From Nemertoderma westbladi (lineage: Eukaryota > Animalia > Xenacoelomorpha), in assembly GCA_032718475.1 (NCBI GenBank), contig JAUCBJ010001208.1, positions 1 to 64,000 on the forward strand: a stretch of 64,000 nucleotides of DNA, in the 5' to 3' direction. Both the position numbers and the translations under genes were made by a program. Every line of letters begins with the position of its first letter. Positions within the stretch are counted from its first letter, which is position 1. The notes below the pieces were generated by a model. It was not told the origin of the DNA and searched no databases. It saw only the letters and a program-made list of their open reading frames with translations. Shown here piece by piece: positions 1-64,000 of this stretch.

Positions 1-1930
1 TTCAATCAGTAAACACATTCAATCAGTAAAAACACATTCAATCAGTAAACACATTCAATCAGTAAACACATTCAATCAGTAAACACATTCAATCAGTAAA
101 CACATTCAATCAGTAAACACATTCAATCAGTAAACACATTCAATCAGTAAATACATTCAATCAGTAAACACATTCAATCAGTAAACACATTCAATCAGTA
201 AACACATTCAATCAGTAAACACATTCAATCAGTAAACACATTCAATCAGTAAACACATTCAATCAGTAAACACATTCAATCAGTAAACACATTCATTCAG
301 CAAACACATTCAATCAGTAAACACATTCAACCAGAAAAAAAATTTAATCAGTAAACACATTCAATCAGTAACCACATTCAATCAGTAAACACATTCAATC
401 AGTAAACACATTCAACCAGTAAACTATTCAATCAGTAAACACATTCAATCAGTAAACAAATTCAATCAGTAAACACATTCAATCAGTACACATTCAATTA
501 GTAAACCCATTCAATCAGTAAACACATTCAATCAGTAAACACATTCAATCAGAAAACACATTCAATCAGTAAACACATTCAATCAGGAAACACATTCAAT
601 CAGTAAACACATTCAATCAGTAAACTCATTCAATCAGTAAACACATTCAATCAGTAAACAAATTCAATCAGTAAACACATTCAATCAGTAAACACATTCA
701 ATCAGTAAACACATTCAATCAGTAAACACATTCAATCAGTAAACACCTTCAATCAGTAAACACATTCAATCTGTAAACACATTCAATCTGTAAACACATT
801 CAATCAGTAAACACATTCAATCAGTAAACTCATTCAATCAGTAAACACATTCAATCAGTAAACAAATTCAATCAGTAAACACATTCAATCAGTAAACACA
901 TTCAATCAGTAAACACATTCAATCAGTAAACACATTCAATCAGTAAACACATTCAATCAGTAAACACATTCAATCAGTAAACACATTCAATCAGTAAACA
1001 CATTCAATCAGTAAACACATTCAATCAGTAAACACATTCAATCAGTAAACACATTCAATCAGTAAACACATTCAATCAGTAAACACATTCAATCAGTAAA
1101 CACATTCAATCAGTAAACACATTCAATCAGTAAACACATTCAATCAGTAAACACATTCAATCAGTAAACACATTCAATCAGTAAACACATTCAATCAGTA
1201 AACACATTCAATCAGTAAACACATTCAATCAGTAAACACATTCAATCAGTAAACACATTCAATCAGTAAACACATTCAATCAGTAAACACATTCAATCAG
1301 TAAACACATTCAATCAGTAAACACATTCAATCAGTAAACACATTCAATCAGTAAACACATTCAATCAGTAAACACATTCAATCCGTAAACACATTCAATC
1401 AGTAAACACATTCAATCAGTAAACACATTCAATCAGTAAACACATTCAATCAGTAAACACATTCAATCAGTAAACACATTCAATCAGTAAACACATTCAA
1501 TCAGTAAACACATTCAATCAGTAAACACATTCAATCAGTAAACACATTCAAACAGTAAACACATTCAATCAGTAAACACATTCAATCAGTAAACACATTC
1601 AATCAGTAAACACATTCAATCAGTAAACATCATTCAATCAGTAAACACATTCAATCAGTAAACACATTCAATCAGTAAACACATTCAATCAGTAAACACA
1701 TTCAATCAGTAAACACATTCAATCAGTAAACACATTCAATCAGTAAACACATTCAATCAGTAAACACATTCAATCAGTAAACACATTCAATCAGTAAACA
1801 CATTCAATCAGTAAACACATTCAATCAGTAAACACATTCAATCAGTAAACACATTCAATCAGTAAACACATTCAATCAGTAAACACATTCAATCTGTAAA
1901 CACATTCAATCAGTAAACACATTCAATCAG
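1..1930. repeat. Tandem satellite of the 17-bp unit TTCAATCAGTAAACACA (>110 copies), running off the window start
   Basis: Directly visible head-to-tail repeats with scattered single-base variants; the array ends at ...ATTCAATCAG 1930. Confidence 0.99.
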
Positions 1931-1959
1931 TTTTGGCACTCTGGTTGTCTAGGTAACTG

Positions 1960-2990
1960 ATGACGGGCATGAAAGGGCTGATTTCATCTTGCAACATACA
2001 AACTAAACGATATAGGATTTCACAGCTCCGCTACCAGATTTATACAATATACATAGCTTTTTACACCCCCGTTTCAATTTCCCCGGGTCCCATCTTGTTC
2101 CTAATATATGTAAAATCAATAGGAATACTTATTAATATAAAAATAATGCAATATGAAGATGATACCCTTACATATTGCTCTCATAAAAACCCACAAGAAG
2201 CGACTCAATTCTTAGCCTTAGAAATTAAACAAATCGAAACTGAACTAAATGCTCTCAACCTAAAATTGAATAATGCAAAAACAGAATTCATGCTAATAAC
2301 ACTACATAAAATTACACCTGATTCCGGTAATATCACTTTAAACCTAAAAAATAATAATAATATCTCTAAAAATAATAACTTAACATCAACAAAAATCATA
2401 AATAAACAACCGGAAAAAATAAAATACTTGGGAATCTTTATCAATAAATTTTTTTTTGGAATGGAGGGAACATATCAAAGAAATCTCGTCCAAAATAAAT
2501 CACGCAATATCAGCTATACGCCAAATAAAGGGTCAGCTAACATAGTCCAGTTCAAACTTAACATATATAACTACTGCTGTGAACTACTAGTTTCTTTACA
2601 CGACAGACATGGCTTCAAATTTTCTCTGTATAATCTTGAAAAAATAGAATATTATGGGTTGCGGGTTTGTAAAAAATTAGAGATATGTCAGGAAAACATC
2701 TGTGGACAAAATCAAAATTACCAACTCTATATTTACGCTACTCGTAAGAAATTTGCAATTAATTTTTTTTATACAAATAAATATTGAATAAGCAAACCAT
2801 TTCAACAAATTAGTCTGCCATTTCTAAGTAATAATAACACAAACACACTCAATCCTAGGACCAATAACATCAAAATTCCAACAACAAAACATAGCATAGC
2901 ATTCTACAGATTTATAGTCAGTACAACACGTATCTGGAACGGCCTACATAAAGAAATTCGTAACATAAAAAAACACATGAGAGAGATGCG
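1960..2990 (+). pseudogene. Degraded non-LTR (LINE) reverse transcriptase fragment
   Basis: ORF 1960-2787 has GPILFLIYV, QYEDDT (decayed YADD), LKLNNAKTEFM and KIKYLGI motifs, then frameshifts into nonsense; TRIWNGL-like C-terminal remnant near 2925-2950. Confidence 0.8.
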
Positions 2991-3612
2991 AAAACGTAAT
3001 TATAATACGTAATTACATAATTCACTTATTATTCAAAATTCAGTGTGAATTCCGTTCATCGTAATTATATGTTATATATTATTGATTTATCCAGTATTAT
3101 AATAATGTAGCGTAATGTACAGTAGTTACTACTGCTGTACTGACTGAGCCCCACTGACGCTTTTACTCCTCCCAATTATGTACCTGCTGTGACCTCAGTT
3201 TTTACCTGGGCGTTTGTGCAATGGTTTTAAATTGAGTATATGGAGAAAAAAAAGAGTATTATTATTACTATTATTATATAATACTATATATATTATAAAT
3301 TTGATCTTTACATGTACTATTAATAATAATTATTCAAATTTTAATAAATTTTAATTAATAATTAACAGAATTTCATGTAAGTAATTAAATGTAAGCTGAT
3401 TGATATCAATAATAAACTGATTGATTTCAATAATAAAGTTATTGATTTCAACACCAAAACTGATTGTATGCGTGACATACTTGATTGTATAAATATTGGA
3501 TTTTGAGTCCTTTGTGATGTTAGGTTTTCGGCCTAGATCTGATGAATAACAATTAAAATAAAAAAAATATGCATAATATATTATTTAGTTGACTAAATAC
3601 AATATCACCTAC

Positions 3613-3810
3613 CATCACATATATCTGTATCAGACACACAGTAACCCCACTTTCCGGAACCTGGAATAAAATTTCCTGCAGTCAGTTCAGTGGGGCACCA
3701 AGGTTGAGTTTCTCCAACTGTTGTACATTTAGTGTATTGGACTCCAAAGTAGTTGAACGGAAAAGCGCAAAACTTGTATGCATCAGTTCCAGAATCAGTA
3801 TAGCATATAT
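3613..3810 (-). CDS. Host exon encoding a fibronectin type II domain
   Basis: Acceptor tgtttAG (3811-3817), donor GTAGGT (3612-3607), 198-nt phase 1-1 exon; peptide CAFPFNYFGVQYTKCT...PWCPT...GKWGYC matches the FN2 pattern. Confidence 0.85.
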
Positions 3811-4877
3811 CTAAACACGGAAACATCATACTTTTATGATTGTGTTGTAATTCTCTGAACTTCAAGGGAATATGAAAAGGATGTGAAATAATGCAGTTTC
3901 ACATTTTTAAGTACCAATCGGTAGTATGTCACTGTAATATATCCAGTGTATCCCTCTTGATGAATATGGTATGAATATGAATAAATTGTCCAACATTAGA
4001 GGATAGGTCTAATTAAAGACCATACTAATGTATTGAGGACAACCGTCAAAAAGACCTAACAACAGTCTGAAAAACTCACCAACAGTCAGAAAGCAGTTCC
4101 AGATAGTCTACCAACAGTCAAGGGCTTCAAAAAATTTCGATTATCTAAATAGGATTCCTTAAATTCGAAATAATCAAAATAATATCAACTGATAGCCGTA
4201 ACTCAGGAAATTATGTCATTCTGTAGTACTGTACTCTGTACTGCAGTAGGCCTACCGAGCTGACAGTTGTTTAACACAGTATTACGGAATCCGGGAATAA
4301 TGGCATGGACGTTTGTCTGATCGCTTCTGAAAGTCCAAAATACCTGCCAACGGTTATATATTATAAAATGATTACCGGTTTTAGTTTGCGGTACCGACAC
4401 AAATTATTGTACAAATTACCGGATTACGTTGCGACAGACTGTTATTTTATCATACTAGTAGCACCGGTACTGGGTACTGCAGTACCAGTAGAAGAAAAAC
4501 TGTGATTCGAACCAGTAACGGATAAGTGGCGTTGGGCAGGTGGGAGCGAATCGGATCGAATACATTTTCCTAATAATATTGAGGCTATGTTGATGGCGAT
4601 ATGTAATTATGCGATTGTAAAATATTGCGGTACGAATTCGTAGGATGCCTGGATGCCGGCATCGGGTATTCTGTCGCATCATAATCCTAAATGCTGCAAT
4701 GCGTGTTGACTTGTGTCAGTACTGCAAACTAACATGATTTTATAAGCCTTATAGAATTATATTCTCTAAATGCCGTGGATTTTCAAAATTTTTATTTTAT
4801 TCGAATTAACTTTGTTAAAAGATTACATTAAGTCCTCATTTGTATTTGCTATATCTATTTGTACGATGATTAGTCAA

Positions 4878-4964
4878 GTGGTTCAGTAGCTCAGTCGGTA
4901 GAGCGTTGGAAATTATATGTAGTGTGTATTGAGTTCGAATCCTAGTAGGTGCGAATTATTTTTT
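4878..4964 (+). ncRNA. tRNA-derived Pol III-like unit (A box, B box, T-run) inside the LTR; not a canonical tRNA
   Basis: A box TAGCTCAGTCGG 4887-4898, B box GAGTTCGAATCC 4931-4942, T-run ~4959-4964; acceptor and anticodon stems do not pair. Confidence 0.65.
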
Positions 4965-5029
4965 GTGCAGAATTTCAACTCATTTAAATTGACCGCTACA
5001 AATTAATTGCATTTGCTCGAAGTAAGATT

Positions 5030-5177
5030 AACCAATGAGACTGTAGTTATTAGATTGTAACCAATGTCGTACAAGTTATATATTTGCTGGACCAATAGCT
5101 ATCTTTAAAAACCTATTAGAACTCATAGAACAATCGAGAATTTTCTCGATTGATTGCGGCACAAATTTGGTATAAAA
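5030..5177 (+). promoter_or_regulatory. Pol II promoter of LTR: three CCAAT boxes and a TATA box
   Basis: ACCAAT at ~5031, ~5060 and ~5091; TATAAAA at 5171-5177; AATAAA at 5311. Confidence 0.6.
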
Positions 5178-7267
5178 GGTGCGATTTCGTTCATTAGTAC
5201 ACCACTTCACACTTTATATCTAAAACCTTCTATATCTCAATCATTCGTGCTTTAGATTATCTTTATTAGTTATCTATTAGTTTCTTGTTACGTTTATGTA
5301 TATCTTCTGTAATAAAGTCAGAATTATCGCTAATCTGCCCTTTTTCTATCTGTTTTACTATACTTCACCACGGTGAACTCAACTGAGGGACAGGATGGCT
5401 GGCTAAACATCGGGCCACAGCAATGAACGGGAACATCTAAGGAATGTAGACAGGAGACAACCCGCAATATCACTCTTAGTTATTCGCCCATCGCCTGAAA
5501 GGTTAGACAGCGTTCGATGCCTTGCTACCTAAGTATAAGACCAAAGATCGAAGGTAGAGGTAGTGACACGCTGTACGCCTAAAATTACATCTAGGGACTG
5601 TACTGTTTTAATTCAGGAAAAAACCGCAGTAGACCTTCATATTCCTACGGGGAGAGGAGAGAGCTCAGGCAGAGATACTAGTACGCAGATAGGACGTAGG
5701 CACACCGGTACAAAGCATACACATTGGTAGGGTGCAGCAAACTGTACGCCTAACTCTTGCTAAGTACAGGTGCGTCTGTGACTATTTGTAGTACAACGGT
5801 GTCCATTGCATTATAACTTGTAGGCCAGGAGGGTTACTGTGTTTCACCTGAATTAGGATTGTACCGTTCAGGCGGTAGGGCAGTTTACGGCTAGGCGCAA
5901 ATAAATTGAGGCTAATTAGGGATACTAACATCTACCGTGTCCCCGCCGACATCCTGATAGGAAGTTACCAAGCCCACCTAGGTAACCAAAATTCTAGATA
6001 GGACGCCAGGCTAGCTATTAGTAATTGTACGCCTACTGTAGTAAACTAACACATTTCTTCTTAGTATTAGGGACCTGGTAAATAAAATTGCCGAATTCTG
6101 GGCGTAGTATTAACCTTATGCCTGAATTTGAGTCCTGGAAATACATGAAAGGGGAAGGAGCCTTATCATTCGTGAGTATTGGACCTACAAGTTATAAAAT
6201 TAGAATATTTGCAAAATGCACACCGTACCCAGTAATTATATATATGAAGGAGCAAAACTGATCTTGACGGTTCAGAATTAACACACGCGCGTTAGAAATT
6301 ATTTACACCTCAAAATATATAAAATTAACTTTTGTCCGTACTGCGCTTTGCCCGCTAGTTAGACATCTCCAGATCTCTGCACCTAGCTAGCGTCCTTTTC
6401 GCCCAACCATATAAATCACACCGCGGCAAAGTATACGAGCCCCTTAGTCCGTCAGTGAGTCAGCCTGATTTTAGCGCGCGGGATTTTGTTTTATCGAAGT
6501 TTGTCCGTTCGTAGACTGTTTTCTGCCTCACCGGTTATAAGAGACCGATACTGCAATATATTCGCTTACTTGGAGTTTACTGTTTTGGTGAGAAGGTCGG
6601 ATTTATGATTTGATTCACAAACTTTATAGTATGATATTGCAGGATTCGTGTATTTGTTACTGTCTCTTCATATAGTAGGAATATGTTTTACTGAACTACG
6701 GTTCGGTAGGACTAAAGTTATTTGAAAATTTTGTATTTTGAGGTAAAAATTTATATTTGATTGGCTGAGTGCTAATTTTTTGAAATAAAATTTGATTTGA
6801 ACCGCGTGTAAAATATTTTGGAATTGAATACCGGTGTTTAAAAGGGTTTAAATACCATATTGTACCGGTACAAAATTTTTCGTAAAAGTAAAACCTAACT
6901 CTTTTGTTTTTCAGGATTCAGAACTCATTTCTAGACTGTAACGAGAGCAAGACCGTGTTTAGCAAGTTTGGGAGATAGATAACCCAACAACTTTGGTTGG
7001 GAAAATCGCACTTCGTCTGCAACGCTGGAAACGGAAAGGTTCACGTCCGGTTTGTATCTGGGAATTTGTTTTTCTGGAGAATCATTGGAGTGGGTGAGTT
7101 TGAAAAGTTGCATAAATAAGTTAGGCATTACCGTATTAGTTAAAAATTATTGTGGGTTCCACTGTCTCAAGTATTTATGCATTCTGTACGATTTCTTTGT
7201 TCATTGCTGAATTAGTCCGTATTATTGTATTTAATTTACCTTTTGATAACGCATATCGTTATCCGAT

Positions 7268-7392
7268 TTATTTGTTATAAAATTGGCCGCTAGGCTAATT
7301 TTATTATCCGTGACATTTATTTGCTGTAAAATTGGCCGTTTAGGCTAATTTTATCCATTTGCTATAAAATCGGCCGGTAGACTAATTTTATA
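7268..7392. repeat. Three imperfect ~40-50-bp repeats in the outer element's 5' UTR
   Basis: Core ATTTGYTRTAAAATYGGCCGNTAGRCTAATTTTA seen three times. Confidence 0.75.
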
Positions 7393-7477
7393 TGACTGTA
7401 ATTAGTACCGTTTAAATATAAATATGGTAAATTTGATACTTTGACACTCACATTTTACTTGACTTACAACTACCGAA

Positions 7478-7860
7478 ATGAGTGACAAACAAGACTATAC
7501 GAAGAATACACCTACCGACTATGACTCATGTGACGCGGATAAGTCAGCAGCGGAAGAACTACAGGGGAAGACTCGCGAGCCTACCGAACCTACACCGTGT
7601 GCGTCACCAGTACATCCAACGGGAGTACCGGATGCCGTAGTACGAGGCGACGGCAGGACCGAGGACTTTCTAACTGTTCCGCAACCTAGATACAGGGAAA
7701 CGGACATGGTAAGTTCAGCAGGAAGCCAGGAGAGCGTAGTTAGAAGCGTCGGAGGATACATGGCGCATATTACCAGGAGTATTGGAGAAGGCCAACGCAT
7801 ATTAGACGAGTTGACCGCTCCGATGTCTCGGTTTGAGTTCTACACCCTCCAGGTTAGAGT
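7478..7860 (+). pseudogene. gag: N-terminus of outer element Gag, interrupted by the inner element
   Basis: SSAGSQESVVRSVGGYMAHIT is homologous to inner-element SSLDSQ...RSAGGYMAQIT; the ORF runs into the inner LTR at 7861. Confidence 0.8.
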
Positions 7861-9204
7861 TGTATTGTATTTGGTAAGAGTATAAAAAATTTATTTTATA
7901 ATCATTATATTGTTCCGATAACTTCTACTGTACGTTTAAAGTATAAAACCTATTCTATACCTATATTCTACTATATTAATTAACGAAAATCTTATGGATT
8001 CTCTTTAAAGTTAAGTTTGTTTCAGTTCCTTTACTTACTGCAGTAGAAATACTGTACGATTTATTATGTGAAATACTACCTGATTATATGATAAATCACC
8101 AGTAGGTTAATTGTCCAGTATCTATAATTATTTCCAGATTATTATTATTATACAGTACAGTATAACTAAGCCCTGCTGGAGGTATTTTCAAATTAAGGCT
8201 TTTTAAACATGATTAGCCAATGACAGCCTTTGAATTCTTTATGCTTGTTTCAATGTAGAATTGAAGTTATATATATTCATTCATTACTCTGTTACTGCAT
8301 TAAGTACCGCAGTACCGGTACGTTATATGGTTTAATCTTTTACATTTGGACGTGTATTTAAATTTTGACAGTGTTGTTTTGCATTCAGATGTCTGATGTC
8401 TGGATGTCTTTGATATAAAACTGTGATACTGTGATACGATATTCAATATAATGTCTTAGTCGATTAGAACACGTTCAATAACATTGTTGTTCCTGATTAA
8501 CGGATCAGATCGCATTCTGACATGAGTCAATTATCGAAAACATTCGCGATGTCCGGCTAAGATTAGCTGCGGTGTGGTGAGGCCGGCAATGGGATGTGGG
8601 ACATCAGTGGCGGTACGGAAGCAAAATTGGACTATCAGGGAAGTTGATCGAACCATTAGGCATAAGTTTGGGCTCGCTAAAATTGGATTAGTAACTGTCA
8701 ATCAATTGCCCCTGAGTGCTAAGGCTGTAGGCCAATTGGTGAAGGGGTTAGATTATAGTTTTCAGAGGCCCCTATATTGATTTATAATTCATGTACCGCC
8801 AGACCGGTAGCTAGGTCTACCATAACACGTTAGGAATTCTAACTTACTAATTTTCTAATAATTATTTTAGATAGTTTGTGATCATTCTTAGGCCCTACGG
8901 ATAAATTGGTGGTTATTATAGCGCTGAGGGAACATTTGGGATGGTAAAATAGTTAGGCCATTTAATTATTTCTTTCTCAGCCCTAGTATCCTAAATTCCG
9001 TATAGATTGACAACCAAACTGTTGTAAGTATAAAATTTATTTATTTGTTTATACATATTTTGAAAGATAAAAAATTAGTATTTGCTCGTTTTGGGATTAG
9101 TTAGAAGAGCCTACTGGTCTAGCATGAATTACGAATTTTCAGCCATAATTGCTGTACATTCTGATATAGGTTTGGTTTATTATTTTGGTTGCTGGTGTTT
9201 TACA
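7861..9204 (+). repeat. 5' LTR of inner element (right end inferred at ...TTTTACA 9204)
   Basis: First 812 bp duplicated at 15527-16338; the end is chosen from TGTA...TACA symmetry and a downstream GTA...TATG context like the outer element's. Confidence 0.7.
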
Positions 9205-10114
9205 GTACTTTATATGTTAGCCTTTACTGCCTGCCAAAATCGAACGACAAATATCTATTGAACTTACTTATTGTGAGCGCTGCTGTAAAAAGGTGTTGAG
9301 GTCTCCACCATTGAATTAAAACATTTACTCGCAATAGCGATAGCTTTCCCTCAGTTTTGATCTCGGTTAATTCTGCCCTTTCGGGGGATTTGGGATTGCA
9401 CTTAACAGAAATCAATATAAAAATAAATCCCAGCTGATTTACAAAATACTTAGCAAATAACATTTTTAGAAAATAATCAGTCTTTCTGTAATTATTCCGT
9501 TTTGCAGAAATACAAAATATTTTCTGGGATTAAAATATCAGCTCCAAAATTATGTAAAGGAGGTTGAATAGATATTAGGTAGCCAAAAAGGTTAAAAATT
9601 TAAATTTAAAGTTTATTTGCAGGAAATAAAATTAGTAGGCGCCGTTTAAAGTTTCTATACGACTTTCAGGTACAGAGGGAGACTTTCCAACTGATTCTGG
9701 GATCTGTTGATGTTTACGAGTTTGGTACAAAAAAGAAGTTTGCAGAATGAAAATCTGCAGCTCAGATTGGGACGCGAGGAAAATTGAAACTGCTCCTGGG
9801 GTTAGTTGCATTACCTGTATCTCTGTGTCTGTGAGACCTGTGAAAGTTTTGCGGCAAGTTAATTTTATGATTTATTTAAATGCTTCCAGTTTGTCCACTA
9901 TGTTTTAAGAACTCCACATCTTTGCCGTGCTGGGAAACCGTTACGCCTATTATATTTGTGTATAAAAAATATAATATTTGAAGGAAATATTAAAAATATT
10001 TTAGAAATTTTACCGCTGTAGAAGCAGCACAACTTCAAGTAAAATTAGAAAATATATTTAGATATATACTGTCCAGAAGGTTATACAGAAATACAGAATT
10101 AAAATTTACCGACC

Positions 10115-13100
10115 ATGAGTATGCATAGGACATCGACTATACAGGACATAACTCTAGTAGGTTCTGACTCAAACGATGACGAAATAGAGGAGGTGGTGAG
10201 AGTAAGTAGTTTAGATTCACAAAGAGGGCCACCGATAAGTAGGAGTGCTGGTGGGTATATGGCACAAATTACAAAGTGCACAAACAAGGTAATTACATTA
10301 TTATTACAAGAGGGTGCTACATTAGACAGACAAAAACTTTTGGAGTTACAAGGTAAGTTTAACACCCAGATGATCCATCCAGTAGCTGAACTACAAGCTC
10401 TTGTGGATAGAGCAGAAAAATATCAAGAGAATAAAACCCTGACTTTCTTATTCGAGAAATTGAAAAAGGCAAGAGTGAGTTATATAAGAGTAATTGAACA
10501 CTTTTCCCAAATTCGTAATACACGATGGAGCGAAGCAGTTTGTGAATCTCTAACAGTCAATGAAGTCGAGTTTAGAGAATCAGAGAAACGTATTGTGGTT
10601 GAGACTCAGCATCGAGTTACTAAATTAACCCGTTACTTAAGTAAGAGAGGAGTAGTTATCATTGGATTACCATTGCCATTAACTGCAAACCAAGAGACAG
10701 TGAGTGGGTTAAACAGTGGAGCGGAAGTTTTATCTGTTGCCAGCCAAAGCACAACAAGGTCGCGACGAAGTACGAGTGTAGTATGTAGTCGGAGTTCGAT
10801 AACAGAATCACAAAAGGCCCTGCGAGCATTCACAGAACGAGATAGACTAATTGCAGTTGAAGAGAGAAAGCTCGAAGTAGAGGAAGCGCGTAGGCAGGAA
10901 GTTGAACTCGCTGAAGAGGAGATACATAAATTAGCAGCACAAGAAGCAGATTTAAAGCAGCAAGAGCAGCATGAGGAAGCAGCAGCTAAATTTAGGCGTG
11001 AAGCACAAGCTGCAGCCCAAGAAGCAGAGCATTTGCGTGATGAATTGCAGAGGCAACAGCGTGAAGCAGCGGCAAATTTAGCGCATCAACATGCACTGAG
11101 ACGCGCACAAGTAGACGAAAAGCGAAGAGAATTAGAATTAAAGCAACGAAGGCGTATCCATGAGATTGAAATGCAACATAAGCGAGCTCAGTTGCAAGAT
11201 GCACGGCTTGAGTTGGTAAATGATAGGCAGCAGTATGAAGAAAGAAGAAGAATTGCGAAACTCATAAAACGCGAGATTGGGATACGTTTACATATAACCT
11301 ATTGGACTGATGCCACTTTAGTATTAATGTACTTAAATATTGATGATGTACAATTTAAGACATTTGTTGCAAATCGGAAAGCCGAGATTTTAGATTTTAC
11401 TATCAAAGAAGACTGGCGTCACTGTCCGGGTGATCGCAACCCCGCAGACATTGCCTCGCGAGGAATGATGCCGACGGAGTTTTGTCAACCAGATAATCAA
11501 GATTTCTGGCTGCATGGACCCAAATTCTTAAGGAAGTCAACAGAGCATTGGCCTCCAATCTTTCACTGCCACTTACATAAACTTCCACCGGAAGCGGAGA
11601 TTAAGATCGAGAAAGTAAAGAAGTCAAAGGCGAAGGCCACAGGTTTATCCCATATACCAACATTATTGACTGATCAGGTAATGTCAAATAATTATATGGA
11701 GCGGCCGAGAAATGCCATGAGTGAACAGATGTTAGACAGAAATGAGATTACGTCCCGTACCACATTATATAATCTAAGATCGCGAGTGACACATACAAGT
11801 GATATAGTTCCTACGTCGTTACCACCGCCAAATCCGCCAGATTCAGATATTAATTTAGAGATTGAGTCCGAAGTTGACCTAGCCCTAGATATATCAGACG
11901 ACGATGAATATATTGACATGCATCCAGTTCCTGGTGATGAAAAATTCGATGAAGTAAAAGCGATATTTCTAGAATCACCCTTGACCAATAGTAAGCAAGA
12001 TCTTGTAAAAAATGTGGCATCACAGCCACCGCCTAATGTTATGGTAACACAACCACTTAACAGTAATTTAAGGAATTTCTTTGACAGGTTAGTAAATTCC
12101 AGTTCATCTTGGCTAAAGCTATGTAGGAAAGCCGCTTGGATCAGTAGACTTAGTAAATTCTTGGGTAAATCAAAGGAATACTCACTATCTGATTGGAGAC
12201 AAAGGGTTATTAGAGGATTTCCCAGGAGACTATCTATCGAGGAAATAGACCAGGCGGAATTGAAGATCATCCTTCATTTTCAGCTGCGAAGTTACACCCG
12301 TGAGTACAACGCCATTATGATTAAGAAAGCGGTTACTTCTTCCCCATTAGTCAGGTTGAGCCCGACCATACACAAAGGACTGCTTTGTCACAGGTCTAGA
12401 TTACAAGCTACAGACCTAGCACGAGACTTCATATATCAAATTATAATCCCGGCATACTTAGAATTACAATGCGCCATGATATGGGATGCTCACTTGAAGC
12501 TGAAACATGCTGGCCGTTCACATTGCATCTCTTTGTTAAGACAACGTTTTATTTTAATAAAACCAACAAAGGCATTAAATACAGTTCTATCAAACTGTAT
12601 AGTTTGTAAAAAGTTGAACGCACGCATTACCCAGCAACAAATGAGTGAACTACCCTTAGCTAGAGTGCAGTCACACCAATCACCATTTACCCATACGGGA
12701 CTGGATTGTTTTGGTCCAATCCTCACAAAGCGTGCACGGTCGATGGTAAAACGTTGGGGTGTCATATTCATTTGTATGGCATCCCGTGCGGTACACATTG
12801 AACGCGTCACAGACATGTCCACAAATGCCTTATTACTTGCTTTGCGTCGGTTCATAGCCAGACGCGGGTTGGTTCAGGCTTTCTCTAGTGACCAAGGTAC
12901 GAACTTTGTCGGTGGGGACAACGAGATTAATAAATCTCTTAATACTATTGACCATGATAAAATTGCTGCCGAATTAATACCCAGTCGTATCACATGGAAC
13001 TTTAACACGGCTGACAGCCCCTGGAGAGGCGGTAGCTGGGAGCGTCTTATACGATCCATAAAATTGGCGTTCCATAAGACCATCCCACCGAACAAAGTAC

Positions 13101-13684
13101 TCACAGATGATGAACTAGTGACTCTTTTCACAGAGATCGAGTATACTTTGAATTCTCGACCGATTGCACTGGTGCCAGACAGGTCAGACAACGTTATTGC
13201 CCTGACACCAAACCATATATTAATGCAATCTCCCGCACCACTTGTACCAATCTCTGTCCCAGATGACAGCGATCTGTACTCCAGGAAAGCGTGGAAAATC
13301 GTACAATTGTTAGCAGATAACTTCTGGGAAATATGGCGACAACACTATTTGCCCACTATTTCAGCCAGAAGTAAATGGTATCAAACAACAAGGAATCTTT
13401 GTAAAGGAGATTCTGTTCTCTTAGCCGAGGCGAACCTAAAACGGCGTCACTGGTTAACAGGTGTTGTAATAGCGGTTCATCCAGGATCAGACGGAACAGT
13501 TCGAACTGTGACAGTTAGAACACTAGACAAACATGTAGTAACTAGACCAGTGCAACATCTCGTTTTATTAGAAGAGTCACGTTGTCAGACTGGAGACTAC
13601 AAAATCTTTAAAAAACCCAGTGATTATACTTCCCACAAATTATATGAGACAGGAAATGTAAAAACCTCCAAGAAGACAAAGTAA
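10115..13684 (+). CDS. Inner BEL polyprotein with in-frame deletion: Gag N-terminus/coiled coil fused to RNase H C-terminus and integrase (no protease or RT)
   Basis: YWTDA..VL, FVANR, WRHCPGDRNPADIASRG, WLHGPKFL (BEL RNase H/linker); H-H-C-C zinc finger; GLDCFGP, SDQGTNF, GGSWERL (DDE); no YVDD or DSG motif. Confidence 0.9.
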   Translation: MSMHRTSTIQDITLVGSDSNDDEIEEVVRVSSLDSQRGPPISRSAGGYMAQITKCTNKVITLLLQEGATLDRQKLLELQGKFNTQMIHPVAELQALVDRAEKYQENKTLTFLFEKLKKARVSYIRVIEHFSQIRNTRWSEAVCESLTVNEVEFRESEKRIVVETQHRVTKLTRYLSKRGVVIIGLPLPLTANQETVSGLNSGAEVLSVASQSTTRSRRSTSVVCSRSSITESQKALRAFTERDRLIAVEERKLEVEEARRQEVELAEEEIHKLAAQEADLKQQEQHEEAAAKFRREAQAAAQEAEHLRDELQRQQREAAANLAHQHALRRAQVDEKRRELELKQRRRIHEIEMQHKRAQLQDARLELVNDRQQYEERRRIAKLIKREIGIRLHITYWTDATLVLMYLNIDDVQFKTFVANRKAEILDFTIKEDWRHCPGDRNPADIASRGMMPTEFCQPDNQDFWLHGPKFLRKSTEHWPPIFHCHLHKLPPEAEIKIEKVKKSKAKATGLSHIPTLLTDQVMSNNYMERPRNAMSEQMLDRNEITSRTTLYNLRSRVTHTSDIVPTSLPPPNPPDSDINLEIESEVDLALDISDDDEYIDMHPVPGDEKFDEVKAIFLESPLTNSKQDLVKNVASQPPPNVMVTQPLNSNLRNFFDRLVNSSSSWLKLCRKAAWISRLSKFLGKSKEYSLSDWRQRVIRGFPRRLSIEEIDQAELKIILHFQLRSYTREYNAIMIKKAVTSSPLVRLSPTIHKGLLCHRSRLQATDLARDFIYQIIIPAYLELQCAMIWDAHLKLKHAGRSHCISLLRQRFILIKPTKALNTVLSNCIVCKKLNARITQQQMSELPLARVQSHQSPFTHTGLDCFGPILTKRARSMVKRWGVIFICMASRAVHIERVTDMSTNALLLALRRFIARRGLVQAFSSDQGTNFVGGDNEINKSLNTIDHDKIAAELIPSRITWNFNTADSPWRGGSWERLIRSIKLAFHKTIPPNKVLTDDELVTLFTEIEYTLNSRPIALVPDRSDNVIALTPNHILMQSPAPLVPISVPDDSDLYSRKAWKIVQLLADNFWEIWRQHYLPTISARSKWYQTTRNLCKGDSVLLAEANLKRRHWLTGVVIAVHPGSDGTVRTVTVRTLDKHVVTRPVQHLVLLEESRCQTGDYKIFKKPSDYTSHKLYETGNVKTSKKTK

Positions 13685-15526
13685 AATAAAGTGTACTTTA
13701 TTTTACTGTGGTGTTCTAGTGCTCGATATTCCAGTGTCTGTTATGTGTATTTCGGATTACGTCCGATTACACATAGGAGCGGATTATTGTGTACTGGAAT
13801 ACCGACAACACTTTTATTATTTATTACATCCCATTTGAATTTGAAAATCATATGAATTTCGAAAATGATATTGCTAAAAAATGTTACTACTAAAGTGTGT
13901 TTACAGTAGCGAGTCGCAGTTGTGAAAGTTACCCTACAAGAACCTGAAGTAATTCTAAGCCCTTGGGACGGACAGTGGAGTGACTCGTGCTGGTTGTTGT
14001 AGTCGTTGTGCAGCTACGACGTTGGCGATAGGCACAGCGGCGACAATACATCAGCGCTGAGGATCTTGCGCTGTCCGGGCGGCATTGAGGGGGAGGCAGC
14101 TCACACGCTCCCTGATATATTTACAAAAAGTTAAATAATTTTAACTAGTTGATTTATTTAACTTTAAATTTGTGTCAAAAAGATTGGAGTACTACATCTG
14201 GAGGCTGTAACATTAAATTATTTTATCAAAAAGGGTCTCACAGATATATTGGCACGGGTATTGTAGCTGTCTTAGGGGTATGTTTAAAACATGTTTTGTA
14301 GAAGGGGAGACAGATCCCAAAATCAAGATATCTCTTTATTGATTAACACTTTATTGACATAATTTCTCTCTAAATTTCTTAGATAGTAATAAAAAAAAAA
14401 AAAAAAAAAAGCGAATGATTTTGTTTCGCAAATGTCAAAATTTGGGGTCAGCGCTAGAATAAGATAATTTAATATCAATTGGTTGACAAACGCTGAACTG
14501 ATGGAGGTAAACCCAGGCTTAGCTGAAAGTTTGTGATACTGTACCTGCCATTCATCCATCCATCAATAATCTTTCTATAAGTTACTAGTTACAGGATGGT
14601 ACCGCATAAGAACCTGTTGACATACCCCATCGATTTGAACTGTGGATGCGATCGAAATATCTGGCGATACAGAAAAGATATTGCGCCATCTGATGGTTGA
14701 TGAGTGGAAAAGGAGGGGGGGATGAAAGGTTCTACCCGAACTCCCATTGATACCGGCCATCAGCGGAGTTGGAACAGTAAGAAAGAATTCCAGAATACAC
14801 AAATCCCATACGAGCGTTCGATGCGAAGTAATTGCGATTGGGCTGGATGTGACCGACGTTGTCACTGCCGATTGCAATACCAGGATTAGGGCGGGGTTTG
14901 AGATCCTAATATTTGACCCATTTCAGACACAAATCAAACTAATGCGATCGAGAGCGAAGAATTTATGCTCAAGGCGATCATATATTTACCTAGTCATTCT
15001 TACTGTAACATTGGGATGTGTCAACGAGATAATACTACAACAAACCCTGCGCCCTTTAAATCCTGGAAACCAATACCATCGTCCCACTGGTATTTTTTTT
15101 ATAAGTCTTATATGCTTAACGTCTTATATGCTTACCGTCTTATATGTTTACCTAATCATATATTAGCCTCAATTTATTTACGATGTTAACAAATATTTCA
15201 CGAACTCATTCGATTTATATTATTTATGCCTTAGTAAAAGGTAGTTACTACCTGACAAGGTACTAAAAGTGAACCGGACTCTTACAATATTTTAAGAAAA
15301 TGTGTAAGTCAGTCCTATTATTATGCAAGATATTTTATGTAATAATTGAAATAATTCAGATAAATCTTTGTGTTATAGGTAGTATGTTATACAATTGTAT
15401 GTCCTTTTGAAATATTGATAAATTTAGATTAATCTAGTATATTCTACATAATTTTATATAGTAGTTTTAGATTTATTCGGTATGTCCGGTGATGGGATCA
15501 GAGCGTTAAACGTCTGATCGGAGCGG

Positions 15527-16338
15527 TGTATTGTATTTGGTAAGAGTATAAAAAATTTATTTTATAATCGTTATATTGTTCCGATAACTTCTACTGTACG
15601 TTTAAAGTATAAAACCTATTCTATACCTATATTCTACTATATTAATTAACGAAAATCTTATGGATTCTCTTTAAAGTTAAGTTTGTTTCAGTTCCTTTAC
15701 TTACTGCAGTAGAAATACTGTACGATTTATTACGTGAAATACTACCTGATTATATGATAAATCACCAGTAGGTTAATTGTCCAGTATCTATAACTATTTC
15801 CAGATTATTATTATTATACAGTACAGTATAACTAAGCCCTGCTGGAGGTATTTTCAAATTAAGGCTTTTTAAACATGATTAGCCAATGACAGCCTTTGAA
15901 TTCTTTATGCTTGTTTCAATGTAGAATTGAAGTTATATATATTCATTCATTACTCTGTTACTGCATTAAGTACCGCAGTACCGGTACGTTATATGGTTTA
16001 ATCTTTTACATTTGGACGTGTATTTAAATTTTGACAGTGTTGTTTTGCATTCAGATGTCTGATGTCTGGATGTCTTTGATATAAAACTGTGATACTGTGA
16101 TACGATATTCAATATAATGTCTTAGTCGATTAGAACACGTTCAATAACATTGTTGTTCCTGATTAACGGATCAGATCGCATTCTGACATGAGTCAATTAT
16201 CGAAAACATTCGCGATGTCCGGCTAAGATTAGCTGCGGTGTGGTGAGGCCGGCAATGGGATGTGGGACATCAGTGGCGGTACGGAAGCAAAATTGGACTA
16301 TCAGGGAAGTTGATCGAACCATTAGGCATAAGTTTGGG
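15527..16338 (+). repeat. Truncated 3' LTR of inner element
   Basis: Identical to 7861-8672 apart from ~3 SNPs; breaks at AGTTTGGG and joins outer integrase sequence. Confidence 0.93.
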
Positions 16339-16340
16339 TC

Positions 16341-17192
16341 CTGTCCAGTAGGGCAGTTCATATTGAACGTGTGATGGATCTTTCCACCAACGCGTTTATA
16401 CTAGCATTGCGGCGATTTATTGCTAGACGCGGATTAGTGAAATGCTTGTACTCAGACCAAGGGACAAACTTTGTTGGTGCCCGAAATGAAATTGCTAGAG
16501 CCTTTAAGAAATTAGATCATGATCAAATCTCAAACGAACTACGTCCTTACAAGATTGTTTGGAAGTTTAATCCTCCAGATAGTCCATGGAGAGGCGGAGT
16601 CTGGGAGAGATTGATTAGATCTATAAAAACAGCCATGGCAAAAGTAATTCCAGTAAACCACATTTTGACAGACGACCAACTGACAACACTGTTTGTTGAA
16701 ATCGAGGCAATACTAAATACTAGACCAATAGTATTAGTACCCGATGACAAACAATCTCAGTTTGCTTTGACACCGGCACACCTGCTTATGCAGGCACCGA
16801 CTACATTAACGCCTATTTCTTTTCCAATGGAAGGCGATAGCTACGGTAGAAAAGCGTGGAAAATCACGCAACTACTAGCTAACAAATTCTGGGAAATATG
16901 GCAAAACCATTATTTGCCCTCTATTTCTGCCAGAACAACATGGTACAATAACACCCGCGCATTAAAGCCGGGAGATCACGTGCTGTTAGCAGAAGTGAAT
17001 CTAAAAAGACGCTTCTGGATAACAGGTGTAATTTTAGACACACATCCATCTATGGATGGAGTAACAAGAACTGTGACGGTACGGACAATTGACGGTCGTA
17101 CAGTTGACAGAACGACTCAACATCTCGTACTTCTTGAAGAGACTCGAAACGAGTCTGGAGACTACAAATCTCCAACAAATGTTAGTAAATAA
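16341..17192 (+). pseudogene. C-terminal half of outer element BEL integrase
   Basis: SRAVHIE, SDQGTNFVGA, PWRGGVWERLIR, LNTRP, LTPAHLL, FWEIW...YL motifs; a paralog of the inner integrase; first catalytic Asp lost in the deletion. Confidence 0.92.
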
Positions 17193-17789
17193 TTAGGAGT
17201 TTACAAATAGATTTCCATGTATCTGTACACTGTAGTAAAGACAGCGGTAGAATTCCATTGTCTTTATATGTGAACATTGAGGGTAGTACCCTTATGTGTC
17301 ACATAGGAGCGGGATTTGTAGGTATAAGAAATGGAATTCTACTTGGAACTCACAATATTGAGACATTTTCGAAATTTTAGACAATCCATTTGGATTTGAA
17401 AAATTTTTAAAATTTTCTCCAGTGAATAGATTTCAGGGTACAGTCGGGTGGAACTTAAAATTAGAGAAACAAGAGAGGAAGACTTGCGAGCCTTTCTTAA
17501 AATTTTAATTAAATTTTACACGGTCTTGTTTCAATAAGTTACGTCAATATATAGACTTCCCTATATTTATTACTAATTCTTGACTGCTTATTTCTGATAA
17601 TAGTTTGGGATCAAAAAGTGAGTATTTTAGACTCACAGCCAGTTTAGCCCAAAATCGTTTTTATTTCGGCAAAAATTTTAGATTAGAAGCAGCGTGTCAT
17701 TAAAGAAACCCTAGATCTTAGGCTATGGGTAGGAGGTTAGAGCGTTGTCGAGCCAAAAGGGCAGACGAAAACTCTCACATCTCCTCACA

Positions 17790-17821
17790 ACTAACTACAA
17801 ACTCTGTTGTATTCCCTCTAG
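17790..17821 (+). promoter_or_regulatory. Splice acceptor in front of the third ORF
   Basis: Branch-point ACTAAC (17790-17795), pyrimidine tract CTCTGTTGTATTCCCTCT, AG 17820-17821; ATG follows at 17853. Confidence 0.55.
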
Positions 17822-17852
17822 TAGTAATGATTATGTAACTGCACCTCTAATT

Positions 17853-20021
17853 ATGGAGAAGGAGATACATGGAGAGCCGAGATGGGGATATGATATCCAA
17901 GAGGAAGCAGCAGCGCCATTCGAGAGATTTGGAGCCAAAGACTACACTATATTTGGTATAAAAGAATTATCAGAAAGTACTGCGAAACTCGCGAGAACTA
18001 AATATGACTCGAATGTATTAAAGAGAAGGCAAAACGCATTAAATGAAAGAATCGAAAGTTTGCGCAAAACCTTCAATGAACTTTACCCGTACGACGCTTT
18101 GTGTGATACGGGAGACATTAGCGAAGACCCCGATACTGAAATTAGTCGTTTGTATCATACCATGCAATACCTAAAGACGCACGAACCTATGCCTGCGGTA
18201 CGAGATGAATTTGATGGAATGCATCTTTACAGACGAACTCGAGGGGACGATAGAGAAACAAAGGAAGCATTTTCAGTTTATAAACTTTATTATCAATGTG
18301 GTTCTTGTATGCGCGAACAACGAAATGCGATTCCGATGCGTTTGAATAAGGAAAATCCCGAACCGATATTGGCGAGGTGTTCGAACCATCAACGACTACG
18401 CTACCAGGAAGGAGGGTATCCTTTATCAAATCCATATCATTCGTTTGCTATGACTGGACCAAAGGCGGGAGAAACTGTCGTTTACCCACCTAAGGTTGTT
18501 GAACCCAATGCATTTGAACTTACGCTGGATGAGGCGAATCAGTCAACCCGCGAAAAGAAAGAAGCTCTTAGCCTATACAGAGCCTACAAGGCTTTTGAGA
18601 AAGGTGAGATGGAAGAATGGGGCGGAAGACTCGCGAGCCTACCTTACCATTGGACGTCACACGATCAAACTCCAGCTAAGGAGATGACACCGGAAGTTTT
18701 CGAGAGCATAAACTTTGCTCAAAATGTTATTCAGAGACTACAGATTGCATCCCCGGAGAGGACAAGAGAAATGCAACCATATAGTACTTCGACTACGAAA
18801 CCATTGAGTACGACACTCAATTTTCCTATTAGTATACCAGTCCGACAGGATACGACGTACGAAATACTCATCGTGGATCATCCAGAAATTATTTCGAACT
18901 TGGAGTTTCTTCCTGCAGTTGTTTTTAGCGATATAAGTAAGATATATGATTTACGTAGACATATTACTCAAAAGGTCGTGTATAACGTTCTACCTCATAT
19001 TCAAGACTTTAGAGAATTGGATAGAGCTGGTGCTGATATAGCTCCGAGTAATTTGAAAGGATATTTAACCAAAACGATTCGTTTATGGATTGGAACTGGA
19101 ACCTTCGAGTCGGATACAGATATTGCCGCGGATTGGCGAGGTAAGGTTATTCGTTTCGAAGATGATAAGGACATAGAGAAGATTTGGCAACCTTCGGAAG
19201 AATTGTTGGACGAATGGAATAGAACGTTTAGATCGTTTCAGGAAAATGGTTACATGTTTTACGATAACGAGGGCGGCAGTCATCAACAGAGTTTGACTTC
19301 TAAGACTATACAAATTAGAGCGGCGGACGGAGTCTTGCACGTTTTCAGTAGACAGAGGAGCGACAAACGAATGCCGATACCTCCAGCAAATACAAAGCGA
19401 CACCATCTCATCACTGACATAGTAAAGAAGATGGACCAAGCTTGTAATATCGATGCTAGAATGCTACCGAAGATGGTAAGAAATATGATTTTAGATAAAA
19501 CTGTTGTAAAGATTGGATCAGGAGTAAGAGAGGACTTAATTAGCGACTTCGCCGACATGACGGACAGCGATGACCGACTACCGACACCGTACGTCGACAC
19601 TCGACCTCTTATCTTGTGGTCTATAGAACAAGGGTATTTTCGTGAGTATAATACTCAGAAGACCGGAACTGGATACATTTCCTACCTGTTATTCAATTGG
19701 GATTATAAGGAAAGTAAGAGAGCCAAGTATATTGAGACTTATGGAGAAGGTGATACTCCAGATATGAGTGAGTTTGAATCACAGCTCAAATGGAGAGGAT
19801 GCGTGTATTGGGCTATTACGTCACCTCCAAGAGCGGTCCTACAATATTATTTAGCAATAGAGTCATCAGTGAATGTTTGCTTAATCGCCGACATTGTGTC
19901 TCAGACTCTTAAAAGACATCCACTTTGTCTCGGAGATGATCATACGTTCTACAAGGAAGGGAGAATTCATACCGACGTGTTTAGACGATTTCTTGAATGC
20001 CTTTACTCGAGCAGGATTTAG
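17853..20021 (+). CDS. ORF3 part 1: protein with a C-terminal DEDDy 3'-5' exonuclease domain (WRN/EXD/RNase D-like)
   Basis: ExoI MFYDNEG, IQIRAADGVLHVF, LPKMVRNMILDKTVVKIGSGVREDL (ExoII), YVDT, ExoIII-like W....PRAVLQYYLAIE; the track ORF opens at 17745 on a non-ATG codon. Confidence 0.7.
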   Translation: MEKEIHGEPRWGYDIQEEAAAPFERFGAKDYTIFGIKELSESTAKLARTKYDSNVLKRRQNALNERIESLRKTFNELYPYDALCDTGDISEDPDTEISRLYHTMQYLKTHEPMPAVRDEFDGMHLYRRTRGDDRETKEAFSVYKLYYQCGSCMREQRNAIPMRLNKENPEPILARCSNHQRLRYQEGGYPLSNPYHSFAMTGPKAGETVVYPPKVVEPNAFELTLDEANQSTREKKEALSLYRAYKAFEKGEMEEWGGRLASLPYHWTSHDQTPAKEMTPEVFESINFAQNVIQRLQIASPERTREMQPYSTSTTKPLSTTLNFPISIPVRQDTTYEILIVDHPEIISNLEFLPAVVFSDISKIYDLRRHITQKVVYNVLPHIQDFRELDRAGADIAPSNLKGYLTKTIRLWIGTGTFESDTDIAADWRGKVIRFEDDKDIEKIWQPSEELLDEWNRTFRSFQENGYMFYDNEGGSHQQSLTSKTIQIRAADGVLHVFSRQRSDKRMPIPPANTKRHHLITDIVKKMDQACNIDARMLPKMVRNMILDKTVVKIGSGVREDLISDFADMTDSDDRLPTPYVDTRPLILWSIEQGYFREYNTQKTGTGYISYLLFNWDYKESKRAKYIETYGEGDTPDMSEFESQLKWRGCVYWAITSPPRAVLQYYLAIESSVNVCLIADIVSQTLKRHPLCLGDDHTFYKEGRIHTDVFRRFLECLYSSRI

Positions 20022-21000
20022 TATATTTCGAGACGTGTATCTTCGCTGTGCGGGATCTCTTATCGAAAGACCGTCTATGTTTACATTGTTACCCTATGAA
20101 GGAGAACGTATCGTGGAGATTACGGATGAATCACGGCAGACGCGCGCGCCTATCGGTCACCTTGGTGATGATTTCGAAGTAACGACTACGATCACTGACG
20201 ATCCTTTAGAGGAACTTCTTGAGATAGAAAGGAACCTCCCGAAGAAATCTCAGACGGAGATTCGACAACTTGAAGCAACAGATGCTGTAGTTTGTATACA
20301 ACCTTCAGAAACCTACCAACCCATAGATCCAGATGATTATGATTATAGTGTGGGAGGAAGCGCTCGACCAATTGGAGATCTTATATACGAACGAGTGTGG
20401 TACCCTGCCAATACGATGTGTGGTAAATGTGGTGTCGCTGGACATCATTCGACCAAGTGCAGTGGAAAGCACATTACTACGACTCAACTAATCTGTGGAT
20501 GGTGTGGAGATCAAGGGTCTCATACCTTTTATACTTGCTGGAGATTTATGGCTCAATGTACTTATTGCAATATAAAAGGGCATCGAGCATCTGAATGCCA
20601 ACTAAGAGACATACCTTATGAACACGAATCTGTAAAACTCGTGAGAAACCTATTCGATGAGTGGGAAGATTTAGCCGACGAACATGTATCGGCACAAAGA
20701 AGACGATTTCCGATGAGAGCGCATCTTGGATTTTGGGCGGTAAATCCCCAAACGATGATGTCGGAAGGATACATCTCCGCTATGCCCCAATATGACGAAC
20801 TTATCGAGGTAGTCGATATTTTGCCTCACGACAGTGGATTCCGAGTGGTGCGTGAGTATCTATTACAGATTCACCCGGACAACAAGAACACGTGGAATTT
20901 TCAGAAAGTCGTAAATCGTATCACGTATGGTGAATTTGATCGTTTCCGAACTGAAAAGCGGAATAAGGGAGCTTGGTTAACCGTCGCATGGGCATACTGA
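19894..21000 (+). CDS. ORF3 part 2: three CCHC zinc knuckles
   Basis: CGKCGVAGHHSTKC, CGWCGDQGSHTFYTC, CTYCNIKGHRASEC; overlaps part 1 in the +1 frame. Confidence 0.75.
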   Translation: MCLRLLKDIHFVSEMIIRSTRKGEFIPTCLDDFLNAFTRAGFSIFRDVYLRCAGSLIERPSMFTLLPYEGERIVEITDESRQTRAPIGHLGDDFEVTTTITDDPLEELLEIERNLPKKSQTEIRQLEATDAVVCIQPSETYQPIDPDDYDYSVGGSARPIGDLIYERVWYPANTMCGKCGVAGHHSTKCSGKHITTTQLICGWCGDQGSHTFYTCWRFMAQCTYCNIKGHRASECQLRDIPYEHESVKLVRNLFDEWEDLADEHVSAQRRRFPMRAHLGFWAVNPQTMMSEGYISAMPQYDELIEVVDILPHDSGFRVVREYLLQIHPDNKNTWNFQKVVNRITYGEFDRFRTEKRNKGAWLTVAWAY

Positions 21001-21549
21001 GCCGCGTTTTACCACAAACGTATACGAGCGAGCGTGTTCGAGGAAGAGGAGATCCTAGAGGTGACAAATATACCAGCCACTCCGGTTGAGCCGTCTGCAC
21101 GTCACCCTTGGGAGGACGGACAGGGTAGGATCATAAGGGTCCAGAAAGTGAGCCAACAATTAAAGAAGTCTATTAATATAGAAGAACGCAAGGGAGTTGA
21201 GCCGACCATTCGAATTACTCGGGATACGGTATCGCTTCCTAGAGAACCAACAGGAGGATCGGGACATACACCAGCTGATCAAAAGGGGGCGCAAGCTACT
21301 CTTGGGTCTGCGTCGTCCGCTTCCCGCGCGTTCCCAGACGTTTTACCAACTGTAGTGACAACTGATCGGTCACGAGGAATCGGTCGAGGTTTTGGGATAC
21401 CAAATAGACGAATTTGTGAGGAAACGGTCGCACCGTCTCCCAACGTACAAGCGAAACCAGTAACTCGCCCCACGAGTCCCATATCGCGGGCAAAGTCACC
21501 TGTGCGCAGTTTTCGAGGACGCGGCAGGGCTCGATCTACTAAGCGATAA
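21001..21549 (+). CDS. ORF3 part 3: disordered Pro/Ser/Arg-rich tail with RG repeats, in frame after the TGA at 20998-21000
   Basis: The same frame stays open across the stop (AWAY*AAFYHKRIRASVFEE); ends RSFRGRGRARSTKR. Confidence 0.6.
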   Translation, partial: AAFYHKRIRASVFEEEEILEVTNIPATPVEPSARHPWEDGQGRIIRVQKVSQQLKKSINIEERKGVEPTIRITRDTVSLPREPTGGSGHTPADQKGAQATLGSASSASRAFPDVLPTVVTTDRSRGIGRGFGIPNRRICEETVAPSPNVQAKPVTRPTSPISRAKSPVRSFRGRGRARSTKR

Positions 21550-22319
21550 AAGGGAGGGCAAGGGTGGACGGAAGATTCGTGAGCCTTTCTTGTGAATTTG
21601 TGATTTATTTGATTAGTAAGTTTTGTATTCTGGAAGAACTCATATTTAGTAAGATTTATATTTAGTAAGAATTTATATTTTGCAAGATTTATATTTTATA
21701 TTTGTGATTATTCCGAACTTATGCAATTTATATTGTTCCGAATACTATGCAATTTATATCTTATAAGCAGTATTTGTATTTACAGTGAAATAGAAAGTAA
21801 GAGTAGATGGAAGACTCGTGGGCCTTTCTTATAGTTTCATTTGTAAAGTGTTATATTTGTATTTAGAAAGTTTTATAGTTAGAAAGTTTTGTACTTAGAA
21901 AGACTCATATTTGTAATTATTCCGAACTTATGCAATCTACATTTAGGCACGAAAGTATTTGTAATTATTTGAATTTATGCAATATTTGAGATGCAATAGT
22001 AGATGGAAGACTCGCGAGCCTTTCTTATGATTTTCATTTATTTGTATTTGTAATTATTTGAATTTTGCAATATTGAGATGCAATAGATTTATATTGGTGA
22101 ATTTAATTTAGATTTATATTGTACTTACTTAGTAAAGCCTTAAATACGTAAAGTTTGAATTTGTAATTATTTTGTATCGAATCATTATGTAGAAAGGAAG
22201 TATTGTTTGAAATTTAATTTGTAAATATGTAAGTACGCCCTAAGTATTCTATAATTTGATTGATTATTGGTGAAAACCGTATATTTTATGCACGATAATA
22301 TCCTGTTTTCATGGAGCGG

Positions 22320-24251
22320 TATAGAATTATATTCTCTAAATGCCGTGGATTTTCAAAATTTTTATTTTATTCGAATTAACTTTGTTAAAAGATTACATTA
22401 AGTCCTCATTTGTATTTGCTATATCTATTTGTACGATGATTAGTCAAGTGGTTCAGTAGCTCAGTCGGTAGAGCGTTGGAAATTATATGTAGTGTGTATT
22501 GAGTTCGAATCCTAGTAGGTGCGAATTATTTTTTGTGCAGAATTTCAACTCATTTAAATTGACCGCTACAAATTAATTGCATTTGCTCGAAGTAAGATTA
22601 ACCAATGAGACTGTAGTTATTAGATTGTAACCAATGTCGTACAAGTTATATATTTGCTGGACCAATAGCTATCTTTAAAAACCTGTTAGAACTCATAGAA
22701 CAATCGAGAATTTTCTCGATTGATTGCGGCACAAATTTGGTATAAAAGGTGCGATTTCGTTCATTAGTACACCACCACACACTTTATATCTAAAACCTTC
22801 TATATCTCAATCATTCGTGCTTTAGATTATCTTTATTAGTTATCTATTAGTTTCTTGTTACGTTTATGTATATCTTCTGTAATAAAGTCAGAATTATCGC
22901 TAATCTGCCCTTTTTCTATCTGTTTTACTATACTTCACCACGGTGAACTCAACTGAGGGACAGGATGGCTGGCTAAACATCGGGCCACAGCAATGAACGG
23001 GAACATCTAAGGAATGTAGACAGGAGACAACCCGCAATATCACTCTTAGTTATTCGCCCATCGCCTGAAAGGTTAGACAGCGTTCGATGCCTTGCTACCT
23101 AAGTATAAGACCAAAGATCGAAGGTAGAGGTAGTGACACGCTGTACGCCTAAAATTACATCTAGGGACTGTACTGTTTTAATTCAGGAAAAAACCGCAGT
23201 AGACCTTCATATTCCTACGGGGAGAGGAGAGAGCTCAGGCAGAGATACTAGTACGCAGATAGGACGTAGGCACACCGGTACAAAGCATACACATTGGTAG
23301 GGTGCAGCAAACTGTACGCCTAACTCTTGCTAAGTACAGGTGCGTCTGTGACTATTTGTAGTACAACGGTGTCCATTGCATTAGAACTTGTAGGCCAGGA
23401 GGGTTACTGTGTTTCACCTGAATTAGGATTGTACCGTTCAGGCGGTAGGGCAGTTTATGGCTAGGCGCAAATAAATTGAGGCTAATTAGGGATACTAACA
23501 TCTACCATGTCCCCGCCGACATCCTGATAGGAAGTTACCAAGCCCACCTAGGTAACCAAAATTCTAGATAGGACGCCAGGCTAGCTATTAGTAATTGTAC
23601 GCCTACTGTAGTAAACTAACACATTTCTTCTTAGTATTAGGGACCTGGTAAATAAAATTGCCGAATTCTGGGCGTAGTATTAACCTTATGCCTGAATTTG
23701 AGTCCTGGAAATACATGAAAGGGGAAGGAGCCTTATCATTCGTGAGTATTGGACCTACAAGTTATAAAATTAGAATATTTGCAAAATGCACACCGTACCC
23801 AGTAATTATATATATGAAGGAGCAAAACTGATCTTGACGGTTCAGAATTAACACACGCGGGTTAGAAATTATTTACACCTCAAAATATATAAAATTAACT
23901 TTTGTCCGTACTGCGCTTTGCCCGCTAGTTAGACATCTCCAGATCTCTGCACCTAGCTAGCGTCCTTTTCGCCCAACCATATAAATCACACTGCGGCAAA
24001 GTATACGAGCCCCTTAGTCCGTCAGTGAGTCAGCCTGATTTTAGGATTCGCTGCGCGGGATTTTGTTTTATCGAAGTTTGTCCGTTCGTAGACTGTTTTC
24101 TGCCTCACCGGTTATAAGAGACCGATACTGCAATATATTCGCTTACTTGGAGTTTACTGTTTTGGTGAGAAGGTCGGATTTATGATTTGATTCACAAACT
24201 TTATAGTATGATATTGCAGGATTTGTGTATTTGTTACTGTCTCTTCATATA
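22320..24251 (+). repeat. 3' LTR of outer BEL element (includes second tRNA-like unit ~22448-22534)
   Basis: Near-identical to 4750-6674; followed by TSD AGCCT. Confidence 0.95.
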
Positions 24252-24809
24252 AGCCTAATGCTTATATATAGCCGTTGGCAGGTTTTTTGACTTTCAGAAG
24301 CGATCAGACAAACGTCCATGCCGTTCCTGGATTCCATAATACTGTGTTAAACAACTGTCAGCTCGGTAGGCCTACTGCAGTACAGTGTACAGTACTACAG
24401 AATGACGTAATTTCCTGAGTTACGGCTATCAGTTGATATTATTTTGATTATTTCGAATTTAAGGAATCCTATTTAGATAATCGGAAATTTTTTGAAGCCC
24501 TTGACTGTTGGTAGACTATCTGGAACTGCTTTCTGACTGTTGGTGAGTTTTTCAGACTGTTGGTAGGTCTTTTTGACTGTTGTCCTCAATACAATAGTAT
24601 TGTCCTTAATTAGACCTATCCAACATTAGACATGTAAAAAAGAAGAATGCTTTCAGATGTGGTACTAATCTGATATCAGCTGTATATTTTACGGACTTTT
24701 GTAAGGCAAGCTTCATCTTCATGTTAAGCTATGTCCTAGAAAAATGTGTAGATACCTGTTATTTCTGGAATATTGGGCCGCGTTGCTCCCCGTGATGCTC
24801 CCGTGTTGC

Positions 24810-25112
24810 TCTGTGTGTCCCCCAAGCTTGACACTAGAACAAATCACCTCCGCTTTGCAGGACGTTGCTTTCGCCGTGAGGACCAGTCAGTGCATAATCT
24901 TGTACTTTGGCAGCCTCATGGAGTGAATAAGCATGGTGGACAGCCCATGACTTTCTTGAGATGCATCTTAAAGGACACTGGCCTTGAAGATGCGGATGAT
25001 CTAGCAAATGTCATGGGTGATAGGGAGTTGTGGCGGCGCAATTTTGTCAACAAGCCGGCAGAGCATTCTTAAAAATGCAGCTGCAATGCAGCATGCCGAT
25101 CCTAGTAGTAGT
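24810..25112 (+). mobile_element. 5'-truncated RTE-clade LINE 3' end
   Basis: LRFAGRCFRREDQSVHNLVLWQP...DRELWR; near-identical copies at ~32963-33335 and (minus strand) 41622-41900; followed by a hairpin and (TAG)n. Confidence 0.8.
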
Positions 25113-25989
25113 TGCAAGCGTTGGTAGGATCACATACCAGTATTGCGGTATTATTCCATATTGAAAAAGTCCCCTCAGGCGTGCGTCACTGTGTTGAAGT
25201 TACATATGTGCCAGCCCGCCAGACCAGATAGAATTAACATTATCCCTTCCCAGGTCTGTGTACAACGAAAACATTATTGTGCAGATGGAGACATACTCCA
25301 GCCACACCTGTTTCATAACCTTAATTCATTACTCAATAATCAGCCTTTCTTTAAATATAAATAACCTTTCTTTAGCAGTGTCTCTAAATATTGCGCTGTT
25401 ACTTGGAAAAGGGAGCCTAATTGACCACAGTAGGGGGGCGCCCTCTTCCCCTCTAATGCTATGTATGTACGTACATATAACTATACAGTTGGGAATGCAT
25501 TCGTTTCACCTGAGCTGACCATCCACTAGAGTTCAATATACCAGTCCTCTCCCATGAAATTGAGTATTGTAGGGTGTCCGTCAACCTTGTCAAATAGTTC
25601 TTCAGCAAGGTCTTGATCTATAAATGTTCCAGAACTTCCTGTTCTGGAACGGTAAGTAAGTGTAAGGCGTTCACTATATTACTGCTAAGTGCTACTGGTC
25701 TTATTGGAATGTAGTCTGACTTACAAAACGGGGAATTCTCTAACTGAATTCTCTAAATTTTCGATTTTGAGTTTGAGATCTTTGATGTTGTGTCACAATT
25801 TGATCTCTCAGGTGACAAAGGTAGCTCATATGTGATGGCTTTAAGGTGGGCATACGGTTAACACTTGCTTTGAGAAAAACAACTATATTTTAATTGTATG
25901 GTTTTTACAAAAGAATTATGATCTTGTACCACAAAGGTTTTCTTGTACGAGGGATTCTGGAGTTGGAGGCTACTCTCATGTTCCACCCC

Positions 25990-27345
25990 GACCAACAAAG
26001 CCATTGGTGAATCTGAAGCAAGTCACTAGACTAGCCTCAGTAAACACCCTAACACTCGGGTCCCCAATGCGACAAGGTGAGCTGACTGCCTTGGCAGATA
26101 AGCTTTCTCTTAGCCCAGTGGGTGTTCAAGAGCACAGAATGCAGACTGGACAGACTGATGAGGTTCTGATTAAGGACATGGGGGGGTGGGCGGTTGGCGA
26201 TCAGGCTCGCTTCAGCAGATGATAGTGGCAATGGTGGAATTGGTCTATTGATGAATCCAACTGCACATGCATCATTGGACAAAATAGACCAAATCTGTAA
26301 CCACATCATCCGTTGTCACTTCTCATGTTCTGGAAGACTGGCTAAGAAGTTTCCTAAGGTGGTTCTGATTGTGTGCTACTCTCCAACTAGTGTTGCCCCT
26401 GTAGGTGGACAATTTCTACCACAATCTACAAGCAGCTACTGATGGAGTGGATTAGCATGCATTATTAACATTCCTGGGAGACTTTAATGCAAGTCTGCAT
26501 CAATCACCTATATCGCCCTGGGTCTATAGCAATAGTGTTAACCGAAATTCTGTCCATCTTCAGGATTTTATCTCTGGAAATGGATTGTTTTCGGCTGGAA
26601 CGCAGTTCAAGAAGCGAACTGCAAAGCTATGGACTCATAGTGGACCCAGTGGTCACAAGTACCAGATAGACCATATTCTGTTTCGTAGGAAATACAGGAG
26701 CTCTATACTAGACTGTAATGCATTTACATTTCGACCCTTCTCCAGTGATCACCGCCTTATTGTGGCCAAGGTAAGACTTAGTCTGCATGCTAGCAGAACA
26801 ACGAAATCTGCCTTGCCGCGGCATGACTGGTCCTCTCTGTTGCAACAACCAAGTGTGAGATTCAGCTTCACACTACAGCTGAGCAACAGGTATGAGGTTC
26901 TTGCCTCTGAGGCGGCAGATCACTGTGAGGGCTATACTGCCTTCACAGAGGCAGTTAAGTTAGCAGCTGCAGAAACAGTTCCTGTTTATCCTCGAAACAG
27001 GAAACGGGCCCCCTGGACTGACAACAAAATTCAGAAGTGCCGAAATGACCTTTATAAGCGCAGAAAGAGTCCCGACTCGAACAGACTACAGCGGCCAAGA
27101 ATGCAGTTAAGGCTTCATGTAGGTCCCTGAATGAATAGGCAGTACTTTGTTAATCTACAGGAGCGAATAAACCAACAGGTTGATGCCATCAATGTTGCTG
27201 ACGACAGCAGGCAATCATCCCAGGCATGGAGATCGATCAACTTGCTTACTGGTCGAAAAAGCCAACCAACCACCAAGGTTAAGGCTGAATCACCAGCCGA
27301 ACGCCTCAATGGTTGGAAGGCCCACTTCGAAAAGCTCCTCAATAA
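25990..27345 (+). pseudogene. RTE-like LINE fragment: AP-endonuclease domain and linker, frameshifted
   Basis: VGVQEHR, GGIGLL, VCYSPT, GDFNA, QIDHIL, SDHRLIVAK motifs spread across frames. Confidence 0.85.
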
Positions 27346-27895
27346 TGACAGGGTATTGCTTTGGCATTGCTTTGTTATTTTGCTTTTATTTCATCTATTA
27401 CCTTAATGTGGAAAAAATAAAGAGATATTCATATTCATTGAGACGGTAATGTAAGCCTCGTCTTTTATTTACTTTTGTTTGTATATTGTTTATATATTGT
27501 TTATTTATTATGTGTATCAGGTTACTGCACTGGTCCGTCCTTCTCGAGATATGACTGTATCCGTTTGACTGTCGGTCTGTCCGTCATTATGTCTGTCCGT
27601 CAATAGAAAGCATACTTATCTGTCTAAAAAATTTCCTATATGGGTTTTTGGGGTCCGGATTTCATTTCTGATGTCATTATTCAAAATCGTCGTTTCTGTA
27701 TGTATGCCTGTCAGTCTGTCCGTCATAATATAACCGACAGACTAAAAGCCAAACAGACAATTTGAAAGTCCTGAAAATGTTAAAACTAACACTCGAAATG
27801 AATTCTGCGACCAGAAAACCATGTCATTAAAAAAGGCAATACCCTGTCAGGGTTGACAGGGTCAGACATTGACAGACATTGACAGGGTACTGCTG
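27342..27895. mobile_element. DINE-1/HINE-like non-autonomous rolling-circle (Helentron-associated) element
   Basis: Inverted TGACAGGGTATTGC (~27346) / GCAATACCCTGTCA (~27836), internal GTCTGTCCGTC microsatellite, terminal stem-loop region. Confidence 0.5.
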
Positions 27896-27937
27896 TATCA
27901 TTGGATGTGTTGTACTGTATTAAATAAACCCACCAAC

Positions 27938-28132
27938 CTTCACATTGATTAGAACAGAAACCCCAATGCCCTGAACTGGATATGAAATTCCCACCGCTTT
28001 CTACTTGAGTTGCACACCATGGCTGGGTTTTAGGTTCAATAGCGCAGTTGGTGTACTCATTTCCATTGTCGGTGAATGGGAAGACGCAGTTCCAGTTGGG
28101 TCGTGGTCCTCCCAGTGTTCTGCAATCCCGTA
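27938..28132 (-). CDS. Host exon encoding a fibronectin type II domain (missed by the ORF track)
   Basis: Acceptor attgcAG, donor GTTGGT, 195-nt phase 1-1 exon: RDCRTLGGPRPNWNCVFPFTDNGNEYTNCAIEPKTQPWCATQVESGGNFISSSGHWGFCSNQCE. Confidence 0.88.
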
Positions 28133-29228
28133 CTGCAATCAGTATAAGAAGGTGAACAGTCTCTGGTCATATAGATGGGTGATATTGGAGTTAACTCACA
28201 GCACTCAATGTAACACTGTAACTGTATTGGGATGGATGGAGGGACAGAGTCGTTCAATGTTTATGTAAGCCTACTCGCGATTAGTTCAATGTTCTCCCGC
28301 TAAAGGGCTTAATCTAAACATGAAATGTTCATTTATACCTACCACTTTTTTTTAATATATACACTCCGAGTGGAGTAAATTTAATATTTTAATGAAATAT
28401 ATAATGTCTACATACTGTAAATTAAAACAATGTCAACTAAAATTTGGTGTAAACACCAAAACATAAAAAAGTGAATCTGTTTATAAAAAACAGTGAATTA
28501 AACTTAAACTGATTTGGCTCCAAGCTGGAGACTGGGACGGACATTTTTTGCAATGCAGTAAGTACATGGTATCTATTTATAGATACATCATTGCAGTATT
28601 TGGAACTACAGTCCTTTGTGATTGGGTGGAATGGCGTTGAATTATCACAGACTTTACAAGGAAAACCATGTGCCGTGAGTCTTGTTACCAAATGTCGGTT
28701 CCGTTGCAGTGGATTCCGCCAAACACTGCAGAGGTACAGTCCATGTGCAAAATGAGTAAATCTGTAGTATAGTTTGGTTATAATACGTAGTTTATTGTTT
28801 TAATCTTAAACATTATTTTAATCTCAACAAATGACAAATATATAATATAATGTTAAACGTGACACCACCACCAGATAACTCATAATATAATACAGTAATT
28901 ACTGTTTGACCTGATGGTCCATATGAAACGAATCATTAAGAAGAGTTGGCAATATCCCAGTGATAGTGGGTTATTGCGGTTATTATGTAACTAATACATT
29001 ATACAAGTACATTATATGTTATATGAGTTAGTTGATACTATACCAATCTGATAGGTGAAAAATAAGTAAGAGGTGAAAAATAAGTAAGCATGGTGTTGTA
29101 TGTAATGTACATGATACTGTACATAGAACAATCATGATGCAATAATCTTAATTCTTCATTTTCTTTGAAAGTAGTTTTGCCATTATTTGTTGCCAATTAA
29201 TTTATTAATGGGTAACAACCACCCTAGT

Positions 29229-29410
29229 TTGTGGGGCGAGCCACGAAGTGAGCCTTAGTATATGGGTGCGATTAACGAGTTGTCTGTCGTCGTCGTCGAC
29301 GTAAATTTTTGATCGCCAATAACTCGGTTATTCATTGATGAAATTAAACGAAACTTATGTAGTATGTATACGTATACGTAGGTACGTATGTAGTCCGGCA
29401 AAAGTTTAGA
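29229..29410 (+). repeat. DINE/HINE-like repeat end; inverted relative at ~35365-35526
   Basis: TGTGGGGCGAGCC...GTCTGTCGTCGTC...AAATTAAACGAAACTT; reverse-complement similarity to 35365-35526 and to the ends of 31614-32250. Confidence 0.55.
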
Positions 29411-29808
29411 AAGAATCTCAAGTTTGGTCAAAAACGAACGAACGCAACGAGTTTACAGTGGACATGAGAATCTATCTGCCATAAATCAGCAGTTATAATG
29501 GTCGTTAGTCTCCGTTTAGGAAAATTATTTTAAGACAAAACACGAAGAGCGCAACGAGGCTAATGAAGGACAAGAGTATTGTCAACAGTATCACAAACTG
29601 ATAGCATCGCCTTCACTCATATATATTTTAGGAAAGACAGTTTTCGTATATCTAATAGAGATTACTATAATATACTTTCTAATATAGGCTCTCGTGCTGC
29701 GAACGTGTATTACTTTGCTTTAGTGCTTCTTTCTATGTATGATGAATGTTACGTTAGACATGTGGGGCGATCGATAACGATAGCCATGTAAGTCCAGTTG
29801 AGCTTTAA

Positions 29809-31386
29809 CCCTATTAGTACCGGGCTATAAAATGTTGTACAAATACCGGAGGGGGGGTCATATTGACCCCCCCTCTAAAATCTACAAATATTTACGAAAA
29901 CGTCTGATTTTTTGTTTGTACGTAGGTATCACTTGTCTGGATCCGACCGAAAAAAAAAATTTCGAAAGAATGTACTTGGGTGGTTATATTGCAGCACCAA
30001 ATTTACAAGTAGTGCACAATTTTCACAAAATTTGAAAGTTACATTTTCGGCTTAATTATTTTTCAATACAGGTTTTCTGGGGCGCAAAATACATTGGAAA
30101 ATATTTAAAAATAATATGATTACTATAAATGGCTGTTTAGTCCTCTCTGCGTAGGAAAAAAATGAAAAAAACAAGTAACCAGCACTTTTCAGTTAGAACA
30201 CAAAATTTTTAATTCACTTATACGATGCTATAAATTCACATTTTCAGGTTTTCGAGGGCCCTGATTCTAATGGAATACATTTCTTATATGCCAGATCATT
30301 GCTACTTGTATTTTTCGGCGTAATTTGGCAGATTTTGGTGCTAGCACCAAATTTCGTACCCATTACCAAAAAAGTACAAGTTTGCGATGTCCAGTGCTGT
30401 TTTTATTGATTCCATCGGATTCAGGACCCTCATAAACCCGTATAACGCAAAAAACAAGATAATACTATCTTCTGATCAATTTGTTTATTTTCCAAAATTT
30501 GGTGCTGGCACAACAATTTTCACCCACCGGCAAAAAAAATACAAGTTTGAGAACTCTTATGAAATTTTTGCTGATTCCATTGAATTCAGAACCAGCAGAA
30601 ACCCGTATAACGCAAGAAACAAGGTGACACAATCAATTGATTTATTTGATGGTTTTCAAAATTTGGTGCTAGCACCACATTTTGCACCCACATCCGAAAA
30701 ATACAAGTTTGAGATGTCTAGTTCGATAATTATATATTCAATTGAATTCAGAACAGCCATAAACCTCTAAAACGCAAGAAATAAATTGTCACAAGCAATT
30801 TTATCTATTGAATTAATTTTCAAAATTTCGTGCTAGCACCAAAATTTGCACACAGCACCGAAAAATACAAGTTTGATACGCTTGGTGCAACTCTTATATA
30901 TTTAATCGAAACCAGAACCCCAAAAAACCCCAATTGCGTAAATAACAAGTTTCAAACAATCAATTTACAAAATTGACATATTTCAAAATTTGGTGCTGGC
31001 ACCACAATTTGGCACCCACCGAAAAAAACAAGTTTGAAATTTCTAAATCAATTTATATGAATTACATCCAATTGTTAACACCAAAATACCGCTGTAAATC
31101 AAAAATTGAGATGTTACAATTCATATTTAATGAAATGTAATATTCAAAAAACGTCTCAAAAAAAGTGCCAAAAGTAGGGTTAAAAAATGGTGCTATAACA
31201 CGAAAACTACCCTATATTTTTGAAAAAGGTTTTCACTACGAGGAAGACAATAGATTTTTAGGAAAAGTCAAAAAATTTCAGATTCCCAACTGCGTTTGTT
31301 TCAGAATTATAATAAAAAAAACACGAGGGGGTCATATTGACCCCCCCCCACCACCCCCCCCCCCCCCCCCCCCGTGTTTAATAGGG
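29809..31386. mobile_element. Non-autonomous piggyBac-like element with internal ~125-bp tandem repeats
   Basis: TTAA|CCCTATTA...TAATAGGG ends, subterminal GGGGGTCATATTGACCCCC palindromes; second copy at 59313-60919. Confidence 0.75.
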
Positions 31387-31613
31387 TCTTTAAGGCCTAT
31401 ATATAACTGAGAGTTTTCGAGGAGAATGCAGGACAGATTTTATACTACACCATCTTCCTTAATGCAACAACCATTTTAGCAATTCAGTAATTCGTCGATG
31501 CCATTAAAATTTAAATTTCAAGTGTTTGAAGTTTGTATACCAAACTCTCTTATTTATGGTGTAGAATCTCGGTTAAGTAATGATGTACAAGGGATACAAA
31601 AACAGTACACGTT

Positions 31614-32130
31614 CGTGGGGACTTCGCGCAGCACGTAGTCGGCAAGCCTTGGCATACGGTTCATATAGAGCAAATGGGGCATGTCTAGTTTGGACCCCAT
31701 TTCCCATGCTATAAATGTATTCATTCGATATACAATCATATGTTAATCCGCTAGGTGGTGTCAAATTGTTATTCTGCAATTTCGTACTTACCAGTGCAGC
31801 ACTGTACAGCAGTACCGTACCGGTAGGCCTATGTCATTACTTCTGAGTCTCTAGCGGATCCCCAATTAAATGTCTTAACTTTTCAATTTCGTAAAAGATA
31901 GACTTCATGATTCTCTACAGGCCACCAAAATTTCAGCTCAGGAAAATGAGGCCTTCCCGAGAAATTTAACATTTTCTAAAAACCACATAATCTGTCGTAG
32001 CTGACGTCAGACTGCATGATTTTTCACCAAACTTTACAAACTTTCTAAACTTTCTCTCTACTACTTACCTACTAAGTTTGGTTCAATTCCGAACCAGCTA
32101 TGCCGAGATATTCGCGTTCAAACATTTACC

Positions 32131-32182
<52 letters not shown>

Positions 32183-32250
32183 GGACATGCCCCATTTGCC
32201 CTATATGAACCGTATGCCAAGGCTCGCCGACTACGTGTCTCGCCCCACAA
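31614..32250. mobile_element. MITE/HINE-like element with ~75-bp terminal inverted repeats and (GACA)n
   Basis: 31614-31686 is the reverse complement of ~32184-32250; AGAC microsatellite 32131-32182. Confidence 0.7.
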
Positions 32251-32717
32251 TATGTATCGAGTAAAAATACTTCTTAGAGTAAGAATACAAAGGCCCCCAA
32301 TGCCATCTACATGTTATAACTTGGTCTTCCGAAGTTGTAGACACGAATTAATTGTTAAATTCCTTTCAAGGTTCCTAAATAAATATAAATAAACACAGCG
32401 CCAGACCTCTTCCCCTTCCACCAAGCATATGACATTTTACGGCTCAATATAAGATATATGCCTGATTATGCTACAAAGTTTAAGTTTTGACATGCATGTA
32501 GGCCTACTGTACCACATGCTGCTTCGCTGTGAGGAAGTTGATTGAACCGTAGTTTCCAGTTTTCCAGTTGTTAATAGGCGAAATGTCTAAGAGTAAAAAC
32601 CTTCTTTATTCCTTAATGCTGAAACTTTTCTACTGCGTAAAAGTGATTAGCCGATATCTGCCTAAATTGTACTTACAGTATAATTTTTTGAGTTAACACT
32701 TAGTAATCCGAACTTAC

Positions 32718-32836
32718 TTGGCTGCTTCTTTGCTTCACCACAGACTATCATGAGTGCACTAATATTTGCAACAGGTAACTCTGAGGCGTAAAATCCTGGA
32801 TTACATTTCGTGTTGGTACCAGTGTAGTCGACACCA
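32718..32836 (-). CDS. Exon 4 of secreted beta/gamma-crystallin-domain gene
   Basis: ttacAG|...|GTAAGT; continues WQLY-SGVDYTG...ISALM; ends in phase 1. Confidence 0.85.
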
Positions 32837-32962
32837 CTGTAATTAATACATCTCATGATTAATTAAAGTAACGCCACATATGCGATGTAGGCCTATTCAG
32901 TATACTGTATTGCTGTTACAATATTGCTGTTAGTTATACTGCAACAGCAGCTTATCAATCAA

Positions 32963-33335
32963 TTTGGGTTCATTGTGTCAAGTACAATGCACACATCTCC
33001 AACCAGACACTATATAACATTGGAGGTGTCTCATTGATTCCCCCAAGCTTGACACTAGAACAAAATCGCATCCGCTTTGCAGGACATTGCTTTCGCCGTG
33101 AGGACCAGCCAGTGCATAATCTTGTACTTTGGCAGCCTCATGGAGTGAATAAGCATGGTGGACAGCCCGTGACTTTCTTGAGACGCATCTTAAAGGACAC
33201 TGGCCTTGAAGATGCGGATGATCTAGCAAATGTCACGGGTGATAGGGAGTTGTGGCGGCGCAATTTTGTCGACAAGCCGACACAGCATTCTTAAAAATGC
33301 AGCTGCAATGCAGCATGCCGATACTACTACTATCA
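32963..33335 (+). mobile_element. RTE LINE 3' fragment inside a host intron
   Basis: Same family as 24810-25112; ends in the GCTGCAATGCAGC hairpin and (TAC)n. Confidence 0.8.
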
Positions 33336-33666
33336 ATCAATCAGCAGGTTGACGGTATCAACAATGCCAATATATGCACACTGTATGCATGCAATAAGAA
33401 TATGAAACTAATGTATATTTTATACTCAGAGCCTCAGCAACTGGGCCACTGTCTCTCTCGATTAATTTACAGTACCTTCTAATTCGGCATCCTTTTATAC
33501 AAGCATTTATTAGATTTTATTTCATCAATTAATATTAATATTTATTTTATTTTATAATCAATCCATGGCTTTATTAAATTTAAAAAAATGTATATATTTT
33601 TTTTATTAATTATAGTTCTACAGTAGATATTTGATGACAGAATATTTTAAGTCTAATAGGAAATAC

Positions 33667-33817
33667 CTGTATAATTGCCAAGGAAAGATTCCTGTAATTA
33701 TCATGGAACTGGCGATGTTGTCAAATCCATTGTTTCCCAAGTCAGGGACGTTGCACCTGCTGTCTGCGTCAGCGTCTACTTTGTATACCGGAGCGTTACA
33801 TGATATGAAGGAGTTTC
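33667..33817 (-). CDS. Exon 3 of secreted beta/gamma-crystallin-domain gene
   Basis: tattAG|...|GTATTT; 151 nt, phases consistent with neighbours; VPDLGNNGFDNIASSMIITGIFPWQLY. Confidence 0.85.
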
Positions 33818-33854
33818 CTAATAATCACAAGAATACTCGCATATGTAAAAAATA

Positions 33855-34188
33855 GGGGAGTCATCTCAGCCTAAGGGGAGAGTGTTCTCAGTCTAGGCTG
33901 AGATAACTGGTGAGTGTTCCCAGCCCAGGCTGAGACGACTGAGGAGTGTTTTCAGCCTAGGCTGAGATGACTGGGGAGTTAATTTCAATATCTCAATGTC
34001 AATATCTCAGCCTTTCAGCTCGCTGTGCACCGGGTCACATTTAGGTTGTGTGATCATCTCCAACTCTTTCAGCCCGCTGTGCACCGGTACACATTTAGGT
34101 TGTGTGATCATCTCCAACTCTTTCAGCCCGCAGTGCACCGGGTCACATTTAGGTTGTGTGATCATCTCCAACTCTTTCAGCCCGCTCT
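33855..34188. repeat. Two intronic minisatellites: ~32-bp palindromic unit (CTCAGCCTAGGCTGAG) x4 and 60-bp unit x3
   Basis: Directly visible at 33855-33980 and ~34006-34188. Confidence 0.85.
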
Positions 34189-34245
34189 AACTCAAATCTG
34201 TCCAAATTGTAAAGAACACTTTGTGTTACTTAGAATTATATTTAC

Positions 34246-34403
34246 CATTGAAATCTGTTTGATCGAATAAAATCAACCCTGATTTAGGTATGACTCTGAG
34301 GGAACTGATCTTGTCGGCAGTGGCTGGAAGTTGGGAACTATTATAACTTCCGAAGGTAACAATATCTTTGGCCCCGTCGAAATCACCGTCGTACAGAATC
34401 CAA
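34246..34403 (-). CDS. Exon 2 of secreted beta/gamma-crystallin-domain gene
   Basis: ttctAG|...|GTAAAT; 158 nt; WILYDGDFDGAKDIVTFGSY...DKISSLRVIPKSGLILFDQTDFNG. Confidence 0.88.
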
Positions 34404-34690
34404 CTAGAAAATATAAGTAGAAAAATTAAAAAATGAATATGAAACCTTGAAATAAATATATATAATATAAAATATAATATAAAAATAATATATCTCTATA
34501 AAAGATAAGGAGAGGTTGATAGTCTGGTTGCTTTTAAAGAGGAGCAATTGTCTTGCTTCTGATTGTGTAAGTAATACGTACAGAAGACATTCCAGGCCTA
34601 CAGTAGTTAAACTCTCAGTGCGTGTAAATTTTACTGATTTTTGAAATGTTTCATTTAATATCTTCCTAACTAATAATAATTTATACTAAC

Positions 34691-34899
34691 GTTCCACAGA
34701 TGACATTTATTGATGATACAACATTGTCGAAAGAATCAAGGTCTAGGTTTGCTGTGTCGGTTTCGGCATATTTGTCCACTTTTGTTCCTGTTTGCCCATC
34801 TTCATCGTACAATTCAATGTGCGAATCACATCCCTCAACCTCTTGACCTCTACCCAGAATTGGTGTCAGGGTAAATATTGCAAAAATAAGTAGAATCAT
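34691..34899 (-). CDS. Exon 1: signal peptide plus first Greek-key motif of a beta/gamma-crystallin-domain protein
   Basis: MILLIFAIFTLTPILGRGQ signal; IELYDEDGQTG...FDNVVSSINVICG; donor GTTAGT at 34690. Confidence 0.85.
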
Positions 34900-36629
34900 G
34901 ATTTTCTACTCAACTCAACTACTTTTTAGTACCGTAAGTCACACCACACAAGTTATCTACAATTTAATACAACGCAAATTATGTTCATACAATTGTTTAA
35001 TGTGGGTAGTGTATAATACTGCATGGTTGCTTACATCATATACAGAATAATGTTAACAACAATTATTGATCTTTATAAAATTCTTGAGGACATTCTTACA
35101 ACATACGAGTATGAGGAGCTATGTACTAGAGTTTAGTACCTCACAGTTGGTGACAGTATCATCCACATCGATTATGTAGGTGGTGACATGGGTGGGTGTA
35201 CAAAGTATACGTTGCGTTGGTATGGTGGTGTGTATGAATGCCTGTAGTGAACATACAGTAGAATGTAATGTTGTAAAATGTAAATGTATAGTTCATATAA
35301 GATAACTCCTTCTCTGTCCACTGTAGCAACAAAGCTCATATACCTACCATATGCCACTTCAATAACTTTCTAAACTTTTGTCGGACAAGAACATACGTAC
35401 CAAGTTTGGTTTAATTTCATCAAGAAATTACCGAGTTATTAGCGATCAAATATTAGACGACAACAGACGACCTCGTTAATGGCACCCCTACGCTAAGGCT
35501 TCACTCACTTATTGGCTCGCCGCACAGAGCATAATCATATAATAATTGTACTACATCGGTTCACTATGCTTTTTTATTATTAATATAAGTGTATCAATTT
35601 TTGGTTTTGTTATTAAATAAAAGAGATACTTTTGTATTTTTTTTTGCAAAACAAAAACCTCACCACACACCCCTCCACATGCTGATACAGGTAATAATGC
35701 AATAACCCCTTTAGCTAATCAAAGATTCCACCTGATATTATATTATCCTTGCACTGACTGCTAGGACTTTAAGGTTAATTGACAACTCCCACACATAGAA
35801 TACATACATAAGAAATTTTATGCAATATAAATAATAAACACCAAGTAAATTAATGTATGTACAAAGCTGTTTGGTTGGGCAGATCAGATCTGGCCCCTAA
35901 CTTTTGGCGGTAAATTCAAATCTGTTGTATCATTGAATATAGGAATAGACTGAACTGCTAAGATTGATATAATTGAATCAGAATGCATTTCCTATCTCTT
36001 TCGGAGAGACAGGGGGGAGGGGAACTGTACGCAAATCACGCCTTGGCGAATTAATACCCCGCATCAATGTTAAATTCTCAATTTAGGGAAAGGAGCAGGT
36101 TACAGTGGAACGTTATTTTAACGAAAACAATAAACTAAACACAAAAGAACAGGTTACAGTGGAACGTTATTTTAACGAAAACAATAAACTAAACACAAAA
36201 GAACAGGTTATAGTTTTATTTTTGAAAGTAATCATCTGTTATTTGCGTCCAATTTACTCTGGAGAGGGATGAATTTTTATTGCGTCCTGTTTCACTCCTA
36301 TCTGGTTTCGGCCTGAATATTTCTCTTTTTTACTTTCTTTCATGGGACCAATTTTGTTTATTTCGGAGGGGGGGGGGGGGGGGGGCACAGACTCTAACGC
36401 CGGCTCTGTCCATATCCGATCTGTCCATGTCCTAAGAACATATTAACAGCTCCAATTTAAACAAATAAATACAATTCCCAGCACTTTAAATTTATAGTTT
36501 AGGACTCGTCAAGCTAAAATAAAGTTGTTAATTTAATCAATACTTCGATTTTAACTAAGATAGTTCAATGAAATTCGCCTGAATATTTATCAAACGTAGC
36601 CGACCTGCGCAGAACATGTTTAATGGAGT

Positions 36630-37620
36630 AGGCATTATCTCCCTGCTTAGTGAGAGAGTTGGCTTGTTGCAATTTTTCGGGAACCTCAGTTAATTTTATT
36701 CAACTCTCCTTTGCATATCATTTCCCGCAGGGTAGAGCTATGTCGATACGCAATCTTTTATCAGCTACTGACGTCAGTGAATGTGTTTCCTAATAAAGAG
36801 AACAACTCTCGGTGAAAACGTTTATGGGTACCGATTTTGCTTGGATTAGTTCCTTGATGAACTCGCCATATAAATAGGCTGACTCTACTGCTTCCACCAT
36901 TTCAACTGTTTCGGCACCTAGTGAACTTTTCCCTACCCTTTGGATTCGTCTGCTATGCCAAGCTATGAGTGAAGCTTTCTTTACCTTTATCACCGAAAAG
37001 AAACAATAGAGCCACCTCGTGAACCGCCGTCTAGCAAGTTTCCTAAACTAGCGTCGCTAAAACATTGACTCCCTGTTGATTCTAGATGACCAATGTTGTG
37101 CATGTGAATATTGAGAATTTCCGACTTTATTTTTCTAACAGCCTTTGCTGCCCTGAGTTCCAATGTTTGCCTTGTTTGCAGAACAAGCTTTTTGACAGGA
37201 TTCAAAGGAAGTGTCGACTCGACACTGTGTGGTCGCCACAATGAGAGAGCGGTAGATCTTGTTTTTCTCGGCATTCAGTTTCTTTATCATCGGCCCAGTT
37301 TCTGTGAACACTTATTTCGGGAATTTGTGGAATGAATTTGTCTACATTTATTGTTACGCAGACATTATCTTGACGTAGATCTATCCCTAAATATTTAAAC
37401 GGAGACTCCTTTTCATGGCCCACGATAAATGTTTCTTTGATTTTCTCGATTATCTTATTCTGAAAGATCGTGTCTCCAGCCCATAAAAAATCATCTACAT
37501 GGATTACAATCAGGCCACATAATTGTGTATTCCATTGGAGGAAAAATACTGCTGGGTCGAAACGAGACTTTTGCAGACCAATTGTTCAAACTCCTAACTA
37601 CGTACTCGAAGATACCACAT
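36630..37620 (-). pseudogene. Degraded Ty1/Copia RT-RNase H fragment
   Basis: HVDDFLWAG, FKYLGIDL, FSDASLGNL, WHSRRIQRVGKSSLGAET, RLRIDI and SLTK motifs across broken frames. Confidence 0.85.
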
Positions 37621-39542
37621 TCTCCCTGACTGATGTTTAGATCTTCACTTTCCATATATGTGGCGTTAACTGGTCATCTGGAAGATTTTGGGTTATTCAT
37701 AAAAGTGAATAGACTATTTATTGTATGTAAATTCAATTAGACTTAATTAAGCAACATAAAAAAGCTAATTTTTCCTAAATTTATGTTCAAATGATGTAAC
37801 TGAGTGGGATAATTAATTTCGCGACTGTGTTTGAGGCTTAAATAAATCTTTTGGTGTGTGTGTCGGCCTGTGTGCCTCATCCCGCTTGTCTTTGACTGTG
37901 TTTGAGTGTGTGCCTAGTTTAGTAACATCCTTTAATCTCGAATTATTATTGTTCGAACCATGCTCTGCCATCATGTTAATTGAGTGTAAAGGAATATCAT
38001 GTTTGTTTCAAATTCAGTATTTGTTATTAAGGGTAGAGGATAGGTTGCAAAATCCCATACATTTCCCTTTCAAAATCGATGTAACTTTTCCTCAAAATCT
38101 GCCTTACGGATTTCTCTCAAATTTTAACACAACCATTCTACCACTCTTGTACATAAGAGGAATTAACAGTTTTCAAATTTTATTTCAAAATTTAAAAAAT
38201 ATCGCACATTTTTTAATAAAACACTTTAATTTTTCAAAAAAAAACCGCCGATTTTTCAGAAAAGCAGCTATAACTATTTTCATAATCATTGGATGAAAAA
38301 GATTTTAGTTGCACATTTGTAGGATATGACATATATCATCTCTGGAAAATTATTAAAATTCATAAAGCCAATCTTGAGAAAAAGGAACATGAAGTTTCGA
38401 AATTTCAAAAAATTCAAATTTGAGAAAAACCGACTATTTTATGAGTGAAACCCTTTTCATACCCCATATTGCGAGAATGAAATTTATGAAAATAAAATGA
38501 AACTGAAATTCGTAAATTTAAAAAAAATTTGTTGAATTGAAAATGAATTAATTTAAATTTGTAGAGAATAATCATCGACTTATTCGAGGTGTTATTTAAC
38601 TAATTAAATTTATTTATAACTAATATAGTTATCATTAATTAGGTAATAAATTTCGCTATTTAAGAAAACTGTAGGTCGTGTGGGAAAATGATGAAATTTA
38701 AAGTTGTAGGGAATCGTCGACTTAGTCGAGTGTGATTTCCGGATCCAATTCGCTGCACTACCTAGCGGAAAATAGGGAAAGTGGCTTTTTACCAATTATA
38801 GTTGGCTAGGTGACATTAGCAATATAATGTCACATATTAACCAACGAACGCAATATACATTGCCAGCCACAAGAGATGAGAGGCTATAGGCCATCTCAGG
38901 GGGACGAAGGGAGCTAGCACGTGGGTATGGGGGAACAGGGATTGCCAAAGGAAGGATAGATTAGCCAGTGGTGGGGCAGCACACCATCTGATTGGGATGC
39001 ATCCATTGGCCAGGCCACGTAGCTCCTCTATAATAATGTGTATAACCGTTGCATTTATTACCTGTTGTTCATTGGGTTTGTGTAGAGCTGTGGAAGCAAA
39101 ATGGTTTAAACCGTAGTCGTCGTCATTCAGTAAGTGCTGTTATTACAGTACATTCTGATTGTGCTATTATTATATTCTGACATTACGAACAACTGCCACT
39201 AAAACTCAGTTATTCTATCGGCCTCTGGCCTTTCAGATACCACAAGCCTTTCAGCAGCCAGCAGACGCAGCGATTTGTATTATCCAAAAGCAAACACATC
39301 GGTCGGGATTCCCTCGCCAACTCGGGGATCCCGTCACATCGAGTGGTTATATAACTTTTTTAATTAATTTATAATTAATTAGGTAAAAAATTTCGCAATT
39401 TAATAATTTATTTTATATTTGCTGTTATATAATTCCTGTACACAAGCCAAATTGATGAAAATAATGAAGAATTAATGTAGCAATTAACTCCAGTTAGTTT
39501 AGAAAAATAATTTCGAATTACTGTAGTTATTTGTGTAAATAG

Positions 39543-40870
39543 TTAGTGCCCACCAGGAACATAGTCTTTTTCATCATCATCAGAGTCATTCTCCTTTTCG
39601 CGTTTTATACTTCGTTTAGGCCGTGCAGCCTTTGTTATGTCTTTGAATCTATTCTCCACTCGACGAATTCGTATATTGTCCAGTTTATTCAACGCATTCA
39701 GGCATTGGTGAACAACTGTTTTAGAACATTCAAGACCTGAATTCCCTTGATTGAAACAAATAACTGAGTCATAAGCTCCACTCGCTAGCATGGTGCAGCC
39801 AACAAAAACACGTTTTGGACACCGTTTATACACCATGTTATTGAATGATTCATTTAAATTCTGGGTCTTACCATGGATACAACGTTCTACAGTAGTAGAG
39901 AAGATTCTGTGAGGGCGCGGTAAATTGGTTTTATAACTGTCATGATGGCCGAGGGTAAACTGTTGCTAGTGTTGCTATGGTTATATGGGATCCCTTTATT
40001 GCACTTACACCAGGTATCTGAAATTTTAGGGCATAACCCATGTAGGGGAGAAAGATTTGTTGATAGCTTGTGGAAAAATGTTGCCCATACCGCCTTCCTC
40101 ATAGAAGCGACGGAATCTGAATTGGAACAAATAGCTACTCCATATTATCCCTGCAGTTTGTCTATAACTTAATCTGTACTGTAAGTCGATTCCAACCTCC
40201 AATCTTTTTCAGATTAGACAACTTTTTCCGGTGTTGTCGCGTTTCGGCAACTGATAGTCGCGTTTCGGCAACATGGTAACAAGGTTGCGTTTCGGCAACT
40301 GAGTGATGCATTTCGGCAACTCATAGTTTCATTTCGGCAAGTTGCCGAAACGCAACTTCAGTTAGCCGAAATGCAACTACGAGTTGTCGAAACACAACTA
40401 TAGCAGTTGGTGACACGTAATTGTTCAGTTGCCGAAACGTGAATTTGAGTTGCCTAAACGTGACAGTTGCTGAAACGCGACGTAACCCTTTTTCCCACTA
40501 TGATCATTCTTCAATTTCCGAAGCCTGCTCCCTAATCTCTTTTTGAATCTGTACCACACTCTCGAGTTTTCACAATAGCAACATTGTTTCCATACAGTTT
40601 TGACCCCTCAACTGTTTTAAAACTGCTGCTATCACCATCACTGAGATACTGTGTATAATGGACCCTGAGCTCCGATATTGATCTACAAAATATCGCCATC
40701 CCAGCCACTTCCATCCCCCCACTAGATCCTGTGTAGTTCTTCAAACACGCATTCTTGTGTTTCTCCAAAGCCTCAAACTTATTTGTTGCATCCTTGATAA
40801 GGTTTATCATAGTTCAATGATGGCAGTACTTCGAGAAAGTCTCAACATCCACAACTCGTCCGGTGTCCAC
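39543..40870 (-). pseudogene. Degraded DDE DNA transposase (SSGGME / DGDS / ECG / TQNxNES family), split by a MITE
   Basis: Motifs SSGGMEVAG, YLSDGDSSSF, KTRECG, MRKAVWATFFH, HGKTQNLNESFNNMVYKRCPK; multiple stops and frameshifts; superfamily not assigned with certainty. Confidence 0.8.
40230..40487. mobile_element. 258-bp foldback MITE with 8-bp TSD (Merlin- or hAT-like)
   Basis: GGTGTTGTCGCGTTTCGGCAACTG...CAGTTGCTGAAACGCGACGTAACC; TSD CTTTTTCC (40222-40229; 40488-40495); internal GTTTCGGCAAC repeats. Confidence 0.88.
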
Positions 40871-41136
40871 AAATATACTGAGCTCCGATATTGATCTACA
40901 AAATATCGCCATAGCCCCAGCCACTTCCATCCCCCAAATTTATTTAACCATTTAAACTTCGGGATCCCGTTTCAAAAAAGTCGGAATCGGGATTCGATAT
41001 TTCGCTGGGATCCCGGTTTATCGGTTTTTTTTAAACATTAGTGCATTGATGAAGCCAGAAGTCTTCCGATTGTTTAAATATAAAATCTGATTTAAATAAA
41101 AAAATCTGATTTAAATAAGAAAAAAGTGATTTAAAT

Positions 41137-41519
41137 GGGTGACTACAAAACGAAGACCAAAGACCTTAATAATAAAGACCTGCATAATCTTTGAAACATG
41201 TGTTAACTTTCGTTCATTGTTTTGGTTCCCCCAACAAGCCTCTGTAACATGCTCCTTTACTAACCTGTTCCTTTAAATGCAATGTAATCTAACGCTCTTT
41301 GGCACCTGTACAAAACAAAGATATAAAGTCGCGTTACGTCCTAAAGGGGATTAGGTCCCATTGCCATATAGCGTTAGGTCCCATTGCCATTTACAGGAGC
41401 AGGTTAGTAAAGGAGCAGGTTACAAAGGCGTGTTTGGGGAACCAAAACAATAAACGAAAGTTAATACATGTGTTTCATACAGGTCTTTGTTATTTTGGGT
41501 CTTTGCTTTTTAGTCACCC
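41137..41519. mobile_element. 383-bp Mutator-like MITE with 9-bp TSD, inserted in a hAT-like end
   Basis: GGGTGACTA...TAGTCACCC long TIRs; TSD GATTTAAAT (41128-41136; 41520-41528); the host repeat ends ATCATGATTTTTATCAACCCTG at ~41620. Confidence 0.88.
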
Positions 41520-41621
41520 GATTTAAATGAAAAAAATCTGATTTAAATCAAATAAATCTGATTTAAATAAAAAAAATCTGATTTTTTTTATTAAAAAAAA
41601 TCATGATTTTTATCAACCCTG

Positions 41622-42735
41622 CCTGCACCCATGACATTTGCTAGATCATCCGCTTCTTCAAGGCCAGTGTCCTTTAAGATGCGTCTCAAGAAAGTCATGG
41701 GCTGCCACCATGCTTATTCAGTCCATGAGGCTGCCAAAGTATAAGTTTATGCACTGGCTGGTCCTCACGGTGAAAGCAATGTCCTGCAAAGCAGAGGCGA
41801 TTTTGTTCTAGTGTCAAGCTTGGGGGAACCAAAGAGACACCTCCAATGTTATATAGTGTCTGGTTGGAGATGTGTGCATTGTACTTGACACAATGTACCC
41901 GGCGTAGCATTCTTGTGAATGTGCCATCCAGAGATTTGGTGTCCGCAGCAGTTAGAGCCCAACATGGACTCTCATAGAGAGGTACTGGAACTACTGCTGC
42001 TCTAAATAATCGGACCTTAAGTTTCCGATTAATTCTCGGTGACTTCCAAATCCTGCAAAGCATATTCAAGGCTGCCCAATGCTTTCCCTTACGCATTCGA
42101 AGGTCCTCATCTGACTTCCGGATCCATGATCCCAGGTAACATAAGTCGTCCACATGCTCAAGCATACCATCCTTTGAGCTTATGCTCATCCGATCAGAGA
42201 CTTGCTGAGGACTTTCAAAGTTAACTGTCAAAAGTTTGGTCTTTCTGGAGTTAATAAAAAGACCAACACTAGAAGCAGCATGTTCTAATGAGCTGAGGAG
42301 CCGTTGGGCTCCCTCTAATGATTCTGAGAGTACTCCTAAGTCATCAGCAAAGTCTAGATCAGTTAGGTACTTGGCAGGATTTCCTCGACTTCTGGAGCCA
42401 GTAGGTGGAGTTATCATCACCCCATCATCATTATGATGATCTAAGGACGTGCGTAGAACATAGTCAACCACAATTATGAACAAGAATGGTGCAAGTGTGT
42501 CTCCCCGGAGGACGTCCCATTACACTTCAAATGGTTCTCTGTCACCGTCAACAGTAGAGACAAATGTTATCGAACCATCGTATACTGATCTGATTGCTGC
42601 AATAATTTCATCAGGAATCCCATATAATGAAAGTATGCTGAACATACGTGAGAGAGAGACTGAATCAAAGGCCTTGAAGAAGTCAACAAAGATAACAGCC
42701 AGATGCCTATCTTTCTTTTTTGATAACTCTTAAAT
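41622..42735 (-). pseudogene. RTE-clade LINE reverse transcriptase fragment
   Basis: FVDFFKAFDS, GDTLAPFLFIIVVDYVL, DLDFADDL, YLGSWI; same C-terminus as the other RTE copies. Confidence 0.9.
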
Positions 42736-42899
42736 TATCCTTCGGGTATCCTATGGGCTCCATGGTCCCACGAATGCCGAATTGGCCGAATGCCAAAATA
42801 AGGATCACGAGACGAATTACAGAAATGCTGAAATGTTTGATCCTGTTTAAACACTTAGTTAGTAGGCCTACAACATAGTTAGTACAACATGAATAAACC

Positions 42900-43095
42900 A
42901 TGCAGTTAGGTGTATAATAATACTGTTCGGGTTTGCAATTAGCACAACATTAATTTGACCAAGCAGTTAGGTGTATAATAATACTGTTCGGGTTTGCAGT
43001 TAGCACAACATTAATTAGACCTTGCAGTTAGGTGTATAGTAATACTGTTCAGGTTTGCAGTTACCACAACATTAATAGACAATGCAGTTAGGGCT
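42900..43095. repeat. ~61-bp tandem repeat (~3 copies)
   Basis: GCAGTTAGGTGTATAATAATACTGTTCGGGTTTGCA...CACAACATTAAT repeated. Confidence 0.85.
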
Positions 43096-43639
43096 ATGGT
43101 ATATGTGTAGTCTTTACCACCCTTGTACTCTAGCGACCTTCTAGAGAATTGGTTAGTTAGGTGTATAGTTGATTTGCATGCGTCTGGAGCAGTTAGCACT
43201 TTGGACGAAAAAGAGCTCGTTAGCGTTTCGAGTGGTTTGCCGGTATACGTGTTTGTGCACATTGATATTGGCTTGGAAGGGTAAGAAGTGCTCTACTTCA
43301 TGGCCACCTATACAAAGAATTGTATCGATTATTTGGGTTCTTATTTCGGGTATTAAATATTTAGCGGGTAAAATTAAGCTCTTGCTGTATAAAAATAGCA
43401 CAGGTCGATTCACCGTGTCCCATTCTCACAAATATTCGAGTGTTTAATATAAAGATGTATGATTATTTATTGATTAAAAATTAAATAGTGTAAGAATATG
43501 TCATATTCTCTCATAGAGCCTCTACTTTCCCTATGGTAGGGAATGGGGAACGATTTTCTCTGTATCATAGCAACGTTGTATAATTATTTAACTCTAGCTA
43601 GCTGGGAAGACAGGTAGCAAGCTGGCTGGAGTGTTGAGT

Positions 43640-44487
43640 GTGTCTCAGTAAATCCAATTGTTGGGGTATAACTATATATTAACATGTATTGATGCCTTTA
43701 GCAGGCTTGCTTTTGCCTATGCTATGAAAACAAAAAGGGTATTGAAATTATTAGTATATTGCAAAAAATATTCCAGAAAGGAAAACCAAACAGAATCGCG
43801 ACTGATCAAGGGTCTGAGTTTCTAAATAAATCTGTAAGAAAATATTTAGATACGTTAGGTATACAGTATTACGTAATGTATTCTGTGAATAAGGCGGCTA
43901 TTGTCGAGAGATTCAATAGAACATTAAAAACAAAGATGTTCAAAATTTTTACGCAACGAGGAAATAATGTTTGGATTAAAATTTTACCAAAGCTCATTTA
44001 TGCTTATAATAGGTCATATCATAGGACAATAAAAATGACACCTATTGAAGTTAATAAATTTAATGAAACTGAATTAATGAATAGATTATATGGGAAATAT
44101 AGACAGATTAATCATAAGAAAATAAAATTTAAAGTTGGAGATACAGTACGATTATCTATCGCTCGTACTGCTTTTGCTAAAGGCTATCGAGAACAATGGA
44201 CACATGAATTATTTATTATTCATCGTGTCAGGTTGGATAGAGTACCTGCGGTAATGTTCGATATTAAGGACAGCGCTGGAGCTATAATAAATGGCTCATT
44301 TTGTTCTCACGAACTCCAAAAGGTCCACCCGAATAGTAATATTTATCTAGCAATTGATAAAAATATTGGCAAACTTAAAGAACGTGTACGCAATGGGAAG
44401 AATATTTAATATTTAGTAAAAAAGAAAGAATATTTAGTCCGATTCATCGGATCCAAGAAACAGTCGTGGGTACAGCATATTCAATAA
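43640..44487 (+). pseudogene. Maverick retroviral-like integrase, N-truncated and frameshifted, with chromodomain-like tail
   Basis: GYNYILTCIDAFSR; IATDQGSEF; KAAIVERFNRTLK; YNRSYHRTIKMTP; KFKVGDTVR; EYLVRFIG...SWV. Confidence 0.9.
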
Positions 44488-44738
44488 GCTTAGGTTTATA
44501 CTGTATATTAATTCATTTTGGTCACATATGACCGTAATTAATCAATATTAACTCGAATGATATTACTATATCTATAGTTCATCCGTTTTAAATAAAGCCA
44601 ATATAATATTGATCCCGCGCATATACTGTAGAAGATGCGACAATGAACGTGGTCACAGATGTCTATAATTTAACATTATACTGTACTGTATGTACAATGG
44701 AGTCAAGTAGAGAGAGAGCTTAAATAATAATAATAATA

Positions 44739-45611
44739 ATGGCCACAGATACATATATCACTCTACTTTCAGATAGCTCATTAAACACTTACCCCAATAA
44801 TAATCCTAGTGAGTTTACTGTTGATTTAGCCGAAGAATTATATATTGGTCCAAACGCTAAAATTGGGCTTGCCGAGCTACAATACCAAGCAACATACAGT
44901 AATATTACACTGCAAACTCAAATCTCGCTGTCAATCGGGGTAGATGCAAAAGATGCCAAATTATATAGTTTATTTCCTGGTATGCATAGCTCTATTCAAG
45001 TGATTATTGATGATATAAATAAACTGTTTAATTCTGAAGCGAAATATAGAGATTTCGAATTCATTTTTAATACAAATAATTCTAGAATTAAATTTAAATT
45101 TCCTAAAAAGTTGAAAAAAATACAATTAAGTCTACGTGGTGATTTAATACAAATTCTAGGCTTAAAACCGTTATTGGATCGGAATCATCCAGGTATTCCG
45201 AATTGGGATATATACAGTACCACTACAGTAGATGAATTAAGCAATATAGAACAGCCGATATTAATTTTAAATTATAGCGGACCAAAAATTTCGGAAATTG
45301 GCATTTTAGATTTTCCAGCTCCCACGAATATAACACGTAATAAAGACACTATCTTTATATATACAGATATTATTAAGAGCTCATTTGTTGGTGACGCTTT
45401 AGCTCCGCTCTTAAGAACCTGCCCTTTAACGCAATTAAATCGAAAATATATTAATCACGATTACGAGAGCATTTGCTATTACCCGTTGTTGAATAAAAAA
45501 CTAAAAACAATCTTAATTACTTTACGTGACGGACAAGGCGAATTAATTAATTTTAGCGGAGGTCGCACTGTTATAACACTTAAGTTAATACGGGGTGGCA
45601 GTGATGGATGA
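44739..45611 (+). CDS. Maverick minor capsid (penton-like) protein 1
   Basis: YITLLSDSSLNTYPNNNPSEFTVDL N-terminus; IFIYTDII...VGD..APLLR; ITLRDGQGELINF. Confidence 0.8.
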   Translation: MATDTYITLLSDSSLNTYPNNNPSEFTVDLAEELYIGPNAKIGLAELQYQATYSNITLQTQISLSIGVDAKDAKLYSLFPGMHSSIQVIIDDINKLFNSEAKYRDFEFIFNTNNSRIKFKFPKKLKKIQLSLRGDLIQILGLKPLLDRNHPGIPNWDIYSTTTVDELSNIEQPILILNYSGPKISEIGILDFPAPTNITRNKDTIFIYTDIIKSSFVGDALAPLLRTCPLTQLNRKYINHDYESICYYPLLNKKLKTILITLRDGQGELINFSGGRTVITLKLIRGGSDG

Positions 45612-46449
45612 ATTCTACGTAAGACTACCAAGTAACTCCTGTCCAATTGATTTTCCCCGCAATAGCGCTAGTAATTATCAGATCAATTTCCATGGCGCCT
45701 TACCTATAAACCCAAACGAAAACTGGGTGGTAGGTATAAAAAGTATATTTTACTTAGCTACGTTGCCGTCCATGTATAACAATGTAGAGAATGTTATTTT
45801 ATTAAAAAAAGGAAAAAAAAATTTTGAGGATACACTTCCATCCGGTTTGTTCTACAGTATCAATGACATTATAGATTATTTTAACACGGGGGCATTGAAA
45901 GATAAATTACAAATAGTTGAAAATACTCAGCAAAATAGGTTGCAATTTATTTTAGGGAAAACTGTGCGAGAGTTATTTATAGGTCAACAATTAGCCTATT
46001 ATTTTGGAATTACTGAAAATAATCTCGGTGCGAATTTAAATCCAAATTTTAAAATTATTTTGAAGACGAAAAATAATATAAAGGGTTATTTAATAAAGGT
46101 TATCGGAAATGGAGAAAAAGCTTACCAGATGGTATTTTTATGCCCTCAACCACCCAATTCTATTCCAGAACCTAAGTCGAACATGTACGTGACTACTAAT
46201 ATAATTGAAAATCAATATATTAATGACTTTGGTTTAGCTTTACTTCGTCGTGTTGCGATACCTGATGACGTGAAATATGGTAGCGTAATAAATAAAGAAT
46301 TTGTCAAGGATACAATTCATTATATCCCTGTAAAAAAATCATATAAGATAACATACATTCATATTGAAATAACAGACAAAGAAGGAAAAGATTTGAATTT
46401 TGAATACGGGACAACATCTATTACATTACACTTTAAACGAATAAATTAA
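45595..46449 (+). CDS. Maverick minor capsid (penton-like) protein 2
   Basis: FYVRLPSNSCPIDFPRNSASNY; MYVTTNII...LLRRV; IEITDKEGKDLNF..GTTSITLHFKR. Confidence 0.8.
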   Translation: MAVMDEFYVRLPSNSCPIDFPRNSASNYQINFHGALPINPNENWVVGIKSIFYLATLPSMYNNVENVILLKKGKKNFEDTLPSGLFYSINDIIDYFNTGALKDKLQIVENTQQNRLQFILGKTVRELFIGQQLAYYFGITENNLGANLNPNFKIILKTKNNIKGYLIKVIGNGEKAYQMVFLCPQPPNSIPEPKSNMYVTTNIIENQYINDFGLALLRRVAIPDDVKYGSVINKEFVKDTIHYIPVKKSYKITYIHIEITDKEGKDLNFEYGTTSITLHFKRIN

Positions 46450-46450
46450 A

Positions 46451-47011
46451 ATGGATTCTGATTTATTTCACAGATACAGTAAACCTCAATATGGTGGTGC
46501 AGACTCGAATCTTGCTGTTTTTAAAGGTGGTAGAAGTACGAGAGGCTCGACGCAAGTTCCTGTTTTTCGAGGTGGTTCATATATTGACCCTTACGGTCAA
46601 CAAATTGGCGCATTTGGTCCAAACTTAAAACAACGTCATTTTCAGCGTTATCCTAGAGGTATGAGGACAAATCAACACGGAGAAGGTATATTTACAGACG
46701 CTTTATCAACATTGAAAAAATTTGGTAAGCCATTAGCTAAAAAAGTTTTACAAAAAGCTTTACCATTTACCACAAAATTTATGAGACAACACGTAATACC
46801 AAAAGGTAAGCGGGTCTTACATCAGCAGGCTAATACGGTTATTAATAAAGCATTAAATAAAATGAAACCGTCAACAAGGTCAGTTGTAGAAAAAGTTTAT
46901 AGAGATTTAAAGCGACCCGCTAGACCAATGTCTATGAACATATATCATCGACGTAGTAAAAAGAGAAATATAAAAGGCAAACTGAAACACTGCGAAAAAA
47001 GTATTTTTTAA
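46451..47011 (+). CDS. Basic virion core/membrane-active protein with adenain-type cleavage motifs
   Basis: QYGG, VFKGG, VFRGG and QHGEG followed by amphipathic IFTDALSTLKKFGKPLAKK; Arg/Lys-rich; position between minor and major capsid genes. Confidence 0.65.
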   Translation: MDSDLFHRYSKPQYGGADSNLAVFKGGRSTRGSTQVPVFRGGSYIDPYGQQIGAFGPNLKQRHFQRYPRGMRTNQHGEGIFTDALSTLKKFGKPLAKKVLQKALPFTTKFMRQHVIPKGKRVLHQQANTVINKALNKMKPSTRSVVEKVYRDLKRPARPMSMNIYHRRSKKRNIKGKLKHCEKSIF

Positions 47012-47013
47012 TA

Positions 47014-48273
47014 ATGTCAATTATTAAGGAATTAGATTTATTTTCTACACAGCCAATACAGACTGAATTTAAAGTAAAGCATTATGAAACAATTTACCCC
47101 ATATCTAATCTCAGAAGTGAGTCTAGGGAAGTCACGTTCCTTGTACCGAGATCCAATGAATTCTATACGAAACTGCAAGATGCGTTATTAATTACAAAAT
47201 GTACTGTACGGTGGGATAGACGACTTGAAAATTCCCATATATATATGCTGAATTACCCCGCTGAAACTATGTGGAGTGATATTAAAATAGACCTTAATGA
47301 GAAGCAGGTTGAAAATAGCAATAACCATTATTTCTACAAGTCGTACTTATCCAATTTATTATTTACAACTTACGAGGATAAAAATGGGCTACTGGGTGCG
47401 GGTGGCTTTCATCAGCCTTTATCTGAGCACGGAAATGAAATTGATCCAAGCGCGCATCCTATTGGCGATGCCTTTAGTAAACAAATGCAATTTGTAAGTG
47501 GATTGACGATTGATTTTGATACTGAAAGCAAAATAATACAACCCGGGTATGATTTAAGAATGCATTTTAGAAAAGTATCAAATTCGTTTATTTTTAAAAT
47601 CACTCCAAACGCAAACGCGGTGACAAATCTTCGGCTAGAATTAGATGAAATAAAGATCCTAATCCCTAGAATGGAGGTTAATCCGGTAATAGAAAGCAGT
47701 CACCTAAAAGGTTTAGAGAGTTACGATATTGAATATCAATTCCAAAAAAAGGAGGTTACAACATTTACTATTCCCGCTCAAACCACAAATTACACCCAAA
47801 CAAACATATTTGATGGTAAAAAACCCAAATTAGTTATTATCGGCTTCATAACAAATAACGCTTATTCGGGAGAATTAATTAGCAATCCCTTGAAATTTGA
47901 ACATTTTAACCTTAGACGCGCGGAACTGATTGTAGACGGTCTTCCAGTAGGTGGTGTAATATACGAGCCTAATTTTACAGATGGAACATATATTTTTGAG
48001 TATACTCAATTAATGAAGAACATTAATACATATATTAATGGTTATGGAGGTAATAATATAGACCATGAAACCTACTTAGGTAATTGCCCCATCCTATCCT
48101 GGGACTTAACCGCCGATGGCTATGTTAGAGATCCGCAACCGTCGATATATACTAACGGCCAATTAAAATTAAGATTTGCCGAACCGTTGGTTGAAACCAT
48201 AAATGTAATCGTTTTTAATATTTATGATCAATCATTAAGTTTAAATAGCAGGAAAGAAATACATATCGATTAA
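47014..48273 (+). CDS. Maverick major capsid protein (double jelly-roll)
   Basis: ELDLF...IQT, YFYKSYL..LL, PKLVIIGF...AYSG....NPLKFEHFNL, WDLT.D, LKLRFAEPL motifs. Confidence 0.88.
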   Translation: MSIIKELDLFSTQPIQTEFKVKHYETIYPISNLRSESREVTFLVPRSNEFYTKLQDALLITKCTVRWDRRLENSHIYMLNYPAETMWSDIKIDLNEKQVENSNNHYFYKSYLSNLLFTTYEDKNGLLGAGGFHQPLSEHGNEIDPSAHPIGDAFSKQMQFVSGLTIDFDTESKIIQPGYDLRMHFRKVSNSFIFKITPNANAVTNLRLELDEIKILIPRMEVNPVIESSHLKGLESYDIEYQFQKKEVTTFTIPAQTTNYTQTNIFDGKKPKLVIIGFITNNAYSGELISNPLKFEHFNLRRAELIVDGLPVGGVIYEPNFTDGTYIFEYTQLMKNINTYINGYGGNNIDHETYLGNCPILSWDLTADGYVRDPQPSIYTNGQLKLRFAEPLVETINVIVFNIYDQSLSLNSRKEIHID

Positions 48274-48275
48274 GT

Positions 48276-48731
48276 ATGTTATCTACAGAGGACCTTGATA
48301 TGTTTCCAGTGGGTGGTCACTATTTGGGAGCGTTTCCAGCTAATAAATTACCTAAATTAGATAATAATAATAAGCGAAGAGATTATGGGTTAATAGTAAA
48401 TACCGATAAAGAGCATCTGCCCGGGATTCATTGGATCGCAATATATATACGAGATAATGAGGCTGAATTATTTGATTCATTTGGATCAAAATATCCAAAC
48501 AGATGCATCGAAAAATGGCTTGAGAAAAATTCCGCAAGATGGCGTACTACTCGCAAACAATTTCAAGACCCTAGGCGGACCACATGCGGTCTATACTGTC
48601 TTTATTATTTGGTAAATCGAATTCACACAAACTATCCAATGAGTGCGTTTACAAATAATGTGGAAATAAATGAAATAATATTATATAAATGGCTTATTAA
48701 TTATTATAAAATAAACCAACAAGCGTTGTAA
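48276..48731 (+). CDS. Adenain-like cysteine (maturation) protease
   Basis: IVNTD...PGIHWIAI, FDSFG, Q.....CGLYCLYYL. Confidence 0.92.
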   Translation: MLSTEDLDMFPVGGHYLGAFPANKLPKLDNNNKRRDYGLIVNTDKEHLPGIHWIAIYIRDNEAELFDSFGSKYPNRCIEKWLEKNSARWRTTRKQFQDPRRTTCGLYCLYYLVNRIHTNYPMSAFTNNVEINEIILYKWLINYYKINQQAL

Positions 48732-48762
48732 TTAATCATTTAGCTTTTGTTTATCAGATAAA

Positions 48763-49365
48763 ATGGATAATATTATTTTTGTTGATTTTCAATATTTTAA
48801 GATAGACAATAAAGAGTATCCGGTAGTATTTAAAGAATTTGCTATATTCGATTCTAATTACACCAAAACTAATGTAAAGACGTTTTTAATTAAAGGCCCA
48901 CCTAATATTAAGTTATCAGCTTTAGATGTAGCTCACGTAAACAATTTACGAGACATGACTTCTCATTTGCCCTGGGACTACGGTGACATTTCGCAAGATG
49001 ACTTTAAAAAATATATGAAGAGACATTTAAAATATAAAAAAAATATACATGTATTTGGGTTGCTGAAACGGGCAATATTAGTTTCCCAACTTGATGTTCT
49101 CGCACCAAATTCGGTGGAGAAATTGGGAATATATAAGCAATATCATGATTATTTAACCCCCTGTCGCTTCCACGATCAATTTACTACAGTAGAAAATAAA
49201 TGTGCGTTCCACTTAAACATAAAGGATAACTGTCTGCGATACTGCTCAGCAAAACGCATTGGGGGGTATGAGATGCTACACTTTTTCATGAGAAAGCGTT
49301 TAACTGCGACTGATGATGATAAACAGAAAGAAATAACTGCAGTGGAAGATGTACTCATACTGTAG
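48763..49365 (+). CDS. Maverick accessory protein, DEDD-exonuclease-like fold with C-terminal Cys/His cluster
   Basis: IIFVDFQ...FKEFAI, HLPWDYGD, CAFH...CSA; fold assignment from motif memory only. Confidence 0.55.
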   Translation: MDNIIFVDFQYFKIDNKEYPVVFKEFAIFDSNYTKTNVKTFLIKGPPNIKLSALDVAHVNNLRDMTSHLPWDYGDISQDDFKKYMKRHLKYKKNIHVFGLLKRAILVSQLDVLAPNSVEKLGIYKQYHDYLTPCRFHDQFTTVENKCAFHLNIKDNCLRYCSAKRIGGYEMLHFFMRKRLTATDDDKQKEITAVEDVLIL

Positions 49366-50502
49366 GTTTAACTGCGGTGGAAGATGTACTCTTACAGTAG
49401 GTTTACTCTAAGCTTGTAATGTGATGGGATAATATATTTGTTTTAATGTCAATAAAAAATAATAAAAACATTAAAATCTTTTTTTATATCGCTGTTTACA
49501 CTCACAAACACAACACACCTACCGGTAGCCCCCTGTTGTATCAGAGTTTAACTACCAGTAGCTAGCTGACTTTACACATACAGACATATAGAATGGCGGA
49601 ATGGCGCCCTTCTAGACTGACAGCAACCACAAGGCTTTAGCACAAGGCTTACTAAATAATAAAATTAAATTAACTCAACATGGAGGGTTCGTGAATGCCG
49701 CATTAGAGAGGCCCACCTAACAATAGGCCTACTGGTACCGAGGGCCCTGTAGCCCTCTTCCAACCGTATACCAGTACTTGAGGATAGAGCAAGAGCATAC
49801 CGGTTTCTTTGATTTAAGGATTACACTATTACACTTGAATGCTTCCAATTTTCTGTTTACAACTTTAATTGGTCTAATCTACATTACTGCGGGCGGGCTA
49901 CTACTGTCGCATAGGTAAGCCTATACAGCTATTGTTAACTTTATGCGGGGCCCTTTTTCACATGTTGACCCAATATGGTTTATGGTTAACCTTTAGTACT
50001 CGTGGATAGGTAAGGTGCACTTTCATTCGGTTAGGCATATAGGCCTAATGACTTACTCCTCAACTGAAAGTTGACTAGCTCATTGATACAATAGGTGTGG
50101 TTAGGTACCGGTAGCGCTATAGGTCCTATAAAATCCCCTCGCACTCTCTGTTACTAACTTTCTACATTCACTCTATGTTGTATGCTTCTTTACAGTTAAC
50201 CTTTAGAACTCTTGGTTAGGGGCGCCATCATTCAACCAGTCATATAATGGTTCCACTCGGATACAATAGGTGTGGCTCGCAGTATACCTAACTAAGCCTA
50301 TATAAAATCCACCCCATTCTCTGTTACTAACATTCACTCTATGTTGACGGGGGGACTATATAAAACATAGTTAATTTATTTATGTATTCGCTTTTTTTAA
50401 ATTATATATAAAATAGATTCGGTCTACTAAGTTTTATAAGCAACAATAACTGATAACAATAACAACAACAACAACACTAAATTTATTACTGTATTATACT
50501 TT

Positions 50503-50919
50503 TTATAGTCCTATATGTGGGTCCCTCTGTAGAGTTTCCTCCATTACCGGTACCTGTAAATGGTTGTTTATAGGCCTAACTTCTACCGGTCTTTGTGTTG
50601 GTATATTGAAGTGAAGCGTATCATCAACATCATTCTCCCAATTTTCACTAGAGGGTGAGCTTCCCGATATTTGCGGTTGTATCTTTATAACAAGCGAGAA
50701 ATCTTTTGAAATTTCAACCTTTGTAGGCGATAAAGGTAGACCATCTACTTGACCTACTCCATATTCTACCGAAGTAAACCCAATCTCAAATTTGTGGTTT
50801 ATATATCGCAACTCCATCTCAGCAATATTGGATGCTGAGAGATATGTTTCGTCGCTTGATTGCAATTCGATTTTGATACAACTTTTCAACTCACGGTTAT
50901 TGAAAAAGGCGAATGTCAT
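50503..50919 (-). CDS. Hypothetical Maverick protein
   Basis: 138-aa ORF in the minus-strand cassette followed by AATAAA; no recognised motif. Confidence 0.45.
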   Translation of the reverse strand: MTFAFFNNRELKSCIKIELQSSDETYLSASNIAEMELRYINHKFEIGFTSVEYGVGQVDGLPLSPTKVEISKDFSLVIKIQPQISGSSPSSENWENDVDDTLHFNIPTQRPVEVRPINNHLQVPVMEETLQRDPHIGL

Positions 50920-51602
50920 CTTCGAGTCGAGGTAAGTTGTCGTCGTCGTCGTAACTAGGTACCGGTAAGAATATCTTTAAATTGAATAGGTAGGCCTACT
51001 GATATTTTTTTCTTCTTTTGTTTAACAAAATTATAGTTCACTGTCAGAAAAATTGAGTTTATATATATTTTTGTAGAGGGTCGCAGAGGTGTACATTACA
51101 AAATTCTCATAGTTAACAAAATGCACAACATAAACCTTTCCCAGGCGGATTAGCGATATATGCTCTGTTCGTTGTTCTATTCTGAATGTAGGGAGATGCA
51201 TAGCCGATGTTTTAATGATATGTACCGGTATACAGACTAGTAACAGATAGGAGGGCATCGTCTTTGACTATGAATGCCAGCACATAGCCCTAATCTTTTC
51301 TCACTGAGCTTAGCGTTGCCCGCCGCACTCACGCACACTCATAAGTAACAGATGCGCTATTGTAACTCACTCGTGAGCAACAATGCCAAGTTAGCTAGCT
51401 AGCTACAGCCCCTGAGTATACTATGCCTACTTGTGTGTTACAAGCAGCAATCGCTCTACCGAAGTTAATTTCCCCTCAAACTAGTTGTTGATTTAAAAAA
51501 AAAAATATTCATAATTTTTTTCCAACCAATTTAATATATATATATTTTACAGTAAAAATCTCCACCACCAAACAGCAACAACAACAATAAATTTCACTCA
51601 CA

Positions 51603-52154
51603 CTAATTATATTTTACAACAAAAACCCTCGCACCAAACAATAATAAATTATTAACCAGTTTGTTGAATATAGGGTAATATATATGAAATTTAAACGGGG
51701 AACACATTAATGTACATTTACCGGTGTAGAAGCAGCAAACAACAACATTATTATTTATTCTGACTTTACAGTTATTGAATATTTCAGGTTCATATATAAC
51801 TTGAAGTTGCACATTATCAAAGACAACATAAAACCCGGTATTGTTTATCAATAACCTATAGACTACAGACTTAATACTAAAAATATAAGTACATAAATTA
51901 ACAGATTTTAAAATCAAATTAATACTAGTTTTATCAAATATATGCTTTTTTACTTTTTGGAAATTATACTTACTGCCTAATAATGTAATACGACCATTTT
52001 TAAATATTAATAATGTAGCACCAAATATCTTATATATAAACTGATTTGGTTTGAATATGTGTTTACCAGATAATTGATTTTTTAATTCTTTAAAATTAAT
52101 CGCTAACACTTGCTGGCAACTTATATTTTTATTTACAATTTGATAATTCATCAT
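51603..52154 (-). CDS. TATA-binding-protein (TBP)-like protein, ~183 aa
   Basis: Two TBP repeats: QIVNKNISC..INFKEL...FKPNQFIYK..ATLLIFKNGRITLLGSK and IYEPEIF...VVCCFYTGKCTLM; probable ATG at 52154 overlapping the polB 3' end. Confidence 0.75.
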   Translation of the reverse strand: MMNYQIVNKNISCQQVLAINFKELKNQLSGKHIFKPNQFIYKIFGATLLIFKNGRITLLGSKYNFQKVKKHIFDKTSINLILKSVNLCTYIFSIKSVVYRLLINNTGFYVVFDNVQLQVIYEPEIFNNCKVRINNNVVVCCFYTGKCTLMCSPFKFHIYYPIFNKLVNNLLLFGARVFVVKYN

Positions 52155-55100
52155 CAACACTGTCGTCTTTTGGTTCTTCATAAATTGGTATATTTGATAT
52201 TTGTATAGGTTTTTTGAGGTTTGTTTTATAGTGCCCCCAAGGAAGCGAATGATTTTTATTAACCCAATAAAGTTTATCGTCAAAGCTACTGAGTGCAAAT
52301 TTATTTCTCTTTAAGGTATAAATACGATGTAATTTAGATTGAAATCTGTGTATGTTTTTTTTTATTTCTTCATTTGAGTTATATGCTTTTAAATATTCTT
52401 CATATATTCGTTTCCACAACAGCTCTTGTAATACCTTTTGCTCTACGAATATTTTTGTTATTCCATTCCAAAATTGAATATAATTTTGGTCTTAAAAATA
52501 CTGCTTGTTTAATTTCACGTGAGGCTAGCTCGTCTTTACAGTAATAGAGTTGGGATTTATTTTTATCACTGTAATGAGGGTGATCCTTAGGGTAATTGGA
52601 AGTATCTAAAATATTATTTTTAATTAATGCTTTTAAAAAATTATTCTGTGATGTATTATAATAACAACCTATTAAAGAGTCAGTGTCTGATGCAGCAATT
52701 TCAATACGACAGTTTAATTCTTTCTCAATAGGTAGCAATTTATTGTAAAACAGCTCATACATATCCAATTTAGCCAAGTCCAACACAGCGCTACCAATAA
52801 ATATAGGCTTATCGAGAGTTACAGAGTCTTTCACTAATAAATGTCCCGATAATGTATTATTGTATATTATAAATTGTTCATGATTAATACGATTTACCAA
52901 TTGATCGCATTTATCGTTGCTATTTGCGATACGAAAGTCACATCGATCTCTTATCTTTTCTATTGATTTGCCAAACAGTGAATTATTGAGCAATTTCGCG
53001 ACAGCAGTTTCAATGTAACTTTTTGCTAGGCGCCTTTGATTAATATTAAAATCTATGTAGGGTTTAAATACAAATTCTTGTTGAAAAGAATATAATTTAT
53101 GTAGTTTAGTAACAATTAATCCATGTTTTATATAAAATTTTAACAGTTTCAAATGTAAATGATAAAACTCTTTATCAAATTGCGTCAGCAAGAGTTTTGG
53201 TGTAGACATCCTATATTTACGGGAGGTACCTCTTTGTATCGATAAATTATTAAATTGTTCCCTCATATAAGGTGAAAGCATTGATTCATTTATACTTAAA
53301 TGCTCTGGGGCTAACGGTAATTGTAATGTTTGATCGTGAATAGCTTTAGGATAATTTAAATCACATATTAAAAAATATCCAGTAGATCCATCAATGTCTA
53401 AATCTACCAAGTACTCGATTAGTTTTTCTGGAATTGCATTCTCTAAATGTTTAATACTTACTTCTTTGAATTGCGAGGTGGGTAGTTTTTTACTTAAATT
53501 CCCTGAATATAAAGAGTTGAAATCAATATTAAATATATGGCATTCTTCCTTAGTAGAATCATATGTACTTGTTCCTGGTATATTTGATTCTATATAATGC
53601 TTTCGACAAAATGAAACACCACCCCTAATTGATTTTTCAAAATCTCTATATGTCTGATAATCCTTTATTAATTCTATTTTACATTTATTATATTTTAGTG
53701 CGCAATCATAGGTAAATGACGCGATACTACAGTAAAAAACCACTTCTAAATCGTAATTTTGTTTACAAACATTCCTAAAATTCTCAAATATATCAGCAAG
53801 CAAACAAACATCGAGTTTTAAATAGGCTAAAAGATAATCTTTGAGATTCACACAGTCGAATTCAACCCATGATAATTCCGCAAACCTATAATCTTCAATT
53901 GTACATGTTTTTTGACTTAAGTTACTAAAAAAATTATTTATAAATGGTAAACTAGTATCATTAAATTTATTAATATCTGTCAAGTACTCGTATGGAAATA
54001 CTCCTTTCCGTTTAATTGTTGAGTTATTCAAGTTTGGATAAAAATATTTCATTTCTTGTAGAGTAATAGGTAAAATTGAGCTTATATCATGACTCGCTAC
54101 ATCCTTTGTTGAACACTCAACTAAATTACTTAAAGAAAAGCTTAAAAATTGATATGTGTCCAAGAAACGTAACTCAATTTTTTTAGAAGTGTTTTTAATT
54201 GGGATAAATGCATTCAGTGAAATATATCGTTCTGTATTTCTCGGTATAACCTTTATATCCCAATCTGTGTATTTCTTATCTCTAAATCCGGTTTGTAATA
54301 TACAATGTATATCGTAGTTGTTGGAATTGTGCCCGCAAAGTATATACAGGTATCGTTTCAATGATAAACTTCGGTTACAACTATTATAGGCTGCCGCAAT
54401 ATATTTACCTATAATATGTGAATGATGTCTGTTTTTCCCAACATTATTATTTAAAGTAACATTACAATAGAAACAGAATTTTGCTTGTTCAAAATTTACA
54501 AAATCAATATTAGTAAATGACATGGTTTTATGAGTATATATGTCTGACCAACAACATAATTCAGTTAAATCAGTATATAATGAATCTAAGAAATCTTGAA
54601 TACAATTATTATTATTATTTGTCTTTACAAATGTTTTCAAATGACATTTTGGTGGGTCAATTAATTCAGTATTGGGAACAATTAAATAACTCACAACACA
54701 CGGTATATGCTCCTGTATAAATTGATTATTAACTGAAGGTTGTAAGATACATTCTATATCAAAGTAGGTGACAAACAATGGGGATAAGGTTCTATCTAAA
54801 TTTGTAAAACTAATGTGTGTTCTTTTTTTATTAGGTAGTTTCTCGCGTTGACTTCTTCCTTGGTAGCATACAAGACGGTGTCGATGAAGAACTTCCGCTC
54901 GAAAAAAATGAGCCAAGCACCTTTCACAAAATTGCCTACCTCGAGTATGAAGAGCTCTCGTATTCAGCAATCGATTCAAGTTAGTTATGCAAACATAATG
55001 ATTCAGTTTAGGTACATTGTTATTTTTTACTACAAGTAATATATTTAATAACTGTTTATCAGGTGTAATTTTACTAAACGGAGGTTGTCTTAATATAGAT

Positions 55101-56189
55101 AGATACAGGAGTGTGTTTGTTGTCGTTATTCCAACATAGTAAATTAATTATATATTTTGAATTTTGTTTTTCAAAAAGTTTAATCGCTAACTGCCACTCT
55201 GTTGGATAATCTTTGTTCCCATTGTCAAAAATGAAATGACTCATATAATTTTTGTACAATGAAGTATGGTTTTTGTTGTTTTTCACTTTGCTACCAAATT
55301 TTGCGGATATAATAGCCCATTTGAAACAATCATTATCAGCTGTTTGTATATTTATTGTACATTTTTTAGCTGATAAAGCCTTAGGTAATTCCATATATCC
55401 ATGCCCCTTATATAGTAACGACCTACACTTAGATTCAGCTAATTTAATTTCAACCCTTAATAAAGATTTAATACGCCACCCCGAACCACGTGTGTTAAAG
55501 ATGGCTATTTTTTGTAATATATTTCCCAGCACATACTCAAACCATGTGTCAAAACTTTGCGGTGAATCTACAGTATTAATAGCACCACCGGAAGAATTAA
55601 AATAAAAGGTTTCCAATTGCTTGCCTTCTGAAAAATGTGATCTGTACATTAATACATTTAAACCTAACCACAGTCTAAGAACATTCATTTCTTTCAATCT
55701 ATCTAATATTAACTGAAGAATATTACCTCGAATTTGTGCTAATGCTGTTTCTACATCGGGATAATCTCTAGAAGTTGGGAGGTCGTGGACATAAATTTCA
55801 AGACGATTATCGTGAGCTTCTTGTTCCCGCGTAAAAATTGTTGCGCATGTACCAAGAGCCACCCTTAAGTTTTTTCTGGATATTATATTTTTATGTTGCG
55901 GAAATTTACGCTTTCTTGTGTAGTAACATTTCAAGTGACAGTCGTGTCATATATAATTCTCATATGTATACTCTTTATTACAGGTAGAACAAGTCAATTG
56001 ATAGGTGCGGAACTCCATTTCTTTACAACCAGTAGTTGATTCATGTCGTTTACAAATTTCGCTGCATGAAGTCACGACATGACACTTAAAACAAGAATAA
56101 CCTTCAAAATGTGACTGTAGGTGGCGTAAGTAATTATGTCTAGTTACATTCATATGACAGAATGAACAACATATTGTTATTTTATCCAT
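52129..56189 (-). pseudogene. polB: Protein-primed family B DNA polymerase (pPolB) with N-terminal C2H2 fingers and endonuclease-VII-like insert; disrupted by one stop and two frameshifts
   Basis: YFDIEC, GHNSNNYD, RFLDTYQF, RKGVFPYEY, YLKLDV, IDFNSLY, KLLNNSLFGK, SDTDS, LRPKLYS, RAKGI, LSSFDDK; fragments 55947-56189, 55074-55934, 52400-54979 and 52129-52419. Confidence 0.93.
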
Positions 56190-56381
56190 ATTGAAGTTTG
56201 TTTAGATAAATAATAATAATAATAATAATAATAAAGTATGTCCAAAGATTAAAATAAAATGAAATGATACGATATTGACTATATCTAAACATTTATATGA
56301 TAGCGAGGGAAATAATTTTAAACCAATCACCAATCGCTTATGACTATTGGAAACCGCAAAGAGTTTAACTTATGATTAGGT

Positions 56382-57443
56382 TTACATATTAGGATAATAA
56401 TAAGGTTTCCATGGAGAATTAGTAACAGGCTCTACTAGAACTGGGTTACTGACAACTTTATGTTTCTTTGCAGGTGATGCGTTGGTAAATTTACTCGATG
56501 ATCTTGGCTTCCGAGGTAATATTTCAGGAAAGACCTGTTGCGGTTGAGAGCAACTCTCTTCAACATCCGGATTAGGTGATGGGATCTCTACGAATGCTTT
56601 AGGTTTATCCAAAAGGACAAAACCGTCAACATGGGCTTCAGTAAGAGAAACGCCATCCATCGATTCTTTGAGAAAACTAATATGGGCTTTATCATTCAAG
56701 TAATGCAACTCAATAGAATTTCCGCCGGCACCTACTTCAGTAGAATTATCGGTGTTGGTGATAATAATTTTTTTATTATTGGTTTTAATCATTTTGAGCC
56801 GGTCTGATAATTGAATGATATTTTTATCAAAAAGATGCTTGTCTGTTTCATCGACTTGGTTGTCCCACTCTCGCAACAAAACGGTTAGTTCCTGTTTTGA
56901 CAAATTGAAACCCGTATAATAGTTAAAACCAACACTATCAGCGTATCTGAGGCTGATTTTCCATAAGCCAACATAGTTGGTTCCTTTAAAAGCTGTTACA
57001 AATCCAATAAACTCTGGATTTGATAATTCAATGTAGAATTGATCGCTAATAATCTCTAGCGGTGGAGAGATTAATTGCAATAATTTCCCTCTGTATTGAA
57101 TTAGAACTTCAGTAAAAGCTTTGTGAACTTTGCATTTGCCTTGTTTCTGAACGTAAACATCACCCGATGTGGGGTTGATGGAAATATTCAAATTTCCCCG
57201 CGCAAAACGAAGAGTTGGATATATCCTACCTGGTATAATTGCTGGTCTGGATTGATGTTGGTTGTTGTTGGTTGTTTCTAGAATGTCTAACAAATAGCGG
57301 GTATCTTGATGGGAAAAACAAATTGATTCGTTGTCCTCCTGAGATTCCACAATAAAATACTTGCTGTGTACGACGGTACAAGTATATTTATTGTAAGTAA
57401 ATTTCCAGCTATTTGTTGCTCCGGTTTTTTGCGTTAAGGCCAT
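56382..57443 (-). CDS. PC4/Sub1-like ssDNA-binding protein
   Basis: FVTAFKGTNYVGLW...TGFNLSKQEL resembles the PC4 V..FKG...V.IR...GI.L...Q pattern; basic NLS-like PAKKHK in the tail. Confidence 0.55.
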   Translation of the reverse strand: MALTQKTGATNSWKFTYNKYTCTVVHSKYFIVESQEDNESICFSHQDTRYLLDILETTNNNQHQSRPAIIPGRIYPTLRFARGNLNISINPTSGDVYVQKQGKCKVHKAFTEVLIQYRGKLLQLISPPLEIISDQFYIELSNPEFIGFVTAFKGTNYVGLWKISLRYADSVGFNYYTGFNLSKQELTVLLREWDNQVDETDKHLFDKNIIQLSDRLKMIKTNNKKIIITNTDNSTEVGAGGNSIELHYLNDKAHISFLKESMDGVSLTEAHVDGFVLLDKPKAFVEIPSPNPDVEESCSQPQQVFPEILPRKPRSSSKFTNASPAKKHKVVSNPVLVEPVTNSPWKPYYYPNM

Positions 57444-57497
57444 AATAATAATAAATACGAAAAATATTACAAGTGATAAATTTTAAACCGTATCGCT

Positions 57498-57919
57498 GTA
57501 ATAAATTGACACCATAGTTCTCACTCTAAAATTGTGTTGGTCGGAAGACGAGACCAAAGAAAAATGATGCTGAGTTCGACATTAGGTATCGACCAAAAAA
57601 CAAAAATTGAGCTACTAATAAACTATTTAACAAAAATCTTGATCTTAATTTGCGATTTGAAATATCCCAAAGATATTCATGATCGTACATTAGAACTACC
57701 CTTAGCCCCGTCAGTATCAAGATTTGTTAAATAGTTTAAATAGTAGCTCAGATTTTCGTTTTTAGGTCGATACCCAATGCTGGAATCAGTATCATTTTAT
57801 GAGGTGTCGTTTTCCGACCAACGAATATACAACGAATAAGATAATGTAGAAATTATTAAGGAAATAACACAATTTCAGAGTGAGAACAAAAAAAATTAGA
57901 TATGGTATCAATATATTAC
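57498..57919. other. Long imperfect inverted repeat (hairpin) containing polB-derived sequence, flanked by 22-bp direct repeats
   Basis: Arms 57498-57643 and 57716-57919; loop encodes LICDLKYPKDIHDRTLELPLAP; direct repeats ATTACAAGTGAT(A/G)AATTTTAAA at 57466 and 57927. Confidence 0.85.
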
Positions 57920-59312
57920 CATGAAGATTACAAGTGATGAATTTTAAATAAAAACATTCAGTTATATAAGTTTCTGAATACGTGATGTGGCATAGTCAAC
58001 GTAGAAGAGATGGGATGTGGCATAATGGACGAATAAGAAAAGAGATGGGTTGCAATGTGGATAGGAAATACGTGAAAGAATATGAATCATAGGGTTGTGT
58101 GTAATAATAATCAATAATTATAATAAAAACGCACAGTATAATGTTAGTAGTAGTAGTAGCCTTTCAATATGGCAAAGATGCTGCGGGATCGGTTAGCTTG
58201 AGTAACTACTATGGAAATGCTCGTATACGTGTAGTTGACACGAGGCGGAATTTCATGCACATGTATCATACTGAGTGGTTGGTTTGTTGGTTTGGCGACG
58301 GCTGTCGTGGAGTTGGCAATCGATATAATATAATATATGCGCGATGCGAGTAGTTGGTGGCCACGTCGTCGTTGTCACCATCATATACAGTATACAGCGG
58401 TGGTGGTGGTGGTGATGGTGACGTGGTGAAAAGGTGAATAACATTAGGGTTAGTAGTTAGTTAGTCAGTCAGTAAGGCGGGCATCCGCGAGGTTAGGCTA
58501 CGCTACGCTACGATTGGTTGATGGCAACTGCCGATCGATGGATGGTGGTGACAGATGTGGCGCGCACCGCAATTTAGCACCGGAATTTGGCATTTTTTAA
58601 TAGCCCTCCGAATGGAATGTGCATAGCCCAGGCTTAGGGAGGACTTTGTTGGGGGCCATGCTTTATCTACTACTAATGGGAAACTACTTTGGAGGAATAT
58701 GAAATATCAAGGTGGTCAACAAAGTAAAATTGTTTATTGTCCATCAAATGAAACATTTGCCACTTTAGGTTGGCCTTTTACAGTTATCTATATAATGGAT
58801 TTTATAACTGGAGAAATCATTAATAAAATTATGAATGAGATGACCACATATGACATTACTACAGTACTATTGCTTGCTTTTCAAATAATCACCATCATAA
58901 TTGGTAAGTTGCATAATAATAATTTGAAAATCGTTAGGACTGTACTTATTGCTGTAAAGAAAATCGTCTGTTTGTTTGATTGTCTGTGTGTATGTGAACG
59001 TTATTATTGGAATGGAAGGGATCATGCTCTACTTGGTGAAGGGTCAAGTATACTATAACTATATACTACAAGTGATACTATAACTCTGTCAAACTGTCCT
59101 TCTTATGTGCTGAAAGTCTTCTAATAGCCAGCTTGCTGACACTGATGACATCTAGTTCTATAAATAGTCACATATTGTAATGCCTCAAAACACATTGGCT
59201 GAGGCATTACATGAGGTCTCCTCCCTACTTATTGCTAGTAGGGTGGAGCCCTACTATTTAATTTTAGAAATTCAAATATAACAAGTCAGGAAAAATATCC
59301 TCTCCTAATTAA

Positions 59313-60919
59313 CCCTATTAGTACCGGGCTATAAAATGTAATATAATAATTTATTATTGTTATTTAATAAAATGTTGTACAAATACCGGGGGGGGGGGGG
59401 TCATATTGACTATGACATATTGATTGTTTGTACGTAGGTATCACTAGTCTGGATCCGACTGAAAAAAAAATTTTGAGAAAATGTACTGGGGTGGTTGGTT
59501 ATATTGCAGCACCAAAATTACAAGTAGTGCACAATTTTCACAAAATGTGAAAGTTACCTTTTTCGGCTAATTGTTTTTCAATACAGCATTTCTGGGGCGC
59601 AAAATACATTGGAAAATACTTAAAAATGATATGATTACTATAAATGGCTGTTTAGTCCTCTCTGCGTAGGAAAAAAATGAAAAAAAACTAGTAAACAGCA
59701 CTTTTCAGTTAAAACACAAAATTTTTAATTCATTTATACGATGCTATAAATTCACATTTTCAGATTTTCTAGGGCGCTGATTCTAATGGAAAACATTTCT
59801 AATATGCCAGATCATTGCTACTTGTATTTTTAGGCGTAATTTGGCAAATTTTGGTGCTAGCACCAAATTTCGAACCCATCACCAAAAAGTACAAGTTTGC
59901 GAAGTCCAGTGCTGTTTTTATTGATTCCATTGGATTCAGTACCCTCATAAACCCGCATAACGCAAGAAACAAGATGATACTATCTACTGATCAATTTGCT
60001 TATTTTTCAAAATTTGGTGGTGACACAACAATTTTCACCCACCGGCGAAAAATACCAGTTTGAAAACTCTTATGGAATTTTTACTGATTCCATTGAATTT
60101 AGAACCCTGACGAACCCGTATAACGCAAGAAACAAGGTGACACAATCAATTGATATATTTGATGGTTTTCTAAATTTGTGCTAGCACCACATTTTGCACC
60201 CACTTCCGAAAAATACAAGTTTGAGATGTCTATTTCGATAATTATATATTCCATTGAATTCAGAACAGCCATAAACCTCTAAAACGCAAGAAATAAATTG
60301 TCACAAGCAATTTTATCTATTGAATGAATTTTCAAAATTTCGTGCTAGCACTAAAATTTCCACACAGCACCGAAAAATACAAGTTTGATACGCTTGGTGC
60401 AACTCGTATATATTTCATCGAAACCAGAACCCCAAAAAACCCCAATTGCGTAAATAACAAGTTTCAAACAATCAATTTACAAAATTGACATATTTCAAAA
60501 TTTGGTGCTGGCACCACAATTTGGCACCCGCCGAAAAAAACAAGTTTGAAATTTCTAAATCAATTTATATGAATTCCATCCAATTGCTAACACCAAAAAA
60601 CCGGTGTAAATCAAAAATAGAGATGTTACAATTCATATATAATGAAATTTTCAAAATTTTCAATGAATTTTTTTTTTTCAATGAATGAAATTTTCAAAAA
60701 ACGTCTCAAAAAAAGTGCCAAAAGTAGGGTTAAAAAATGGTGCTATAACTCGATTACTACCCAATATTTTTGAATACGGTTTTTATTACTAGGAAGACAA
60801 TGGTTTTTTAGGAAAAGTCCTAAAGTTTCAGATTCCCAACTGCGTTTGTTTCAGAATTATAATAAAAAAACCACGGGGGGGGGGGGTCATATTGACACCC
60901 CCCCCCCCCCCCCCCCAGG
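59313..60919. mobile_element. Second copy of the non-autonomous piggyBac-like element
   Basis: TTAA at 59309-59312 and 60920-60923; highly similar to 29809-31386. Confidence 0.8.
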
Positions 60920-63239
60920 TTAAGCATGTATATATTTTAAATATGTACATATTTAAATTATGTATGTATTTTAATTATTTATAAATTTTTATATATATAT
61001 ACATATTTTATTATTTATCTTTTAATGCTTCACTTTGTGAATTAAAGAATCAAAGATCATATTGTTTTTATTATTACTAAAATAGTCGATTTTGGAAATA
61101 TTTTATGAATGGGAGAATCTTTTAGTCTCGTTAAGCCACTAGACCAAGCTGCTGCTTATTTTATAATTTTTTAAATAAATTTTTTAATATTTTATAAATT
61201 ATTGTTGCTAATTAGATGTTATGTAATGCTTAGATCCAACTCTTAGAATATGTTATTTTACACATCGTTCATCTTTTTAATTAGTATTATTAGACATTTG
61301 GTTGTTATATAAATGCGATATTTTCTAATTTATATGGGACTATAATATAATGAATTGTTATTGTTTGCACATTACATGAGAGTTCTATATCACGAGCGAC
61401 CGAATGATAAAACGAAATTTATCATTTTTATAGATACAAAGTGTGTAAAAGAAAAAAACGTCTAACTAAGGGAAAACAATTATTGCCACCATTTGTCTGC
61501 ACACCTGAGAGTCACTTCCCCCGAATTCGCAATAGAACCAGCAATAAATTTCCAAAATTACTGCGGCCTAATTTGAATGCACAGCACAGGTCTGTTGTGT
61601 CATTCTCTATAACAACTAACTACAGTACTGTAGTAAGTATCATCTACTTCTATTTCATATCCAATTTAGCTAGCATACAATACAGTAGTAGTCAGCAATA
61701 TGAATTGTTATGTCCACTCTCGCACAACGTCGTGTATTGAACGCAAGTAGATCTCACAGAGACCCCCCGCAGGGTGTAATTAATACGAAGCGAATTAATG
61801 TAATGGAAAGATGCCCTTCGTGACCTTTCGTAACCTCACGTAAATAGCGTGAAAAATAATTGTTTAATAAGGAATAACATTTTCAATGCAGTGAAGCAAG
61901 AAATTAAGATCAATAATGGAACGTACAATGAGATAATGGTAAACCATCATATCTTCCTATACATATCAAACAAAATATGCACCAATTCCACAAACACAAT
62001 AAGTACTGTATACTACTACAAAGACCGACTGTAATACCAAAATATACATAATAAATATTTATTAAATGGTAAATAAATTAGAATTATTGTAATAATGCTT
62101 GATTCTAAAAATATTCCAAAGTATTATTAGATTGGTAAACAGGATTTTACATATTCAAGTGTTAATAATGAAAATTAAAAAATAAATATATAATTAATTC
62201 AATAATTATATTAATTACAATAATAATAATTAAATAATTAATTCCTAAATTGTAATATTACTCAACGCCGTTAGAATTACAGTATTAACAGCGAGTTGTT
62301 ATTTAGCACTTTACAACTTTTGAGGACATTAATGCATTGTATTTACCTGTACATTTAGTATTGTATTGGTGTTGTAATGTCCCTTGTTTATGTGGTAACC
62401 AATGACGGCGAGCTGTAAAGTTACGGCGTCATTGGTTACCACGTAAACAATAGGTGGCATTCATAATTAATGATGTAATATTATGGTTTTAGTGTGTTAT
62501 GAGTATATTTTATTATGATTATATGTTAGTATATTATGGTATTATGGTTTCTTAGCAAGAATCTCATCCGTATTTGGATTCTTTGTGAACACCATCTGTC
62601 TATCCACGTACAGAAGAACGTTTAATTCACCAGCAATGCGAGTCACAATAGACCTATGCCCCCCACTCCGTGGCGACGCTTTAATTGCGTTAATGAATCT
62701 GACATAATAATTATTATACAGTACAGTTTATTTTAAGTTAAATTGGCCATTTAATTAGGTCCCGGCACCAAAATGTAAGGGAAATACCCAAACATGAAAC
62801 AGTACGACACTGTCAAATATAATAATACGTAAAAGGTCTCATAAACTAATAACAATAATAAATAATATATATAATATATAAATATAATAAATATATATAT
62901 ATATATATAGAGAGAATATCGTTTATTTGAAAAAGATAGAGAGAGCTATCGAAAGCTAATAATAAAAAATAAATTTTTAGTGATAGATCAAATAAGTTGT
63001 CACCTTTTGAATTGTTAAAATATTATTATATTTATATATATAATGCAGCTGCAATGCAGCATGTCGATTGTAGTAGTAGTACAGTACTAACAATTTATAT
63101 AATGGTTTCGTCAAAAAGGCAGAGCTAAATGCTACTAAATATACATTGATGAATTATTTCACTATAAGATAGCATTTGTAGTTTAACTTTAACGTAAAAA
63201 CTTTCGAAAATCCGACGTATTTTGATTGAGCTACAGTAA

Positions 63240-64000
63240 TGTAATATGCCTATTCATATTTGTACACATAAAACCTTTAGGTACTCTCGTGGCGTAGTGG
63301 TCAGATGGTTAAGGCGTTGGTTACATTACATAGGTTACGAGTTCGAATCCCAGTCGGGAAATCTGTATTTTGGGGCCATTTATTTTCGTGTGGTGCTAAT
63401 TGGTAGGCCAATGAGAAGCGTACAGCGTAGCGAATGATGAGCCAGGCCAATCATAGGGCATAAATTATCTTATTGCTCAAATGTGAGGCAGTGGAAAATT
63501 CTGTTAGGATTCCATGTCCCAGATTAGTGTAAGGGCCGGACTGCGTTGAACGATGAGCTGGGCCAATCATAGGGCACGAAGCACTTTAATGCTCAAATGT
63601 GAAGCTGTGGAAAATTCTGTTTAGTTTCCATGTGCAATTTCTAGTATAAAAAGGCCGGTTTGCCTTCGGTTATCACCCTTATACTATGTATAACACCACC
63701 TTACTCTTGCAAATTCCTAAATTGTTATTAGTTTATTTCGGTTTCTTGTTGAAACTTTATTTGATAAATCCCTTTGTAAAACTGTAAATATACTGCAAAT
63801 TCCTGACATGTTTTCTTTTGGTCCAACTTTGGGACAGCCAAACATCAGGGAGATGGCAGCCTAGACCGTTAGGCCGTAAGCAACGCAGGGAAGAGATGTC
63901 CACAACACGCTAGCGCCCACATTGGATTGACCGCGCACCCCCTTTGCCCTTCGAAATACTCCACTTGCTATGCAGCGCCCGCTTTGTGAGAAGGTAAGAC
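63240..64000 (+). mobile_element. Start of another LTR related to the outer BEL LTR (runs off the window)
   Basis: TGTA candidate start; same order of tRNA-like A/B boxes, CCAAT x3 and TATA (63645); GATGGC...GGCC...AGCAA...GGGAA block resembles 5395-5433. Confidence 0.6.
63285..63371 (+). ncRNA. tRNA-derived Pol III-like unit
   Basis: A box TGGTCAGATGG 63298-63308, B box GAGTTCGAATCC 63339-63350, TTTT 63368-63371; no intact cloverleaf. Confidence 0.6.

Follow-up and report, generated by a model that had tools for sequence, protein, structure and literature searches.

A broken third gene of a BEL/Pao retrotransposon, with a predicted DEDDy exonuclease and zinc knuckles

In the window (the whole 64,000-nucleotide stretch of Nemertoderma westbladi DNA that we analyzed), the third open reading frame (ORF3) of a BEL/Pao retrotransposon belongs to an accessory gene that is broken here but is a single ORF in other copies. 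This is a real gene: it lies in the env slot, it is common to distant BEL/Pao elements, and it is under purifying selection. We predict that it encodes a DEDDy 3'-5' exonuclease of the WRN/EXD type. We also suggest, with rather less than even confidence, that ORF3 is a self-contained RNA-trimming unit that blunts host RNA defences.

The outer element and its broken third gene

The element that carries ORF3 (the outer element) has these features:

4745..4749, + strand, left copy of the 5-bp target-site duplication (right copy at 24252-24256; sequence inspection)
4750..6674, + strand, 5' LTR, with termini TA...TA instead of TG...CA
6675..6685, + strand, primer binding site (PBS) position; its first letters are not TGG, and it has an 11-nt reverse complement within the LTR at 5638-5648
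7463..7860, + strand, start of gag, truncated by the nested element
7861..16338, + strand, nested second BEL/Pao-type element (terminal repeats and ORF 10103-13684)
16343..17192, + strand, C-terminal part of the integrase with DUF5641 (PF18701, E = 5e-21), with its stop at 17192
22313..22319, + strand, purine-rich tract (PPT); the identical 7-mer precedes the inner 3' repeat
22320..24251, + strand, 3' LTR

Judging by its LTRs, 5-bp target-site duplication, PPT, and integrase with DUF5641, the outer element belongs to BEL/Pao, as the first-pass annotation of this DNA had it. The integrase is 31-34% identical to those of L001-L005, whose gag-pol has Peptidase_A17. The LTRs are 99.2% identical (9 substitutions and 7 gap columns in a pairwise comparison), so this copy inserted recently, and its family occurs as many variants. 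Run X5, whose RNA origin is only a guess, contributed 5 short contigs. An Rfam search over 4700-24300 gave no result, nor did ARAGORN.

This copy is non-autonomous and is interrupted by a nested LTR element. We did not find protease or reverse transcriptase (RT) in the outer copy, so the gag-pol order PR-RT-RH-INT, which is present in L001 and L005, has been lost here. In other copies, the sequence runs on upstream as integrase (contigs have loose ends at 16342). The nested element has 812-bp repeats (7861-8672 and 15527-16338) that differ by 3 substitutions, and its ORF has a gag-like start, an RNase H end, and an integrase. The ORF gave no protease or RT match, and the nested element has no exonuclease ORF. 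The inner and outer gag starts are 38% identical over 50 amino acids (E = 4e-5).

Between the integrase/DUF5641 stop and the 3' LTR, the ORF listing of the window has open frames at 17733-20021 (first ATG at 17853), 19885-21000, and 21001-21549. These are the three collinear ORFs of the first-pass annotation, and they encode 714 + 333 + 182 = 1229 amino acids. Their features are:

17853..19151, + strand, N-terminal ~430 amino acids, with a CxxC...CxxH motif inside
19152..19916, + strand, predicted DEDDy 3'-5' exonuclease domain, WRN/EXD2 type (motifs and profile comparisons)
19263 (D) and 19269 (E), + strand, Exo I, the D-x-E motif
19533 (D), + strand, Exo II, K-x-G-S-x4-D
19848 (Y) and 19860 (E), + strand, Exo III, Y-x3-E
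19995..19996, + strand, frame break from a 29-base deletion, within the apparent ORF overlap
20419..20598, + strand, three CCHC zinc knuckles (20419-20460, 20494-20538, and 20557-20598)
20650..20740 (approximate limits), + strand, conserved segment 3' of the knuckles, with the pattern F-E-x-W/F-A ... R ... GF in the alignment
20998..21000, + strand, in-frame stop
21001..21549, + strand, C-terminal piece with an R/S/P-rich basic tail (ORF listing and composition)

The ORFs had been joined by a +1 frameshift and an in-frame TGA. Both breaks are present, but the true frame break is at ~19995, and it and the stop are private to this copy. Two contigs from run X4 bridge the frame break with a 29-base gap, and there are loose ends in X2 and X3; other copies thus have 29 more bases here. 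At the stop, another base makes up over 99.9% of the depth in each of 4 runs. ORF3 is a single long ORF in the family, as had been expected. Because both breaks are private, they reflect decay, and recoding by a programmed frameshift or by read-through is ruled out.

ORF3 is not an env gene either. The highest Kyte-Doolittle averages over 19-residue windows are 0.68-1.38 in the three pieces and 0.91-1.20 in four relatives, so the signal peptide and transmembrane anchor of a retroviral-type env are both lacking, which agrees with the earlier reading.

Relatives and selection

Four distant BEL/Pao subfamilies (L001, L002, L004, and L006) have the exonuclease, three CCHC knuckles, and the basic tail in an unbroken ORF of 755-784 amino acids, 3' of a gag-pol with Peptidase_A17, RVT_1, and DUF5641. 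P0001 has the same architecture. A profile of these five proteins, searched against 1027 six-frame pieces of the window, picked out the first piece of ORF3 (E = 5e-10, 35.3 bits) and the second (E = 1e-4, 18.5 bits). The best scores from 1000 shuffles of each piece were 6.4 and 8.0 bits. Word-seeded protein searches for relatives of ORF3 found only P0001. Viral contigs, prokaryote genomes, and PHROGs yielded nothing, and plasmids gave chance-level matches or none.

Among the L relatives (6 pairs), dN/dS is 0.080-0.155 for the exonuclease and 0.137-0.248 for the knuckle region. Of the 40 differences listed for 19150-20150 within the window's family, 31 are silent (33% would be expected), and none alters a catalytic residue. 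Amino-acid divergence (pN) is lower for the exonuclease than for RT-integrase in all three comparable pairs (0.058, 0.117, and 0.114 versus 0.103, 0.131, and 0.139). The gene is deeply conserved, in that elements with just one-third identity between their integrases have it in common, and its exonuclease is at least as constrained as pol. Since the ORF is present in other copies and in distant BEL/Pao subfamilies, a one-off captured host fragment is ruled out. The first-pass annotation had named such a capture, or a lack of conservation of the acidic residues, as counting against its idea, and we found neither; it had also asked about purifying selection, which is present.

ORF3 of the relatives probably has its own internal promoter. 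Ahead of it, the distance between TATA and TTAGT is 32-34 nt in all four subfamilies, with no intervening ATG before the start codon, and just 4-16 of 5000 resampled spacers reproduced this arrangement. In the window, we found no TATA/Inr match from 17192 to 17853.

The predicted exonuclease, its knuckles, and known systems

The DEDDy motifs lie where the first-pass annotation had placed them. All 6 sequences, which share 25-27% identity, keep the D and E of Exo I and the D of Exo II. For Exo III, the four L proteins have Y-x3-D and the window and P0001 have Y-x3-E (read by eye; MAFFT offsets this motif). Human EXD2 was the profile's top match among 177,635 PDB sequences (E = 0.0076; the next was at 0.6). 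The three Exo motifs aligned in order, Exo III only as a non-significant second stretch. Exo I also aligned to DnaQ (E = 0.027), and Exo I and II aligned to the proofreading domain of a phage Pol A (hhalign 67%, pairwise E = 5e-5). In the Atlas, 25 of P0001's 30 matches are PF01612 clusters, at 0.94. The window's own Atlas match also points to PF01612, though weakly (0.90, with 159 features in common and a recognition of 2280). With PF01612 in Pfam, none of the 6 members reaches the gathering score (the best is P0001, E = 0.043-0.2), and no piece of the window's ORF matches. Single-sequence AlphaFold models, one for the window's domain and one for P0001, have pLDDT of 33, so fold searches from them are uninformative.

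Each single match is weak, the models are poor, and none of the three best Atlas clusters has a name, so the motifs might resemble those of a DEDDy exonuclease by chance. We consider this highly improbable, as five libraries or comparisons indicate the same superfamily, with the motifs in order. These converging matches lead us to predict a DEDDy fold with an intact two-metal site.

The N-terminal region has no relative that we could find: no Pfam family, a best PDB match of E = 0.34, and nothing in L001-L006. Another copy's contig spans 17912-19798 without gaps, with 95 differences. All three knuckles of the first-pass annotation are present. They score under the Pfam cut-off (zf-CCHC, E = 0.011) and align with the knuckles of relatives. 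The knuckles of P0001 are most similar to retroviral nucleocapsid (E = 1e-4), with AIR2 as a weak PDB match (E = 0.064). The ORF3 knuckles are unlikely to derive from BEL/Pao Gag because their spacing is unlike that of the Gag knuckles of L001. The first-pass annotation had called the tail RG, but just 4 RG dipeptides occur in the 182 amino acids of this piece; the tails of the relatives are RS/SR-rich.

In cellular RNA decay, Air2, a knuckle RNA adaptor, works with Rrp6, a DEDDy 3'-5' exonuclease. This is no more than an analogy, as ORF3 would combine knuckles and exonuclease in one polypeptide, and would be EXD2-like rather than Rrp6-like. Some nematode Cer elements may have an exonuclease-like domain, but our literature search did not find a description of one. 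Like human EXD2 (PDB 6K17; PMC6648332) and WRN/EXD/Nibbler (PF01612), ORF3 has Exo I as D-x-E, Exo II as K-x-G-x5-D, D-T/L, and a candidate Exo III as Y-x3-D/E, in the same order and with similar spacing. Unlike EXD2, which is a remote match, it lacks a transmembrane anchor, has fused knuckles, and is encoded by a retrotransposon.

A DEDDy ORF3 has been published for the Juno and Vesta LTR retrotransposons and the Athena/Terminon elements of bdelloid rotifers (Rodriguez, Kenefick, and Arkhipova 2017, PMC5408684); the first-pass annotation had mentioned such ORFs in rotifer LTR elements. The rotifer ORF3 of Juno, Vesta, and Athena is likewise a non-env gene, 3' of pol, of DEDDy type, with its catalytic residues kept and no transmembrane segment (PMC5408684). 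As far as the published description allows a comparison, the carrier here differs in being BEL/Pao, and the nearest solved relative is EXD2, with D or E as the last acid, whereas the rotifer proteins relate to RNase D, with the motif DEED (PMC5408684). Here the exonuclease is also fused to a trio of CCHC knuckles with an RS/RG tail. In the rotifer study, "zinc knuckle" and "CCHC" are absent from the main text, which notes a Cys-His-Cys motif in two ORFs (PMC5408684). Purifying selection and the probable internal promoter also set the BEL/Pao ORF3 apart.

In its LTRs, its PPT, its third gene in the env slot, and the PR-RT-RH-INT gag-pol of its relatives, the outer element resembles Belpaoviridae/Semotivirus (PMC8742986). 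However, in the ICTV profile of Belpaoviridae every third gene listed is env-like, LTRs measure 0.2-1.2 kb, and the primers are tRNA-Arg/Gly (PMC8742986). The LTRs of the window's element are 1.93 kb long with TA...TA termini, and its PBS does not start with TGG. The first-pass annotation knew of no knuckle-fused exonuclease ORF in BEL/Pao, and our search of the main text of open-access papers, outside Repbase and GyDB, found neither a BEL/Pao nor a knuckle-fused one. The accessible text of PMC3118150, PMC11662393, PMC6431247, PMC9094657, and PMC12440569 has no mention of a BEL/Pao exonuclease ORF that we could find. Exonuclease cargo is itself already a published kind, and its range now takes in one more LTR-element superfamily. 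The unbroken natural copies in L001, L002, L004, and L006 make its function, which the rotifer study left open (PMC5408684), directly testable.

What the third gene may do

Retroviral accessory genes mostly serve in counter-defence. If ORF3 blunts host RNA defences, it would be made from its own mRNA (given the TATA/Inr of the relatives), and so its product would act in trans, outside the polyprotein. The knuckles and tail would grip RNA and bring the exonuclease to the element's ribonucleoprotein, where it would shorten free 3' ends. We consider its likeliest targets to be the small RNAs that guide silencing or their precursors, or nucleic-acid by-products that set off defence. Nibbler, a host enzyme of the predicted class, does trim small RNAs (PMC5622571). 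Against counter-defence, Nibbler supports silencing instead of opposing it (PMC5622571); in rotifers, the presence of ORF3 was not clearly linked to copy number (PMC5408684); the strong conservation of ORF3 is equally compatible with a role in replication; and the last acid is E, not D, in the window and P0001. If the enzyme does act on small RNAs, it would be one of few examples of an animal retrotransposon that actively counters silencing.

Alternatively, nucleocapsid-like knuckles might bring the exonuclease into the particle to assist replication. There it might trim the primer, remnants of RNA:DNA hybrids, cDNA ends that are mispaired or non-templated, or RNA fragments that block the PBS. 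This is possible, if on the unlikely side, and the replication cycle of LTR elements would then include a further enzyme. The nucleocapsid match of P0001 and the low divergence of the exonuclease relative to RT-integrase fit such a role, as do the activity of EXD2 on RNA, DNA, and RNA-DNA hybrids (PMC6648332, PMC13425236) and the proposal that rotifer ORF3 processes 3' ends of element RNA (PMC5408684). Also, the window's non-TGG PBS, with its LTR complement, could need a trimmed primer. But ORF3 is a separate gene outside the polyprotein, apparently with its own promoter; L elements carry it despite an ordinary TGG-type PBS; and the nested relative in the window (65% identical) shows no exonuclease ORF.

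It is improbable that ORF3 is a non-catalytic RNA adaptor, akin to the dead-exonuclease RNA binders of animals, that carries or localizes element RNA or decoys host piRNA factors. The three knuckles and the basic low-complexity tail would suit it, the last acid departs from the canonical D in two of three lineages, and Maelstrom and EXD1 have been named as inactive DEDD RNA binders (Rodriguez 2017, PMC5408684). However, the acids of Exo I and II are invariant, and Exo III is kept as Y-x3-D/E in all. Still more improbable is that ORF3 is self-limiting or serves the host by helping to make small RNAs against the element or viruses. Enzymes of the Nibbler/Mut-7 class do promote silencing (PMC5622571), such a role was considered for rotifers (PMC5408684), and accessory domains in general have been argued to serve host defence (PMC6338049). 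Yet such elements should lose out in competition (an argument made in PMC5408684), and the window's family has many variants and a recent insertion.

Returning to counter-defence, a more detailed version seems doubtful to us: that an old, undescribed branch of BEL/Pao encodes, from an internal promoter, an active EXD2-like nuclease with a triple-knuckle adaptor that destroys piRNA or siRNA guides or their precursors, with the trimming of an LTR-RNA self-primer as a possible further role in the window's family. Self-priming is not supported as the general purpose of ORF3 because L001, L003, L004, and L005 have a TGG-type PBS and L003 (the sole one checked) has no self-complement of at least 6 nt. 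In the window, the 11-nt self-match of the PBS was equalled by just 12 of 5000 Markov-resampled LTRs, yet an 11-nt match also occurs at 5 leader positions.

ORF3 in the window and in its family

The third gene (ORF3) of the outer BEL/Pao element, found in the env slot, is conserved, under selection, and stands alone. In the window it lies, as the first-pass annotation had described, in three collinear pieces. They sum to 1229 amino acids and are placed between an integrase remnant with DUF5641 and the 3' LTR:

4750-6674, + strand: 5' LTR of the outer element, paired with 22320-24251
17733-20021, + strand: ORF3 piece 1, open reading frame, first ATG at 17853
19885-21000, + strand: ORF3 piece 2, open reading frame
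21001-21549, + strand: ORF3 piece 3, open reading frame
22320-24251, + strand: 3' LTR of the outer element, paired with 4750-6674

The exonuclease motifs and the three CCHC knuckles are where that annotation had placed them, and it was right about the lack of a transmembrane anchor (no hydrophobic segment above KD 1.38 in any piece). It had also joined the pieces into a single ORF by a frameshift and an in-frame TGA. The single ORF holds for the family, but both lesions are private to the window copy. We compared contigs from four DNA sequencing runs (X1-X4; at most three samples, from three studies, under one organism label) with 16300-22400. All 30 bins were covered in all four runs by many variants of the outer element's family; X1 gave 6488 contigs, mostly 90-99% alike; the depth should not be read as copy number. 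Each run had another base in >99.9% of the depth at the stop site (20998-21000). Among the contigs listed for the frame break at ~19995, none of them from X1, two from X4 span the site and show a gap of 29 bases; those of X2 and X3 have loose ends at this point. The differing stop base and the gap imply that the lesions are private. One X4 contig runs ungapped across 17912-19798 and has 95 differences. Thus, the search for ORF3 in other copies that had been proposed found family variants in 4/4 runs, and the family has ORF3 as one ORF.

The outer insertion is young: its two LTRs are separated by 9 substitutions and 7 gap columns, and it sits between the copies of a 5-bp target duplication. The LTRs are 1.93 kb, over the ICTV range, and begin and end with TATA (4750-4753, 6671-6674, 24248-24251); their termini are TA...TA rather than TG...CA. 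(The LTRs of L003 and L005, two of the related loci below, start with TG yet seemingly end with TA.) After about 130 codons, gag is interrupted by an 812-bp repeat whose copies (7861-8672 and 15527-16338; 3 substitutions) frame a second BEL/Pao-type element. The inner ORF (10103-13684) matched an RNase H end and an integrase, with no protease or RT match, and we saw no exonuclease ORF in the inner element. Inner and outer integrases share 65% identity. The outer element picks up again mid-integrase at about 16343, and in other copies the integrase extends upstream of this point (loose ends of run contigs). ORF3 is therefore part of the outer element, whose copy in the window is non-autonomous. 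No target duplication borders the nested element (7861-16342). Its 3' repeat includes about 10 nt of PBS-side sequence beyond the apparent LTR end, and the junction lacks most of the outer gag-pol. The arrangement reflects either an aberrant integration event or two insertions that recombined with each other.

Relatives, selection and the exonuclease domain

Among 1.84 billion representatives searched, the single match was P0001 (648 aa, E = 1.3e-4), known here as a protein alone. It has in common with the window's ORF3 the exonuclease motifs, the three knuckles and the segment that follows them. With a two-sequence alignment as the query, 187 candidates in metagenome contigs yielded six loci (L001-L006) in four subfamilies (72-81% nucleotide identity; L003 near L004, L005 near L006). 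They come from two assemblies, probably of one host, and are not independent hosts. The gag-pol of L001 and L005 has Peptidase_A17, RVT_1, integrase and DUF5641. In L001, L002, L004 and L006, gag-pol is followed by about 570-650 nt and then an unbroken ORF3 of 755-784 aa; ORF3 is frameshifted in L003 and ends with the contig in L005, and the pol of L004 has an early stop. Identity between the window and these loci is 31-34% for integrases and 25-27% for exonuclease domains. A profile built without the window recovers, from among 1027 pieces, both piece 1 (E = 5e-10) and piece 2 (E = 1e-4), with scores far over those of 1000 shuffles. A search for relatives of the N-terminal 430 aa of the window's ORF3 found none.

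dN/dS by region of ORF3 (Nei-Gojobori, 6 pairs among the four subfamilies)
Exonuclease: 0.080-0.155
Linker: 0.070-0.147
Knuckle region: 0.137-0.248
Tail: 0.29-0.43

Purifying selection, a check the first-pass annotation had proposed, is evident in the exonuclease values and within the window family. At 19150-20150, where 40 of 47 differences are listed, 27 of the 40 are at third positions and 32 are at transition-silent sites; one of these is a transversion, which leaves 31 silent (33% expected). The sole listed difference in the catalytic codons is silent. For the N-terminal part, the count was 10/19 listed differences (p = 0.06). The exonuclease also diverges less in amino acids than RT-integrase in 3/3 pairs. 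pS is lower in the exonuclease (0.47-0.60) than in pol (0.76-0.82) for L001, L002 and L005/L006, which may reflect exchange of ORF3 between subfamilies or silent-site constraint.

The domain is very probably a DEDDy exonuclease, with a predicted active site. The Exo I D and E, the Exo II K-x-G-S-x4-D and the D-T motif are invariant in 6/6 sequences, so the acidic residues whose conservation had been in question are kept. At Exo III, the L proteins have Y-x3-D, and the window and P0001 have Y-x3-E. Among 177,635 PDB sequences, human EXD2 was the top profile match (E = 0.0076; runner-up 0.6). That match aligned Exo II, while Exo III came up in a second, weak stretch; Exo I aligned in other comparisons. 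A DnaQ match covers Exo I (E = 0.027), and Exo I and II aligned with the proofreading domain of a phage Pol A. In Atlas, a feature-based protein cluster resource, 25/30 matches to P0001 were PF01612 clusters (0.94, 174 features) and the window query gave a weak lead (0.90, 159); the three top clusters were unnamed for both. None of the six family members passed the Pfam cut-off and both single-sequence models were unusable, so the fold is a predicted one.

Expression, priming and possible roles

The spacer in front of ORF3 retains CCTATAAA and TTAGT at a distance of 32-34 nt in 4/4 subfamilies, between diverging flanks and with no ATG from this pair to the start codon. The pattern arose in 4-16 of 5000 resampled spacers. 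We take it to be a TATA/initiator pair; the usual spacing is 30-31, slightly shorter than here. This suggests a separate mRNA for ORF3 in the L subfamilies. The window's spacer has no match of this type and contains two possible splice acceptors. Conserved non-coding blocks after pol (L001 7358-7560, with counterparts in L002, L004 and L006) comprise a short hairpin, a CGCGCGCG palindrome and a purine-rich block, and are possible packaging or dimerisation signals.

The outer PBS position (6675-6685) does not start with TGG. Its exact 11-nt complement lies inside the LTR at 5638-5648 (about 23208-23218 in the 3' LTR) and begins at an initiator-like sequence. Such complementarity occurred in 12 of 5000 controls; the comparison is post hoc, and five leader positions have an 11-nt match. 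By analogy with Tf1/Tj1 (PMC4600332), self-priming is possible in the window's element. The L relatives have a TGG-type PBS, which rules out self-priming as the general purpose of ORF3. The LTR also has a competing TATA/TTAGT pair at 6410-6448, a TATA box at LTR position 422, and a tRNA-like A-box and B-box (4887-4942 and 22457-22512) without an ARAGORN or Rfam call, possibly a Pol III promoter or a SINE-derived piece.

The BEL/Pao ORF3 with its predicted exonuclease is real. We found no report of a BEL/Pao exonuclease ORF in the main text of open-access papers, and the ICTV profile has only env-like third genes for BEL/Pao (PMC8742986). As the first-pass annotation had noted for rotifer LTR elements, DEDDy ORF3s are known from rotifers (Juno, Vesta and Athena elements), with function untested there; Rodriguez et al. 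2017 know of no earlier report in retrotransposons (PMC5408684).

We tentatively favour counter-defence, in which the knuckles and tail of ORF3 would grip RNA and its product would work in trans on a presumed host-defence target. Patchy retroviral accessory genes act mostly against host defence, and separate expression would suit a trans-acting factor. Also, host enzymes of the DEDDy class shape small-RNA 3' ends (PMC5622571). Only slightly less probable is a role in replication: ORF3-type knuckles match nucleocapsid, EXD2 cuts RNA, DNA and hybrids (PMC6648332, PMC13425236), and the exonuclease domain is conserved to the same degree as pol.

Other features of the window

The outer element is flanked on both sides by fibronectin type II exons and is probably within an intron of an opposite-strand host gene:

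3605-3898, - strand: fibronectin type II exon (PF00040, E = 2e-9)
27786-28166, - strand: fibronectin type II exon (PF00040, E = 1e-7)

At about 43700-57500 is a Polinton/Maverick-like element with an rve integrase (E = 5e-5) and an adenovirus-type protease (E = 9e-6); capsid-like and protein-primed polymerase ORFs were seen by eye, without a Pfam match. Pieces of a non-LTR retrotransposon lie at 25845-27130, 32872-33326 and 41626-42519 (endonuclease-like, RVT_1 at E = 5e-8, DUF6451). Positions 1-2500 are a tandem satellite with a 17-bp unit (at least 100 overlapping matches), and a dispersed repeat of 1.2-1.4 kb (29912-31363 and 59424-60916) is 94% identical between copies, with an internal periodicity of ~163 bp.

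Follow-up and report, generated by a model that had tools for sequence, protein, structure and literature searches.

A very divergent TATA-binding-protein-like gene predicted in a many-copy Maverick/Polinton-type element of Nemertoderma westbladi

Gene content of the element

The window analysed here is a stretch of 64,000 nucleotides of the Nemertoderma westbladi assembly (contig JAUCBJ010001208.1). An element of the Maverick/Polinton type occupies it from about 43660 to 58300, with its genes arranged in two convergent arms and 14.6 kb retained (Table 1). The rightward arm carries an integrase remnant, two penton-like ORFs, a basic ORF, a capsid-like ORF, a C5 protease and a 200-aa ORF. The leftward arm carries a 353-aa ORF, a protein-primed polymerase (pPolB), a TATA-binding protein (TBP)-like gene and a 138-aa ORF.

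Table 1. Features of the element and of the two Polinton-type elements used for comparison (L008/L009 and L010).
Feature	Position	Strand	Evidence and remarks
Retroviral-type integrase remnant	43664..44472	+	Pfam rve E 5e-5, below cut-off; tblastn E 5e-24 to L008/L010 integrases
Putative minor capsid (penton-like) protein 1, 290 aa	44739..45611	+	tblastn 2e-6 to 5e-6 to long post-integrase ORFs of L008/L010
Putative minor capsid protein 2, 281 aa	45604..46449	+	Weak: E 0.04 and 7e-5 to related loci
Basic ORF, 186 aa	46451..47011	+	No significant Pfam family
Putative major capsid protein, 419 aa	47014..48273	+	tblastn E 1e-29 and 9e-21 to L008/L010 ORFs
Adenovirus-type C5 maturation protease, 151 aa	48276..48731	+	PF00770 E 7.3e-6, 26.2 bits (cut-off 21.3)
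Accessory ORF, 200 aa	48763..49365	+	Atlas 0.95 to unnamed, mostly arthropod clusters; 0.88 to PF13017
138-aa ORF, next gene after TBP	50503..50919	-	Not TFIIB-like
TBP-like gene, two lobes	51603..52181	-	Pfam TBP, fold model; C-lobe stirrup intact, N-lobe stirrup three residues shorter
TATAAAA box, candidate TBP promoter	52224..52230	-	Lies in the 3' coding piece of polB; first TBP ATG 49 nt further on
Protein-primed PolB, divergent class, broken	52129..56189	-	55946-55074, 55147-52400 and 52491-52129 in three frames
353-aa ORF before polB	56382..57443	-	No Pfam match, no PDB sequence match
TBP and TFIIB, overlapping genes	L008:5261-6372 (= L009:5858-6969); L010:2987-4224		Between the capsid/protease block and the integrase

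The putative capsid identities are drawn from likeness to unannotated ORFs of other elements, and Pfam gave no match for any of the three ORFs. The major capsid protein was assigned from its size, its site beside the protease and its likeness to the L008/L010 ORFs, and is likewise putative. We take the basic ORF to be a probable core protein and assume a PC4-like single-strand-binding likeness for the 353-aa ORF. For the 200-aa ORF there is a lead only, a distant Maelstrom-like one, to a possible nuclease-fold accessory gene.

Five sequencing runs from four studies contain part of the stretch; one may be the source of the window, and four were compared. The copy studied here is broken. Its integrase remnant has lost the 5' part, and what is left is interrupted by a frame break close to the 5' end and stops prematurely close to the 3' end. 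That the left arm is missing is seen from contig 25 of run X5, which continues past 43667 for about 500 letters in other sequence. With this arm gone, the A32 packaging ATPase of L008 had no tblastn match in the window. One element end is lost, and no long arm pair of terminal repeats was found flanking the genes. None of the retained ORFs was identified as an RNA polymerase gene, and Rfam gave no match in 43000-59500.

Several repeats were noticed in and around the element. A duplicated unit lies between the convergent arms (50085-50180 and 50260-50346, about 175 nt apart); a TATA-like box is present in each copy, the two share three blocks 16-32 nt long, and they could be tandem small-RNA promoters or cis elements. 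Nested inverted repeats with arms of 22-47 nt at 57517-57887 surround a second, short polB-like fragment (57642-57710, + strand), and several contigs skip about 130 nt within this interval. Elsewhere, the flanks are crowded with further repeats: the window starts with a 17-nt satellite and contains reverse-transcriptase remnants (1960-2787 and 41695-42519) and a 1.5-kb element present twice (about 29850-31360 and 59400-60900). DUF5641 ORFs, presumably of Bel/Pao type, lie at 10115-13684 and 16374-17192.

Identity and extent of the TBP-like ORF

The TBP-like ORF is open on the reverse strand from 52181 to its stop at 51603 and encodes 192 aa from the first ATG. Alternative ATGs at 52154 and 52151 would give 183 and 182 aa, respectively; the former corresponds to the intact frame of about 183 codons described in a previous sequence-only reading of this DNA, and the frame is indeed open. 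Among the three ATGs, only 52151 has a purine at position -3 (A, the first two having T), as do nine of nine other element starts examined, so that it may be the real start.

The ORF was assigned to the TBP family by Pfam (PF00352, 34.1 bits for a cut-off of 22.9, E 2.4e-8), with two stretches covering both lobes. When the two halves were searched alone, the best match of each was TBP, just under the cut-off (E 1.3e-4 and 1.8e-3). A profile built without the query scored the ORF at 37.0 bits, the best value among 1000 shuffles and the reversed sequence being 8.2. In the Atlas, 29 of 30 matches were TBP clusters (up to 0.94) with a recognition value below threshold, which gives weak support to this identity. 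The two-repeat TBP signature of the sequence-only reading is thereby borne out, both quoted motifs being present at residues 56-71 and 130-135 (YEPEIF).

The product corresponds to nearly all of the TBP core with no N-terminal extension. Its divergence is considerable, with an identity of at most 28% to any alignment row and 17-20% to solved TBPs. Single-sequence searches matched none of 106 candidates and gave two weak matches among 1.84 billion representatives, and a search of PDB sequences returned chance myosin matches only. Close relatives were also sought with pattern scans for the loci that encode them, without a match in viral or genome contigs, and the same kind of scan was blank for the TFIIB pair and for the capsid alignment; such scans are insensitive and do not imply absence. 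Judged from its sequence, the ORF represents a TATA-binding-protein gene that is intact and very divergent and that belongs to a many-copy Maverick/Polinton-type element.

A GT-rich block of 24 nt, 92% alike, is found on the reverse strand 3' of both the TBP stop (51571-51594) and the stop of the 138-aa ORF (50461-50484). It may be a shared 3'-end signal, which would suggest that TBP has its own transcript end.

Predicted fold and residue anatomy

The AlphaFold2 model of the ORF reached a pLDDT of 73, and about 90 over the N-lobe, from an alignment of 91 TBP-like rows. This input biases the fold, and the pLDDT obtained from three rows was 36. Foldseek returned 44 matches at E≤0.001, TBP-containing throughout among the matches listed, with the next at 2e-3. 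VIA gave Z scores of 10.6-12.9 for 38 TBP entries and 7.5 for the next entry, and in the viral structure library the giant-virus TBPs were closest to the model. Residues 106-123 are unresolved in the model and the rmsd to cellular TBP is about 4 Å. The ORF is predicted to adopt the TBP saddle fold; the sequence-only reading had made its case depend on such a fold, and the model matches solved TBPs (VIA Z 12.9).

Residue matches were read from alignments, with yeast TBP numbering counted from the reference sequence. The C-lobe retains Y130-E131-P132-E133-I134-F135, R141, F151 and G154-K155 (yeast Y185-F190, R196, F207 and G210-K211) and the N-lobe T56, L58, F60, G63, G69 and K71 (yeast T112, L114, F116, G119, G125 and K127). 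Both acidic residues of the C-lobe stirrup are therefore present, E131 and E133 (yeast E186 and E188, the TFIIB contact). The equivalents of T124, T215, G216, P191 and G192, several of which are central DNA contacts, are replaced, and the otherwise invariant PG and GAK motifs of the C-lobe are gone.

The intercalating phenylalanines of TBP are four in number, and we take them to be F99, F116, F190 and F207. The equivalents of the last three are clear in the window protein. For F99, MAFFT aligns F48 with it and opens a 3-residue gap after; the model strands (41-44 and 47-52 versus 128-131 and 137-142) and the lobe-to-lobe register place the gap on F99 itself. In the model the N-lobe hairpin turn has 2 residues and the C-lobe stirrup 5; in the lobe-to-lobe register F48 pairs with C138, not F135. 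On the basis of this short turn and register, the F99 equivalent is probably lost. The motifs quoted in the sequence-only reading are correct, but they conceal this asymmetry between the N-lobe and the C-lobe.

Compared with cellular TBP and TRF2/TBPL1, the window protein shares the predicted saddle fold (Z 12-13), the YEPE-F stirrup and three DNA-contacting phenylalanines. It differs from cellular TBP by its low identity, by a shortened N-stirrup and first long helix, and by the replaced residues listed above. It has a phenylalanine in the N-lobe where TBPL1 reportedly has a tryptophan, a position which we assume to be that of F116. An aromatic residue is found at L5.1 in both lobes (F60 and F151), L5.1 being inferred to correspond to yeast F116/F207; the phenylalanine at this position is described as a key DNA contact by Ravarani et al. 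(2020, PMC7221094). The same source gives the basic patch of the N-lobe as the site for TFIIA, TAF1, Mot1 and Brf1. In the window protein the N-lobe helix 74-85 is shortened, with lysines still present and in a register that is not alignable with the cellular basic patch.

The changed central contacts and the probable loss of one intercalating phenylalanine raise the prospect that DNA binding by the window protein may be weak or lost. A decoy or dominant-negative TBP, which would sequester host TFIIB or TATA boxes and dampen host transcription, or would repress the element in latency, would accord with an anatomy in which the TFIIB-binding loop is the best kept part and the equivalents of T124, T215, G216 and probably F99 are changed. 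Such a protein would hardly be expected to retain three DNA-contacting phenylalanines and the R196 equivalent at 17-20% identity, and the contact between TBP and TFIIB is weak in the absence of DNA. We consider a decoy quite unlikely.

Origin of the gene

Run X1 contributed 19291 contigs, among which 4477 were 90-95% alike and 939 less than 90% alike, which points to an element in many diverged copies. Contigs covering TBP were 4-10% diverged. One of them bridges TBP and polB (contig 20 of run X4, 650 nt with 67 other letters), and contig 21 of the same run aligns gap-free with 345 nt of TBP, differing at 13 letters. The GC3 of the TBP gene is 0.26, the element ranging from 0.22 to 0.35 and two outside ORFs from 0.36 to 0.39.

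Three trees were computed as quick searches, with 58, 22 and 24 rows picked from about 120 matches and with long-branch warnings, the branch of the window TBP being very long (4-5.5 changes per column). A sister place to one named animal TBP was rejected (p-AU 0.021), in a tree that includes no TRF2. Placement was not rejected with the eukaryotic TBPs as a whole (p-AU 0.11), with the L008/L010 TBPs (0.30) or with the giant-virus TBP of locus L019 (0.12). The phylogeny proposed in the sequence-only reading has thus rejected the animal sister place and left the L008/L010, giant-virus and whole-eukaryote placements all allowed.

A recent retrocopy of a host TBP, the origin that the same reading had named as fatal to an element TBP, is ruled out by the 4-10% diverged contigs, one bridging TBP and polB, together with the rejected animal sister place. 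These data support TBP as a gene of the element, as far as sequence comparison goes.

Long-term constraint on the ORF is, from the alignments, clearer than recent constraint. The window protein keeps 19 of 40 columns that are invariant in 33 eukaryotic TBPs and 5 of 35 variable ones (Fisher p 0.003), the reference TBPs having come from a search seeded with relatives of the window protein. Three of the four differences inside the TBP gene are synonymous, among 40 listed of about 1000, which is too few for a selection test, and no indel fell inside the gene among 12 listed of 118. At the counted density of breaks, about 0.8 of such ORFs would stay open by chance, so that selection cannot be read from the intact frame of this copy.

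A once-functional viral TBP decaying family-wide, or an old captured host gene carried passively, would account for the very long branch, the loss of the PG and GAK motifs and the broken state of this element copy, and the allowed placement with eukaryotic TBPs would suit it. The preferential keeping of invariant columns, the mostly synonymous differences listed, the lack of an in-gene indel among those listed and the rejected sister place to an animal TBP all argue against decay or passive carriage, which we hold to be very improbable.

Overlap of TBP with polB

The polB gene is broken into three frames, with a probable zinc-finger-like start at 56189-55947, before a stop. Its overlap with TBP is of 23-53 nt depending on the TBP start. 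The overlap reported in the sequence-only reading is thus real, although it involves only the last, out-of-frame piece of polB, the main polB frame stopping at 52400. Homologous polymerases match this last piece (52491-52129) as far as 52168-52207.

A search with PolB gave 757 matches among 7991 candidates scored, the best at 44%, and PF03175 had no match in the window PolB. By description, and judging from the missing PF03175 match, the polymerase fits the divergent class called Beta in the available text of Starrett et al. (2021, PMC8502044). None of 13 loci with a related polB carried a TBP, at least 2 kb downstream being covered in 8 of them; the survey for a TBP beside polB, suggested by the sequence-only reading, accordingly came out negative for these 13 loci. 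TBP is therefore an accessory gene of such elements.

These data also bear on a DNA-bending protein acting at replication origins, terminal repeats or in packaging, a role that would explain the same-strand overlap with the 3' end of polB and be at ease with the lack of a private promoter motif (see below). Replication generally does not need a TBP, as judged from the 13 loci, and the two acidic residues of the stirrup would be needless for bending. This role appears distinctly improbable to us.

TFIIB as a probable partner

TFIIB was searched for over 1370 frames of the window and was not found (best E 0.08), a result that holds for the retained 14.6 kb. The gene following TBP is 680 nt away and is not TFIIB-like. 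A metagenome scan led to the recovery of two different elements of the Polinton type, L008/L009 and L010, whose TFIIB gene comes immediately after TBP. In L008 and L010, Pfam E values were 9e-16 and 5e-8 for TBP and 1e-7 and 9e-5 for the TFIIB repeat, in addition to a zinc ribbon. These elements encode an rve-chromo integrase and a C5 protease, with an A32 ATPase in L008, and in the sequences compared their polymerase genes fall outside the available DNA.

Like the window, L008/L009 and L010 have a TBP alongside an rve integrase, a C5 protease and related capsid-like genes. In contrast, their TBP lies between the capsid and integrase blocks and is followed by TFIIB, whereas that of the window lies behind polB without TFIIB, and their TBPs are only about 18% identical to the window protein. 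They also have an asparagine at the position of the first stirrup glutamate. According to the portions of Ravarani et al. available (PMC7221094), the two C-lobe glutamates contact TFIIB, viruses with their own TFIIB often alter them, and TFIIB is present in almost all viruses that have a TBP. Kept glutamates in the window protein and no TFIIB in the retained DNA fit this co-variation and thus favour host TFIIB as the probable partner, in a comparison of two elements with one truncated copy.

The window element may instead have encoded a TBP-TFIIB pair and lost its TFIIB gene with the left arm. TBP and TFIIB stand directly together among integrase and protease genes in L008/L009 and L010, a clade with the L008/L010 TBPs is allowed (p-AU 0.30), the ATPase and the start of the integrase are absent from this copy, and the near-constant presence of TFIIB in TBP-bearing viruses (PMC7221094) points the same way. 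Nevertheless, TFIIB overlaps the TBP 3' end in L008/L010, and here the next gene is distant and not TFIIB-like; the stirrup resembles that of the host throughout, and TBP is placed after polB, outside the capsid block. A lost TFIIB is, in our opinion, unlikely.

Candidate promoters

A TATAAAA box is found 45 nt before the capsid-like ATG (at 46969), 49 nt before the TBP ATG (at 52230) and 58 nt before the ATG of the 200-aa ORF (at 48705), the last with an initiator-like TCATT 33 nt further on. For 3 genes out of 10 to have such a box 45-58 nt upstream of the start codon, the probability by chance is about 0.006, the feature having been chosen after it was seen. The enrichment disappears with the looser TATAWAW (P 0.15), pairs of TATA and initiator are at chance level (3 versus 1.7), and in none of 20 settings did a shared upstream motif exceed the shuffles. 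The sequence-only reading had proposed late capsid expression as an example of what the TBP might direct. No private promoter motif accompanies it, and since the boxes precede the capsid-like, 200-aa and TBP genes alike, they do not mark a late class; the late-capsid idea is unsupported, being neither shown nor excluded.

The TBP could also serve the RNA polymerase of a co-infecting large DNA virus, in a virophage-like manner, and not host Pol II. Giant-virus TBPs are the closest in the viral structure library and TBP is found on the giant-virus contigs L017-L019; the trees neither establish nor reject a clade with the L019 TBP. The host-like stirrup, the ordinary TATA boxes as candidate promoters and the integration into a nuclear genome speak against a helper virus, which we regard as extremely unlikely.

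Proposed function and relation to known systems

The kept TFIIB-binding stirrup makes a role in the recruitment of host Pol II plausible. The explanation that we prefer, and to which we give about even credence, is that the TBP product would bind TATA-like promoters of the element and recruit host TFIIB and Pol II. One intact pair of DNA-kinking phenylalanines, together with the acidic stirrup, would allow the protein to bend AT-rich DNA and to hold host TFIIB, and the remodelled N-lobe would be under weaker control by TFIIA, TAF1 and Mot1/BTAF1. The densely packed genes of the element, with promoters that would sit inside upstream coding sequence, would thereby reach Pol II independently of TFIID.

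TBP-like genes are known in large DNA viruses. The sequence-only reading implied that an element TBP would be unprecedented: TBP is indeed outside the usual core set, but Starrett et al. (2021, PMC8502044, Fig. 5 legend; preprint bioRxiv 697771) already label a TBP-like gene in a MELD virus whose PolB is adintovirus-like. What that virus and the window element have in common is a TBP-like gene in a midsize linear dsDNA virus or element with such a PolB. In the available text the gene is a label only, without residue analysis, partner or mechanism, in a section mostly on non-animal data sets. We found no analysis of a Maverick TBP in the literature, where this legend is the sole direct precedent; subscription papers, figures and preprint supplements may hold more.

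In the accessible part of their description (PMC7221094), the TBP/TFIIB systems of large dsDNA viruses share with the window protein the two lobes, the L5.1 phenylalanine in both and a remodelled regulatory surface of the N-lobe. They are mostly orthogonal TBP-TFIIB pairs with altered stirrup glutamates, whereas the window protein has both glutamates and no TFIIB alongside, in an integrating element of 14.6 kb remaining. The features of an orthogonal viral pair are thus absent from the retained 14.6 kb. In the portion available, a further preprint (bioRxiv 2022.05.25.493380) treats TFIIB in giant viruses only.

The TBP mimics of beta- and gammaherpesviruses, such as KSHV ORF24, hijack Pol II (bioRxiv 10.1101/2025.08.25.672222, available text). 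As a viral protein with a TBP fold in a virus dependent on host Pol II, ORF24 offers a functional model for the explanation preferred here. It has extra domains and pre-assembles with Pol II and ORF34, in a model incompatible with direct binding of TFIIB (10.1101/2025.08.25.672222). The window protein, in contrast, consists of the bare TBP core alone (about 180 aa), its TFIIB loop is intact, and the search for a private late box was negative. The multi-domain build of the ORF24/UL87 type is not seen in its 192 aa, nearly all of which are TBP core.

To our knowledge, how Mavericks turn on their capsid genes, and whether virions are made, is an open question. An element TBP gives a handle on capsid-gene switching, in the form of one small protein with a measurable site, partner and timing. 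Should the protein work with host TFIIB alone, it would be a natural minimal TBP separating the TFIIB-docking half from the regulated half, and viral TBP mimicry would extend from large viruses to small integrating elements.

More tentatively, and with the balance of our judgement against it, Mavericks might hold the most compact viral capture of Pol II initiation known so far, in two forms: a rewired TBP-TFIIB pair, or a single bare TBP that keeps its grip on host TFIIB, has shed the cell-regulated lobe and reads promoters within the coding sequence of the element. In that case a single small gene would turn a silent integrated copy to the expression of its virion genes. The contrast between TBP-only and TBP-TFIIB elements predicts that the first stirrup glutamate is kept where the element has no TFIIB and changed where it has one.

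A group of short TBP-like proteins of 162-200 aa ('CNIV': P0004, P0125, P0128-P0138, P0140, P0141 and P0171), kept out of the glutamate comparison, was also noticed. These proteins have a threonine at the position of the first stirrup glutamate and sit near the L008/L010 TBPs in the quick trees; judging from their sequences, they may be further element-borne TBPs.

What the first reader, a model, noticed from the sequence alone, without database searches (positions are those of the whole stretch)
57466..57948. Maverick carries a long hairpin built from the polB of a diverged relative
Seen: a ~420-bp imperfect inverted repeat sits just upstream of the minus-strand replication cassette, bracketed by 22-bp direct repeats (21/22 identical). 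The loop (57645-57710) aligns to this element's own polB (~53305-53370) in the opposite orientation at 53/66 nt, and 8 of the 12 changed codons are synonymous. Homology extends into the stem (ELLINYLT-NLD versus EKLIEYLVDLD). Inference: the synonymous bias means the fragment came from a different functional polB, not from decay of this copy. A transcribed hairpin could yield siRNA or antisense RNA against competing Mavericks (superinfection exclusion) or tune the element's own polymerase.
Basis: partly seen in the sequence, partly recalled or inferred. Interest (0 to 1): 0.85.

Follow-up and report, generated by a model that had tools for sequence, protein, structure and literature searches.

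The report
Maverick hairpin capturing relatives' polymerase fragments
A virus-like jumping element (Maverick) carries, just in front of its replication genes, a 420-base fold-back sequence whose centre matches the polymerase gene of a related Maverick and differs between copies; it is likely made into a hairpin RNA that would yield small RNAs against rival Mavericks, but no RNA from it has been seen.

Summary
A 422-bp hairpin (57498-57919, z about -17) sits between 22-bp direct repeats. Its loop matches the element's own polB at 53/66 nt, with 8 of 12 changed codons synonymous.

The donor exists. In public run X4, a 976-nt contig matches the loop with 0 differences in 67 nt, also supplies the innermost stem, and is 83% identical to the element's own polB. 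Loop and stem join through 4 nt of microhomology, the anatomy of a fold-back templated insertion.

The hairpin is family-wide, not private to this broken copy and not a dispersed MITE. The outer stem recurs in 4 of 4 runs laid, while the centre varies: short-loop copies lack the polB core, and other joints tie the site to other pieces of the replication genes.

Limits: polB explains only the central ~130 nt, only 23 paired bases are donor-derived, and no transcript or small RNA could be tested. Best reading (0.4): a self-sparing hairpin-RNA cassette against relatives. Rivals: structure-only function (0.3) and repair scar (0.25).

The parts
57466..57487 (.). Direct repeat 1 (22 bp), 23 nt upstream of the ATG at 57443
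57498..57535 (.). Left outer stem (18-bp and 19-bp helices); conserved among sister copies
   Evidence: helices; X4 record 21 shows no substitution in 57370-57536, X5 record 26 none in 57399-57538 but 6 gap letters
57536..57607 (.). Left middle stem; source unknown; some sister copies depart from the window here
57608..57643 (+). Left inner stem; 57619-57643 is polB-sense donor sequence with a 2-nt insertion, followed by a ~20-nt loss relative to the donor; origin of 57608-57618 not settled
57643..57709 (+). Loop: 67 nt identical to the polB of a related Maverick subfamily (sense on +); about 80% to the own polB
   Evidence: X4 976-nt record, 0 differences; same record 83% to own polB
57706..57709 (.). 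4-nt microhomology (CCCC) shared by the end of the loop match and the start of the inverted arm match: the inferred fold-back point
   Evidence: piece 57643-57709 and opposite-strand joint at 57706
57706..57738 (-). Right inner stem: inverted copy of the donor polB segment just upstream of the loop; only 18/33 identical to the own polB in register
   Evidence: joints (match at the 80% threshold, exact identity not printed)
57746..57822 (.). Right middle stem; source unknown
57823..57868 (.). ~45-nt unpaired bulge of the right arm; some sister copies have an ORF-353-like piece next to 57841
   Evidence: joint 57062->57841 in X2 and X4
57869..57919 (.). Right outer stem with a 13-nt bulge; on the minus strand it begins with GT at 57919
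57496..57919 (-). Candidate 424-nt intron: GT...AG ends fall exactly on the stem base and leave a 2-nt 3' overhang (splicing not shown)
   Evidence: chance about 0.008 from frequencies, noticed after the fact
57927..57948 (.). Direct repeat 2; predicted transcription start about 30 nt downstream of the TATA-like box
   Evidence: start site inferred
57963..57968 (-). TATA-like box, the only one in 57300-58200
56382..57443 (-). 353-aa ORF of unknown family, first gene of the minus-strand cassette
52129..55946 (-). Protein-primed DNA polymerase B of this copy, broken into three reading frames (55074-55946, 52400-55147, 52129-52491)
53306..53418 (-). Own polB segment homologous to the captured core (53306-53373 loop-equivalent, 53386-53418 stem-equivalent)
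51603..52310 (-). TBP-like ORF
   Evidence: Pfam PF00352, E 3e-8
43702..44409 (+). rve integrase frame; an ATG-started ORF covers only 177 aa
   Evidence: PF00665, E 5e-5, below the curated cut-off
47014..48273 (+). Double jelly-roll major capsid protein
48276..48731 (+). Adenain-like protease
   Evidence: PF00770, E 7e-6

Best explanation
This Maverick family carries a long hairpin at the head of its replication cassette, with a conserved outer stem and a centre that differs between copies; in this copy the centre matches the polB of a related Maverick subfamily, was likely gained by a fold-back templated insertion, and is likely transcribed into a hairpin RNA that would be cut into small RNAs silencing the relative while sparing the carrier. 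SHOWN: the hairpin; a donor polB identical to the loop; the inverted duplication of the donor's upstream segment with 4-nt microhomology; sister copies that keep the outer stem with other centres; poor self-match of the captured stem. INFERRED, in order: (1) transcription on the minus strand from the TATA-like box, starting in direct repeat 2; (2) release of the hairpin from the leader of the cassette mRNA, possibly by splicing at the GT...AG ends that coincide with the stem base; (3) cutting by host Dicer; (4) silencing of co-resident or incoming relatives, which gives selection for keeping and renewing the centre; (5) renewal by breakage at the palindrome centre and repair from other Maverick DNA.
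For: Donor: the X4 record of 976 nt, depth 24, has 0 differences over 57643-57709 (record 357-423). It has 105 differences in 622 nt against own polB 52754-53375 (record 355-976); the coordinates agree to the base. A second polB type, 34 differences in 1203 nt, overlaps the same place in that run, so two subfamilies co-occur. Self-sparing: the captured stem is 18/33 identical to own polB, against 83% downstream. None of 804 hairpin 21-mers has fewer than 3 mismatches to the own coding strands; core-stem 21-mers have 5 to 8. Family-wide: left outer stem covered in 4 of 4 runs and right outer stem in 3 of 4; contigs bridge flank and arm (X4 records 21 and 23, X5 record 26, X2 record 6). Conserved: X4 record 23 has 31 listed substitutions in 57948-58190, leaving at most 5 of its 36 for 57841-57947. 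Variable centre: joints 57607/57609/57612->57743/57744 with 8-12 other letters in X2 and X3, two studies; 57513->52533 (X2, X3; side 32), 56989<->57773 (X2; side 43), 57062->57841 (X2, X4; side 29-30). 0 of 1500 shuffled 60-nt pieces gave an ungapped 80% match of 29 nt or more to that stretch. The only TATA-like box lies upstream of the hairpin, and the stem base is GT...AG with a 2-nt overhang. Precedent for hairpin RNAs built from their targets: PMC10317233 (passages), PMC3440606 (abstract).
Against: Only two short helices (15 + 8 bp, split by a 2-nt bulge) are clearly donor-derived; the best match, the 67-nt loop, is unpaired. In Drosophila hp-ODox2, sequence outside the inverted repeat gave no siRNAs (PMC10317233 passage). 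About 290 nt of the arms have no identified target or source. Arm mismatches show no G-U bias for either strand: 5 minus, 4 plus, 8 transversions. The stem-equivalent region is also the less conserved part among 40 PolBs (0.44 against 0.64 for the loop-equivalent), so self-sparing could be luck. The core is not fixed: copies without it exist. Joints can only reveal pieces of the stretch that was laid (51500-58100), so 'captures come from replication genes' is partly a detection bias. The extra joints are single contigs per run at 80% likeness, the tool warns about such joints, and my chance test was ungapped. A known repair route makes the same anatomy without selection (PMC11724301 section 19).
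Confidence: 0.4

Rival explanations
1. Structure matters, content does not. The hairpin is kept for its shape: a leader intron or translational brake on the replication cassette, a Dicer decoy in the manner of adenovirus VA RNA (recalled), or a DNA cruciform used in replication. The captured polB piece is an incidental patch.
For: A conserved outer stem and repeats with an exchangeable centre fit this equally well. Short-loop copies lack any polB core. The hairpin lies between the only TATA-like box and the first ATG, and the stem base coincides with GT...AG.
Against: It does not explain why the captured stem is a segment that separates the relative from self (18/33), nor the further joints to Maverick gene pieces at the same site, although both can arise by chance and template availability.
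Confidence: 0.3
2. Neutral repair scar. A palindrome inherited from the family's founder breaks at its centre and is patched with whatever Maverick DNA is nearby by microhomology-mediated fold-back. Neither hairpin nor insert does anything.
For: In yeast, complex insertions at breaks often consist of two fragments of one distant locus in inverted orientation, joined by 2-11 nt of microhomology (PMC11724301 section 19); here it is 4 nt. Equally strong hairpins occur elsewhere in the window (41196-41471 z about -20, 40233-40465 z about -14). Unchecked earlier notes describe snap-back Mavericks in other genomes.
Against: Outer stem and repeats are better conserved than the adjoining non-coding DNA, including in a run labelled as another organism (X5, left side). 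No repeat-to-repeat collapse that removes the hairpin is among the 10 joints, although 22-bp repeats invite it; one X2 joint (57454->57899) removes most of it.
Confidence: 0.25
3. Self-regulation: the fragment came from, or is aimed at, the element's own polB to limit its own replication.
For: On a minus-strand transcript the loop is antisense to own polB at about 80% identity, with best 21-mers at 3 mismatches.
Against: The loop is identical to another polB, is unpaired, and the paired part has 5 to 8 mismatches per 21-mer to the own genes.
Confidence: 0.03
4. A dispersed MITE or introner that landed in this copy and happens to hold a polB piece.
For: Inverted ends, flanking direct repeats and splice-like termini resemble such elements (recalled; the introner search was seen as a listing only).
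Against: No second copy of the arms in 64 kb. Listed arm contigs continue into Maverick flanks, and the share running on into unlike DNA is 0 and 0.02 in the two deep runs (0.15 and 0.24 in the two shallow ones). The repeats do not abut the stem.
Confidence: 0.02

Closest known systems
Drosophila hpRNAs Nmy, Tmy, hp-ODox (10.1101/2021.08.05.454923 and PMC10317233; passages read)
   Same: Inverted repeat built from a piece of its target. Sister loci can hold different stems: hp-ODox1 a gene exon, hp-ODox2 a transposon piece.
   Different: Those are host loci with proven siRNAs. Here the hairpin rides inside the mobile element, the target is a relative of the carrier, the target-derived stem is short, and no RNA is shown.
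Mu killer of maize (PMC3440606; abstract read)
   Same: Inverted duplication of part of a transposon gene, proposed to give a hairpin RNA that silences the family in trans.
   Different: Mu killer is a rearranged derivative of the element it silences, about 4 kb, read from a flanking gene. This hairpin is about 0.4 kb, a standing part of a high-copy family, and matches a different subfamily better than self.
Distant inverted templated insertions at DNA breaks in yeast (PMC11724301; abstract and section 19 read)
   Same: Two fragments of one distant locus in inverted orientation, joined by short microhomology; similar size range.
   Different: Those are one-off repair products in mutants. Here the event sits in the centre of an older conserved hairpin and appears to recur at that site.
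Mavericks/Polintons (adintoviruses) (PMC8097293, PMC8502044; passages read)
   Same: pPolB, rve integrase, adenain protease and double jelly-roll capsid in two oppositely oriented modules.
   Different: The word 'hairpin' does not occur in the main text of either paper. This copy shows no packaging ATPase or terminal repeats.
Mirtrons (recalled, no call)
   Same: Hairpin whose ends coincide with splice-site dinucleotides and leave a 2-nt 3' overhang.
   Different: 424 nt here, against under about 100 nt (recalled); splicing not shown.

Membership tests
Maverick/Polinton (host element) | Protein-primed family B DNA polymerase | tested here: met
   Best hits 36-42% identical; P0001 carries PF03175; the window's own frame had no Pfam hit; gene broken into three frames
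Maverick/Polinton (host element) | Retroviral-like integrase | tested here: inconclusive
   rve E 5e-5, below the curated cut-off, short frame
Maverick/Polinton (host element) | Adenoviral-like protease | tested here: met
   PF00770, E 7e-6, above cut-off
Maverick/Polinton (host element) | Double jelly-roll major capsid protein | tested here: met
   Atlas score 0.98 to DJR clusters; 45 homologues, 2 named capsid proteins
Maverick/Polinton (host element) | Packaging ATPase | tested here: inconclusive
   No Walker A motif in an ORF of the element and no Pfam hit; this copy is incomplete, the family was not surveyed
Maverick/Polinton (host element) | [quoted passage not shown] | tested here: inconclusive
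   No TIR pair among the longest inverted repeats of 42000-60000; left end appears lost; PMC8097293 reports most copies lack TIRs
hpRNA / endo-siRNA locus (Nmy, Mu killer type) | Long inverted repeat folding to extended dsRNA | tested here: met
   131 long-range pairs in 7 helices; z -18.7
hpRNA / endo-siRNA locus (Nmy, Mu killer type) | Stem complementary to an identifiable target | tested here: inconclusive
   True for the inner 23 bp (donor polB); no target found for the rest
hpRNA / endo-siRNA locus (Nmy, Mu killer type) | Transcribed and diced to ~21-nt RNAs from both arms | not testable with these tools
   No run on record as RNA; contigs only
hpRNA / endo-siRNA locus (Nmy, Mu killer type) | Represses its target in trans | not testable with these tools
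   Needs experiments
Templated inverted insertion (fold-back) | Two pieces of one distant locus in inverted orientation joined by short microhomology | tested here: met
   One donor record supplies loop (+) and arm (-), overlapping by 4 nt
Mirtron | Hairpin ends coincide with GT...AG and leave a 2-nt 3' overhang | tested here: met
   (sequence level only)
Mirtron | Pre-miRNA size, under about 100 nt (recalled) | tested here: not met
   424 nt
Mirtron | Spliced out | not testable with these tools
   No RNA run on record
MITE / introner | Dispersed copies in unrelated flanks | tested here: not met
   None in the window; listed arm contigs run into Maverick flanks; no whole genome available
Described RNA family (Rfam) | Match to a covariance model | tested here: not met
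   0 matches at E up to 1 in 56000-59500

The most novel reading that the evidence does not exclude
An animal virus-like element with its own updatable immune memory. A conserved hairpin, released as a giant mirtron-like intron from the leader of the replication genes, repeatedly takes up short pieces of rival Mavericks at its centre and turns them into small RNAs through the host's Dicer: spacer acquisition in the logic of CRISPR, used for competition between Maverick subfamilies.
Probability: 0.2. Interest if true: 0.92.

Novelty: new variant of a known kind. Interest (0 to 1): 0.68.

Why it matters
If it is functional, it would show that Mavericks compete inside one germ line by borrowing host RNAi. 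The hairpin centres of different copies would then be a readable record of which subfamilies met. It would make superinfection exclusion among endogenous DNA viruses of animals directly testable, because a donor and a 33-nt target are now defined. Even if neutral, an exact piece of one subfamily's polB in another's hairpin indicates that the two exchanged DNA recently, and marks a hot spot of templated insertion. My searches of the held open-access library (listings and abstract starts only, apart from the passages cited) showed no paper describing such a structure in a Maverick. Subscription papers and supplements were not seen.

Tried and rejected
No whole genome is held for this window, so copies could not be listed one by one. 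No related loci were found in viral contigs, metagenome contigs or prokaryote genome contigs.

No RNA holder was listed. X5 is only guessed to be RNA; its contig crosses 57496 unspliced, and no CT..AC joint is listed or 33 (10 joints hidden). This says nothing for or against expression or splicing. Depth dips over the inner arms (X2, X3) and the lack of cover there in X4 and X5 were not used, because hairpins can drop out of libraries. Depth over the loop is confounded by own-family polB at the 80% threshold, so I could not tell how many copies share the polB core.

My first idea, a 14-nt natural inverted repeat in the donor as the fold-back point, was dropped: the overlap is 4 nt. The idea that the right bulge and outer arm are an older capture of the polB 3' end was dropped: blastx E 0.66, 4 of 500 shuffles in one of six pairings picked afterwards, and the PolB profile gave -0.3 bits at a different place with 12 of 300 shuffles as good. 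The window's bulge against ORF-353 was not significant (89 of 500 shuffles). Joints with side 22-23 (52591->57943, 57511->57943, 57454->57899) are weak: 56 of 1500 shuffles gave such a match. The short-loop joints have side 21 in two of three variants and 53 in the third.

ORF-353 looked PC4-like by eye (recalled motif), but Pfam, homologue search, Atlas and a single-sequence model (pLDDT 35) gave no support. The GC-rich stretch 58150-58650 is not a real hairpin (z -0.9). The capsid search against solved structures found nothing. Earlier-findings look-ups by sequence, place and the specific word sets were empty.

Full report
OBSERVATION. The hairpin is real. 57466-57948 folds at -175.7 kcal/mol on + and -179.7 on -, z about -17, with 0 of 100 shuffles as good. 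The stem runs 57498-57919 and has 131 long-range pairs in seven helices of 18, 19, 18, 15, 38, 15 and 8 bp, with bulges of 13 and ~45 nt on the right arm. The 22-bp repeats are the only two matches in the window and sit 10 and 7 nt outside the stem. The loop matches own polB 53306-53371 at 53/66, with 8 of 12 changed codons synonymous; random decay reproduces that in at most 0.5% of simulations. Only the centre is polB-like: the loop scored 70 against a shuffle maximum of 29, and no other segment beat its shuffles. A profile of 40 of the 150 fetched PolBs gave 23.5 bits for the core and nothing for the arms.

SETTING. The element has an rve frame, capsid, protease and further ORFs on + (43702-49365). 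On - it has a 353-aa ORF, a Cys/His-rich frame, polB in three frames and a TBP-like gene (57443 down to 51603). No ATPase motif or terminal repeat pair was found, so this is a degraded Maverick copy. Neighbouring retroelements suggest an animal host (inference). The hairpin lies between the only TATA-like box of the region (57963-57968) and the first ATG of the minus cassette. A transcript starting about 30 nt below the box would begin in repeat 2 and run through the hairpin (inferred).

THE DONOR. No genome is held, so I used public runs. 7 were listed and 4 were laid twice at 80% likeness. In X4 a 976-nt record of depth 24 matches 57643-57709 with no difference (record 357-423) and has a joint to 57706 on the opposite strand with 33 letters on the short side. 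A record of the same length and depth aligns to own polB 52754-53375 from record position 355, with 105 differences in 622 nt, and a joint links 53375 to 57706 with 10 letters between. The two sets of coordinates agree to the base. So one gene, 83% identical to the carrier's polB, supplies both the loop and, inverted, the inner stem. A second polB type, 97% identical to the window, covers the same place in that run. Whether the donor lies in the host genome or in something else in the sample is not shown. Loop match and arm match overlap by 4 nt (57706-57709). This is the anatomy of the distant inverted insertions described at yeast breaks: two fragments of one locus, inverted, with 2-11 nt microhomology (PMC11724301, section 19 read). 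The left arm then differs from the donor by a 2-nt insertion and a loss of about 20 nt before the loop.

FAMILY-WIDE, WITH A VARIABLE CENTRE. X2 and X3 laid 1102 and 490 contigs on 1.5 kb, the picture of a high-copy, diverse family. Contigs bridge the Maverick flank and the outer arm in X2, X4 and X5 (records 6, 21, 23, 26), and little runs on into unlike DNA in the deep runs, so the arms are not a dispersed MITE. The outer stem is conserved. X4 shows no substitution in 57370-57536, and X5 (labelled a different organism) none in 57399-57538 (6 gap letters). On the right, X4 has 31 listed substitutions in 57948-58190 and at most 5 in 57841-57947 (33 rows hidden). The centre varies. Three joints, each seen in X2 and X3, replace 57608-57742 by 8-12 other letters. 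X5 leaves the window's sequence at 57538, and X4 record 23 has 82 other letters before 57841. Further joints tie the site to other pieces of the replication cassette: 57513->52533 (polB 3' part; X2, X3; side 32), 56989<->57773 (ORF-353; X2; side 43), 57062->57841 (ORF-353; X2, X4; side 29-30). Ungapped 80% matches of 29 nt or more arose in 0 of 1500 shuffled pieces, and 23-nt matches in 56, so I count only these three. They remain single contigs per run, and the method can only show pieces of the stretch laid. No joint collapsing repeat 1 onto repeat 2 is among the 10. How many copies share the polB core could not be told.

HOW IT LIKELY WORKS. The captured stem is 18/33 identical to own polB in register. 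No hairpin 21-mer on either strand (804 tested) has fewer than 3 mismatches to the carrier's coding strands, and core-stem 21-mers have 5 to 8. Small RNAs from the inner stem would therefore hit the donor and spare the carrier. On the minus strand the stem begins with GT at 57919 and ends with AG at 57496 as a 2-nt overhang. For a fixed stem end that has a chance of about 0.008 (frequencies, both strands), but I noticed it after the fact. Splicing would both clear a -179 kcal/mol block from the leader and release a Dicer-ready duplex. None of this is shown at RNA level. Against it: only 23 paired bases are clearly donor-derived; the loop is unpaired, and unpaired captured sequence gave no siRNAs in Drosophila hp-ODox2 (PMC10317233, passage). 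Most of the stem has no known target, there is no G-U strand bias, and the stem-equivalent region is generally variable among PolBs. I put the sequence-specific reading at 0.4, structure-only function at 0.3, neutral scar at 0.25, self-regulation at 0.03 and MITE at 0.02.

COMPARISON. It works like (inferred) Drosophila hpRNAs and Mu killer: hairpins made from their targets (10.1101/2021.08.05.454923 and PMC10317233, passages; PMC3440606, abstract). It differs in being carried by the element and matching a relative better than self. It cannot be filed as an hpRNA without RNA data, and it fails the mirtron size criterion (recalled). Passages of PMC8097293, PMC8502044, PMC12220804 and 10.1101/2024.01.15.575659 have no occurrence of 'hairpin' in their main text; PMC12220804 lists other ncRNA classes in polinton-like viruses. 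Searches (listings and abstract starts) showed no description of a fragment-capturing hairpin in Mavericks; searches served for comparisons. Supplements were not read and could bear on novelty. Earlier scan notes on snap-back Mavericks and on hairpin arrays with constant base and variable top are unchecked leads; they make fold-back and RNA hairpins in Mavericks plausible but are not support.

VERDICT. Observation confirmed and extended: real donor, family-wide hairpin, exchangeable centre. Function untested. New variant of a known kind, interest 0.68; the adaptive-memory reading has probability 0.2 and would deserve 0.92.

Noticed in passing
window 51603-52310 (-): The Maverick encodes a TBP-like protein (PF00352, E 3e-8) downstream of polB; it could serve the element's own promoters.
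   Followed up: no
window 41196-41471: A second strong hairpin outside the Maverick (z about -20, arms 78% alike); 51 nt resemble the tandem unit at 36089-36139. Likely a host foldback repeat.
   Followed up: partly
window 40233-40465: Hairpin made of ~20-nt repeated units in both orientations (z about -14).
   Followed up: partly
window 59424-60916 and 29912-31361: Two copies, 90.5% alike, of a 1.5-kb element with internal ~165-bp repeats and poly-G/poly-C ends; the right copy lies just beyond the Maverick's right side.
   Followed up: partly
window 15 to at least 889: Array of a 17-bp tandem unit with strong strand skew at the window start (100 overlapping family members); its far end was not mapped.
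   Followed up: no
window 10115-13684, 16374-17192, 19936-21000 (+): LTR-retrotransposon ORFs with DUF5641, integrase zinc finger and zinc knuckle hits; Bel/Pao type by recall, which points to an animal host.
   Followed up: partly
window 42897-43079, 49366-51600: 61-bp tandem triple next to the Maverick's left side; a short internal duplication at 50085-50346 in the gap between the two gene modules.
   Followed up: no
window 55946/55947, 56201-56241: polB is preceded without a gap by a small Cys/His-rich frame (55947-56201); ATT-repeat runs precede several ATGs of the element (44739, 56189, 57443).
   Followed up: no
window 57920-57922 (-): An ATG lies directly before the candidate 5' splice site; if the hairpin were spliced out it would open a short out-of-frame upstream ORF overlapping the ATG at 57443 (read by eye).
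   Followed up: no
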